Assembly: GCA_046563655.1 (NCBI GenBank)
Contig: CM102287.1
Location: 2,480,001 to 2,544,000, forward strand
Source of the DNA: Yuukianura sp. NJ FZ-2021
Taxonomy: Eukaryota
Direction: 5' to 3'
Length of the DNA stretch: 64,000 nucleotides
Shown here in pieces: positions 1 to 64,000 of this stretch. A program made the position numbers and the translations under genes. A model generated the notes under the pieces. The model was not told where the DNA came from. It saw nothing but the letters and a program-made list of their open reading frames with translations, and searched no databases. Position 1 is the first letter of the stretch. Every line of letters begins with the position of its first letter.

Positions 1-1088
1 TGACATGAGAGATGAAGTGGCGACATTGATTGGATCAGGATGGAAGCGACATGAGTCAGAAGGGGCGTCAGCACTAGCCATTTCACATGTGTCGCCATTT
101 CTAAAAACAATTTCAAAAAGTAAATTTTTTTTAAATTTTCAAAATTTTGAAACTTACAGGTCCTGATACTCTCCAACTAGTGCTGGTTTGCTACATGAAG
201 ATACTTCCCACAAGTCAGGCGTTTCTCCGAGGTAGAAGTAAGGAAATTTCGAATGGTCAGGATACCCGTGTTCTAAAAATTCAAAATTTTGTTGAAATTT
301 AAAATTTTGTGAAAATAAAACTAAAAGTTTCAAAAAAAATCGAAATTTCAGTTTTTACCTTCCCAGACTCCATAACGTAGACGAGCCCATAAAGTGAGCA
401 GTGCCTTCCCTAAATTGAAGAATGAAAAAATTACAATTTCAATTTCTAAAGATGTGTTGTTGAGGAAAATTTGAAATTTTGAAAATTTTAAAAATTTCGT
501 ACAGCTTGGTCCATATGGTCCAGTGTTGAGTGAGTCAAAAAATGTTTTTGGAAGTTGAATTTGATTTCCAGCGACGCCGCAGGCGTTTGGATTGTCAACG
601 AACGGAGAAGACGCGTCATTCGACAGCAAAATATCTGCAGTCGCGAAGGACTGACTACAAAAATCACAAAAATTTATAAATTTCAAAAAAATTTACACTT
701 TTTAGTTTTTTGTTTGAAATTTTGAAAAGTGACCTTATCGCTGGAACTGCTGATGGTACATCCCAGGAACTCGGAATCAAAATATCAGCGAACTTTATAT
801 GAAAAATTGCCTCTGTCGCTTTTGCCAGTTCATTTGAGAATACTTGCAAAGAGTGCTGCGAAGAAGTTTTTAAAAAATTTCAAAAATTGAAATTTTGAAA
901 ATTTTTGAAATTTAGTACTTTACCTGTAGATTTTGGATGTATGCGTTGACATCGGATGGTTGTGGAATCTTTTCATCAATTGCTACAACAATGGAGTAAT
1001 CTCCTTGGTCCTTGATCACTGCGCAATCGCACAATCCAATCACCACTCCCACCATCAAACCCACCAAAACCCACTTTGACCTGCCCAT
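1..1088 (-). CDS. Calcium-activated chloride channel regulator (CLCA)-like secreted protein, N-terminal exons; gene continues past the left edge
   Basis: ATG at 1088, signal peptide MGRSKWVLVGLMVGVVIGLCDC. GT-AG exons give SIVVAIDEKIP, ILIPSSW, CGVAGNQIQLP and KALLTLWARLRYGVWEEHGYPDHSKFPYFY, matching the CLCA N-terminal domain (canonical HEWAHLRWGVFDEY). Confidence 0.85.
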
Positions 1089-2462
1089 TTTCAATTTCGA
1101 AATTTTGGAATTTTAGAAAAACGAAGTGAAAACGAACTTACACCTAAACTACTTTCAAATTAGTCAGGAATTCACTTTTGTTGGAAGATTAAAACTTTTT
1201 GTGAAAAAAAGGAGATAAATTAGACAAAAGTCACTTGAAAAAGATCTCCACGCACTCCAGTCGGGATTTCCAGGAAAATTATGGTCGCAAAAAGCGAGAA
1301 AACAAAATTGGAGACAACAAAATCAGATAAAACCAAATCACCGACTCATCAAGTACACTAAAAGTAATCTACAAAATAATTTTTTTTTTGAAATTTACAC
1401 AACTCTATATACATAGGTACATAAAATTGTCGTAAAATGTGTAAAACATAAACAGAATTTGATTTAATTGTCCTGAAATTGTTGTTTTTGTGTCGATGTT
1501 TTTACACTTTGGACTTGACCATGAACCGCTTTTAGTAAATTTGTGTTCAGTTGGTGCTGATTTCATTCTGCTATAATTTTTTTTTGGATTATCGCAGTAT
1601 CAGATTGATAATAGTGAGTTAGGTAATGGTGTCATAAAATTTGCAAAAAGCTTTGGAAATTGCATGGACAAGATAAATTGGCAACTAGTAAAACAATAGG
1701 CAGCAACAACTTTTAGCACTTCTACTTCCATTGACCTCACTTTACTTTGCCCAAAAATTTATGCCATCAGCTTCTACAGAAAAAGATTGTCAAGGCTTAA
1801 TTTTTTAATCTGTGAGGGCATCATGGTTTTAGTCCTTCATACATACAGGTATGTCCAAATATTTCCAGAGGTCTAAAATTTATAAAATTCAAATATTTAC
1901 AAAAAATTTAAAATACCATGATTATAATATAGAGAAAATCAAAGAAATTAAATTTAAAATCAAAGAATTTGATTATACTTTGATTATGTATATTGATTCT
2001 TTGTGCTTGATTCGTAATTTGGTTTGTATTTTCTATTTTGTTATGAAAAGTACGACTGTTTCAATAATCGTTTTTTTTTTTTGGCGAGATTCCTAGTAAA
2101 AACTTTCCAAAATATGTAACAAGGTGAACTTTCTAAATAACTCTCACATTTCACACGTGTAATGGATAACTTAATGTTACAAAAAGCACCTTTTAATTCT
2201 CTTACTTTTTGCAATTCTACGCTCATTCAGTTGTAATGAGAAGCTGACTGTTGTCTAACCGGAAACTCATAATAGGATACGCAACAAGGAGAAAATGTTA
2301 AACTTTTTATCTAATTTCATTAGTAATCACAAACAATAATTCTCTTTTCCTTCATAAAAAGTGGAAAAGCAACTCACTCCATTTAATTCACTTTTGAACC
2401 ACACTGTACATTTTCACTTTTTTTTAAACTTTTCAACATTGTTTGAAATTTTTAACAAAATG

Positions 2463-4121
2463 TTAGTGTGTCCTGACTGCTGTCCATGAAATTGCGCCTG
2501 CGCTGGGACTGTTGCTTCTTCGCTTGTATAACCCTGAAGGAAGGAAGCCCTTGAGTAAGGGACCACCGAAGTTCATCTTGTGTGCAATCAGTTGCTGCAG
2601 TTTGTAGCCAAAGAAGGGCTTAGAAGGGGACTTCTGCGGAGGAATTGAATAAGTACCCCCGTGGGGGGCATAAGAACTCCCAACGGAATGTCCCACCACT
2701 TCAGTGTAAGTGGTGGGCCCTGGTCCCACCGAGTAGTCACTCCCACCAGGATGCACCACTGTGTGGCCATGCGTCACATGATCAAATTGTTGAATATTAG
2801 GGTAAGCTTCTACGGCACCTCCCACGACTGTAACTGCACCAGCGTTGCCACCAGTGTTGCCAGCATCGTGATGGTGATGAACGCTGCCACCATCGAGATG
2901 GTGATGAATGTGGTGATGGGTGGCTACAATTGGAACTTGAAGAGGAACTGGCAACTCATGTCCACCGTGACCTTGACCTCCGTGACCTTGACTCTGGTCT
3001 AGCGGCACTACTTTTGCAAATTCTGTTGGATATTCGTGCAGAATGGGTGCTGGATTGTTGCGAATTCGGTGATTATCGATGTGTTGCAAAGTGGATCCGT
3101 ACTTGTTGAAGTCGTCATCGGTAATAATTACATTCGGATTGTCAAAATGGAGTCCAGAATTGTAATTGGCCGGAACAATTTGCTGCTGGTTGGCGTGCCA
3201 TCGACCTGGATGTGGATAGCCATGATGATGAGCATACAAATTCCCAGAAAGTGGACTAAAAAACGAAAATTTTCGACATTTTGATCTTTTCATTTCGATA
3301 TTTTGAACTGTTTTTGTCATTGAGTTACCGATGGTGAGGAATTTGATCTCGGAAAAGTTGTCGCTTCATCCGCTCAGCGGAAGTTGCTGCAGCCATTTCT
3401 TGTTCAAAGAATGACGCTGATTTTGACTGATCTTGCGGAGCAGCGATTACGCTCGGAGCGATGCTTGGTATCGCTGAATTTTTGACATTCAGAGGTTTCC
3501 CATCGCTGCTACTCAGGTTCAGAGTCAAGAAGAAGAGGAATGAGTAGATGTAAAGTGGATTGGAAAACAAGTGCCTTGGATTCTGCAATTAGTCGAAAAT
3601 TAAGGCAAAAAATTAAAAAATGAAGTTTGAATTGGGATTAATTAGCTTCACTTTCAATTAACCTAAACGTGCAAGGCTATTTTCAAAAACCTTGAAACTT
3701 TTAAGACCAAGAAAAGTGTTTAGTTGACGGGAGTTCTCACGCATCTTCAAAGGTCAACTTTTGTGTTCATTTTTCACGCTCCTCAAATGGCAAATTCTGT
3801 GTAAAATTAATTTCCTTTTGTGTTTAAAGGTGAACATTTACTGTTAATTGTAACCTCGCCTTCGTTTCTAATATCAAAATGGCCAGAGTTTGGCTAATTG
3901 CCTCATCAAAACAAATTTTAGACTCAAATTAAATTTCGTGTGATTACGAAACATAGATAAATTTTTTCATGTTTTTGTTGCTTAACTTCAACGCCATACA
4001 AAAAATGAAGGATTTAAAACACCTAAAAGATATTCGAATTAATTTTTCCACTTGTTTCGCTTGAGGAATGGCGTAGAATTTGAACAAAAAATTTTACAAA
4101 AATTAATTTCTTGTTTACCAT
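2463..4121 (-). CDS. Secreted His/Gly/Pro/Val-rich low-complexity protein, possibly cuticular or metal-binding; 3 coding exons
   Basis: ATG|gtaaac at 4121-4119, exon 3582-3329 (NPRHLFSNPLYIYSFLFFLTLNLSSSDG signal peptide, RMKR site), exon 3255-2463 joined in frame; His tracts and GQGHG repeats. The first exon is the least certain. Confidence 0.7.
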
Positions 4122-7100
4122 TTTTAAGAGATCCACGAAACTTAAAAATTGCAGTCACAAGTTTTTGGTGAATAAATTAAACCACTTTCTTTTATAACAA
4201 AGTTTGTCAACTGTTTTGCGAATTTTACTTTTTCAAAAGATCTTCTTCCTTTTCATTTTGAATTTCCTAAAACTTAAAACCAAAAAAAAAAACACCGTCT
4301 CCAAATTCACTTTTTCTAAAGTTTTCTTTAAAATTGTAGCGGAACTGTGCTATTTAGCGTGTTTAGTTGAAATTATTTTTGCAAGAGAGGTTTTAGATGT
4401 TAGTGTTAGTGTTTGAGGAGTGAAACTGAGAAGTTTGTAAGGTGTTGAATTAAACTAAGAGTCGAGAGAGCAAGGTACTTTGGTGGAGGAAGTTAAGGGG
4501 TCGTGGTCCCTCACACTTTAATTCCTAAGGATCTCTGACGTAGGAAGCTTAAGTTCAAACATCCTTCACAAGGGAGTAACTACACAGCTAAATCTTTAAT
4601 TACAAACAACGGATCTCCTCAACCGCACACAAAAAGAAAAGTTGTTTACTTTTCACGTTTTCAATTCATTTTGCATTATCAGAACTCAAAAGTCAAAGTA
4701 TTTACACTTTACACACTCAAAAGGCATAAGAAAAGAGTAACAGTTTTTAAAATGATCAAATTCCAAAAAACGAAAATGGAAAAAATTATTTCTGAATTGC
4801 GTTTCTTCTACGCCAAACAGAAACAAACCGAAAGGCGATGGTTAGTTCGATCAAGCTGTGAGTTTTATAAAACATTCAGCGAAAAATCGTACAAAATTTT
4901 ACGTGGCGTGAAATCGAAATCATGACAAAAATTTTTCAAAAAAACTTAATTTAAAATTGACCAGACAAAAACATTCTGAATGAGCCACGTCAGTTAACGT
5001 TGATGATTTGATTAGAATTTAATTGCACAGCTAATTCAAGCGTTGATGAAAAGTTTTCAAATTTTATGCACGTTTCGCAGAGGAGCGTCTTCTTGTTGCT
5101 TGTGTGCAAAATTTAATTTCGCGAAACCCAATTTCCTTGGTCATCACCGGACCAAAGAGAAATCGGAATAAATTGGAATTTGGAAATTGAGTCATCTTTC
5201 TTACGTCAAATCAAATACGGTAGGAGGCGTGTGCAAAATTTAAGCTGCATTTGCCGGAAGTTGTCTGTCATGTACAGCATGTGCAAAAAGTCACGTTAAG
5301 ATGCATGCAACGTGTGGACTGATCTGGTTCTGTTGATGATCTCTAAATGACCCCACTGCAATCCCCAATTTTCTTAAATGAAACAAAAGTTACGTAAGGA
5401 AGTGCAAAATCATCCTATAATTTAAAAAAAAATGAAGCCAAAAACACGTCCAACATTTGCCAAATTTCAAAACATATAAATCATGACGTGCATCGAAATC
5501 AAAAGGGAAAAATTTGCACAAATTTTTTTGCCAATTTGGAAAAAGTCCTCAATACCCTAAGCTCTAAAGTAAAAGTGAAAACTCACGAAATTCTTGTTTG
5601 TAAACCGATTTTAATTTCTTTGTAGTAAACAAAAAGAGTTGTGGTATGGTGGTCATTGATTAAAATTTGGCACAAAATCAAGTTTGCGAATTGTAACAGC
5701 GTTTTTGCAAAGTCTGAAACAATGAAAAAAAAAAGTAGTCTACCAAAACGGCTTCTGCCTTGTTGTTGCGACCATTGCTCATTTTTTTGTTGCTAAAAAA
5801 GAAAATGAAAGTTATCTTTTTTGCAAGTGTCGATAACTGACGCTTCTTAATTTCACTTTTAAAGTGCAACTAACCTTAGCCAATGCCTGAACCTAGTTAA
5901 CTTTTAATTGCAAATTTAACACCATTGGTTCCTTAACAAATTAAAACATTAATCTTTTATGCGAAACTATCCCTGCCCTGTCCCAATATCCCCAATTTTT
6001 GCAAATTCGCGAAATGTCAATGTCAACTCATCGATGCTTGAAAAATCACTCTCTAACCAAATTCGCAAGGTTGACAACTGTGCGAATTTCCAGTCCAACT
6101 ACTTTTACATGTCGAATTTGATGTATACAAGAATGCTTTCTTTTGGAAATTGCAAATGTCAATGTCAAGTTTGCAAAAATTTGTGCCAATTTCTCCAATT
6201 ACGAACGACATGTGTACTGTGCTAATTAACAGCCAATTTCATGCAGTCTGTGTCGGATTTCACCTAACTATAAATGTTTGCAAAAAATTTTTGCATTTTT
6301 TTTTTTTTTTTTGCAAAATTGTTGGTGCAGAGCGTGTGAGCTAATTCTAAAAAGTTCGTCGTGATTTTAAAGTTCGAGGGAGTCCGTTCTGTTGTAAAAT
6401 TGGAATTTACTTTGACAGAAGGTGAAAGTTGGCAGCTCGTTTTTGCAAGTTTTTGCACAGATCTTTAAATTTTGCACAAAAAGTGCATTGTTATGTAACC
6501 CCACCACCAGAAGACCGTCGTGCTTAAGTGGTTCCTCTTTGTATAAAATTTAAAAAGAAACAGGAGGAAGCGGAGATTCGTCTCCGTAAGATTGACGTTC
6601 TTTGTCGCACGCTATTCTGCAAATTTGCAAATTCTGCAAAAATGCTAGTATTTGCAAAATCCTCCGTCACAACATCCTTCTGCTCCCAAAAACAAACAAT
6701 ACAAGGGACAAAAGTCATGCATCAATTCGCAAAATTAGGAACCCAGAAATTTGCAATTTGAAATGAAAAATTACTGCAGTCCAAAAAAGTAGAAATTGCG
6801 ATCATTTTGAGTCCAAAAAATGAAAACAAGCGGGGCGTTGTCCCTCGTTTGCGAAATTTGGCAAATGATTCCGTTTTCATTTCATGTTCATTTTTTGCAA
6901 AGTGGGCCCAATTTTGCAACTACTTTGCAGTTGACCTCTGACCTCGATCCAAATTCAGGATCAAATTGAGATGTGTTTGTCCTAAAAACATAACTTTGTC
7001 ATGTCCATTTTTGCAACAATTTTTCTCATGTGTCATTTACCTTCGTTTTGTGCAAAATTTCACTCGTTTTTCGCAGAATCGCAGACAAACAAGCGAGTCA

Positions 7101-8277
7101 TTGCCAATTCCCGATGCAAAACAGCTTTTCATCGTGTGCAGATTTGCGTCAACGTCATCAAAAATCCCATGAGAAAAAAAAGTTTGTAAAGTTTTTGCAA
7201 AAAAGTTAAGTGTTTTGATTTTCAAAAAATTGATTCCTCACCACTTCACACGCATTTTAATTAAGTCCTCCTCACGTCACTGCACACAAGGTTGTCATCG
7301 CCAACAATTTAAAAACTTTTTAATTATTGCAAAATCCAATTTTCTTCCATACTGGGAGACTAAAAAATTGTTGCCAATTGTGAATTGCATAAATTCGCAA
7401 ATGGAAAAGCTGAGTGAGCTTGAAAGAAATTAATGAGAGAGTCCATTAGCATCATTATTTTAACAGTCGACATGGCTCAAGTCACGCCAACTCAAAACAA
7501 GTTTTATGAAAAGGAAAATCAAAAACCAACAAAATTTGTTGTAAAACTAAAACAGTATTAATTTTTTTCGTAAAAAAAAAGTAATTCTGCTACAAAGTAG
7601 AAGAAATGATGATTTTGCAGAAAATTTTTGCTCAGAATCTCTCATTTTTACCCACAAAAAAAAATTCCAAACCCCAAGTTTTTTGAAGGTTTGAGTAATA
7701 GTCGGTGCATGACAAGTTAAATTCTATGTTTAATTTTTAAAATGGGACTCCATATCAATTTAAATTAAAAGTTTTCAATTAATATTAAAACAGAAATTAA
7801 CATTTAGCAAATATTTTAACTCCGTCCTCCAACGTACTACTTTTTAGCAGATCAAAAAACATTCACGCACAGACACACAATTTTAACATTAAACTAACCG
7901 TGACCGCATGATGTTGTTCAAGAAACACAAATTGATCTTGTAAAAAGTTAGGCTTACAACCTTCCAAATGTTAAGTCTAACCTTATTGCATAATAACTTA
8001 ATCCAAAAAAAACCTTATTTCTGCTTCAACTTCTGGATAAACTTGAGGTACGCTTGGGAAGAAAACAATTAACAGAGGATGTCAGAGGTCAAAGGTCAAC
8101 AAAAACAGTTAAAGAGGAGGTCACCTAAATAGTCGACACAAAAAACTGTTGTACAGTAGCCAGCAGAGCAACAAATTGTTGCCACTGGGCAAGCGTCGCC
8201 ACTTCAAGGCTACTGGCTACACTGGAGTAGAAAAGAGACATAAATTGGATCTGTCGCGTGTCGAGAAGTTCTGGAGC

Positions 8278-8348
8278 GTGTCCATGTCACTATGTCCATG
8301 TCACGGTGTCCATGACACAATTTCCATGTCACGGTGTCCATGTCACGG
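8278..8348. repeat. 14-bp tandem repeat (GGTGTCCATGTCAC, about 5 copies) just downstream of the CARM1 stop
   Basis: Read directly from the sequence. Confidence 0.85.
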
Positions 8349-8359
8349 TTTTGGAGAAC

Positions 8360-10744
8360 TCAATGAGACCAGTGAACGCCGTGGGAGGCAGGAAGAACGG
8401 AGACGTTTGTGTTATTGAGCAAGAGGCCTTGATGCTGACCGCCAGCTGCCGCAGTATAATCTCCCAGTATCGGCACTGTCGTGTAGTGGGCGATGGAAGC
8501 GGCTTGTTGGAACTGATGAGCAGCCTGTTTCAAAATTTCAAAAAAAAAAGTTCAACAATTTCAAAAAAAAAAAAAAGTTGAAAAATTTCAAAAACAGTGT
8601 TTTTGACTTACCATGTTGCCAACTCCAGTTGGTAAGACGCTCATGACAGGATGTGCTGTGGGTACTTCGACGATGTTGCCCATGGAGTCGACGACTGTCG
8701 TCGTGAGTCCTTTGACGATATGGCCTCCCCCGTTTTCGGTGGCAGGAGTTCCAGCAGTCGTAGTCCAAATGGCATCTGAGGGTGCCGCAGTGTGATGCCC
8801 AGGAGGAGGTTGTGGTGCTTGACCGGTGTAGCGGAAGTACGGATTCTTCAGATCAAGAGTATTCGACACCACCATCCCATCAAACTCCAGTTCGATGTAA
8901 ACATCATAACTTTGTCTAAAAAACGAAACAAATACAACATTTTCAAAAAAACACACACACATTCATTCACATTTTAAAAAAACTGATTTTATGTTCCTGA
9001 CCTTTTGTTCGCCGAAAGTATCGTCTTCCCCTTCAGAATTTGCCCTCGCAACATCACCCTCGGGGTTTCGATTAGGCAGCGAACCTAAAACGATTCAAAA
9101 ACGTTTGAAAAACGACAAACTGATGTTGACCATATTTCGGGAAACGTATGAGAAACGTTTTTGAAAAACGCTCGAGAAACGGTTTTGAAAAACGTTTGAG
9201 AAATGTACCTGATACCAGTGCGTAAGGGCCTCAGTGGGGGCAGTGGAAAGCCAAATTGTGCTCTGCGTCCCTTCGAATGCGACGTCAAACCAAAAGGCCA
9301 GTCCATGAACCGTCCCGGTTTCCAGCATTTCAAATTCAAATGGAATATTGATTTCGTGCAAATCATATTCAGAGGCCTCCAGAAAGTTGACAGTGTGCTT
9401 CGTGGACTTGGCCAAACAGATTCTGACGTCGAAAGTGTCCACGATGGGTTGTCGGAAGTATTCGTGCATCGCAGCATTCTTGAGACAACTGAGATCAACT
9501 CCATGAAACGAAGTTTGTTGCCAGAAGTTGGCTTTCGTGCATTGCTCCAAGTAGAGAGCTTCGTCCGTGAATGGAGCCACATGAAGATCGCCAGTCGTCG
9601 GAAACATCTTTCCATCCGGCTTGAGCCACTTCTTGGCATGCAAGTATGTTTCCAGCATCCGTTCGTTGTACAACATGTAACCCTGTCAAAAGTTAAAACT
9701 TTGTCAACTTCTGATTGGGTTTCAACTTAGTTTTAACTTTTAACTTACCATTGGTTCAGACACAATCGCATCAACCTTCTCCGGCAGCTCAATCTCTTCA
9801 ATTTTACCAGCAAGAACGATTAATTTTCCCTTCAAACCATTATGGGAAGCAAGAGCCTGTGACAGAATAAGTAAAACTTGAAAATTAAAGTTAATGAAGT
9901 GTTAATTGGTAAAAGTCAATGTTAACTAAAGTGACCTCTGCATGTTGTGCCATACTGGAGGCTTCCACAGCATACACTTTCTTTGCTCCTGCTTGGATAG
10001 CAAAGAATGACAAAATTCCAGACCCCGCCCCAACATCCAAGATCACTTTGTCAGCAAAGTCAAAGAGGTTAGCATGAATTGCTTTCTGGTAAGTAGCTGT
10101 CCTAATGTAGTCCTGCATCATGTTCTGCTGTTGTGATAAATAGCCGTAGAACTAAAATAAAAAACGAAGTTGTGTAAGTTTCCAAATCAATTTGAAGTTT
10201 CAAAGACGCCAGTTGTGAGCATGTGAGATGTACCTGAAAATATTGGAGTGCCGATGAATCCTCGGTTCGTTCAGCAAAAACGGAAGTGTCATTCCCTTTT
10301 AGCGCTTTTGAAGACAAGATTTGAAAAGAACTCGCATCTAAGTAAAAATTCCAAGTTAAACTTTGTCCCATCAACTTTAAATTATTCCAAATGAAATTCC
10401 TTACCTTGTTCATTGCTGAATCTGAAGAGTATGCACACAGTTTCGATAGAAATGATGAAACCACAACGCCCTAATCGCATCAACGGGTTTCCACGTTCCA
10501 GCAGAGTTTCTAGCAGTGTCACTCCCGTCCCAGTTGTATCACTTTCTGAAATTAACGTTACAGACGTTAATTAATCAATCTGAAGTTGAAACAAATGAAA
10601 CTATGCTGCCTTACTTGGAAGAAAGGAAAGGGAGATCCCTTGAGGGTCATATTCAGTCCTTAGAGTCACTGGATCAGGAAAGTGCTTCCTCGTCTCTCCG
10701 TTTTCTTGGAGCTTAAATACCGTCACGTTTTGGAACAAAGTCAT
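8360..10744 (-). CDS. CARM1: Histone-arginine methyltransferase CARM1/PRMT4, multi-exon
   Basis: N-terminal PH-like region ([24 protein letters not shown]), [61 protein letters not shown]; stop TGA at 8362-8360. Confidence 0.95.
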
Positions 10745-12421
10745 CCTGGAGTCAAGATACAACCAACAGAATAGAGTCGAATCTCCTCGTCAGCACACAA
10801 TTGATAGGCCGTTTGACTCGAGATCAATTTCTCTGCCACACCTAATCAGAAGAGAAGACATCAAGTAATCAAATTCTGAACAGAACATACTTGGAATTTG
10901 GAATTAAACCAACTGCGTCGGTACTACTGTTTGTCTTTTCATAAAATTGTGAATTTGGGTTGCCTCTTACCGTTGTGTCCACTTGCACTATGCTACTTTT
11001 GGTAGTTGGAGTCGACGAAAGGTCGAAGGTCAGCCAGGGTCAGGGAAGTTCCCTAGTTGACACCTCCTTGTTTCTTTGTATCCACACAACACCGAGAAAA
11101 GAAAGAAATCCAAATCCAACTCACGCACTCAACATTTTATTATTTTCCCTACTCAAAAAAAAAGCAAGGTGGAGAGTCTAATTAAAAGTTACACACGACT
11201 CACTCTCCACCCGCCCTTTACAGGCACATTCAATCAAAATTATTAAATTAAATCATCAATTTAATCAAAGTATTAGCAAAAGTAACACCACAAATCAAAG
11301 TAATTTAGTGCAGAATTACCTAGATGATTTAACAATTAATTCAACAGTTAATTAGTTAATTAATGCTTAGCGTACTAATTCGTCTACTTATTGTCTGTGA
11401 TGCCCAAGTGTAAGGCGTAGGGTGAGAAGGGTGAGTGTGAGTGTTTGATTGAAACAAAGAAATGTGGAAAGAGATCAAAAGATGCGCAAAGTTAAAAAAA
11501 TGCAAGGAAGGACAAGGGCAACTCTTTTCTATGCAACCGAAACACATCTTCCCGAATTCCGAAACATCCGAATTAATCAACATGTGAATTCACGCTCAAC
11601 CTAATTAATGAAACGAATTAATTAGCATTAATATATTAAGATCTTTTCAAATTAAACCCACAATTAAACCTCAGCGGTTTTAAAGTTAGTCATTTCCTAA
11701 TTTCCTAAAAATTTAATTTTTGGCTTCAGTTTGGGATAATTTGCAAATTGTGATTGGAATTTTGCAAAAAGCGTGTGGCTTCCTTTGGACATGAACTTTG
11801 ACAAATTAGTTGACCCTGCCGTTTGCATAAAAAAGAAGAAAAATTGGTACTTTCACTTTGATTTTTGCGTAATGGAAAATGAGGAATAGCGTGCATGGTT
11901 TGATGCATCCTGTGATCTCTCTATTGTTTTGTATTGACAAATTGGAATTATTGGACACGCTGAGGCTTGGAGAGGGAGGAGTCGGCAGGGCTTTGGAAAT
12001 TAAGTGAATTTGGAAATTGCGAAATAGTTTTGAGCACTGAAGATGGAAGTGGTTGAGTCAAAGGCCTTCGGAAGTCATTCCTCCCTTGCACGGAGATGCC
12101 TGCAGGGCTTCCAAGATTCTTTCAACAAAGGCAGGAATCACACCTTCATGTTACATCTGTCCACTTCTCTGTAAGTTAATACAACAATTTTGCACAATTT
12201 CAACATTCCTTGCAAAATTTCAACTGAAAAGTTTCAAAAAGTGGAAGATTTGTACCAAAATTCAGCAGTTTCTGAGAAGCAGAGGTCATACAGGCAAAGG
12301 ATTTCTGAAAAGCATGAAAAAAAAGTTTTTAAAACTTGAGTTTGAGTGATTCACTAAAAATGTGGGTGTGGAAATTTTGAAATTTTGGATTTTGATGGGT
12401 CAAAATTTGAATCAAAGCGAT

Positions 12422-14830
12422 ATGTCTGTCCGGATGAAGCGTCGGATCTGCCTGTCCATCATTTTAGTAGCGCTTGCGCTCTACTCCATCGTGTCACTCA
12501 TAAGAAAAGCGGAATTGTCTCAACCACTACCTCACAGGTATCAAAAGTACAAAAAATTTTGACATTTCAGGTCAAAGGTCAAACTGTTTCAAAATTTTAT
12601 AATTTTTTTACGTTTCAAATAATAGTGACTTCCGCTTTCCTTCGACTTTTCGTTCTCGTGACCTCCACGTCGTGGTTGGCTACTACCAAGGAAATGACCT
12701 GCCATGGCTGCATCACGAAAACCTAACACAAGGTCAAAGTTTAAATTTTCGAAAATTCCTTTTTTTCAAAATTTCAAAACTTTTTCAAAAAATAGTCTTT
12801 TTAACACTTACAGAAGTTCTGAACATGAATTCCTTTGACCCCGTCGCCAACGAGGGTAAAAACGGTGATGCAGTGCTGATTCCTCCCTTCCAAGCACCAA
12901 AGATGAACCGACTTTTCCAAGTGAACAGATACAATGTGATGGCCAGTGACAGAATTCCACTCAACAGGTCACTTCCGGATGTCAGAAGAAAAGAATGCTT
13001 GACCTTGACCTTTGACCCCGCTCTGCCCAACACCTCAGTCATCATAGTATTCCACAATGAAGCCTGGAGCACTCTTCTGCGCACAGTTCACTCCGTTATA
13101 AACAGATCTCCTGCGCATCTTCTTGAAGAGATCATCTTGGTAGACGATGCAAGTGATCGTGTATTTTTGAAATCTCCGCTTGATGACCATGTTGCATCTC
13201 TTGACATTCCAGTGAAAGTAATTCGATCTAAAAAGAGAATTGGGTTAATCAAGGCACGATTACTTGGAGCAAAGGAAGCCAAAGGTCAAGTACTTACTTT
13301 TCTGGACTCACATTGTGAGACTACGCAAGGTAGGAAAGTCAACTTCCAGGAAATCCTAAAAATAGTTAGTATTTTCAAAAATGTTGGAATTTTAAAATTT
13401 TGAACTTTTGAAATTTCGAAATTCAGGTTGGTTGGAACCTTTGTTGTCGCGTATCCATGAGAATCCGAAGGTCATCGCGAGTCCAGTGATTGACATCATC
13501 AATGACGAGACGTTTGCTTTCGTCAGGAGTTTTGAAATGCATCAAGGCGGGGTCAACTGGGCACTTCACTTTCGCTGGTTTACGCTTCCAGCGACTCTGA
13601 TTGCACGCAGAGGATTAAGTCCAACCAGACCATTCATGTAAACTAAACAAAAAAATACTAATTAATCAATGACTAATTAAAAATACTAATTAATGTCTAA
13701 TTAAAAGTTGATTAATTGTTTGACTTACTTGATTAGGACTCCAGTGATGGCCGGAGGGCTGTTTTCAATTGACAAACAATTTTTCTATGACCTCGGATCC
13801 TATGATGACCAAATGGAAATCTGGGGAGGAGAAAACATCGAACTTTCCTTCCGAGTGAGTAATTCAAATCTGGAACGTAAAAATGTCAAAGGTCAAAGGT
13901 CAAAGTTGAACAACTTCTGTTTTTAGGGCTGGATGTGTGGAGCCATTCTGGAAATCGTCCCGTGTTCACATGTAGGACATCTTTTTCGGTAAATCCTAAA
14001 AAACGAAAACGGCACATTGAAATCCAAAATCTTTTAAAATTGGAAATTCAAAATTTTGAAATTGGCTTTTCTGTAGAAAGTCCAGCCCTTACACGTTTCC
14101 TGGCGGAGTGTCCCAAACGCTGCACAAAAACTTGGCACGCGTCGCTCTCGTCTGGATGGACGAATGGAAAAACTTTTTCTTCAAAACACATCCGGGTAAC
14201 CCTGTTAATCAACAAAACTTTCAAAATTAAAATTTTTTAATTACTTCAATTTCATTTTGTTTTTCCTTTTGTATTGCAGAAGTTGGAGCACTGGCAGGAA
14301 ACCAATCCGTTCAGGAGCGACATGACCTCCGACATCGGCTGAAATGTCGCTCCTTTGACTGGTACCTCCGAACTGTGTGGCCCACCCACTTCTTTCCAGC
14401 CCACAACCGATTCGTCGGCAAAATCCGAAACAGAAAAACCGGAAAATGCCTGGAAACTCCGAAAGGGAAATCGCTGAGTCAGCCTTTCGGAGAAGCCAGA
14501 GTCCAGCAGTGTATCCTGGAAGTATTTCCTCCACAAGTATTTGTGATGAGTCCCACTGGATTCATTGCCACAGATGACTCCGTTTGTCTCGATGCTCCTC
14601 AACATGCTTCTCCTCTGGACACCACTGTTCGAATCATGGCTTGCAATACGCTGGAGAGACAGCGATGGAGGTACGACAAGAGAACGAAGCGATTACGACA
14701 CATCCCGAGTGGAAAGTGCCTTGACCTTCCGACGACGTCAAGTCACAAGAGTCTGACACTCAGATGGTGTGAAAGTGGAAGTAAGTCACAGGAATGGATT
14801 CTGGAAGAAATCGACTGGACATCACCGTGA
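12422..14830 (+). CDS. Polypeptide N-acetylgalactosaminyltransferase (GT27, GALNT/pgant family), multi-exon
   Basis: N-terminal TM segment, [29 protein letters not shown] (DxH), [20 protein letters not shown] and a C-terminal ricin-B lectin domain. Confidence 0.95.
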
Positions 14831-14988
14831 CAGTCACTGGACCATCACGGGACATCACCGTGACAGTCACTGGACCATCACGGGACATCACAGTGACGGT
14901 CACTGGACCATCACGGGACATCACAGTGACGGTCACTGGACCATCACGGGACATCACAGTGACGGTCACTGGACATCACCGTGACAGT
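14817..14988. repeat. 33-bp minisatellite (about 5 copies, three 11-bp subunits) overlapping the GALNT stop codon
   Basis: Unit GGACATCACCGTGACAGTCACTGGACCATCACG with an internal GTGAC-N-GTCAC inverted repeat. Confidence 0.95.
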
Positions 14989-15092
14989 ACTTTATTACAA
15001 TCACAATCACTCAGAAAGCACTCCTCGGTTTAATAATAGTCTCCGCTCCGCCTGTCACTGTCACACCACTCTCAGAAAGAACCGTGACAACT

Positions 15093-17758
15093 TTAGGATG
15101 ACGAGAAGATTGACGGGAGGAACGACGTTTTGAGATCGTTGGGTTCCTGACCTTTGACCATGACCTTGAGTTTGATGATTGGCGGAGAGTGGTGTTCAAA
15201 AGAGTGAGTGTCTTCTGGTCTTTCTGCTGTGATGAAAATTGTTGAGTGTGGAGTCAGCTGTTGCATTTCATGGGCAAGTGCCAGCTGATTGATAACTCTT
15301 CGCTCAACTTCATGCTTGATTGATCTCGCACCATAATGGACATTGTACCCCTCAGAAAGTGCTTCCAGAACGTCCCGATCCCACTGAATTAGTCAATTAC
15401 TTCGATTACCGTCGAGTTATTAAAAATAGTGAGCTGATTTCTTACCTTGAGTTCAATGTTGTGCTTTTCCTTGGCCTTTCCAGCCCAGAATTGGAGTTCT
15501 TTTGTAACGAGTTCCAGGAGTTCTGATTTCGTAAATGGAAGGAAGTAGACGATTTCGTTGATCCGGCCAAGGAATTCGTCTCGCTTAAAATGTTTTTTCA
15601 GTATTTTCTGTACAACATTCTCCTTAAAGTGGGTTGAGATTGTGATTTTCTCTGACAGTTCTCGATCGTCTGAAAACGTAACAAAATCGTTAGAAATGAA
15701 TCTTTTGAGAAACTGAAATTCTTTACTTTGATAAAGAAACGTACCGATTTTTCCAGCGTATCTCTCCCGACTCACTCGTTCCGCTTCTTCTCTGAGCTGC
15801 AGTGCATGTTCAGCAATTTCTTCACTCGCCAAGTTAGAAGTCTGTCAACAATTTAGAAAAAGTTAAAACATTTTTAAACCGTACATTACAAAACAGTTAG
15901 GTCATTCCTTCCTTACCATCACAAAAATAGCTTCTTTACACTCAATCGTCTTCCCCTGTCCATCAGTCATTCGACCCTAGAATTCATTCAATTAATTATT
16001 CAAATTAATCACTTTTTTAATTTATAATATTCATATTTTATTATATTCACCTCATCAAAGAGTTGAAGCAAGACGGTAAGGACGTCAGTGTGAGCCTTTT
16101 CCACTTCATCAAACAGCACAACTGCATTTGGACACTTTTTGAGCTTCTTGGTCAGTTGACCTCCTTCTTCATGCCCGACGTATCCCGGAGGAGAACCAAT
16201 GAACCTTGCCACCTTTAGTTACAAAATTATAACTAATTAGTTTGATTAATTAATCAATTAGTTAATTGTAACATTTGATCTCACTTACAGAGTGTTTTTC
16301 CTGGTACTCTGACATGTCAATTCGGATGAATGCATTCTTGTTGTTCTTGTACAGGTAGTTGGCAATCTGTTTGGCTAACTCTGTCTTCCCTATGCCTGAG
16401 CTTCCAAGGAACAAAAACACAAGAGGATGACTATCATCTGTCCACCCATTCTCCTTCCGCCGAATCGCTGAAATTTCGCAAACATGGAATAACAGAGCAT
16501 TACAAGTTTGGAAATATTAAAAAATTGTGTGCTTACCGCTGGAAACTGTGGTGATGGCTCCCTCTTGTCCTACGATGTACTCTTTGATTCTTTGTTCGAG
16601 TGGAAAACGTCTTCTCTCCTCGGCAGCCTTCAACCTCTGCTGCTCTTCATACTGGTAAATCAGAAAAAATAATAAGTGCTTCGTATTGGAAACGTTTTGT
16701 GAAAAATGTGAATTCGGAAGAGCCGATACAAGAATATGGATATTTGGCTTACAACGGATGTGTGCTTTTTGATAAGTTCTTTGATTTCAGCGTTCCTGAC
16801 GTAATTGAGAGGTAAATGACCAGCATCATTGACTACAGTTGGAATCGCTCCGTGATCCAGCAGTGCTTTTACAATTTCCAGGTTATCGGCCAAGCAAGCG
16901 TAATGAAGAGCTGGAAAACAAGTTTTGAGTTACTTTTAGTAAAAGCCGAAAGTGAACAACACTTACCTGTGCATCCGTGGAAGTTGGCAGTTCGCAATCT
17001 GTCTGAAAACTCATCTTCCCTTTCATAATGCACTGAAAATTAAAAGAGTAAAACTGAATCTGAGAGTTTGAATCTTTAGTGGCAATCAATTCTAATCGCT
17101 TACCGTCAATTGGATTCATGTGCCTTGCTTTGGCCATTTGGTAGACAGTGGTAAATTCCTCCTTCAAATTCGGGTCAGCACCAGCTTCCAACAATGCCTT
17201 AACAACTTCTTCATTTCCGTTTACTGCAGCCACCATCAACGACGTCCATCCAAGCTGATGTCTCCCATTCACATCAACGTCACTCGCCTTCAGTAACGCA
17301 CGAACTTCAGTTACTCGATTCTTCTTTACAGCAGACAGCAACGCTTCAACTGCAAGTATAAAAATGATCGTTATTTTCTGAATTCTAATTTAGAAAACCT
17401 ATTTTCCTAAAGAAAATAGTTCCTCAACGTTACCATTTCGATTTGGAGTTGCATTGTAAGCTGTCTTCACACTGAAAATACCAATAGCCACCGGGACAAG
17501 CAAACTCCAAGGCAAAGTTCTTCTAAATTCCGAAGTATTCTGGTGACCTTGTGAATTCGAAGATGATGGACCAAGGTTAAATTCGTGATTATTAGCAAGT
17601 CTTTGTGAAAAATCTGGAATCCTTAATGTTTCTTCAGCAGTGGCTACAGAACAGGTACGAAATTGACTTTTGTCTCGTTGTACAAGTGATGCGGGTCTTC
17701 GTCTCCCATATGTCGCCAGAGATCTTAAGAAGAATCTGATATACGTAGCGACACTCAT
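15093..17758 (-). CDS. CLPB: Mitochondrial disaggregase CLPB/SKD3 (ankyrin repeats plus one AAA+ domain), multi-exon
   Basis: Basic N-terminal presequence, ankyrin repeats ([10 protein letters not shown]), Walker [68 protein letters not shown]; stop at 15095-15093. Confidence 0.95.
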
Positions 17759-17949
17759 GGCGGACGCATTGGCTCACCTGAGTTTCAGTTTACCAATTAT
17801 CCATTAGATCTTCTTACTAATCTGATGCAATTTGGTTGGGTTTTACGTCCTAATTTTATTCGCCTTGACTTTTTATGTGACTTTTTTCCTCTTTGTTTAC
17901 TTCAGACTTATCCGAGTTTTGGGTCAGCATGAATTTTGCACAACGAGAC

Positions 17950-18091
17950 ACTAAACCTCTGAAAACGTCAGACTGCCCTACTAAAACTCGGAAAACCTCC
18001 GACTGAGCTTACTAAAGCTCAGAAGTCATCAGAATGGGGTCACTAAGTCCCTGAAAAGATCAGGATCGTCACTCTAAAGCTCGGAAATTAT
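17950..18091. repeat. Degenerate 30-32-bp tandem repeat (about 4.5 copies) abutting the P-element left end
   Basis: Units begin at 17950, 17980, 18011, 18042 and about 18073 with a consensus like ACTAAAGCTCGGAAAA..TCAGACTG. Confidence 0.6.
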
Positions 18092-18790
18092 CAAGGTAAA
18101 TAGAATACTTATAGGTACGGTCCCTTAAAATTATTTTTTCAAAACCGAGTTGCTATGTGATTTTTTTCACTCCGAGTTCACTCATTTACAGTGTTGTTCA
18201 AAATTTTCATCATTTTAGTCTCAATACTTTCGCCACAAACTTAAAAATAGCTTAAAAACTCGGTTGAACCTGTATTTTCACTCGGAGTGACGTCACTGTG
18301 AGTGAAATTGTAAACAAATAAAGAATCGGTTTTGGTCGCTAAGGCATTTTTGCCGCCCCCTGGGAAATTATCTGAATCAGAAGGGCCTTACTAATCCCTG
18401 GAATTGTCAGAGTCAAAACATTGTACGCTAATGCTAAAGCTCTTTCAACCTCAATCGACGGGAATGTCAACAAAGATAATAATCTAACAACAACGTCGAA
18501 CGGATGTTGGATTACTTGGCAAAAATCGAACTTCGTCCGGGGGCGGCAAAAAAGCCCTAGCGACCAAAACCGATTTTTTGAAAAATAAACAACGAGAAAT
18601 ATCGTGACGTCATCCCGAGGGGGCGTGGCTAGCAAATCCAATTAAGTTCCATTGTGTTCCTCAAGTTTCTCTGTTTAATTACCGTCAATTAAGTTAATCA
18701 TAATAAGTTAGTTAATTCAGATAATCATTTAAGTTCAGTGGTGAGTTCAGTACGTCAGATTCCAAGTTTAGGTGTTGATCCCGAGTCATT

Positions 18791-21700
18791 ATGTCCAACT
18801 ACTGCGCATATCCTAAGTGTAACAACAATTCGAAGGCGTGTTCTGGATCTGGAGTCGTATTTCATCAATTCCCTACTAAGAAGATGCTTTGTAAGCGTTG
18901 GATTGACAAGTGTCACAGAGGATCTGACAAGTCGTTTCGGCCAATGAGTCACAGAATCTGTTCAGAACACTTTGCCGAAGCCGACTACGAGCGGGATCTG
19001 AAAGCCGAATTGCTTGGGCTTCCACCACGGAAAAAGCTGAAGTGTGACGCTGTGCCTCGTCCCGATCCAACTGCTAACACCACAAATGAACGAGACATAC
19101 GAATGAAACGGAAGGAGCATGCGCAGCTCATCAAAACGTTGCTAGAAGAGGAAATCCAGACAAGAGCGTTGCAATTAGGTACTGCATTCCATTTTGGAGT
19201 GTTTTTAATGAAATCAGGTTTAATTTTATTTCGATTTTGAAATTGTAGAGCAGCAGACAAGTGGCTCTGCTGAACCGGAAGATATGGAGGTGCAATCGGC
19301 AGTCTCTGATTTGGAACTTACGCAAAACTCTAGTACACAAACTCCTCGGATATTCACTGCGCATGCGTGTGTCCAAACAAAGAAATCCAAATACGGTAAA
19401 TTAAAAAAAACAACTTAAGATGACCGCTTTTGTTCAATGAACTTTTTCAATCCTTAGAACTCAAAATCCTCAAGCTTGAGAAAAAGCTAATCAACGTGAA
19501 ACACAAGTTGTTAATTAAGACGCTTACTGTCAATCGGCTGAAAGCACAACTACTGAAAAAAACTGGGAAGTCAGAAAAGCATCGAAAATTCGGAAAGAGT
19601 AAAATAATTGAGGTAAATTTAGTCTTTAGTATTTTCAAAAGTTTAGTGAAATGTTTTGTATAACATTTTTGATTAGGCAATGGCACTTCGGTCCGTAAGC
19701 TTGAAGGGATACGAAACAGCAAGGAAGATCATGAAAATGGATCTACCGGCTCCGAGGACTCTTCGTGCACATCTTCAAGGTTTTCAGTGCCTGCCAGGCG
19801 TCAGCCACGAAGTACTTGATGCGTTGAAAGAGAAATCATTGCACATGGACCCCCACGCCAAATTATGTGCTTTATCATTTGATGAAATGTCACTTGATTC
19901 AAGATACGTCTACGACAAAGGTCAAGATCAAATCTTCTCGGCCTCCCAAGCTCAAGTTGCGATGATTCGGGGAATATGTCAAAACTGGAAACAGCCAATC
20001 TATTACCAATTTGACACTCCAATGACCAGTGACATCTTGATGGACATCATTCAAAATGTCGAACAGTCTGGTTTCAAAGTAATGTCGGTGACGTCAGATT
20101 TTGGAGCTGGAAACCAGTCACTTTGGAAGAATTTGAACATCGACGAACATCACTCTTACTTCACAAATCCTGCAGACCGAAATCGTCGAATCCACGTTTT
20201 CGCAGACGTTCCTCACATGCTAAAACTAATTCGGAATCATTTACTTGATGACGGCTTCCAAATGGACTCAGGTCAGGTCGTCAATATGGAGATCTTGGAA
20301 GAAATGCTGTCCAGGAATGGAGATGAGAAGAAACTGTGTCCCAATTTCACCTCAAAAATTCTAGAAGTGACACGTTCCGAGCGAATGAGGGTAAGCAAAT
20401 TAAATACGTTAAATTAATTAGTTTAACACTGCGTTAGAACTCTATAGTTCCAACTTTGGCCGCTAGATGGCGCCACCGTCGACCCCTCGGGATCTCTTTA
20501 GTTCCAACTTTGGCCGCTAGATGGCGCCACCGTCGACCCCTCGGGATCTCTTTAGTTCCAACTTTGGCCGCTAGATGGCGCCACCGTCGACCCCTCGGGA
20601 TCTTTTTAGTTCCAACTTTGGCCGCTAGATGGCGCCACCGTCGTCACATCAAATTGATTATTGTACCTAATCCAAGTGTCTTATTACTTATTACAGGTGC
20701 GTCCGGCAGCGCAGCTTTTATCAAACCGCGTATCCAAATTGGCAGAACTAGTTTTTCCGGACAAGCCTGACATTTCAAAGTTTTTCAAAGTTCTCAACGA
20801 TGGCTTCGATGTACTGAATTCCAAGTTTCCAGTGGACAACGACAACAAAATCAAATCTGCATACGGCATGGACTTGGAACAGCAGAACGAAGCATTGCTT
20901 AACCTAGAGCGTCTCATACGGCAGTCTCGTTCATTCACAAAAGGAAAAAATGTTGCCAAGAAAAAGTCGCCGAAGAAGGCCCTGCTTCCATGTCAAAAAG
21001 GTTTCTTGTTATCCATCAGTTCCTACAAGTTGTTACTTGAAGACCTCAAGAAAGAGAATGTGACCTACCTGCTTGGAATTCGGGTCACTCAGGATGTACT
21101 AGAATCATTTTTCTCAAGTGTAAGGTCGTATGGAGGGCCAAATACATCACCTGGACCAATTGAATTCCGCTACAGAGTCAGACTTCTTATCCTTGGGTCA
21201 AAGGTCAGAAATCCTAATGGAACCAATTGTCTGGCTGATGATGCGAACTACTTGGCCAGCAACATAATGCTGAAGCTAGATCGCCCATTCAGACTGCCCA
21301 AACGAAAACCTCTACATAAGGAAACTGGAGACCCGACATACAGCCACATAACTTCAACCTCAACCAGCTTTGATGTGGATGCAGAAGCGCTGAAATACTT
21401 GGCTGGATATTTGGCGTGGAAGTTAAAGCGCCAAGGCTTCGGTACTTATGGTACTCCATCGTCAACGTTTACAATTCCTGATTCCACAACAAGTTGGATT
21501 ATGCACCTGTCGAGAGGAGGATTGCTGATTCCCAATGATCACATCTCCAATGTCGTCGAGAAATGTGAGACTGTATTCCTGAGGCTTATGTCGGAACAAA
21601 TAATGCTCCCGAATGTCACCAAGAATTTCGTCACAACCGTGCTCCGGGACTTTCCACAATTTGAAACAAAAATCGTCGAGCTATTTGTGGCTACCCGGGT

Positions 21701-21791
21701 TCGGATTCGGCTAAAAGAGCTGAACATCAACGCTAAGAGCAAATTCAACGTTAAAAAGGCTAAGCAATTTGTAAAAGCCGCACCAAAGTAG
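18791..21791 (+). CDS. THAP-domain P-element transposase (THAP9-like), 5 exons, about 832 aa
   Basis: Exons 18791-19178, 19249-19395, 19458-19612, 19677-20390 and 20697-21791 total 2499 nt in frame. C2CH THAP domain (CAYPKC..FP..W..ICSEHF..DAVP), coiled coil, FDEM, TSDFG, ADVPHMLKLIRN, QDVLESFFS. Confidence 0.93.
20445..20643 (+). promoter_or_regulatory. 54-bp tandem array (3.7 copies) in transposase intron 4, each unit with a CTCF-like motif
   Basis: Unit TAGTTCCAACTTTGGCCGCTAGATGGCGCCACCGTCGACCCCTCGGGATCTCTT; cores TGGCCGCTAGATGGCGCCA at 20457, 20511, 20565 and 20619 match the CTCF consensus. Binding is inferred. Confidence 0.75.
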
Positions 21792-22255
21792 CTCACTGTT
21801 TCAAAAGTTTACATGTAAAATAAATTTGTTTAAAAATATTCGGCAATTTAAGCAATTAATTCTAAATTTTTAAATCAGAAGACACTTTTCATAATGCTTA
21901 TAATGAGCCACGCCCATCCACTTCACTCGGGATGACGTCACAATTTAAAATATTAAATTAAATTAACGTGGCAACCACGTTTTGAAAAAACAATTCTCAA
22001 CAACCGTACCTATACGTATTCTATTTACCTTGACTTCGTCCGCCATTTTCCAGGTACATCTCTGGACGATCGTAGCCTAGACAACTCAAAACGTCAAAAT
22101 ATCGCTTTCGTTCCTTATGTTGACGTGCTTTAATTTTGCACTTTACAACTTTTTTCTTTTCAGCGACCATCGATCAGCCAGCCCTCTTATCATCATCGAG
22201 AGAACATCGTTAATCGCTGCATTGAACGAGCTCTACCAACGGAAGTAAAGCCATA

Positions 22256-25200
22256 ATGGAGACTTCGAGGAAGTCCAAGGGTGACGGTCCCAAAAAGAGA
22301 AAAACGAGGGAGAAATCCGGACAAGGAGGAGAAACGAATGCGAAGGAAAGGAAATCCAAGGTTCCGAATCCTGTACGTCCCTCCGTCGTCATGAGTGCGA
22401 CGGAGCTGAACCAGACCAGCAGTCAAGATCAACTGGAACTGAGGAAATCCGTGTCGGAAGTGGAGATACGATCATCACCGTCAGCAGAAGTCTTAGCCCA
22501 GCAGGACATACAACAGACTCAAAGAATCAAGCGAATGTCAAGGTCACTCGGACCGACACAACGAAATACTGCGATAGAATCATGCGTTTTCCCACTGCGA
22601 GGTTATCACTCAGAACCGAATCTTCTGACCTTGACGGAGCCCGAGTTCCAAGATGTCCGGATACCAAGGAAAGGTCAAGTGGGGAGGTCAAAGACAATGG
22701 AAGACGTTGTCCTGTCGTCATTGTGCTACCCATCTCTTGTCACTGAGGCTATCTACCCGGGAGACACTGATCGTACTTATGTCGTTAGCGAAAGTGTTCG
22801 GAATGCCTGGGAAGCAGTTGCTCAGCAGGAGATCAATCGGTTTTCGTTTTATGATGCTCTCTTTGCTGGTGGTTTTGTCGTTGACAGGTAAAATAAGAAC
22901 TCAAACTTGCATTTCTCCTTGATTAATCTAAACTTATGTTTCAATTAGTCTGGAAGTTCCTGCTCGTCTGGACGACATTTCATATCTCATCGAAGGAGAC
23001 GTGTCTGTGTATCGTGATAAGCCACTTGACTATGCCAGAATGGTTTTCAAGTCAAAGACTGTTTTCACTGGAAACTTGACCAATGGACACTTCAGTGGAC
23101 CTGGAAGGTACATCTGGTTGGATGGCACGATTTATCAGGTAATCGATTTATTTTCGATTTTTCTCCTTTGAATTTCGATTTTTCATGAACTTTTCTAACT
23201 TTTGGTTCTTTTTGGTGTCTTTTCAGGGTGATTTTCAAGATGGTCTGATGCATGGCGAAGGCGTTCTGCTCCTTCCAGACGGATGTTTTTTTGAAGGAGA
23301 GTTCAAGAATGGGGAACGTACTGGCTGGGGAATTTACACCACTCCGACTGGACTCATGTACGCTGGAGAATGGCTGAAAGGGGTTCCGAATGGCAATGGC
23401 AAAGTTTGGTACAACCCGAACGTGGAAGACAGCGACTACTACGATGGTCAGTGGGATAAAGGAACCATGCATGGCTTTGGCACTCGCCAGTACATCAACG
23501 GATCCAGGTACATTGGCAACTTTCACCGTGGAACACGCAAAGGTCAAGGCACAATGATCTGGTTAGCAGAAAGACAAGTAAGACGTTCTCAACTTAATTT
23601 TTAAGGAGAGTTAATCGATTAACTTAAATTGATTTGATTTCAGGTGTATAAAGGCGAATGGGCAGAGGGAGAACCGAATGGTTTTGGGGAACACGTTTGG
23701 TATTTCCCGCGCAGCGCCACTTGTCCCTACCCTCAGCGAAATGTCTACAAGGTCAGTTTTGAAATTCAAAATTTTGGTAACTTTTTGAACTTTGAAAAAA
23801 TGTTGAAATTTTGAAAATTCCAGGGAGATTTTGTTAATGGTATGCGTCACGGGATTGGTCGAATGATTTACGCCTGTGGCAGCATCTACGACGGAAAGTG
23901 GCATGATGGAGTCAAACACGGCAAAGGAATTTTCATCAATCCGGCAGGGGAAGTTCTTTTTGCAATTTTCCGACAAGGATCCATTTCTGGAGGATCGGAT
24001 ATCGTAAGTTTCAGAAATATTTTTAGCACTTTGAAAATTTCTGATTTCTGAAACCTCTTTTTTGAAAATTTTTTGAAAACTCTGATTTGTGTTTGTTTTT
24101 CTTATTTTAGCCTCTGCATGTTCCCACTTACGCCTGCAAGTTCCGGTCACTCGTGACCGTGTTGCAACAGCGTCTTCATGTGACTGACCCCACGGTGGCC
24201 CAACTAGAGGAAGAGTACTTGTCAGAAACCGTGACACGGTTCCTCACCCGTGTGCGAAGTCTGTACAAAAGGGCAGGGTACTTGGGGGAATGGTGGGGCA
24301 ACCAAGGGCATTTCCCCCAGTGGATGAAGAAATCAACACAGACTAAGCATCACCTTCAACATCGACACACAAAGGACCCTATTCTGGAGTCCATCCAGAG
24401 CCAAATCTACGAATCTGATGAGCAGCACGCATCATGGACTCATGGCCACAAACCACACTTTGGGTCACCCGACCACGTCAACCCCGTCACACGATTTGGA
24501 CTTTGGTTGTTGCTCAAAGACTGTCCAGGAGTGCTGTCGGACATTACACTAGCTGAACTTGACAGCATTTGGACCACGATTCCCTCAATTTCCTTCCAAA
24601 CACGACATCATCCGTTCGAACCCGTTCAACTTTGGCAGGTTACTAACTTTTTCACTTTTTTAAACTTTTTTTTTTGAATGTTTGAGACTTTCCTGAAACT
24701 TTGTTGTTGTTTTTTTTTTTTTTTGAAACTTTGATTTTTTTTTTAGTTTCTGCAATGTCTGGTCGTTGTGGCTTCCATGATTTACATCGAGATTCCAAAA
24801 CGAAACTACCAGTACGAGATGAACGTTGAGGAAGATGAGGAAGCGTTTGAGGTGGAAGCGGAACATAAAGTGGACCATTTCGAAGAAGAAGAAGAGACAG
24901 AAGTTGACGACCAAATCATGGTTCCACCGCCACCGTCTCCCGCCGGATCATTTTCTTCTACAAAAAACAGCAAGACATCCGACAGTGGTGCTGGAAGTGC
25001 CAAAAACAATCAGCGCAAGAAAAGCTCCAGAAAGTCCAAAATGTCAAAAACTGACAGCAAAACGAGAAAATCCCAGGCGGAGAAACGCCCCACTGTGACT
25101 GCTGGTGGGGCTAAGAAAGGCCGTGCGTCGTCCAAGGCAAGGAAATCACGAAATTCGTCACCAAAGCAGTCCTTGGACACGAAAATTCGGAAAGACGAAG

Positions 25201-26662
25201 CTTCTGCGTCGACGCAGACGGAAATGAGATACGGAGTTCCTAAAGAAGCTGAAGAAGCACAAACCGATTTGAAGTACGACGGAGATGAGGTTGTTCGCGA
25301 TTTCATGCTCAGCGAAGCCTTCGAACTTTTCCTCACCGATTTTCTACTTCCATGTCTCGAGAGACGACCAGGTCAGCCAGCAAATCTAAAAACTTTACGT
25401 GCATTTTTGAATTTTTTCTTTAATTTAAAAATTTTCAAATTTTTGAAACTGAACTGTGTTTAATTTTTTTAGGAAAGCATCTTCCGCAAGCACCGAATCC
25501 ACTTCCGTCGCTATCTGATCTCTACGCTGCCTTCAACGTCGTTTCTCCTTACAAAGATGTAATTTCAGCCCGTGAATTTTTGATCAGTACGCTGCCACAT
25601 CGTCAAATTCCAGATCCAACGTACATCTATTGGACTCGAAGCAAAAATGTGATTACCCCTGACATTGACATGCCACAATTCTTCAAACACTTCGCAGAAC
25701 CAGACACTCCAGCAGCAACGGACTTGCTGGACTATGACTTTCTCAGTGAAAAGCTGAGCAACGCTGACATGCTGATTGAAGACATCAAAACAGAAGTTTT
25801 CGGATCAGAGCAGACGCAAAACGAAAAAGAAGAAAAAAGACACAGTTCAATCAAAATTTTCGGATCGGGCAATATCGTTTTTGGTGACGACATTCCTGCT
25901 TCATCGTCTGCTACTTCACAACATGCAGATGAAGGTCAAGGTACCAAAAACTAAAAACAGTTAACTTTTTTGAATCTGAACTTTGACCTTGGATTATGCA
26001 AAACTGCAATTTTTTGAATGATTTACAGGCGACGCTGCCAAGCCAAAGCGCCTGCCGAGTGAGAGTGACTTTGATTTACCTTTGGCCGAATCGGACTTAA
26101 CAGCAGTTCCATTTTTATGGGAAACTGATCCCGTTTGCAAACAAGTCCCGTGAGAACACTAACAAAATTACTTTTTCAATTCAAAACCACAATTTTTCGG
26201 GAAATTTTTGCGAAAAATAATTGTAAATGGCGTAAAACTTCGTAAAAAGTGGAAAGGAAGTTTTCTTTTTTTTTTAACTTTTCAATATTTTTACAGGAAA
26301 AGCACCAAAGTTTTTGACAACATTGAGCTGTCGGATGTGCTAAAGATTTTGCGTCAATTCTATCCGAGAACGTGCGGCGACCGGAGTACGATGATCAACT
26401 TGGAGTTCAACGTAAGTGTTTCTGAGTCACAGTTTTATAAAAATGGTGCCAATTTATATTTGTAATAAGTGTGTGTTTGTAGTTGACCTTTGGGGACTGG
26501 GTTTGGCTAACCCTGATCATCAATAAACTGAGCACAGATCGTGCATTTTGTGCTTGGATGAAGAATGAGTCTGGACTGGAACACAAACCTGGAAGATGTC
26601 GACAATCCAGCAGTCTTCCAGAAGCGAAGGAGCCAGAAGCATACACTGTGACTAAAACCTAA
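22256..26662 (+). CDS. MORN-repeat protein, radial spoke head 10 homolog B-like, multi-exon
   Basis: Many MORN repeats (YAGEWLKGVPNGNG, YDGQWDKGTMHGFG, YKGEWAEGEPNGFG, YPQRNVYKGDFVNGMRHGIG); C-terminal NLEFN|LTF segment resembles RSPH10B. The 3' end is less certain. Confidence 0.75.
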
Positions 26663-27055
26663 AAAGCAGAAGATTTTGCAGTTTTGCAAATCCTAATTCA
26701 TCCCGAGTTTCATAATAACTGGTAAATATTTGAAAAATAATAATTTTTCTCCACTTTTTCTCTTCCTTTTTCTGCACGTTTCTTTCTATTTTTATGCTTT
26801 TTATGGAATTTTCACACGCTTTTGAGTGGTTTGCCTTGTGTTGCTGAGGAAAGTTGTTGTGATTTGATATTTATCTGGCTTGGCTTTAACCTTGGACTTG
26901 ACTACTTGTGTTATGCTTTGCTTTGCTTTTTAGACTCAATGCACTGCCTACTTGTTAGTATAGTGTCAATAATTTCCGAGTTTCTTCCTAATTTCAGTTT
27001 TCACTCCAAATTGCTCTAATTTCATAATTTTCAATTCAGAATTTGCAGTTGTAAG

Positions 27056-28198
27056 ATGAGTACAAAGTTGTTGATCTCTACTGTGTTCGAAGGGTGTTAT
27101 GGGCTGTTCGGCGTAGACGATGACAGTGCCCTTATTCTTAGAATGACTCAAATTGGACTAATTTACACCGTAGTTGTTGGGATTTACGGTCTTTGGCAAG
27201 CAGCTCCCTACGGAAAGCATTCCAGCGGTACTTCGTGGGCCTATGGACCACCAATCAACGCCAAGCTAGCTTGGATTGTAAGAAACAAACACAAAGAAAC
27301 ATAATTTTTAAAAATTCCAGATTATTGGCAAAAAAGTTGAGATTTTCATGGTTTTGTTTCAATTTTTAGATTCAAGAATCTCCAGCAAGCATTGTACCTG
27401 TGCTGCTAATGCTCCAGTCGAAGTGCATCCATGTTGGAAATCCACCAAATCTAATTCTCACTGTCCTGTTCATGGCTCACTACATCCAAAGGTACTGGGG
27501 ATTTAAATTAATTGAGTAGTTGATTAACTAATTAACTAAAACTAATTTTTAACAGGAGCTTCATCTACCCATTTCGGATGTCGTCAAGAGCCAAACCAGT
27601 TCCGCTGTTGGTTTTGGTGAGCGCCTTCACCTTCTGCCTGTTCAATGGCCTCTTTCAAACGCATTTTCTGCTCAACGTCCATTTGGTCAACGGAAGTTCA
27701 CCGTTTTTTCTAGGAGGTTAGACAAATGACCTTGAAATTGGAAAGAATTTCCTTAATTCCAATCGTATTTGTGATTCTTACAGGAGTTGCACTGTTTATA
27801 ACTGGAATGGCGATTAACATCCACCATGATGGGATCCTGATGTCACTTCGCAAAGGAACAGAAAAGTCAACAGCTTCCGAAGGAAAATCTAGCTACAAGA
27901 TTCCACGCGGATTTCTATTTGAGTACATCAGTGGAGCCAACTACGCTGGAGAAATACTGGAGTGGTGGGGATTAGGAATCGCTTCAGCTGGATTTCCACA
28001 GGTAACAATTACTAATTAAGCTAACATTTACAAAATAGCAAAGTTTCTACTCTTCTCTTTTTCATTCAGCTCCTCTTTGCAATGTTTTCTACCGTGTTTC
28101 TCGGTTTGAGAGCTTGGCATGGACACAAATTCTATCAAAAGACGTTCGGAAAGTCATACCCTGCCTCACGGAAAGCAATAATTCCCTTTATCTTATAA
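27056..28198 (+). CDS. 3-oxo-5-alpha-steroid 4-dehydrogenase (SRD5A1/2-like), multi-exon
   Basis: APYGKH, AKLAWI|IQESPA, HYIQRSFIYP, INIHHDGILMSLRK, YKIPRGFLFEYISGANYAGEILEWWG, YPASRKAIIPFIL*. Confidence 0.92.
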
Positions 28199-28453
28199 AA
28201 ATCAGGAATACTGGCAGTATTTCGTAACTCTTAAGCTTAGTGTTGCCCAATTGGAAGTAAAGGCGTGAAATGGACGAATTCCCAAGTACTTTAGATTTCT
28301 TTTACTGACGGTTTTCGTAAATTGCTTATGCGTAGACTCTAACAACAGTACAAGATAAAGCCAATGTCAGTAACAGTTTATGAGCTGACTTTTCTAATTA
28401 GTAATTGCTGGCTCATGTGACTACATACTTGGAGACGAGGGTGAACTGGATGT

Positions 28454-28737
28454 TTACTTCTTGAGTAGTTGATGACGGAGGAGCAGAAAGGGAACGGCAA
28501 ATCCAGAACCCATGAACAGCCCCATCTTTAAGGCCAAGGCCCATCGATTCTTAATTGAGAATGGAAGATTCTGGAACATTAAACAGTCAATTAGTTAAAT
28601 CAATTAAAAGTAAACTAATCATTGCTTAATTAACTTACGTTTCCGGGAACTCCACCATCGTCGTGATGATCCCCACTTCGCCGAATGGCAGAGGTCATCA
28701 AGTTCCGAATTCCAACACGACTCAGGATCATCTTCAT
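28454..28737 (-). CDS. COX7C: Cytochrome c oxidase subunit 7C, 2 coding exons (absent from the ORF track)
   Basis: [71 protein letters not shown]; exons 28737-28639 and 28570-28454. Confidence 0.92.
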
Positions 28738-29275
28738 GTCTGTAACTATTTAAAGACAATTCTCAGTTATATTTACAGACCGAAAGCTAATTAGTAATCG
28801 AAAACGTTAAACACAGAGAAATTAATCGATCGATCACCTTGTTTCACAATTTTAAATCCAAATTCCAAAAATAATTTTTTTGAGTGTGTCTGGTTATTCT
28901 AAAAGTCACCCCGGTGGAATCTGTCACCCGAATTTTACAATTATCAGCTATGGGCATTGCATTTTTTTTAATTAGTTTTTTATTTTAATTAGTACAATAA
29001 TTGGTTAATTTCTTTAGTTCCTTTAATTTTTAGTTTAAAAATTTAGAAAATTTAATTATTATTAAGTTTCATGTTACCTTGACCCAAAGGTCAACAATTT
29101 TAAGATTAAACAAAGCACTTTTAAACTTGGTAGCTATATTGCATTATGTATATCTATTTTAGAACAAGCAAGCTCCTGATTTCGTTGTTTTTTTCAACTG
29201 GCGATTTATTATTTCCAAAATTTTGCAAGTTTTTGAAAAGAGTTGTAGAATCGTTCAAGGTTTTTGGAAAACGAA

Positions 29276-31693
29276 ATGCCTGCGGAAGTAGGGGATGCCG
29301 ATGCAGTCCAGAAGGAACCAAAGCAGGAGGAGCCAGGAGCAGTTTTGGTGTCAATACCGTCGTCCAGGAATGATTCCGACGTCGCTGACGCTGATGTTGA
29401 GCATGACGCTGATGCTGTCCCGAAGAGGTCAAACGTCAAGCGATCTGTCGCTGCGTTAATCTATCGCATCACGCTTGCTATTCTTCTGCTAGGCTTCCTG
29501 GTATGATTTTCCTAATAAAGCAAAAAAAAAAAACGTCAAAAACTTGGTAGGAGTAAGGTTGGGGGTGCCAATGCCCGTAGTGTTATTTACATTATTTAAG
29601 ATAGGTTAGGTTTAAAAAGTTCGCCAAAATGTTATCTAACTTGCCACATTTAACATGGCAAAAGAGCATTGGCACCCTCTGCCTTACTCCGGCCAAAAAC
29701 TTTGTTTTCAATAGGCGAAGTTTCGCATAATGTCGTGGATTACTTGCAAAGACTTGATGAATTTTGTAGACTCTTCCGCTTGCAACTGCGTACTGGATGG
29801 TGTCAGCATTTGCGCGACCTCTGACCTTTTACAATCACGCTTTGCTGCCTGGAGTCATCGTGTGTGGTTTCGCCAGTCTCGGTCATCAAGTGGCCATCTT
29901 TGGATCCGGTCTTGTCCAAGTACTGCAACTCAGAACTCACACTTTCGTCTACAAGTCGTATCTGATAGTAAGAACAAATTGACTAAAACTTAAAACAACA
30001 ACGATTTATAACTTTTTCAAAAACGGTTTTTCAAAAATTTGAAATTTTCAAACAAAGAATTTTAAAGCCGACATCCAGTTTTGTGAGACATTGTGTAAGG
30101 CGGGAAAACAGGTGAAATTAGTTTTTGAATTTAATTTGTGCGGTTGCTCTAAGAGTTACTGCACACCACCCCTTGTCACCCTCTTCAATTTTAAAGTGAT
30201 TTTTAACATGGGGAGATAGGAAAAGTTGACAGGAGATTATACGAAGCACGAAGGCTACACTCACTCTCCTATCCCTTTCCCGGCACTTGCACTCCCATAC
30301 AAAAAGCAAGGAACAAAAATAGCCCTATCTCGCCTCTCTGCCTCGTACGATCCCCTATCAACTTTTTCGCTCTGTCGCCTATCTCCCCCATGCAAAAGAC
30401 TCTCACAAATCTCACTTCAAAATTTTAAAAACTTAAAAAACTTTAAAAAATCATAACTCCTGAACGGAACGCAATAGAAAGGAGATCTCTTCGCGATTCA
30501 ACTCAGAATGAACTAAAGTATTTTCTACGAGTTTTAAAATCACAAAAACGATAAACAAAATTTGACTTTTTAAAAATTTGAGTGTATTTTTATTGTAGGT
30601 TTTTTGAAAAACTAATGAACCCAAGTGTTGTAAAATCATACTTTTGTGTACTAAATTTCGCTTTTTTAAATAATCTTTGTTTAGTTCAACTGTTCCTTGG
30701 TGTCATACTTTTGTCACCTACTTGCCTACGTTCCACTTGCGGCAGTGTTGTGGCGTACGCTGGACGACACAATGGCTGACACCATGAGGGACTCCCTCAA
30801 GGACTGGAACAACAAAAACAAAAGTCAACAAGAACTGGACGCTAGGTGGGTTCGGACCCACCAGGCGGTAAGCTAAAAAAAATAAATCTAAATTGACTGA
30901 ATTTAAACTTAAGCTTTACTTTTTAGTACGATTGTTGTGGATTCGGAGGTCACTGGATGTACAAGCGAGGGGTTCCGGACAGTTGTTGTGCGCAACCGCC
31001 CTGCGCCATTGACAATACAACAGGCATCAACTGCTACACTGCAGACGCTGAAATCGGAACTGCAACACTCACGTTCGGAATCCACATTCTCTGGGTTCCA
31101 TTGCCAATCATCGCAAGTTACATATCAAGAATTTCAAAAACCTTAGTTTTCAAAATTCAGATCCTCAATTTTATTCACTTTTTTCAGGTTTTGCTATTTT
31201 TCGGATTTTATTGCTTCCGCCCATTTTGGACGCTTCCTACTCGGTGCGTTTCATCGCAAATTACAAAATTTTCGAACCTCAGAATTTTTTTGAGAAAATT
31301 GGTTCGTTTTTTATGAGAAATGTTTGTTTTAGTGAATCATGGACCTCGATAGGCACATTTTCAGCGGGAAAACTAAGTTCTGAAGACGATGACGACGAAC
31401 ACAGTGACTTTAAGTACATCAAGACCAAGTCACACTTGGGCACAAGCACTACCCCACCGGAAGTCAACTGGCGACGCAGTCGGTGGCGCCAACTTTCAAA
31501 ACAAGCAGTTTCAAACGAATCATTCAAAATAAAAATGGATCTCATCAAGGAAGAAAAGAAGGAAGACAAGGAACGTTTGCAACAAAAAGTTGCAAATTAC
31601 AGAAAACTGAGAGAGAAAAGAGACGAGCAGCTAGGCAGCCAAAAATCGCCAGCACGAAGCAAAGAACTCATCAAAAAACCTTCAAAAAACTAA
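29276..31693 (+). CDS. Divergent tetraspanin-like protein with long acidic N-terminus and long charged C-terminal tail
   Basis: Several hydrophobic segments plus a large-extracellular-loop signature (W..THQA|YDCCGFGG..VPDSCC..C..C), then a TM segment and tail. Confidence 0.65.
29546..29694. mobile_element. Merlin-type MITE, short copy, in intron 1 of the tetraspanin-like gene
   Basis: Termini GGTAGGAGTAAGG...CCTTACTCCGGCC, 8-bp TSD AAAAACTT (29538-29545 and 29695-29702), central TAGGTTAGG. Confidence 0.75.
30207..30392. repeat. Degenerate inverted repeat, probable MITE relic, in an intron
   Basis: CATGGGGAGATAGG..AAAAGTTGACAGGAGAT versus ATCCCCTATCAACTTTT..CCTATCTCCCCCATG. Confidence 0.55.
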
Positions 31694-32037
31694 TTTTCGA
31701 AACTGAAAATGAAAATTATGAAAAATTGAATCTCAATTTAATCCAAAGTCTCTCAAAGTCTAGAATATCAATCTGTTTCTGAATAAATTACTTTCTCTTT
31801 TAGTTCACACTTCAACCTAACACAGTCTCCTAAAATTTTGAAACAAGTTTCATAAAATTTCAATTTCAAAAAACTAATTTGTAGGAGATTTCTATATTGT
31901 CCTCCATTGTTCCAGTTCATAGAAGGTTAGAGAGCTAAAAATGAAAATCTGGAAGTTAGGACTTTCTCTTAAGGCTTTTAGAACGGAAAATCTAAAATTT
32001 GGAAAACTTTGTTAAATTTTTTAAATTCGTTTCGTTT

Positions 32038-33500
32038 TTACGATCCGCCGAAGAAGAATTTCAGAATGGAGAAATCATCGCTGCCAACACTTTTTGTTGA
32101 GGAGGCGGGGCCAGCGAAAGCTTTTTGCGGAAGCCACTTCAGAAGACTTTTGAGGTTTGTGTTCGCTTCAATGTCGGACTGGAAATTTTTGGGTTGAGTA
32201 GGCCAAGAATTCCGCAGAGTTTTGGTATGCCAAACCAAAATCTAAAAAAAAAACACAAAATTTTGTTAAAAGTTTCAAAATTTTGAAAATGAAAAATTAC
32301 TTCTGTGCAATCGTTAGCCAGCGGCACAATGTCGTGGATTGATACGCCCAGGGTTTTGAGAAGTTCGTCCTCTTCGTATCCAGCGACCCAGGGCATGTTT
32401 GCATTCGGTTTCTAAAAGTTTCAAAAAACTTATGAAAATTCAAATTGTTTTCAAAAACACATTTTTAAAAAACTTACATCCAGGAACAGCTTCATGTTGA
32501 TAGCAAATCCAGCCATATCGACAGGAAATTTTCTGTGTCCTTTCCAGCCATCGTAGAATCCAACCACTTTTCCATTTTTGACGATCGGACTGCTCACGCC
32601 GAGCGACGTCACGAGACCAACGGGCCACATCGAAACTTTTTCAGTCCTCCGCATCTAAAAGCAAAAATCAAAAACATGTCAAAATTATGAAAACATTTCA
32701 AAATTTTGAAAACTGAGTTGAAATTTTGGTCCGTACCTGTCTGAATATGTCGGAATCATAAGTGTTGTCGTCATCCGCAAAGTAAACAACTCCTTCCTTG
32801 ACAAACTGCCTCAACCAGGCAATCGCTGCTCGGCGTCCTCCGACTCCCCTCGGTTTCCCAATAATTTTGGATTCTTGCGGTGGAAGACTCTTCAGAAGTG
32901 TAAAAGTCAAGCGAAATCGCTGCAAAAACGCTTTCAGCTCCTCCAGACTCCGCTCACTCCCCTGCGATATGTCGTCCACCACGATCCAGTGCACAAAGGA
33001 GCTCACTGGAAGCAGCGCTTGAGCCAGGCGGGTCAGTTCCGGTCGCTGCTCCGGTCGGTAGAACGTCGGAGTCACCACCCAAACCGTCTGAGCTTCTCGG
33101 TCGTCTTGAGACTGTTTCGGTTTCGTGATGTCGGACTGTTTCGGATTCGTGATGCCGAACCGATTAATTGAGGTACGAATAGCTTGGAACTCATGTGGAG
33201 AATGTTGAGCAGCCGTTTCACTTGATGCTAAATTTTCATGTCGGTTGACACTGATCACTTCTTCGTAGTAGCTTGGAATGAGATCATGACCTTGACCTTT
33301 GACCTTGAGGTCACACGGTGAGGACTGACCTTCCCCACGGAGTAATAGACTGGAGATTCATTGAGATCGGAAGAGAAGGCGAGGAAGTTGGATTCCAGGA
33401 GTTGCAAAGTGATGAGACAAGTTAAAATTCCCAGAAGAAACAGGAAGACGTATTTGAAGAAACGTTTTGGAGGGCGCCAAGATTTCCAGCAACTCACCAT
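32038..33500 (-). CDS. Galactosylgalactosylxylosylprotein 3-beta-glucuronosyltransferase (GT43, B3GAT/GlcAT-P-like), multi-exon
   Basis: Type II TM anchor, VVTPTFYRPEQRPELTRL, VYFADDDNTY, VSMWPVGL, RKFPVDMAGFA, GYEED, VWHTKT. Confidence 0.93.
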
Positions 33501-34842
33501 TTTGAAATTGGAGGTCACATGATTCGCTGGTGACCTTTGACCCTGCTGTCCATCTTGCGTCTTGTCCGTAGTGTTGTGGTGAGAAGACTGAGGTTATTGA
33601 TTTCTTTGCTTTCTCCTGGAAAGAAAGTGGAATGAAATATTTAGAGGCGCAGAGTGGAGCGTAAAGTAAAGAATCTGCATTCTGCAATGCAGACACAAAT
33701 GGACCTCCCTGGGGCACACAAAAACTTACCCGGTTTTTTTTTCGGATTTTTGTGACTCAAAAGTACCCGGATTCGGATGAGTCGGAAACTTTTGTTACGA
33801 GTTGGCTTTTGTGCATGTCTGTTCTGCTCTTGGAGTCAATTTGTTGCAGACTCAAGAGGATTCAAATGACACAAATTGAGCACAAAAAAGTTTCCAAAGG
33901 GAATTCACATTCATCCATTCTTCAAAGTGTGAACAAAACTAACTAAAACTAGTTTTAAAAATCTAGAGTTTGCTCAATTGCTAAAAATTTGTAAGCTAAT
34001 TCAAGATTTAGTTCCTAGAATGATGAGCTAAATTTTTAGAGAGCGATGGATGCCTCTTATTTAGATACAAAATTTCTACTTTACCTACTAAAAGCTACAT
34101 TTTTATTATATTAATTTTAATTAAAATTGAATAGTACAAGAACAAATTGTTGAAAAATGTTAAAATTTAAAATTGAACAATTTAAAAATTCACATAAAAA
34201 GCAATTCAAAAATGCCATTCAACAAACCTTTGAGAACAAGAAACCTGATTGTTCTAGTTTTAGAGATCTAACTGGATGCTTAATTTTTTTCAAACGGCGT
34301 AAAACTAATCAAAAAATTTCAATTTTACAAAATTTTAAAATTGTAAATGCATGAAAACTTGTGGTAGGATTGACGACTGAAATGCAAGAATGGCGTTTAA
34401 CATTGACAGAGAGATCGGCGACTTAAAAATAGAAAAATATGCATAAATGAGTGACAGATCTGTGGAATTCGCTGCATTGTGAAACATCCTTGAAAACAAA
34501 TCTAGTCTCTTCAAAGAGCAACTTAATTAACAACTAACAGAGACCAAAAGTACATCCTCAAAAGGAACAAGCCTCACACAAACACAACTTTTTCAAAATT
34601 GTAAAATTACGATAGTAAATCCAAAATTATTTACAAACCTGATGCAATTTCTGACCTGGAAACATCTACACATCCTACATCAACATTTGACCTGTACAAT
34701 TTCTAGCTGCCAAGTTATGCGACTGACCTGAGACCGTTGACCGCTGTCCGTTGTGACATGAATCATGAAAATTGGAAGCCATTTCTGGAAAGTGGTCCGG
34801 ATTCTGTACATTTTAGTTGTTCCGGAGTCTGTTTTTGCGTTT

Positions 34843-35973
<1,131 letters not shown>

Positions 35974-37898
35974 CTCTCCGGATGCGATGCTGCAGCAGTA
36001 GTGTAACAGCAAGCAGTAAACTTCTCGTGAATCGAAAAATCAACGTTTCAGCGTTTTCCCACAATTGACTTCCGGTTGCCCCTGTCCGTCTATCTGTCTC
36101 CCTACCGGCGGAACATCTTCAACACCTCAAAGATAGAAAAAGAAATGGAGTTTACAGAAAAGCAGTAAATAACTTGTCTTGTTCCGTTACTTACCTTAAG
36201 TGGACATTCAAGAGATCTATTTGTGCTGATCCTGATTCCGAATTCCTGAGGGAAGATTACCGAAGGGTATAGGACTGTAGGGGCCTTCCGAAATCCGAAT
36301 TCCCGAAGTCATTCATCCTTTGACAAAAGCCAGCGGCTATCGTGACGTCATGGGGTAAACAAAATGTTTTTGTTGTGCTGAGTTGTGCTTACATACTCTC
36401 ACGACCAATTAACAATTTCCGAATTGGAATTTTTAAATAACATAAGAAGTTTCCTAACTTGAAGTGCTTCTATTTTTGAATTTCACATGAACGCCTCAAT
36501 GAAACCCACTAAAACGTGATCTTAGCATTTCTGGCAACATTTTGGTGTTCGTCTCGAGGCGGCAGTAGCTCTTGGAAAAAAAAATTCGAGGGTTGGATTT
36601 GAAATGTCGGGAAAAGTGAAAAATTCTGAAATGTCGGAAAAAGTGAAAAATTCTCAACTTCATTTGTTTTGGTTATTAAATTTCACATTAACACTCCAAT
36701 GAAGCCTACTAAAACGTAATCCCACCATTCGTGGCAACATGTTGGTTACCTTTTCTCGATACTAATGTGTGCCAGTCGCTCATGGCTCTGGAAATAAACT
36801 AATTTAAATTTGAAAACGCTAATTTAGGTAGAAATTTAGTTTAAAACAAGCTAAACTCAAAACGTTAGAAATTTAGGTGAAAATTTAGTCTAATGACAGA
36901 ATATGGACTGTGGCGCATACCTCAGTTGTAATTTTCCACCTCCCCTCCCCCTCCCCTTGTGTCAGTCATTGAATGGGAGGATTTTCATAACACTACTACT
37001 CAGCTGCTCCTTGAAGAGATGTCATTGTCACTTCTCAACTAAAGATCTTCGTTAATCGTCATCTCTGATCATCTTCAATTCGTCATCATCAGTATTCCGA
37101 GAACTATTGTCTGGGTCCACATCTCATCTCAAACTGCGTATCTTCATAAAAGGGACTTAACTGAAGGAACTAATCGAATTCAAAACTTTCATCTGCACCA
37201 ACATCAATCTAGTAAGTTTTCTTCTCTTTACTAGGGTTCGTCCAGCGGTCCAGTCCTCCAGAGTACATTATAACGGTAACGGTAGTAAGGAGGACGTTTT
37301 CCATTGGCACTGATGTTAGTGTTACGGTAAACGTAATTATGGTTTCATGAATGTTTGAACGATCTTCGGAGGTTCATTATGAAACGTTTAGTACATAACA
37401 TTACTAAGCGAATGACGATGACCTAACGATTCAAAACCACAATTGGACGTTAGTGGCCGTGGCCCAGCAACCAGAAAGCTGTTAAGGTTGGATCCGCATA
37501 CGACCCATTTGCGGTTTCATATGGTGGCGTGGCTCTCCAGCAGAGTGACTTTCCAAAAAGTTCTTTTGTTCGTGATTAAAATACTAACATGCACAATCGC
37601 ATGTCATGTTGTTATGCTGTTCTACAATTACACTAGAATTGAGATGTAAAAGTAAACTGGGACATTCGACTACTCAAAGTTCCAGTCCAACTGACCCTCA
37701 TGAACTATTTACGTTGTTTGAACTTCAGAAGTTTGCCAGTACCACTAAACATTTCCAAAATCCAGTTCATGGAAGCTTAGCAAAGACAGACAAACGTTGT
37801 TCACTTTCCAGTGTTTCTGATTCTAATTAGTAATTGGTATTGTCTTCATTTAGGTGTCCAAGGAATTCATTTTTGAGTGACGAAGGAAACGGAACAAG

Positions 37899-38868
37899 AT
37901 GGCGTCGTTTGTACCGTACCTTGTTTCGTTCATCTGTGCAATCGAAATGCTGCTCATACTCGGAATCGGAATAACTGCTGGGGATAATGGTAATTAGTCG
38001 TTTAATTGTTAATGAATTCTGCGTAAAAAGTTATGAGTAACATTTGATTAATTTGGTTGTAGTGACTACTTCTACGACTGCTGCAACGGTTACTACTTCT
38101 ACTGCAGCTCCACCGGTAGTTGACAACTGTTTGGAGATTCAGAAGAACTTCACTTGGATGATCCAACTCAATGACAGCAACACTTTCTTTACTGCCTGCA
38201 AAACTTGCGTCATCGACCAGCAAAACCTTTGTGGATTTGTTGAAGAAGCAGAAGCGAAGGCTGTCATTGATAGATTCAAATGCACCAGAAACGTTTCTGT
38301 CTCTCAGTTTACTAAAGAAGAAATTACCTCTCTCATCGGATGTAAGTTTCTGTTTCTTCTCAACCAAATCCTAGTTAAAATCAAATTAATTGTGAAGTTA
38401 TTACTTTAATCGTGATCGATTGTAGGCAACCAGAAGTACGGTCCAAAGCCTACGACGACGACGACCACTCCAGCGCCAACGTCGCCAACGACTACCGCCG
38501 TACCCACCAACTCCACTACGACGACAACGGTGTCGCCAAGTCCAAACACTACTACTACTGGTACAACTACTGCGACACCCAATGTCACTACTACTGCTGT
38601 TCCTGCACCATCCACCACCACTGCTCGTCCTACTCCAGCACCATCCGGTGGTGGTGGCTTCTCTTTTGCCAACTTTATCGGTAACCAAACTTCTACTTCA
38701 TCAAAAAACTTAACATTTTTCTCAAAAACTTAAAAATTGTCTAACAAACTTATCTTTTGATGTCAAAACTTTGTAGGTGGAATCATTTTTACGTTGGCTG
38801 TGTCCAGCTTGGCTTATGTCGCCTGGAGATTCTACAGAGCTCGCAATCCAAACTACCACACTTTGTAA
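37899..38868 (+). CDS. CD164/endolyn (MGC-24, visgun)-like sialomucin
   Basis: Signal peptide, Thr-rich mucin segments around a Cys-rich domain, FSFANFIGGIIFTL TM segment and terminal NYHTL lysosomal sorting motif. Confidence 0.88.
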
Positions 38869-40960
38869 GATTTACGTGTTCCAAAAAAAAAAATACGATC
38901 GCGTTACGTTTTTCATAACAGATTTGTTATACTTTTGCATGATATTCGTGACATTTTTATAATTTTGCTTGTTTTTTTTCTGGATTTACTAGCTAAAGCC
39001 TCAGCTGTACAAAAGTGGCCGAATGATTTCCTGCTTTTGAGAACTGCGTTGGAAGTTTATTTCAATTTAATTTTCTTTCCCCTCTCACCTTGAAGATGAG
39101 TCATAATTAAGTTTTAGTAATTAGTTCACTGTCGCATTTCATCCAAATGTGTCTCTTTTTTACCTTAAGTTTTTCCTCAGTTAGTTTGAACAGGCTTAAT
39201 TCTATAAAATTATTTTGGTTTACGTTTTTGAAATCCCATTCCAAGCAGAGTTAATTGATTAATTTACGGTTTTGCTCAATTAATTTCCAGTCAGTTGTGT
39301 AGGTGCTCCGTTTGCTGCTGCTAATTCAGAAATGCCTACTTTTGTCAATTACTTTTTAGTCATTCTTGCCACTTTTTTGAGTTTTTTTTGGGTACTGGAA
39401 CAATTGAGTGCCATCATATTTTTGAAGTGTGAAGGAAATTTTCTGTGGAAAAATGGCTTTCTTTAGTGTAATTAGTTAATTAATTTGTAAAGTTTCAGAT
39501 CTGGCAATTCAAACTCTAAAAAGTTAGAAAATTAGCAATTACGTTTGTTAGCAGCTCAAAATTATAGTCGCCGCATGGCTTTGATGTGTCGCTCCATTTT
39601 AATTTGTGTTTGATGTGGCCAAATTTTAAATGTGTGAATTGTCAATTTGTACTAAATTGTTAGTAATCTGTAAAATTGTTAACTTTATTCGTTCCAATTT
39701 GTTTTTGTGTTGCAGGAGTACGAATTTGATCTAAATTGGAAAGCTCCCTTTTCAAACTTCAAAATTCGACAAGCATTTTACGTTAAAATTTGGCCATTCC
39801 AAACAATTTTTAGTCAACTTTCAAAAAAAGAAACAAAAGATCTTCTTTTTAGATCTGAAATCTAAAGTCCTCATTCAATATGGAAACGGTGTGATAGTCT
39901 TGTAAGTGCTAACTAAAAGAATCTCGTCGATTAGTAATCGAGCGATTATTTAGATGGATTAGCCAAAAAATTTAAGAGCTAAAATACTTATAAATTTTAA
40001 AATTAGGTAAACTAAAAAAATTATAATCTCTTTAATATAAGATCTGGGAAAATACAATTGGCCTTTGACGTTTCCGTCCTGTCGGTTACTACAAAGGTCT
40101 AATTTGTCTAAATTAGTTTCAAAATGTTAGAATTTAGGAAATTCTAAACAGCTTAACTTCGGTACTAAATGTACTGACTGCTCTGATTGAATTGTAGGAA
40201 ATATTTAGAGGAAATTAAGTGCATAATTAATTGTAGAGCGAAGGAGTGTTGAATTAATTGTGATTTAACTTAAATAAGCACAGAGCAGGGTACTTGATTA
40301 CGATGGCAGGAAGAAATACATGGAAAGGTGTAGCTTAATTTAAAATTAATTTAAATTGTTAATTAATTAGTTCGTAGAGGTATGGAAGCTGGCATTCTTT
40401 TAGGTTTGGGATGAAGAATGAACATCAAATAAACACTTTGCGAAATTAATTACTCAAATGTGCTAATTACTATTTCAAAATATCTAGAAATCATGCTAGA
40501 ATTCAGATGAATTATCCAACTTTTTTGCAAAAAAAAAAAAGTAAAATGACCCATTTTAAAATGTGGAAAGAAGTGGATGGAATGGAATGGAACTAAAGTA
40601 ATAAGCGTCACATGTTTTTCTTGCTAAAAAAAAAGTTGGCCTCTGGACTTGTACTTTGACAGAAAGTATTTAGTGATAAAAGTTTGTAGATTAATGCTTA
40701 ATCAACAGTACTCGACATTTTAATTTAATCAGTTGCGTACTCCATGTGACCGGCAATTGTAGTCAGCAGTTAGTTAGTTAACTAACCAACAATTAACGTC
40801 GACATCCACAAGTGACCTCTCGATCTCAGCTGATTTCACACAGGTAACAAGTTCAACAATTCCACGTTTTTTGTTATTTGTAAATTCATTTTAATTAGTG
40901 ATCAGGAAGGAGTGTTAGATTTCGGAACGGATTCGTCTTCTAGTCGTTTGACCTTTGACC

Positions 40961-41172
40961 GGCAGGAGTAAGGCAGAGGTGGCCTGGGTTAATTCTCCAT
41001 ATCCCATCCCGTATCCCATGCAATGCTTCGCGGCGCGATGTTGTCGGATAAGTTGATATAGGTTAGGTTAGGTTAAGCAACTTATCCGGCAACATCGCGG
41101 CGCGAAGCATTGCATGGGATACGGGATGGGATATGGAGGGTTAACCCAGGCCACCTCTGCCTTACTCCACCC
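40961..41172. mobile_element. Merlin-type palindromic MITE with 91-bp arms and a TTAGG loop, just upstream of the SGPL1 ATG
   Basis: Termini GGCAGGAGTAAGG...CCTTACTCCACCC, 8-bp TSD CTTTGACC (40953-40960 and 41173-41180); arms 40965-41055 and 41078-41168 with 4 mismatches. Confidence 0.85.
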
Positions 41173-41214
41173 CTTTGACCTTCCACGTCAAACTAATTTC
41201 TTGCCGGAGAAGTT

Positions 41215-43838
41215 ATGGTAAGAATTTGCTGATTGATGTAGTTAAGTAATTGGGTCAATTTCAAATGGTTGTGTTTAGAGTGAAGTTGTGGAACCATCAT
41301 TAGTACTGCCGGCTACTGCGACTGCTGGATACTTGTTGCTCAAAGCCAACAGCATCAGACACAGACTCAACGAAGTATTCTGTTACGAACCAGTCATTCT
41401 AATTGGCGGAACTGCCTTGACCATCCACGTTTTACACAAACTCTACCACAAAGTGCCTAATGATGGTAAATCCACCATTTAATACTTGTTACTACTCAGT
41501 ATTCTATTTCCTAACTTCCGTGATCTTCATTTCAGGGGTCAAACAAGGTCTCATGCGATGGTTTTTCAAGAACGTCAAGAAGTTTCCGTTTATCAAGAAG
41601 AAAGTGCTATCGGAGCTCCAGAAAACGAAGAATGCCCTGCACGAAGACATGCTGAAACTGATGCGAGGAAAACGAAATCCAGATGAATTCGAGTACATCC
41701 TCACTCTGCCCGCGACTGGAGCCGAACCTGACAAAATACTTGCGACGATGGGGGAGTACATGGAGCTAGGTGAGGTCACTTTTTAACAAAAACTGTTATC
41801 GTGTGACCTTGACCTCAAAAGTTAATCGAAACAATGTGACCTTGACCTCAAAAGTTACATTTAGTTACATTTAGTTACGATTGGTTGCAGGAAGTTACAA
41901 GTGGCAGAACGGTTCTGTGTCTGGCACGGTGTACCACGGCGGAGATGCTCTCACGGAATTGAACGCCGCTGTTTTCCGGATCGCTGCTTGGTCAAATCCA
42001 CTTCACGCAGACGTTTTCCCGGGAGCTTGCAAAATGGAAGCAGAGGTGGTTCGGATGGTGGCAAATCTGTTCCACGGTTCAATCAAAAGTTGCGGCACGG
42101 TGAGAATTCAACTATAATTAATTAGTTGATTAGTTAATTAGTTTCAGTTTTTGTGTCTTAATCTCTGTAGGTAACGTCTGGAGGAACAGAGTCGATCATT
42201 CTAGCTGTGAAGGCATATAGAGACTTGGCGATGCAGGAGAAGGGGATCCAGTTTCCAGAAATTTTGGTTCCAGTGACAGCTCACGCTGCTTTTGACAAGG
42301 CTGCTCAACTCCTCAACATCAAAATCAAACACGTTCCAATTAATCTGGAAACGTGTCAAGTGGATGTCGCCAAAATGAGGAAGATGATCACTTCCAACAC
42401 TTGCATGGTAAGTGATCTTCCATTTTCCAAACTATGCTTCAATTCCACTGAAATGCCGACAGTATTTTCCAAAGTATGCTTCAATTCCACTGAAGTGTTG
42501 ACAGTATCTTGACTACTTTGCAGTTAGTTGGGTCAGCACCAGCATTTCCACATGGTTGTGTGGATGACATCAAGGCCATTGCAGAACTGGGACTCCGCTA
42601 CTCCATTCCAGTCCATGTTGACGCTTGTCTCGGAGGATTCCTCATTGTAAGTTTATGAGAGCCTGATTCTGGAATGAGAGTTCTTGGGGTAACTATTTCA
42701 ATCGTTTAGATTCAGTTTAACATTCTGTGTCTTAATTTTTGCAGGCGTTTATGCCCGCAGCGGGATTTGATATGCCACCATTCGACTTTCGGTTATCCGG
42801 AGTCACCAGCATTTCTGCTGACACCCACAAGGTATTAAAGTAATTTCAACGTATTTTAATAAAAAGTTCGGTTTTGAAATATTTCTGAGCCGAAAAATGG
42901 ATTTCTGTTTAATTTTTAATTTGATTTCAGTATGGATTTGCACCAAAAGGCTCCTCTGTCCTGCTCTTCCGCGATATCAGCTACAAACACAAGCAATATT
43001 TCCTGCAATCTGATTGGCCCGGAGGTCTCTACGGCTCACCGACTCTGGCCGGTTCCAGATCAGGAGGTAAGTACATTTCATGAACTAAAATTTAAAATCT
43101 TGAAATTGAAACATTCAACATTTTGTTGGTTAGCTGTGATTGCTGGATGCTGGGCTTCGATGTTGTACTTTGGACAAAACGGATACGTGGAATCTACAAG
43201 AAGAATCATAAATGCTGCCAGGAAAATCGATAGCGGGTAACAATTGGTCCATTTCCAAGGAACAATTTGTTGATTTTTAACATTTTTGAATTTTGAATTG
43301 TTTTGTATTAGATTGCGCCAAATCAGAGGAATCCGAGTGATGGGGAAACCGCAGATGAGTGTGGTGGCCTTCACTTCAGATAAGTTTGACATTTATCAAC
43401 TCTCAGAGAACTTGAACAAACGCGGATGGAGTTTGAACAATCTCCAGTTCCCTGCAAGGTAACGCCACTTTTACCACTTCAAAATTTCAATCCAAATCAC
43501 TTCATTTTAGTGCTAATTTTTATCTTTGCCTTTTAGTATTCATATTTGTCTGACGTACTGTCACACGGCTGAAGGCGTAGCAGAGCGATTCGTGGCAGAT
43601 GTAGCTGCCGAAGTGGCCATTCTACTTCAGGATCCAAGCAAACCAGTTTCCGATGCTGTGAGAACAAAAATTCTAAAAACTTTTTGAAAACCTTTCTAAC
43701 TTTTCGAAATTTTGATTCTCTCAGGTTGCTCTCTATGGTTCTGCACAAAAGATTCCAGATCGTTCGCTAATTCAAGAGATAACTGCAATTTATTTGGACA
43801 CTTTTTACAGCACTGAAATCGAAGTGGACGAGCTCTAG
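41215..43838 (+). CDS. SGPL1: Sphingosine-1-phosphate lyase, multi-exon
   Basis: [61 protein letters not shown] (PLP lysine), [17 protein letters not shown]. Confidence 0.95.
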
Positions 43839-44094
43839 AAAGTTCAAACACACCCAACTGTTTTTCATGAAATTTCATGAATTATCCATGAAAAATTTTG
43901 TAAATTCGACATTTTCGAACTTTTAAATTCCCGAGTTATGAAAAAAATTGTTTTAATTTGAAACCTTTCTGTTTGCGAATTTCGCAAACTGAAACTTCGT
44001 GCCATAAACACTTGTGATTAAATTGTGATCAATCAGAATTCACTTTTTAGCACAACTAAATTTTAGTTTTCGTCACTTTTTAGTACAATTTTTT

Positions 44095-45369
44095 TTACAA
44101 ACATCCGCAGACGCAAACAGAAGATTCTGCTGCGTAGAAATCGTCTTTGAATTGGCATCTTTTTCCTCTGCCAATATTTCCGCCGTACTCCGGTTCCGTG
44201 TTGACATCCATGCATCTTCTACTGCACTCTTGGTTGGATTCGCATGTTGCATCTTCAAAAGTGTGCACGTAGGATTGCTAACACAAAAATTTTGATAACT
44301 TTTGAATATTTTAATTTTAAAGTTTTTTTGTTACGGGCATTCCGTTTGGAACCAGTCTTGTACTGTCTTCCGGCTTCCAGTCTTCACGGCTTCCGAAGAG
44401 AAACAGCTGATTCGGCTTCCAGTCTTCCGACTTCCGGCTTCCAAGGATTCTCTTGTCTTCACGGCTTCCGACCTCCGGCTTCCAGAGAATGTTTTGTCTT
44501 CACGGCTTCCGACCTCCGGCTTCCAGCGAATGTTTCGTCTTCACGGCTTCCGACCTCCGGCTTCCAGGGAATTTCTTGTCTTCCAGTCTTCCGGCCTCCG
44601 GCTTCCAAAGATTCTCTTGTCTTCACGGCTTCCGACCTCCGGCTTCCGGAGAATGTTTTGTCTTCCAAGGCTTCCAGGGGATTTTTGTATTGCAGTCTTC
44701 CGGCTTCCGGAGGATATTTTGTCTTCCGGCCTCCGGCTTCCAGAGAATCTTTTGTCTTCCAGGCTTCCGGCTTCCGGCTTCCAAAGAATGTTTTGTCTTC
44801 CGGGCTTCCGTCTTCCGGCTTCCAAAGAATCTTTTGTCTTCCAAGCTTCCGGCCTCCGGCTTCCAAATAATATTTTGTCTTCCAGTCTTCCAGCCTCCGA
44901 CTTCCACAGATTCTTTTGTCTTCCAGGCTTCCAGCCTCCGGCTTCCAAAGAATATTTGGTCTTCCGGGCTTCCGTCTTCAATACTTCCGGAAGTCGGAAG
45001 AATGAAGCCGGAAGACGGCTTCATTTGAAGAATCTTCCGGAAGACAGTACAAGACTGGTTTGGACAAGGTTGGCAAAGACAAGTTCCATCTCCGATGCAT
45101 TTGTAGTTTCTGCCCATGCAAACAGCGGAACACAAGTTGTACTTTTCTCCCATCATCATTTCAAATCTGCAATCTTGGCCTAAAATCTAAAAACGTGTCA
45201 ACTTTTTTGAAATTTTGAAATTTTATGAAACCTTGAGCAAAAAGTGATTTGAGTTTACGAATTGGCAAGCTAAACCATTGATTCTTTTATTTTATGGACA
45301 ATAAATTACCTGTGTAGCAGTTATCAGGACTAACTTTGTAATAATTAAAAAATTAGTTTTGAATTTCAT
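44095..45369 (-). pseudogene. Small secreted Cys-rich, two-domain defensin-like gene interrupted by a transposon in exon 2
   Basis: Removing 44351-45059 and one TSD copy restores MKFKTNFLIITKLVLITATQ|ILGQDCRFEMMMGEKYNLCSAVCMGRNYKCIGDGTCLCQPCPNGMP|QSYVHTFEDATCESNQECSRRCMDVNTEPEYGGNIGRGKRCQFKDDFYAAESSVCVCGCL* with GT-AG introns in phase. Confidence 0.65.
44351..45059. mobile_element. 709-bp non-autonomous DNA transposon filled with roughly 41-bp CTTCCGG-based tandem repeats
   Basis: Perfect 23-bp TIRs ACCAGTCTTGTACTGTCTTCCGG (44351-44373 and 45037-45059); 5-bp TSD TTGGA (44346-44350 and 45060-45064). Confidence 0.88.
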
Positions 45370-45799
45370 AATTTTGTAGACAAAAACTATTCACTTTCTT
45401 TGAAAATTCTATTCAAGCGAATTGCTAATACAACTGGTTAGTGAGTTTCACTAAAATGGGTTTTGATTTAGAAAAACTATTGACTGAGATTCTGTTCAAA
45501 AAATATACTTTTTAAACTTTTGAAAATCTAAAAGTAAAACTTAAAAACTAAACTTGATTTTGTACCATTTAAGAGAGAGACGCACAAACTAAAATTTAAC
45601 ACAAAAATTGAACCACTCAAAATTTAACTTTTTTACAACTTGTTCTTAAACTCGTTTTTTTTGTCCTAAAAAAGTTTTTCAGTTCTTGTTTTAAAAAGTA
45701 GGTCACTCGAGGTCACAGAAACAGCAGAAGAAGCAGGTTTTAGTTAAGTAATCCTGAAGTTCAAAATTTTGAAAAATGATATTAAAAACTTTTAAAATT

Positions 45800-46421
45800 T
45801 TAAAAACAGAGTTCTTTGTAGTCTTTTTTCAAATCCACACTGGGTTTTCGTATTGTCAGCATTTCAATACAGATTTCCCCAAAGTCAGTTGCTGCTTCCG
45901 CGGGACTGAACAGTTCAAAACTTGCTCCCCGGAGTACCCTGATCAAAGAGCGTACTTGAGAGAACTGAATGTAGCCTGAATTGGGGCGAAGGAGACCCTT
46001 AAGGGCCTCCATGCTCTCCAGAAAGGACCCTGCAAGCTGAACCTTCTCACGCAACTGACCTCCCTTGTCCTTGTTGGCCCTTAGCTTTCCATACTTTTCC
46101 AAAATAGCTTTATACTCTGCCGGATTTTTCAAATTTTGAATTGATTCATGCAGTTTTCTGAGTTCCGGATTTTCTGTAGTCCCTTCAGCGTCGATTTCGC
46201 GTAGATTTTGAGCCCATTCGAGACGTTTCCGCTCAACTGCTTCAGAAACTTTGTCTAACTTGGTCAAAGTGGCCTGGAAAAACAAGTAATTACTATTTAA
46301 GAAGTAATTACACAAGTAATTAAGTAATTACACAAGCAATTAAAACAAATTAAAACAATACTTGCTGGCAAAATTTGGTTTTGAAAAAAAAAGACAAAAA
46401 ATTGTCAGATTTCGACGCCAT
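45800..46421 (-). CDS. Hypothetical helical/coiled-coil protein of unknown family
   Basis: About 158-codon open exon 46274-45800 after a ttccag acceptor; candidate first exon 46421-46362 in phase 0. No recognised motif. Confidence 0.4.
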
Positions 46422-47901
46422 TCTCCTTGAAAATCACCTCATTTTTTAATAATTTCCTTGTTAATACTTGGCTTTCTTTTAAGTGGCGTTTAAGTTTTAC
46501 TATTAAAAACTAATTTTGTTTTTAGTATTTTAATGTTAATGTATTATATTATTATATATTTATTTAATTATTTATATTATATATTTTCACCTGTGCCTCA
46601 TTTGGATCGAGTAAGAATTGGAAGTCAATTACAGGTGAGCACGTGATCAGTACCTTAAGCAAACAAAAGTGAAAAAAAGTGAAGTGTTTTTGTAGAGATT
46701 CGGACTTTGTTGGTTTGAGTTAGTGACGAGTCAAGTCCAAAGTGTTTCAAATGGTAAGTAAATTAACTTATTACTGTCAAGATTTAACTAAATTGTAAGT
46801 TAATATATTAAAAACATAAGTATAACATAGTTAGTGCTGTCTAAAATATTCGTTGTGTTAGTTAATAAAATTTTGACTTACAATTGCTCCCAGAAGAATC
46901 TGAATTCCAAAAATACTTTTCATCCTGCTTTCAGTTTCAAAATTTCAGATTTTGCAGGTCAACTTTCCTTTTCTCTTCCAACTTTTTTAAAAAGTTTGGT
47001 TTTTCTCCAGTTTTTGGTTCCGAAGCTCACTATTTTTTGAAAATCCAAAAACGTTAACTTTGTTTTGAAAAAAACTAAGCTTTTGAATTGCTATTGACAA
47101 GTGTATTTAAGTGGAGAAGGGGAATGATGAGAGATGTTGTGTTTGTGAAGATGAATGTGAGAGTGACTGTTAATTTGAAGAGTCAAAGACACTCTGGAAG
47201 CAGAGAGACGCTTCCAGCTCTTCTTCTAGTTCTTATACTTTTTGGTTTGCTAAAATATCACTCTGCGCTTCAAAAACTTAGCATGAAGCATCTTTTCCTT
47301 TGAAGTGTTTTACTTTGGTTTCGGGGAAAGCAAAATCAACAATTCTCCAAATGAGGATTCAATTCTCCAATTGAACATGACGCCCACACTCCTCTTTTCA
47401 GAGAAAGTGCGCTGCTGTTTCCATTTTTTCTGAATTTTGGAACATAATCTGTTCCTGGAAGTCTAAAGTTAGGTTAGGAAACTAAAGTGAAAGTATAATG
47501 AGGTCAATGCGAAGATGCAACCACGGCGACAACAAACTAAACTTTCTCCTCCCACGTCCAACTTTCAAGTTTCAAGTAGCAAAGTATTTCTAAAAATGTG
47601 GTTTTTGCATTGATGCCATGACAACCCCACTTAAGTTTGGTAGCCAACAATGATGTTGTTTTAGCATATTATGCTTAGACTTTCACGTTGAGCAAGGTCA
47701 ACAACGCAGCAAGTCGCTCTGAAAAGCTGAAGTTTTCCGTCAAATTGAGCCGAATCGTCACCACCCCGTCGTCTGTCAGCCAAAAAGTGCGGTACTTTTG
47801 ACGTTTCTGTTAGTTTAACCACAATCAAACTTGAAAATTTCGCAGTTAATCAAAAGTTAACGATGGTATGTAACGTTGCAGAGTGAAGATCTGTGTTGCG
47901 C

Positions 47902-48360
47902 ATGGTTGAAATGGCCTTGTCAGGAGCAGTTGCTTGGATGGTGATTGTGGTGGTTGTGATTGGTGGAATTTGGAGTTGTGATGCTGCTGGAGGTGCCAAT
48001 GACACGGAGCTTCTGGCTAAAGAACTTGCCGCAGCAGCGGCTAGGAAACTGGAAAACCGTGCTGGAAAGCTCGAAACCCGTGCCGGGAGGCGAAGTAGTT
48101 ATCGACAAGCGGCCTGCGAGTCGTACAGGGAAGATCCAAACTGTGCCATTGAAGCTTTTAAAGGAATTAATGTTGCCCAACATACAACGGAGACCGTGAT
48201 GGAGACATGTTGCCCTAGATTTGGACATCCTGCATGCAAAACCATTGACGCCTGGGATTCGGATGAAGACAATGGTATGTTTGATCACTGCGCCGCAGGA
48301 TCGCTCTACGTTGGACTCAAGTTCCTTCTTCTTACTACTTTCCTTACACTCCTCTTCTAA
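47902..48360 (+). CDS. Putative GPI-anchored six-Cys protein, family member 1
   Basis: Signal peptide, RAGRR site, C-x8-C-x21-CC-x7-C-x17-C, then small residues and a hydrophobic C-terminus. Confidence 0.75.
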   Translation: MVEMALSGAVAWMVIVVVVIGGIWSCDAAGGANDTELLAKELAAAAARKLENRAGKLETRAGRRSSYRQAACESYREDPNCAIEAFKGINVAQHTTETVMETCCPRFGHPACKTIDAWDSDEDNGMFDHCAAGSLYVGLKFLLLTTFLTLLF

Positions 48361-49348
48361 ATTTTACATTTTCAAGCAGTCAAGTACATTATAGACCATC
48401 ATAACTTCAATAGCCTCGATAGAATGCTGCCAAATCCCAAAATTGACCGAATTATCAATAGACAAAAACAAGATTTTCATTTTGGAAATTCTGAAAAACT
48501 GGAAACTTTGAACTTGTTGCATCTGACAGTGAGATTGACGCACATTTCATGAACCTCCTCTACGCAAATGGTGACTGCGTGACGTTGGTGTGACAAGGAC
48601 AAGTTATTTTTGCATTTTGCACGTTTCGTGAAGTGTAGTTTCGTGATGACTACATGTAACTGGTTACAGTGACAGCATCCTGGGTTTCCACCCTTATTGT
48701 GTCATCACCTTTAAAAATAAAATTTCAACTTTAATACAAAAGTGAAAAATCTTTACTTTTAGAGTGACAATGAAGACGGAATTAGTTTTTAAAGGAGATT
48801 AAGTGACGAGTAGCAGTTAGAGAAGATGAAGATGCGGATGAGGGATTGTCCTTTGGAACACCCTTCAACGTCAATCTCCCACAACATGCGTCTACTTTTT
48901 AAAAAGTGACAACTGAAATGGGACAAAGAAGTTGATTGTGTCAATGGTTAAGACCATAAACACCCACTTACAACTTGTACTTGTCAATGGAGAGGTCAAA
49001 GGTCAGGAGTACACACACTTTGTCAAAACACTAAACTATTTTAAAATGACCCCACACCTATATTTAGAACTTTATAAATCTGTCAAAATGTGGACATTAG
49101 GCTATAGAGTCTCACTGTATACTCAAAATCTTACTAAAAAGTGAGGTCAACGACCTTGACCAATTTCTTGCAACATTTCCGTTAGAAAGTACACTTTTTA
49201 AATGCCTTGAATACCACTGGGAACACTTTTTGTAAATTCAACTTCTTGTTTTCACACATTCACCAGCTTTTGAGTCAAAAGTTTTGCGTTGAAAAACGTT
49301 CAGTCTGTTTTAGGTGGGAGATCTTTGTTGCTTGTGCGTCTGCTTGAA

Positions 49349-49819
49349 ATGGGTTTGTCAGGAGGAGTTGGTGGTGGTCGTTGGATGGCGTTGGTCATGG
49401 TGGCTCTCATTGGTGGATTCTGGATTGGTGGGGCTGGAGCCACCGACGCTGCCCCACCAGGGAACAATTCGTCGTCGCCACTTCAATCGCGTGCTGGGCG
49501 AGAGGAGTCAGAGTGGTGCAAGGCATTTGCGCGAGACGAAACCTGCTTCGCGGACTTTTTAGAGGAAATACAGAAAGAGAAGTTGAACAAGTACGATGAC
49601 GAATTGAAACCCGGCAAACGTCGCGAGTTCATCGTGGAACAAAGAAAATGCTGCGCTGACAAAGGAGAGGAAGACTGCGTACTTGTACTGGGAGCGTTTT
49701 ATCTTGTGATGACGTCAGACTACGAAGCTTCATCGAAGCACTGCGCAGCAGGCGCGAAGAATGCTGGATTCGTTCCAGCGATGCTGGCAGCAACTATTTT
49801 TCTTACGCTCATTTCCTAA
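49349..49819 (+). CDS. Putative GPI-anchored six-Cys protein, family member 2
   Basis: Signal peptide, RAGR, C-x8-C-x34-CC-x7-C-x21-C, HCAAG and hydrophobic tail; close paralogue of 57050-57505. Confidence 0.75.
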   Translation: MGLSGGVGGGRWMALVMVALIGGFWIGGAGATDAAPPGNNSSSPLQSRAGREESEWCKAFARDETCFADFLEEIQKEKLNKYDDELKPGKRREFIVEQRKCCADKGEEDCVLVLGAFYLVMTSDYEASSKHCAAGAKNAGFVPAMLAATIFLTLIS

Positions 49820-50089
49820 ACTCTACAAACAATTTTTACTTTGAATTGCTCAGGTCTATTTTTAGAACTTTCTCAACCTTAAAATATCAACAAAAAAAAT
49901 TAATAAAGTTAAGCTTGTCATTGTCCACTATACTGACTATTTTTCTAAACAGAGAGGTCAAGCATTAGTTTAGAATTTGGAAGTTAGTGCTGGAAGTGGC
50001 CAGAGAAGAGATCAATTGACGGGTCAAAGGTCAAGAGTGCAAATACTTTGTCAAAACACGAACCTATTTTAAAATGACTTCAGACCTAT

Positions 50090-53000
50090 TGTTAGGATGG
50101 CAATAAGTTAGAAGTTAGTTTAGGCTAGGTTAAATTTCCGTTCCAGAGTTTTTATTTTAAAGGTAAAAAATTAGACGATAAATTAGGGCCATCGACCATT
50201 AGGTTGAGAAATATTTGTTAACAGGGTTAGAACAATAGGTTCAAGCTAGTTTTCTGCTCTTGTCAATTTGAGACATAATTTGAGTGGGAATCCAAAAAGT
50301 CGTCCGCGTCCTGTGTGAGTATGTGTGGCGTGGTTCCTTTGTTTTTTAGTAATAAGAGTTGTAGAGAGCTAGGAGAGAAGAGGTGTGAAAAAGTATTGTC
50401 CTCTTAGCAATTAATTAAATAGAAGAATAAATTAACCAGAAATTAACCCTTTTTCGATCACGTCCTTCCAAATTCAGTGTTCCGGTAGTCAACGGTTAGT
50501 CGACTACGACCGAGCCTAACATTTTGGTGACCCTGGCCGGACTGCAGTGTTCGAAAAAGGTCAAGAAGGAAGTACTGGACGATTCATCCGTGCCGTGTGG
50601 CGGAACTAGTATCAATTGATTTACGTCCTGCCACTTTGTGGGCCCCACCCTGAGCATTCGGGGGTGGATAAGGTGAAAACGTTCCAGCTTAAGCTTAATT
50701 TGAATCGAATTAATCGGATTCTTTCCGTTCTTTTGAATCTTCTAACAGCTGATAAATGGATCGAGTCAAGAAAGAAAGAAAGGTGGTTCGGAGCACGATC
50801 ACGAAGATCACGAATGAAGTGGATCGAGAACTAGACAAGGACGAGGTTAGCAAAGCCATCCTTAAAGCGAAGTTCACCCGGCTGGATCAACTTCAACATG
50901 ACATTCAACGTTTGGATCGTGAAGTGCTGGATGGTCTGCTGGATAGTGAAGCGGATGACGAGACGTTGGAGGGTGAGCAGATTCAAGTGGAAGAATACCT
51001 CCAAAAGATCCTTGTCAGTCAAGGCAGCATCAACTCTTACCTCGACAAACGAAGTGAGGAGGTAAGCAGTCAGGATGACGCAGCTTCAATCCAATCTTCA
51101 GCCATGACCACAAGAAAGTTCAAGCTCCCGAAGATCCAACTCAAAACGTTCAATGGGGATCTAAAGGAGTGGCTAGGGTGGTGGGCGCAGTTTCGCAAGA
51201 TCCACGAGGATGAGTCCCTTGACCCCACTGATAAGTTCCAGTACCTGTATCAGTCGACAGTGGCAGGATCAAGGGCTCGGGAAGTCTTGGATGCGTATCC
51301 ACAATCAGCGGAAAACTACCCGAAGGTGATCGAAAAGTTGAAAACACGCTTCGGGAAAGAAAAGTTGCTGAAACACTATTACATCAAAGAACTACTGAAG
51401 TTGGTGAGTCCGTGCAGTAAGTCTGCAGAGGCTGTGTCAAACCTTTACTATGCACTGGATTCGCACACAAGGGCTTTAGCATCGCTGGGCGTAACCACAG
51501 AGCAGGCAGCTGATTTCCTCTATCCAATGGTGGAGTCATGCCTTCCGGAAGAACTGATGATTGTGTGGCAACGTCACCCGAATTATTTGAAGGATGGAAG
51601 CCAAGAAGACCCAGTTATGACGGAACTTTCGTACCTACTCGATTTTCTACGCGTCGAAGTCGAAAACCAGGAACAGCGGAAGTTGACCAAATTAGAGGGC
51701 CCTTCTACTCAAAAGCATCAAAGACACCGACGACCGGAGAAGGAACTTGGTCAAGAAGACGTTTCCACTTCGGCGGGACTGTTCGAAGGCAAAGGCAAGG
51801 AAAAGTGCATATTCTGTGCTAAAACCAATCACCAGAGTCATGAGTGTTTCAAGGCCCTCAACATGTCACTCGAAGAAAAACGAAAGAAAGTGAATGACTC
51901 CAAAGGGTGCTACATTTGCTTTAAAGGTCACATGGCCAAGGCGTGTAAGGCTCCGGTTCGTTGCTCACTGTGTTCCAAGAAGCACTACCATTTCATGTGC
52001 CCTGACCTTCACGCTTTAAAGCAAGCCCATGACAAACCGCCTGGTAACAATGGAACTCGTGAGGTAAAAGAAGTCACTCAAAGTTCCACTGAAACTGTTG
52101 CTGTTAATAGTGGAGTACAGTGTGGGGGTGACGTTCTGCTCAAAACAGTGCTAGTGTGGGTTGTGGGTAAAAGTGGAATTAAGCTGCTGGCTCGATTGCT
52201 CTTTGACGAGGGCAGCCAAAGCAGTTATGTGACCAGTCACGTCGTCCACAGTGTGTCCAGTAAGCCGGTGGGAGAGGAGCGAGTCAAGACCGTAATGATT
52301 GACGGTAAAGTGTCAGCAGGAACCCTCTTCTACAAACACGAACTCACCGTTCAGGACGCTGCTGGGTCAAAGGTCAAACTGTTGCTGAGGGAGAGACCTG
52401 TGATTGGAGGTATTCCACCGCGTGCTCAATTGGGGAAGTGGAGCAAAGAACTGGAAAGGAATGGCATCACAATTGAAGACCACGGTGGTAGTGCCCAACA
52501 CCGGCAAGACATAGACATTTTGATCGGGAGTGACTATAGGGAGCAGTTGATGACCGGCAAGAGGATTCATCTCAGAGATGGAGTCTATGCGGTTCAGTCT
52601 CTCTTTGGTTGGATGTTGTGTGGACCTGTGTTCAAGGCTGAAACTAGTGCTTGTGAAACTGTTATTCACAGTTACCTTACCGGATCCGTCTGCCAACTTT
52701 GGGATTTGGACTTATTAGGCATTCGGGATCCCGTACAAAAGTCTACTGAACTGGACAGCGATCAGAAGCTAAAGGAGACCTTCCAGAAACAAGTGACTCG
52801 AGAAACCACTGGAAGGTATGTTGTTAGTCTCCCATGGGTCAATGCAGAGGTAAAGTGCCACCTTCCTACAAACGAGTCTGTGAGTGTCAAAAGGCTAGAC
52901 TCTGCCACTGCAAAGTTGGAAAGACAAGGCAAGTTCAGCACCTATGATGCAGTCTTCAAAGGGTGGGAGGAAGAGGGGATTATCGAAATTCCAGTGCAAG

Positions 53001-56000
53001 TTGACCCCATGTCTGGACACTACTTACCTCATCGCCCCGTTTTCAAGGAAAGTGTGACCACCCCGGTTCGACCAGTCTTTGACGCTTCGTGCCGTGTGAC
53101 AAAGCGCCCGTCACTCAACCAGTGTTTGGAAAAGGGTCCAAACTGGCTGGAACTGATCCCTGCCATGCTCATCCGGTTCAGAGAAAAGAAGATAGGAGTC
53201 ATCTCCGACATCAGGAAAGCCTTTCAGATGATCTCCGTAGCACCAGAAGACCGTAAGTACCAGAAGTTTTACTGGTGGCGCGCCAATGGTGACAAGAAGG
53301 AGCTACAGCCATACCAACATTGTAGAGTGGTATTTGGACTGACGTGTAGTCCTTTCATCTTGGCGGCGATTCTGGACCTTCATTTGAGTCAAGTCAAGGA
53401 GCAATGGAAGTGCACGGCGGAACTACTCAAGCGGTCACTCTACGTGGACAACTGTGTGACGTCTTTCGACCATGAAGAAGAGTATCGCAAGTTCAAAGAC
53501 GAAGCAATTGATATCCTGACTGAGGCCAAGATGGATTTGAGACAATGGGAGTCACAAGTGGATCAAACTCCCATTCACCAGAGTGTCACGACCGTTCTGG
53601 GGTTACATTGGGACAAGAATAACGATACCCTGTATTGCCAAGTGCCCAAGGATTTTGAGTCAGAAGTTATAACGAAGAGGGTTGTTCTGTCGCTGGTGTC
53701 ACAAGTATTTGAGCCCATTGGATACGCAAGCCCGTCACTTCTACAACCGAAGTTGATGCTACAGGAAGCTTGGGCAACCGATTTGGAATGGGATGACCAA
53801 TGGGACAATGACCGAGGAGAAGCATTCTTAAAAGGGTACTCGGAGATCAGTGAATTAGAGAATATCCGAATACCAAGACACGCCTTTGGATTGTCTTCAG
53901 GCCCCGCCCGCATTCAACTCCATGTTTTTACTGATGCAAGTCAGTTGGCGTATGCTGGTGCAGTATTTGTGAGAGTGGCTCATGGAGATGGTCTGATCAC
54001 GGTTCAATTACTAGCATCTAAAGCCCGTGTAGCTCCACTCGACAAAAAGAAGAAGAACCGAGTCACCATTCCCCGATTGGAACTGCTTGGGTGTCTCGTT
54101 GGTGCTCGACTGTGGGAAGCTACAGCTACAGCGTTGGACACGAAGAATGTCGTAAGTCACTTTTGGACCGACTCAATGACCGCTCTGTCCTGGATTCAAA
54201 AAGAAGGAAACTGGGGCACTTTCGTTGGGAACCGGGTTAGTGAGATCGTCAGGTTGACAGGAGGCTCAAGTTGGCGACATATCCCTGGGATTTTGAACCC
54301 GGCGGATCTCCCTTCAAGAGGATGTCCACCCAAGGAGCTCCGCCAGTCAAAATGGTGGGAGGGACCGGAGTGGCTCTACCAAGAAGAATGTAACTGGCCC
54401 AAATCAGAAGCTGTTGTGGATGAGCAACTGGTAAACGCTGAAAAGAAGAAAACTACTCTCGTTGCCGTCCAAACTGACTCAGTTGAACCAAGGTTTTCGT
54501 CTTATTTGAAGAATGTACGAGTGGCAGCCTGGGTGAAAAGATTCCTGTACAACTGCAAGGTCAAGCCCGAAACTAACCGAATCAAGATTGCAAGCATTGG
54601 GAAGAAGGAGTTGTTGGCAGCAGAAGCGGATATCCTCAGAGATATTCAAAGGCGGTATTTTGGCCAAACTCCGAAATTGAAAAATCTGGATGTGTTTCTT
54701 GGTGAAGATGGGCTGTTGCGGGTGAAATCAAGGCTCACATACAAGACAGACACAGATCAGTTCCGAAGCCCGATCTTGCTACCAAAAGAAGATCCCATGG
54801 TACATCTTCTCGTTCATCATGTTCATAGGAGCAGTGGTCATGGAGGGGTACAATTCGTCCTTGGGAAGTTACGAGAGAAGTATTGGCTTCCACAAGGTCG
54901 AAAAACTGTTGGAGCCGTTCTACAGCGGTGTGTAGTGTGCAAGCGTCATAAAGGCCAAAGTCTACAACCAGAAGCTGCTCCACTCCCGAAGGACCGCGTT
55001 GAAACAGTTTTCTCCTTCCAAACCACTGGAGTCGACTTAGCAGGGCCGGTGATTTTGAAGGGAGGAAGCAAGGCATGGATTGTCCTCTATACCTGCGCCG
55101 TTTACAGAGGAATCCATTTGGATCTTGTCACTTCACTCTCCTGGGAAGCGTTCATTTCTTCGTTAGAACGTTTTGTGAGTGTGATCGGACGGCCCAACCG
55201 CCTGTACAGCGACAATGGGACAAATTTTGTGGGTACCCGGAACGTCATGAAGCTGCTGGACTGGAAAACCTTGGAACGAGAATTTGAAGCCAAAGAAATC
55301 AAGTGGACTTTCAATCCGCCCGCAGCGCCCTGGTGGGGAGGTTGGTGGGAAAGGATGGTTCGCTCAACCAAGGAGTTGCTCCGAAGAATGCTAGGAAACG
55401 CCAAATTGACCCAGGAGGAGCTCCTCACTTGCCTAGCAACGGTGTCCGGAACGATCAATGATCGCCCATTGACGACGCTAACCGAGGATGGCGGAGACCT
55501 CATTCCCCTTACCCCAAGAATGTTTATGAGGGACCTTCCAATCGCTGTATTTCCAGAAGGTGACGAAATCGGAGCATCACAGTTAAGAGGTGCCTTCAAG
55601 AAGTTGCAAGAGCTTAAGGCGGCCCTCCGAGCCCGATTCCGAAAAGAGTATTTGGCGATGCTGGTCCAGAAGGGGAACGAGAAACCGTCAGTTGAGCCGA
55701 GAGTGGGAGATGTCGTTTTGATTGGCTACGATGACCGGAAGCGTTTCCAATGGCCTCTCGGGAAGATTGTGGAACTCGGAGCAGGAGCCGATGGCAAAGT
55801 ACGAATAGCCAAAGTCAGGATCGCGTGTAAACCCAAAGTCCCTGGAGACTATAGCTGTACAATCCTCACTCGCCCTCTTCAACGCCTTTATCCCTTGGAG
55901 ATGTCCATCATGGAAGAGCGTTTCAAGACCATTAGGAAGGAGATTGTAGAAGAGGTCAAGAACAAGGCGAAAGTGATCTTAGAAGATGATGAGCCGGAAA

Positions 56001-56607
56001 CAACCGATGGCGAAACTGTAACCACTCGGAAAGGGCGTCTCGTCAAGAAACCTCAGCGTTATGGAACGTGGAACTTTTAGGTTAAGTTAATGCTACATTT
56101 TCTTCAGTCCGTTTAGAGTTTCTTTTGTGTTAGTTTTTCTTTAATCGGTTCCTCTTAAAGAAAAGGTGGGAGAAATGTTAGGATGGCAATAAGTTAGAAG
56201 TTAGTTTAGGCTAGGTTAAATTTCCGTTCCAGAGTTTTTATTTTAAAGGTAAAAAATTAGACGATAAATTAGGGCCATCGACCATTAGGTTGAGAAATAT
56301 TTGTTAACAGGGTTAGAACAATAGGTTCAAGCTAGTTTTCTGCTCTTGTCAATTTGAGACATAATTTGAGTGGGAATCCAAAAAGTCGTCCGCGTCCTGT
56401 GTGAGTATGTGTGGCGTGGTTCCTTTGTTTTTTAGTAATAAGAGTTGTAGAGAGCTAGGAGAGAAGAGGTGTGAAAAAGTATTGTCCTCTTAGCAATTAA
56501 TTAAATAGAAGAATAAATTAACCAGAAATTAACCCTTTTTCGATCACGTCCTTCCAAATTCAGTGTTCCGGTAGTCAACGGTTAGTCGACTACGACCGAG
56601 CCTAACA
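50090..56607 (+). mobile_element. Full-length BEL/Pao LTR retrotransposon
   Basis: 432-bp LTRs 50090-50521 and 56176-56607 (TGTTAGG...CCTAACA), no differences seen by eye; 5-bp TSD CCTAT; PBS TGGTGACCC at 50525 (tRNA-Trp-like); polypurine tract at about 56157-56175. Confidence 0.97.
50756..56080 (+). CDS. BEL/Pao gag-pol polyprotein, 1774 aa, uninterrupted
   Basis: KLPKIQLKTFNG gag segment, three Cys/His knuckles, protease LFDEGSQ, RT (DIRKAF..VVFG..YVDN), Pao RNase H (FTDAS..TIPRLEL..WTDS..NPADLPSRG), integrase (DLAGP..SDNGTNF..WWGGWWER). Confidence 0.97.
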   Translation: MDRVKKERKVVRSTITKITNEVDRELDKDEVSKAILKAKFTRLDQLQHDIQRLDREVLDGLLDSEADDETLEGEQIQVEEYLQKILVSQGSINSYLDKRSEEVSSQDDAASIQSSAMTTRKFKLPKIQLKTFNGDLKEWLGWWAQFRKIHEDESLDPTDKFQYLYQSTVAGSRAREVLDAYPQSAENYPKVIEKLKTRFGKEKLLKHYYIKELLKLVSPCSKSAEAVSNLYYALDSHTRALASLGVTTEQAADFLYPMVESCLPEELMIVWQRHPNYLKDGSQEDPVMTELSYLLDFLRVEVENQEQRKLTKLEGPSTQKHQRHRRPEKELGQEDVSTSAGLFEGKGKEKCIFCAKTNHQSHECFKALNMSLEEKRKKVNDSKGCYICFKGHMAKACKAPVRCSLCSKKHYHFMCPDLHALKQAHDKPPGNNGTREVKEVTQSSTETVAVNSGVQCGGDVLLKTVLVWVVGKSGIKLLARLLFDEGSQSSYVTSHVVHSVSSKPVGEERVKTVMIDGKVSAGTLFYKHELTVQDAAGSKVKLLLRERPVIGGIPPRAQLGKWSKELERNGITIEDHGGSAQHRQDIDILIGSDYREQLMTGKRIHLRDGVYAVQSLFGWMLCGPVFKAETSACETVIHSYLTGSVCQLWDLDLLGIRDPVQKSTELDSDQKLKETFQKQVTRETTGRYVVSLPWVNAEVKCHLPTNESVSVKRLDSATAKLERQGKFSTYDAVFKGWEEEGIIEIPVQVDPMSGHYLPHRPVFKESVTTPVRPVFDASCRVTKRPSLNQCLEKGPNWLELIPAMLIRFREKKIGVISDIRKAFQMISVAPEDRKYQKFYWWRANGDKKELQPYQHCRVVFGLTCSPFILAAILDLHLSQVKEQWKCTAELLKRSLYVDNCVTSFDHEEEYRKFKDEAIDILTEAKMDLRQWESQVDQTPIHQSVTTVLGLHWDKNNDTLYCQVPKDFESEVITKRVVLSLVSQVFEPIGYASPSLLQPKLMLQEAWATDLEWDDQWDNDRGEAFLKGYSEISELENIRIPRHAFGLSSGPARIQLHVFTDASQLAYAGAVFVRVAHGDGLITVQLLASKARVAPLDKKKKNRVTIPRLELLGCLVGARLWEATATALDTKNVVSHFWTDSMTALSWIQKEGNWGTFVGNRVSEIVRLTGGSSWRHIPGILNPADLPSRGCPPKELRQSKWWEGPEWLYQEECNWPKSEAVVDEQLVNAEKKKTTLVAVQTDSVEPRFSSYLKNVRVAAWVKRFLYNCKVKPETNRIKIASIGKKELLAAEADILRDIQRRYFGQTPKLKNLDVFLGEDGLLRVKSRLTYKTDTDQFRSPILLPKEDPMVHLLVHHVHRSSGHGGVQFVLGKLREKYWLPQGRKTVGAVLQRCVVCKRHKGQSLQPEAAPLPKDRVETVFSFQTTGVDLAGPVILKGGSKAWIVLYTCAVYRGIHLDLVTSLSWEAFISSLERFVSVIGRPNRLYSDNGTNFVGTRNVMKLLDWKTLEREFEAKEIKWTFNPPAAPWWGGWWERMVRSTKELLRRMLGNAKLTQEELLTCLATVSGTINDRPLTTLTEDGGDLIPLTPRMFMRDLPIAVFPEGDEIGASQLRGAFKKLQELKAALRARFRKEYLAMLVQKGNEKPSVEPRVGDVVLIGYDDRKRFQWPLGKIVELGAGADGKVRIAKVRIACKPKVPGDYSCTILTRPLQRLYPLEMSIMEERFKTIRKEIVEEVKNKAKVILEDDEPETTDGETVTTRKGRLVKKPQRYGTWNF

Positions 56608-57049
56608 CCTATTCTTAGAACTTCATAAATCTTTTTCAAAAATTGAAGAATTAGAATCCGTAGTGTCGTTGTCCAAAAATCCACTGGTCACAGTCTTACC
56701 AAAAAGTGAGGTCAATGACCTTGACCAATTTCTTGCAACTTTCTCCTAAAAAAAAAGTTTTTACAATGTCTTGACGACACGGGGAACACTTTGAGTAAAA
56801 TCAACATCTTGTTTTCACACACTCAGCAACGTTTGAGTTGACCTTGGTTGTTCAGTCGCAGTCAGTCGCTGGAAGTTGAGCCGACAGGAGTCCACACTCA
56901 ATTGTTCCGTCAAGTTCATCGGAAACAGAGGTCAGTCATCCCAAGTAAGACAAAACTTTAATTAACTATGGTTTAAAGTTAATTCAACTTTAACGGAACT
57001 CTGGTCTGTTTTAGGTGGAAGATCTTTGTTGCTTGTGCGTCTGCTTGAA

Positions 57050-57505
57050 ATGGCTTTGTCAGGATCAGTTGCTGGTCGTCGCTGGATGACGTTGGTCATG
57101 GTGGCTCTCATTGGTGGATTCTGGATTGGTGGGGCTGGAGCCACCGACAAATCGTCGTCGCCACTCAAACCGCGTGCTGGACGAGAGGAGTCAGAGTGGT
57201 GCATGGCATTTGCGAAAGACGAAAGCTGCTTCGCAGACTTTTTAGAGAAAATACAAAAAGAGGCGATGGACAAGTACTCCGATTCCAAATATGACCCCGA
57301 CAGACGACGTAAGTTCATCGTGGAACAAAGAGACTGCTGCGCCGACAAAGGATATGAAAGATGCTATGAACTGGGAGCAGCGTTTTATCTTGCGACGAAG
57401 GCAGACTACAAAGATTCATTGGGACACTGCACAGCAGGCGCGAAGAATGCTGGATTCATTCCAGCCATGCTGGCAGCAACTATTTTTCTTACGCTCATTT
57501 TCTAA
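57050..57505 (+). CDS. Putative GPI-anchored six-Cys protein, family member 3
   Basis: Tandem duplicate of member 2 with the same Cys spacing, RAGR site and hydrophobic tail. Confidence 0.75.
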   Translation: MALSGSVAGRRWMTLVMVALIGGFWIGGAGATDKSSSPLKPRAGREESEWCMAFAKDESCFADFLEKIQKEAMDKYSDSKYDPDRRRKFIVEQRDCCADKGYERCYELGAAFYLATKADYKDSLGHCTAGAKNAGFIPAMLAATIFLTLIF

Positions 57506-60487
57506 ACTCTCCGAACAATTTTTACTTCGAATTACTCATGTCTATTTTTAGAACTTTCTCAACCTTAAAATCTCAAAATTTAAAAAGTTAATAAACTTAA
57601 GAGTGTCATTGTCGAAGTATTTATGATTATGTGACGATTATTTTTCTAAACAAAGAGGTCAAGTATTAGTTTAGAACTTAAAAGTTAGTGCTGGAAGTGT
57701 GTCCAGAGTGTCTCCTGGACACTTAATCCTCAGTTGTATTTTGAGCCAGACGCGTTTGGTCACTCACATCACCCAATTCAAACTAAAATGAACTAATCCG
57801 GATCTCAACTGACCTCGCCCAGCAGGTTAGGAATTTTCCATGAGTTAAAACACTGTTTCATTTCAACACTTGGGTTCAACTCGTTTTAACTCTCAGAAGC
57901 AGTCTAGACTTAACATTTTTGACTCAAGTTGAAACATATTGAGGACAGATTTTAATATCTCAACCTAATTTTACTTCTACTTTTATCATATTTAGATTAT
58001 TACTTTATATTATTTGTTAAAGTTATTGCTAAATTAGTTCAGTTAACCTGCGAGTTCCATCTCTGGAGAAAGTGAAAGTTTTAGTGGAGAGAAAGTTTGA
58101 GATACTTTTCACTTCCTCCGCTTGCCGCCGCTCGTGTAACTTCTCTAAAACTTCCTTTCTACAATTTAAAACAGTTGCAATTTTTTTTTAAAAAAAAGAA
58201 TGAAAAACAGAAAAACTAATTTGACAAATTGAGTTAAATTTTTGATCTCCCCAATTAAACTACTCAAAATCCCATCTGGAGAAAGCTTTTCCCTCTCAAT
58301 TTCTCTATTAACTTTCTCTTTTGTCTTTCTTTACTGCAAGTGGCGTCCTGGCCTTACATCCCATTGTTTCCAGAACATTTCACTTTATGGTCAACACATC
58401 CCCATTGGCATACCAATTCCACTCTAACAAAAATACACTTTCACTAACCTAACTTTCAACCTAACATTCCTCCCAGCCTAACTTTGAGCCTAACCTAGCA
58501 TTAGGTTATGCAGAACGTCCATAATGAACCCACATCCCCCTCCCTCATCATTTGAATTCAAAAACTCCCGCTTTTACTCTAATTTATTTCACAGCTTCTT
58601 CTGGGAATTTCAAAACAGAGTGGGGGAGGATTCGTTCCGCAAAGTTAAGCTTCTGCACTGGAAACAAATCCACGACACTCCTTCGTCACGACACAAAAGT
58701 TTTCAAATCAAAAGTACACTAAGAGACTTTGAACAGGATTTTCAAAAAAGTAGAATTTGAAAAAGTTTATTTTGAAAAGTCCCGCTTCGACGAAGGAGGA
58801 CCAACGGTAGTATTTTTCTTTTACTCTAAGCTTTTTTAGGAGTGAAAGCATTTGGGAACGTGTGAATTCTGAAAGAAGACGCGCCCTATTCCTACTTTTT
58901 TAAATTTTGAAAATCCACCCTCGCTGTATAGTTTTTTGGAGAAAGTGAAAAGTGAATCTCTTCTGTGATTCCAAATGGAATGGAAGGGATTTCGAATTCC
59001 CATTCTTCACGCTATTATTTCTGTTCGCTTTCACTCAAACTTTTTTTGAAAAAAAAAAGGAAACTTTTTTTTTCAAAAAGAAGTGAAAGCGGGAAAAGTC
59101 GCTTAATGGACACATTTGAGCTAAACCGGCTCCCTGTTATTCTTTCTTTCTTTTTGAAAATTCGAAACGAGAAGGTGAAAATCTTCGAAGTTTTTTGGTT
59201 TTTCGTATTAAAAAGCGTGTTTTTTGTTTTTCATAATATATTTTATATATTTTTTGTAGAATGATGGAGGTGACAGAGGTGGACCTCTGCTGTTGTGTCT
59301 AAAATGCACTTTTTCTTCCTCTCCATTGTGATAAATGGTATTTGAATTTCAAAGTTCATGGGTTAAGAGAAGGGCTAAAAGAACACATGGATCACACCCT
59401 GTCTACAAACATAATTTAATACTTTTTCAAAAAAAAAAGTTTCAAAAAAACATCATCTTCTGATGTAGGATCACGGGAAATTTGGAAAGCTAGACACTTA
59501 CCGGCTGCTTTTCAAAATATTTTCACCCTCTTTTGCTTTTAATGTTCAGTTTTGCTAATAAAAAATTATTCCACTTCGAAAATCTCTCCCATTAAAAACC
59601 AGTTTTTGAAAAAAGAAAAGAACAGCAAACTGCTTTTTAATTCCATTTTTAATTTAAGGGTTGAGTGAAAAATGTAAAAGTGAAAGTTCAGGTTCAAAAA
59701 AGCATAAAAAAGAGAGGGTTAAGACAAATAAAAATGCATGAGTCCCTTGGTGCTTTATTTTGTGTTGACACCTTATGAAATATTAACCTTTTATATTATA
59801 TCCACTTTTGAATTATTACCTCAACAGAGGAAAAAGAGCGGCAAAATTCAAAAAAGAGAGGAAGAGAAGAAAATGCCCGGGAAAATTCAAAAGTGAAAGT
59901 TCGGTGAGGGTGAGACGGTGAAAGTGGAGGAAAACCAACATCTTCCCCCTCCAGGTTTTTTTCTTAAAAAAAGAAGAAGAGGGAAGAATTTTTTCAGAAA
60001 GAGGAAAAAATCCAAGAAAAAAAAAAGAAAAAGTAAGGAAAAGCGAGAAAAATGGAGGAAATGGAGAAAGTACAAGATGTGAATCACTTGTCTCTTTTTT
60101 TTCTCGTATCAAATCTTGTGTCTAAATCCGTTTTTTCACCACCACCCTCCAATCCATTGGATAATATCAATGTATGACAAAGGCAGAAAGTCACTTTTCC
60201 ATTGATCTCTAAACGAGCAGGGGAGAAAGTTTTTGGAATCTAGAAAAGTTCGCGCCTTTTCCATTTTCTTGGTGGATTTTCCTATGACAACCCACGTTTG
60301 AACAAAATTATTTGGTGATTTCTTTTCTTGATGTTTTATGTCGCTTGATTCTCAAAAACACGCTTTTGGACGACTTGAACTTGCCTTAGAGCAAGGAACT
60401 GACTGCATCAAAATTTTCGTAGTTTTCTAAAATTTCAAGATTCAAAATTTTTCAAATTTTAGTTTTTGAGATCAAAATTTAGGAAGA

Positions 60488-62616
60488 ATGGCCGAAATTG
60501 AGGCACAGCCAAGTCCATCCAATGGGAATGAAGAAACTGATGAGCCGGAAGCAGAAGAGCAGCGACAAGAGCCGAGCAGCGGTGGTGGCTGTAACTTTGA
60601 CCGCGGACAGCCGGCTAAAAGATATGGCGACATCGATGTCGCCGATAGGTATGAAATTTTTGGCGGGAAACTTTGAAATTTGAATTTGACCTTTGACCTT
60701 TTGACCTCAGGTTGACCTTCCCCCGTGGGAACAAAGTTGACCTGGTATATGCCAACACTCCTAAGCCATATGGCCTCGTCCCGCTCACTTTTCTGCCAAT
60801 TTGGCCAGAATTATCCACGGACACAAAAATCCCGATTCTCCCGGCACCTAAAGACATTTTCGAAATTTCGCGAGGAGAAGTTGGCGAAGCGGTAAGCAAT
60901 GACTGTCTTAAACAAAATTTCAATTTTTTTTTAATTTCAAAATTTCAATTTCTTTTAATTTCAAAATTTTGATTTTTAGCTGTATCGTCCACCTCCTGAT
61001 TTCACTACGACGGATCCCTTGAACAAAGAGAAAGTCGTCACAGCTCCCTACACGGCCCTTCACGATCCATTTGCAAAAACTGTTTTTGAAAATCCCGCCA
61101 GTTTGGAATTTTTGAAAAAAATGAAACTCGTTGCTCCGGATGGCCAAGTACTTTGCAGCACCAAAGATTTTAACGACTACCGCCGCTATTTGAACAAACG
61201 TTTGCTTCAAGCAGACCTCAACGCAACTTATGCCAAAATGGTACCAAAAATTCAAAATTTTAAAAAATTTAAAAATTCAAAATTTTCTTTTTACTTTTGA
61301 TCTTTGACTTTAGGATAACATGGTAGCTCTCCAAAAGAAACAGTTGCAAGAAATTCGGAAAGATGTGAGCAAGCGTGAAGGCAAACTGTTCAAAATTGAA
61401 CAAACTCAGCTGCGTGCTAAACAGATGAACGCTGAAAAGATGTCTGAATTGCGGAAGCGATTTCTGCTGAAAAACGCTTACACTGATTTCCGAGCTCAAG
61501 CGCACCAGCAAATGCTTGTGGAAGAAAGAACCAATCGCATGCTTATTGGAATTGCTAAGGAAAATCGAATTCAAACTAAAGTTCAAATGGTGCGGGAAGA
61601 ACAGGAAGAACGACGAAAATTTCTTGTTCGAAAAATTCAAGAAAACGAACGCCGAACTGCCGACTACCGACAGTCTGAAAAATGTCGTAAAGCCAAAGAA
61701 AGAGAAGAATTTGTAAGCGATTTTTCCGAAATCTCAAATTCTCCAGGCGATTTTCTGAAATGATTTTTTGAACGATTTTTTAAGATTTCTTGGAAATATT
61801 TTTTAGCTTTTTGATTGGCTGAGCGTTCGCTGCGAAGCGCAGAAACAGCAAATCGAGAGAGCCGCAGAAACAAAGAAAACGGTTACGGCGACCTTGAAAC
61901 GAAACGCAATGAAACGACAAATGAAGGTTGATGCACATAGAGCTGGAATGGGTAAACAATTTTTAAAAATTTCAAAACTTTTTTTAAATTTTGAACAATT
62001 TTTTGAAATTTTTGTTTATAGTTGATAGAATGATAGCTCGTGCAGCGGAGGAAGAAAGAATCTGGGCTTTGGTGCGTAAATTCTTTTACCGCTGGTTGGA
62101 CAACGTGCGAAAACGCAAAGCTCGACGACCAGACGAATTCCATCGCAGTTTCTGGGAGATTCGAGCAGAAGTGGAAGCTGCAGTGGTTCATCTTCGTCAA
62201 GAATCTGGATACGGTATGATTTAAATCCGGTTTTCAAACCGGTACGGCCGGTTTTCAAACCGGTACTACTTAAAACTTTAAATTTTGGAATTGCAGAGAA
62301 GTTTGACGACTTCATCATGAACATTGTGAAGTTGAAACGCGACATTATGGCTGAAATGGAGTCGGAGGAGCAGGCAGAAGCTGCTGCTGCTCTGGGATGG
62401 GCCAAACATGAGGCGGAAGAGGCTGAAGCACAGTCGCAAAATGTCGCTGAAGGTGACAATGTCGCCAAAAGTGACAATGTCGCTGAAAGTGACCAAGGTC
62501 AACGTCCAGCTGAAGGTCAACCGGGGTCAAATGCGGCTGAGCCGAGTGAAGTTCCAGTGGTAGCCTCCGTGCTTCCGCCTGAACCAACTCCGTCAGAAGA
62601 AGATGAAGAGGATTGA
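60488..62616 (+). CDS. Fibrous sheath-interacting protein 2 (FSIP2) N-terminal-domain-like coiled-coil protein, multi-exon
   Basis: TKIPILP..GEA|LYRPPPDFTTTDP..YTALHDP..LKKMKLV..GQVLCSTKDFNDYRRYL resembles the FSIP2 N-terminal domain; followed by coiled coils and an acidic tail. Confidence 0.75.
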
Positions 62617-63075
62617 TTCGCTGTCAAACCAAAAAGCACCGTTTTTTGAAACTTCAAAATTTAAAAATTCAGAATTTCTCAAAATTTCTAAAGAATAAAC
62701 TCTCAAAATTGCCTGTTTTTGAAATTCTGGCATTTATCTAAAAATTCATAATGGGGAATGAACAAAACTCGTCACCATGGTAACAGAAATCAAATTTTGT
62801 TGTTTTTTTTTTTTCCAAATTTAGTCAACATTTGGCTTTTTTTTTTTTGCTCAGTCGCTGTTCGTCCGTCGCTGAGCGCAGTCGCTCTGAAAAGCTGAAG
62901 TTTTCCGTCAAATTCAGCCGAATCGTCACCCTCTCGTCGCCTTCCAGCTAAAAAGTTTGTGACTTTCCACATTTCGGTTAGTTTAACTGCAATTAAACTT
63001 AAAATATTGCAAAAATTTGTTAGCCAAAAGTTAATGATGGTTTTGAAAGTTGCAGAGTGAAGATCTGTGTTGCGC

Positions 63076-63543
63076 ATGGTTGAAATGGCCTTATGTCAGG
63101 AGCAGTTGCTGATCGTGATGGTGGTGATCGTGGCTCTGATTGGTGGGCCTGCAGAGGGTGTTGGTGACACAAAGCCACCGAAAAGCAACATTCCGCCGAA
63201 CTTTCTGCTGGAAAATCGAGCATTCAGTGGTAAAAGAGACTTTTCTGTGGCGAAGATCTGCCAAGCGAACCCAGACTGTTGGTGGGAATTTCAAATGAAA
63301 GAAATGCCCTCATCCCCGTCACCAAGGCCCACCCCCATGCCAATGGAAACTGTACGACAAGGATACTTGGACGGTCTGAAAATGTGCTGCCGCACTCCGG
63401 AAATGCATAAGCAATGTTTCAACGACACAAAGCCAACAAATGGAAACGATGACGCACTACTGGACCACTGCGGAGGAGCAGCCACAAACCTTCCACTCAA
63501 ATTCATCTTTCCAACGTTACTCCTCGCATTCCTCAATTTTTAA
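63076..63543 (+). CDS. Putative GPI-anchored six-Cys protein, family member 4
   Basis: Same upstream sequence and MVEMAL start as member 1; LENRA..KR; C-x5-C-x35-CC-x8-C-x17-C; DHCGG and hydrophobic tail. Confidence 0.72.
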   Translation: MVEMALCQEQLLIVMVVIVALIGGPAEGVGDTKPPKSNIPPNFLLENRAFSGKRDFSVAKICQANPDCWWEFQMKEMPSSPSPRPTPMPMETVRQGYLDGLKMCCRTPEMHKQCFNDTKPTNGNDDALLDHCGGAATNLPLKFIFPTLLLAFLNF

Positions 63544-63678
63544 AATATACTTCATTTCGTTACAAATTTTCAAAACACACTTCATTCACTGAAACGTTTG
63601 TTGTAAAAGTTTTTCTAAATTTCGAAAGTAAAATAAACTCTAAGCTCAACCTTGAAATTCTGTAAATTTGGAGACCAT

Positions 63679-64000
63679 TTATTGCTGCGTTGTGCAAGGA
63701 ATTACAGAAGGAATGAAGAGAAAGGCAAGAATTGCGAAGTGTTTGGATTTTGGGTGAGTTGACCTTTGACCTGACGTGCCCACGTAGACGCCATAGCCAT
63801 CATAAGCTCCTGGCCCACCAAGCCCACGTCTAGTCGAACTGTCCTCGGTTGTTGTTGGTGGGACGATGACGGTGGGATCCAGCACTTTCACACAGTACTG
63901 CTCCAGCTCAGCTTCATTTTGGTAGAGCATGGAGTTGAGTTCAACACACATGTGTTTTACTCCCAAGTAGCAGCATTTGTTATACGTTTTGCTGATGGCC
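63679..64000 (-). CDS. Probable fifth six-Cys family member, C-terminal part; truncated by the right edge
   Basis: AISKTYNKCCYLGVKHMCVELNSMLYQNEAELEQYC (CC-x7-C-x17-C), Pro/Thr/Gly linker and hydrophobic C-terminus. Confidence 0.55.
   Translation of the reverse strand, partial: AISKTYNKCCYLGVKHMCVELNSMLYQNEAELEQYCVKVLDPTVIVPPTTTEDSSTRRGLGGPGAYDGYGVYVGTSGQRSTHPKSKHFAILAFLFIPSVIPCTTQQ

Follow-up and report, generated by a model that had tools for sequence, protein, structure and literature searches.

A P-superfamily transposon with an intronic array of candidate CTCF-type sites in a springtail-like hexapod

Organisation of the locus

The window analysed here, a stretch of 64,000 nucleotides from a springtail-like hexapod, contains two host genes that are transcribed away from each other, an ankyrin-repeat gene on the minus strand and a MORN-repeat gene on the plus strand, and the divergent promoter region of about 0.7 kb between them accommodates two insertions, an autonomous transposon of about 3.5 kb and a miniature relative of 271 bp (Table 1). 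The first-pass annotation had likewise placed the element between two divergent genes. The 10-mer ACTTCGTCCG flanks the 3.5-kb element on both sides, and in two contigs representing the empty site (X3 record 16 and X4 record 22) position 18529 is joined to position 22033 with a single copy of ACTTCGTCCG. Given these empty-site contigs with their single 10-mer, the element is of recent insertion, and this insertion is still polymorphic. The X4 contigs leave most of the transposase body uncovered, a lack of cover that is not counted as evidence.

The 3.5-kb element has no terminal inverted repeats, its two ends agreeing at 6 of the 20 outermost nucleotides, and its outermost 160 nt contain a single inverted match, a subterminal repeat of 19 nt. 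What look like long inverted ends of the element proved to be split between two insertions, the 271-bp miniature and the 3.5-kb element, each with a separate duplication. The inverted pair of 74 nt concerned (18091-18164 and 21960-22033) could be taken for the terminal repeat of one element, an assignment which the empty-site contigs, showing two independent insertions, do not allow. The miniature relative has its own duplication of 9-10 nt (18083-18092 and 18363-18372) and shares sequence with the 3.5-kb element at both ends, over about 60 nt at one and about 45 nt at the other. Nesting of the P element within the miniature was also considered and rejected, as the inner inverted repeats are bordered on their outer sides by 8 nt that differ and the miniature has the same inner motif.

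Table 1. Features of the 3.5-kb element, its intronic array and the surrounding host locus (positions in the window)
Feature	Position	Strand	Basis or remark
Ankyrin-repeat host gene, first two coding exons	16883..17758	-	transcribed away from element
Miniature relative, 271 bp, separate, opposite orientation	18092..18362		without array; absent from empty-site contigs
Left target-site duplication copy, 9-10 nt	18530..18539		3.5-kb element
Autonomous element, about 3.5 kb	18539..22032	+	missing in its entirety from empty-site contigs
Left subterminal inverted repeat, 19 nt	18601..18619	+	18/19 complementary to partner; 62 nt from left end
Transposase exon 1 (THAP domain)	18791..19178	+	Pfam
Transposase exon 2	19249..19395	+	spliced frame
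Transposase exon 3	19458..19612	+	spliced frame
Transposase exon 4 (TNP-like RNase H N-terminal part)	19677..20390	+	E=4e-39 to 6p5a
Transposase intron 4, 306 nt, GTAAGC..TTACAG, contains array	20391..20696	+	spliced frame
54-bp minisatellite, 3.8 units	20440..20643	+	58% G+C vs 26% G+C in remaining intron
Candidate CTCF-type two-part site 1 (TAGTTCC, 5 nt, TGG, 15-nt core)	20445..20475	+	matrix 24.08 bits
Candidate CTCF-type two-part site 2	20499..20529	+	19-mer match, matrix score, printed unit
Candidate CTCF-type two-part site 3	20553..20583	+	19-mer match, matrix score, printed unit
Candidate CTCF-type two-part site 4	20607..20637	+	19-mer match, matrix score, printed unit
Transposase exon 5 including stop codon	20697..21791	+	E=6.6e-17 to 6p5a
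Right subterminal inverted repeat	21926..21944	-	88 nt from right end
Right target-site duplication copy, 9-10 nt	22033..22042		3.5-kb element
MORN-repeat host gene, start	22256..23604	+	transcribed away from element

The transposase gene

The element encodes its transposase in five exons, which when spliced give a frame of 832 codons with no internal stop. Residues 6-90, within exon 1, form a THAP domain (PF05485, E=1.4e-15), and Pfam recognises further downstream an RNase H-like core (PF21787, E=1.7e-24, and PF21789). The solved Drosophila P transposase 6p5a is matched at E=4e-39 and 6.6e-17, with exon 5 aligned to its residues 430-562. Compared with this structure the acidic residues of the FDEM, SDxG and QDxxExFF motifs, which we take to be the catalytic triad, are all kept. 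The GTP-binding insertion domain (PF21788) is carried by relatives and went unreported by Pfam in the exon pieces, which were scanned separately; full-length relatives align to the transposase from end to end. By its domains and its uninterrupted frame the gene is an intact P-superfamily transposase, and the initial description of such a gene, with an array in intron 4, is upheld. The nearest proteins in a large collection are 37-55% identical to it and no near-identical copy of the element was found among the proteins of that collection, while metagenomes yielded one related locus only (L001, 28% identity). Intron 4, in which the array lies, extends over 306 nt as against 70, 62 and 64 nt for the remaining introns, and were it retained the frame would end after 476 codons, 8 codons into the intron.

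The 54-bp array and its CTCF-type units

Tandem Repeats Finder delimits the array as a repeat of period 54 at 20440-20643, with 3.8 copies, 98% matches, no indels and a score of 394. A core 19-mer recurs on the plus strand at 20457, 20511, 20565 and 20619, that is, at a spacing of exactly 54 nt, and found no match in 100 shuffles even when 3 mismatches were allowed. In each of the four units it is preceded by TAGTTCC and 5 nt; AGTTCC itself is constant in all four, and positions immediately 5' of it vary. Units 2 and 3 have the same sequence, from which units 1 and 4 each depart at 1 position; unit 4 is in addition truncated after 42 nt. The near-identity of the units, their single orientation and the TAGTTCC block 5 nt ahead of the core, as originally noted, are thus all borne out by the program and the printed units. 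The array might be thought to encode a protein repeat, being open in some frames, but the exon frame stops 8 codons into intron 4. Three other minisatellites (at least 3 copies, score at least 100) are present in the window, so that a tandem array alone is ordinary here; no CTCF-matrix match of at least 10 bits was found in any of these three. No Rfam family was found in the whole window.

The resemblance of the units to CTCF sites was gauged with the 18-nt Drosophila matrix (Holohan 2007, Table S2). Every unit attains 24.08 of the 27.72 bits possible, a score with an exact tail probability of about 1.6e-9 per position and, for a whole 54-bp unit with both strands counted, of 1.7e-7, and the match of the core to the CTCF consensus claimed from inspection is in this way given a figure. 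None of 200 simulated windows reached 24.08 bits, and the second-ranked site among the 128,000 positions scored in the window stands at 16.35 bits; an average true site drawn from the same matrix is expected at 17.2 +/- 4.8 bits. The strong features common to fly and vertebrate CTCF sites, namely CC at positions 1-2, AG at 6-7 and GGC at 10-12 (Holohan 2007), are all found in the array core.

The upstream block CTTTAGTTCC agrees with the vertebrate CTGCAGTTCC-like consensus at 8 of 10 positions, the final six exactly, and lies 5 nt ahead of a TGG, or 8 nt ahead of the 15-nt core. The linker of CTCF sites is variously counted as 5 bp, as 2-7 bp or as the 7-8 bp crossed by ZF8 in the literature portions available to us, and a two-part motif with a 5-bp linker and a TGG-like element ahead of a 15-bp core is described in the consulted portion of PMC12885311. 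Counted as 9 + 5 + 20 nt, the layout of the unit yields the 34-bp two-part motif of Schmidt 2012 (PMC3368268, in part). An arrangement of AGTTCC, 5 nt and TGG that resembles the vertebrate one is present, in line with the CTCF-like spacing which the first-pass annotation had ascribed to the block. At Drosophila CTCF peaks the upstream block is not enriched, according to the portion of PMC12885311 that cites Tonelli 2025. Taken by their sequence, the units are very probably CTCF-type sites.

One question then is whether such sites could be used by this host. Heger 2013 examined 19 arthropod genomes, among which springtails are not named, and found CTCF in every one; in protostomes the architectural role of CTCF is reported to be limited, and in insects and other protostomes no CTCF-anchored loops were seen (bioRxiv 10.64898/2026.10.19.760054). 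In the literature portions consulted we found no arthropod P-type or other DNA transposon with an array of CTCF sites and nothing connecting CTCF to springtails, neither of which is proof of absence; likewise, the consulted parts of PMC10013865 and PMC7854359 do not connect transposons to CTCF sites. On the strength of the motif, occupation of the units by CTCF in vivo seems somewhat better than an even bet.

Distribution of the array among copies

Other copies of the element, compared by means of contigs, give a divided picture. Two sequence versions of the element reach into the array on either side, and at identical coordinates: version A is identical to the window sequence (X1 records 4 and 5), and version B, with 48 and 6 differences (X3 records 17 and 19), is 3%-diverged and keeps the array in the same place. 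The four long internal-deletion derivatives seen in the contigs (joints 19364|21436, 19378|21444, 19624|21495 and 19859|21735) have all lost it. The comparison of the array across copies that had been suggested at the outset finds it kept in the diverged version, and missing from the deletion derivatives and the miniature relative. Since these derivatives and the abundant miniature lack the array, mobility does not depend on it, nor is it the part that has spread most.

The unit itself is not confined to the element in the window. Five X1 contigs carry a variant with TT changed to AG at 20497-8, and one contig departs from the array mid-unit, with a loose end at 20590, which together point to further unit copies in other contexts, and the 54-bp unit may be a captured repeat. 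A 22-nt piece of the unit had 0 matches in metagenome, prokaryote genome and viral contigs. Summed contig depth, which is not copy number and serves as a hint only, amounts to 2955 in the array bin in X1, against 105 and 312 beside the array, and is higher still over the miniature element, at 22,000-29,000 against 150-590.

Comparison with known systems

The Drosophila P element, in which the target-site duplication is 8 nt, has in common with the present element a THAP domain and RNase H-like core, insertion into promoter regions and a target-site duplication as such. The present element differs in the length of this duplication (9-10 nt), in the lack of terminal inverted repeats in favour of 19-nt subterminal repeats only, in its four introns and in its CTCF-type array. 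The carriage of insulator sites by transposons is in itself already known, from gypsy with Su(Hw) in flies and from the CTCF retroelements of mammals. In the gypsy insulator of Drosophila, an LTR retrotransposon holds twelve degenerate Su(Hw) sites grouped in its 5' untranslated region (see also PMC2493044). The array described here is similar in that sites suited to a multi-zinc-finger insulator protein are packed closely together in the transcribed region of a mobile element, but in our case the carrier is a DNA transposon and the candidate sites are of CTCF type, arranged in four tandem units within an intron.

Similarly, mammalian retroelements of the SINE B2 kind spread CTCF sites, which often act as chromatin and transcriptional insulators (Schmidt 2012, PMC3368268, in part), and have a full two-part motif, core plus second block, within a transposable element. 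These are single sites in short non-autonomous mammalian retroposons, whereas here a four-site tandem array resides in an autonomous hexapod DNA transposon, the commonest derivative of which is without it. The mouse L1 Tf monomers, as described in the available portion of PMC11602158, are likewise tandem units in a transposon with a strong factor site in each, a YY1 site that overlaps the reverse of our core; however, they are about 200 bp long, lie at the 5' end and serve as promoter, whereas the units here measure 54 bp, are intronic and fit CTCF better than YY1.

Possible functions of the array

The best explanation, to which we assign a probability of about one half, is that a transposon-borne array of CTCF-type sites was amplified within a P element, its most likely mode of working being occupation by host CTCF. 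We infer that this animal possesses a CTCF of conserved specificity. After its recent insertion into the divergent promoter region, the 3.5-kb element would expose to this protein a G+C-rich 54-bp segment, amplified to four units in the A+T-rich last intron, each unit offering a 15-nt core suited to zinc fingers 3-7, the TGG, the 5-nt linker and an AGTTCC block like those that fingers 9-11 contact in vertebrates. Host CTCF would fill the four sites side by side in the same orientation at 54-nt spacing, so that nucleosomes would be kept off about 200 bp of the element, and the occupied array could then act mid-element as a barrier or enhancer blocker. In principle, transposase expression would become less dependent on the insertion site, and cross-talk with host promoters, the targets of P-type elements, would be limited. 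That an insulating role of this kind benefits the element is, judged from the sequence, a good deal more doubtful than that the sites are bound. The notion, put forward in the first-pass annotation, of a mobile boundary cassette that could shield the element or rewire host chromatin is weakened by the lack of enrichment of the upstream block at Drosophila CTCF sites (PMC12885311, in part), by the limited architectural role of CTCF in protostomes (bioRxiv 10.64898/2026.10.19.760054) and by the four of four deletion derivatives and the miniature that do without the array.

The chief alternative, on the whole unlikely yet deserving of serious consideration, is that the array is a neutral minisatellite, in which a captured G+C-rich fragment with a chance CTCF-type site was amplified by replication slippage, any binding of CTCF being incidental and without gain. 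The three other minisatellites within the same 64 kb, the contrast between an array of 58% G+C and an intron of 26% G+C, the near-identical units, as expected after a recent expansion, the deletion derivatives and miniature relative without the array, and the unit variants and divergent flank elsewhere in the same sample are all consistent with this. A random 54-bp unit, however, would reach such a score with a probability of about 1.7e-7, the upstream block at the right distance not yet counted, the other three arrays have no CTCF match of at least 10 bits, and the 3%-diverged version retains the array in the same place. A role in splicing appears very improbable: the array would lengthen or structure intron 4, or bind a protein, and thereby cause retention of the intron and production of a THAP-containing truncated transposition repressor of 476 aa. 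The Drosophila P element sets a precedent, its transposition being repressed by a truncated protein, and both the length of intron 4 (306 nt against 62-70 nt in the other three) and the stop 8 codons into the retained intron, past the THAP and N-terminal RNase H parts, accord with it; the unit nevertheless bears no resemblance to any known splicing silencer, and its good fit to a DNA-binding matrix would be left unexplained. We attach the least credence of all to the idea that the units are bound by the THAP transposase which the element itself encodes, and serve as a transposition enhancer or titrating sink. P-type transposases usually bind beside the subterminal repeat region, and the second half of the unit (CGACCCCTCGGGAT) is at 13 of 14 positions complementary to sequence adjoining the left subterminal inverted repeat, but about five such 13/14 pairs are expected by chance in the 5.5-kb self-comparison, the GTGACGTCA half of the subterminal repeat falls outside the shared part, and the array is missing from derivatives that transposed.

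On the opposite strand the units could be read as YY1/Pho sites, forming an internal promoter or enhancer, or a Polycomb-response-like module, in the manner of the mouse L1 Tf monomers. The reverse-strand core GGCGCCATCTAG, with a full GCCAT, is identical at 10 of 12 positions to the functional L1 Tf YY1 site GTCGCCATCTTG, and transposons are known to make use of tandem promoter monomers that contain YY1 sites (both from the available part of PMC11602158); moreover, fragments carrying Polycomb-response elements cause homing of Drosophila P elements (PMC3261919, in part). Set against this, an A here replaces the highly conserved T after GCCATCT, a change that lowers binding (PMC11602158, in part), and the match covers 12 nt, compared by site and not by matrix, as against the 18-nt matrix plus upstream block in favour of CTCF, so that we regard this possibility as improbable. 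Returning to CTCF as the ligand, the array could also be in dual use, as a barrier keeping the transposase gene active at whatever site the element inserts and as a tether guiding the transposition complex to CTCF-occupied host promoters, with which the bound CTCF and its partners would pair. Such a tether would be the natural counterpart of the homing of P elements caused by regulatory fragments placed in P vectors, and on present sequence arguments it is a long shot, if less so than the YY1/Pho reading.

Implications

Even if the array were only a captured minisatellite, the locus would still provide a clean polymorphic and apparently active P-type element devoid of terminal inverted repeats, together with an abundant miniature partner. 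Should the combined barrier and tether be real, it would follow that the two-part CTCF motif, with its upstream block for fingers 9-11, goes back to the ancestor of the hexapods and has since disappeared from flies; DNA transposons would then be a source of new CTCF sites outside mammals. The AGTTCC block raises the question of whether fingers 9-11 already read the upstream motif before vertebrates arose. If CTCF binds the array, this would be a third independent case of transposon-borne insulator sites, carried by a transposon of cut-and-paste type in an early-branching hexapod, and the array would offer a compact natural cassette of four sites for probing what CTCF does in protostomes, a group in which its architectural function is a matter of dispute.

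Architecture of the array and its host gene

The fourth intron of a P-superfamily transposase gene contains a single minisatellite of period 54 (20440-20643; 3.8 copies, 98% matches and no indels by Tandem Repeats Finder), which occupies 204 of the 306 nt and has a G+C content of 58% as against 26% in the remainder of the intron. Units 2 and 3 are identical, units 1 and 4 each carry one difference and the last ends after 42 nt. The 19-mer singled out by the first-pass annotation recurs four times on the forward strand at a spacing of 54 nt, while 100 shuffles of the window gave no match to it even at up to 3 mismatches, and in all units TAGTTCC and five further bases precede the core. The annotation's description of the array, as near-identical 54-bp units in one orientation, each with TAGTTCC-N5 ahead of the core, is thereby confirmed.

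Its placement of the array inside an intact transposase also holds. The spliced frame comprises 832 codons with no internal stop, all four introns (70, 62, 64 and 306 nt) have GT-AG boundaries, and a full-length relative, P0002 (849 aa), aligns in one piece with residues 1-829 at 42% identity; the best named relatives, from a springtail, show ~41%. A springtail or near relative as source is likewise suggested by a conserved exon of the arginine methyltransferase CARM1, with identities of 82% and 79% to two Orchesella springtails as against 74-78% to most insects listed. Compared with the solved Drosophila P transposase structure 6p5a, the protein retains the acidic residues of FDEM, SDxG and QDxxExFF, which we take to be the catalytic triad.

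Tandem repetition by itself is ordinary in the window, since three other minisatellites are present (at least 3 copies, score at least 100). In that at 44416-44974 several frames lack stops, on both strands, and long repetitive ORFs result. Depletion of CpG is slight, with an observed/expected ratio of 0.86 for the whole window and 1.13 for the array. The core cytosines at positions 2 and 12 both lie within CpG; a passage of Yang 2023 (PMC10484683) ties these two positions to methylation-sensitive CTCF binding.

Coordinates of the insertions, the transposase exons and the other minisatellites
Feature	Position	Details
Miniature element	18092-18362	271 bp; flanked by GGAAATTAT(C); own 9-10-nt target duplication
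Transposase element	18539-22032	3.5 kb; flanked by ACTTCGTCC(G); 9-10-nt duplication
Left subterminal inverted repeat	18601-18619	19 nt, 62 nt from end
Right subterminal inverted repeat	21926-21944	19 nt, 88 nt from end
Exon 1	18791-19178	THAP domain (Pfam)
Exon 2	19249-19395	
Exon 3	19458-19612	
Exon 4	19677-20390	TNP-like RNase H part (Pfam); 6p5a match, E=4e-39
Exon 5	20697-21791	TNP-like RNase H part (Pfam); 6p5a match, E=6.6e-17
Minisatellite	8278-8349	at least 3 copies, score at least 100
Minisatellite	14817-14979	33 bp x 5; at end of GalNAc-transferase-like gene
Minisatellite	44416-44974	41/123-bp; at least 3 copies, score at least 100

Match of the units to the CTCF motif

The Drosophila count matrix of Holohan 2007 (PMC1904468, Table S2), built on 30 sites used in vivo, gives each of the four units 24.08 bits out of a maximum of 27.72, the runner-up position in the window reaching 16.35 bits. 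None of 200 simulated windows attained the array score (top 21.9), the exact tail probability of which is 1.6e-9 per position and 1.7e-7 per 54-bp unit with both strands counted; for true sites sampled from this matrix the expected score is 17.2 +/- 4.8 bits. The other three minisatellites contain no CTCF-matrix match of 10 bits or more. The core has CC at 1-2, AG at 6-7 and GGC at 10-12, all of which the cited part of Holohan 2007 gives for both fly and vertebrate sites. The Drosophila matrix scoring proposed in the first-pass annotation bears out its claim that the core fits the CTCF consensus, and by matrix each unit is a predicted CTCF-type site.

The upstream block resembles that of vertebrate sites. 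PMC12885311, in the section cited, describes a vertebrate upstream consensus like CTGCAGTTCC and a TGG-like element ahead of the 15-bp core, with a linker that measures 5 bp in the complex of known structure but in practice ranges over 2-7 bp; excerpts of Schmidt 2012 (PMC3368268) combine a 9-bp second motif and a 20-bp core motif into a two-part motif of 33/34 bp, and of Yang 2023 have finger 8 spanning 7-8 bp of minor groove. The block of the unit, CTTTAGTTCC, agrees with the consensus at 8 of 10 positions, the last six exactly, and is followed by five bases, TGG and the core, a layout of 9 + 5 + 20 = 34 nt provided that the 20-mer begins at TGG, as we assumed. From base composition, AGTTCC would occur unaltered at a single given distance with a chance of ~2e-4. 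Weighing against a role for the block, the same section of PMC12885311 reports no enrichment of the upstream block at Drosophila CTCF peaks and a lesser conservation of fingers 9-11 in flies.

Two insertions in a divergent promoter region

Two contigs of public runs, record 16 of run X3 (11.3 kb) and record 22 of X4 (3.1 kb), are continuous across 17000-18082, 18363-18529 and 22033-23000. They therefore reveal two separate insertions in the window, with joints 18082/18363 and 18529/22033, at each of which ten letters fit either side. These two joints show that the 74-nt inverted pair (18091-18164 and 21960-22033) does not delimit one 3.9-kb element as its terminal repeat, as it seems to at first sight. 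Runs X1-X3 derive from one sample, possibly the source of the assembly, and X4 from another study under another organism label; the flanks of the empty-site contigs differ by ~3% from the window. Both insertions are missing from these contigs and are therefore polymorphic, an indication of recent activity. At the empty site the start codons of an ankyrin-repeat gene (reverse strand, ~17758) and a MORN-repeat gene (forward strand, 22256) lie ~0.7 kb apart, and hence both insertions fell into a short divergent promoter region, in agreement with the earlier statement that the element separates two divergent genes.

The 3.5-kb element has dissimilar ends (6 agreements in the first 20 nt). No terminal inverted repeats were found at 18539-18560 and 22013-22032, and within the outermost 160 nt only the 19-nt subterminal repeat, with its GACGTC centre, recurs in inverted form; the element is thus of the P superfamily by its protein, not by terminal inverted repeats. 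Their absence, together with a 9-10-nt duplication, is unusual among the P superfamily. The miniature element, in opposite orientation, has ends of ~60 nt and ~45 nt in common with the larger one and looks like its miniature relative. Its summed contig depth is around a hundredfold that of the flanks (in X1, 22,000-29,000 versus 150-590 beside it), although such depth is not a copy number; the miniature element is likely the abundant non-autonomous partner of the family. A fused palindromic version of the subterminal repeat occurs within it at 18276-18307.

Elsewhere in the window, an apparently intact Pao/BEL-type LTR retrotransposon (50756-56080) has one open frame of 1774 codons with Pao peptidase, reverse transcriptase and integrase zinc-binding domains. 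It is flanked by two similar open frames of ~180 codons (49274-49819 and 56966-57505), hydrophobic at start and end and matching no Pfam family; these probably represent a host gene and its tandem paralogue.

The array in other copies

Records 4 and 5 of X1, contigs without differences from the window, break off or set in within the first and last unit, at 20481 and 20614, and contigs of another version, ~3% divergent (records 17 and 19 of X3), do so at the same coordinates; an array at this position is therefore shared by at least two versions of the element. The most frequent unit junction in the sample is not that of the window (TT to AG at 20497-8, 5 X1 contigs), one contig exits the array mid-unit into unrelated sequence (loose end 20590), and the summed contig depth of the array bin far exceeds that of neighbouring bins, so that units occur also in other arrays or contexts. 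Forms with long internal deletions, of at least four different joints (19364/21436, 19378/21444, 19624/21495 and 19859/21735) are also present, two of which carry a few filler letters, as after abortive gap repair. All four of these deletions take out the array.

Possible functions of the array

According to the relevant parts of Holohan 2007 and of bioRxiv 10.64898/2026.10.19.760054, the specificity of fingers 3-7 is common to flies and vertebrates, and Heger 2013 (PMC4208683), as cited, records CTCF in 19 of 19 arthropod genomes analysed. The simplest reading of the motif is that every unit is a site at which host CTCF can bind. With a common orientation and 54 nt apart, the four sites could then hold four adjacent CTCF molecules and exclude a nucleosome, and such a block in a promoter-landing transposon might serve as an enhancer blocker or a barrier. 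A true boundary function is less likely, because the architectural role of protostome CTCF is reported in the bioRxiv text to be limited.

It is well possible that the array is a neutral captured minisatellite. Read from the reverse strand, the core could instead constitute an array of YY1 sites: it agrees at 10 of 12 positions, GCCAT included, with the functional YY1 site of the mouse L1 Tf monomer, but lacks a conserved T of that site (PMC11602158, in the passage cited). Retention of intron 4 would stop the frame after 476 codons, and the array might aid such retention, yielding a truncated THAP protein. The unit might also be connected with the transposase that the element itself encodes, its second half, CGACCCCTCGGGAT (20480-20493 and repeats), being complementary at 13 of 14 positions to 18612-18625 beside the left subterminal repeat, although a self-comparison of such size can yield a match of this kind by chance; the complementarity may be fortuitous or may reflect where the unit came from. 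Binding by CTCF remains the reading we favour as the simplest, and the first-pass interpretation is partly supported, in its statements on the sequence, the mobile multi-site boundary cassette being putative.

The gypsy element is known to bear a cluster of sites for the insulator protein Su(Hw). Mammalian retroelements, in the part of Schmidt 2012 cited, bear the full two-part CTCF motif; in both, sites for insulator proteins are transposon-borne, as the predicted CTCF sites of the array would be. In the literature searched (listings, abstracts and passages) we found no arthropod DNA transposon, P-type or otherwise, described as carrying an array of CTCF sites. The interest is limited in that the functional role is a proposal from sequence, successful derivatives of the family do without the array and transposon-carried CTCF sites are already established. 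Nevertheless, the units agree strikingly with the CTCF motif, and the putative cassette would be easy to test.
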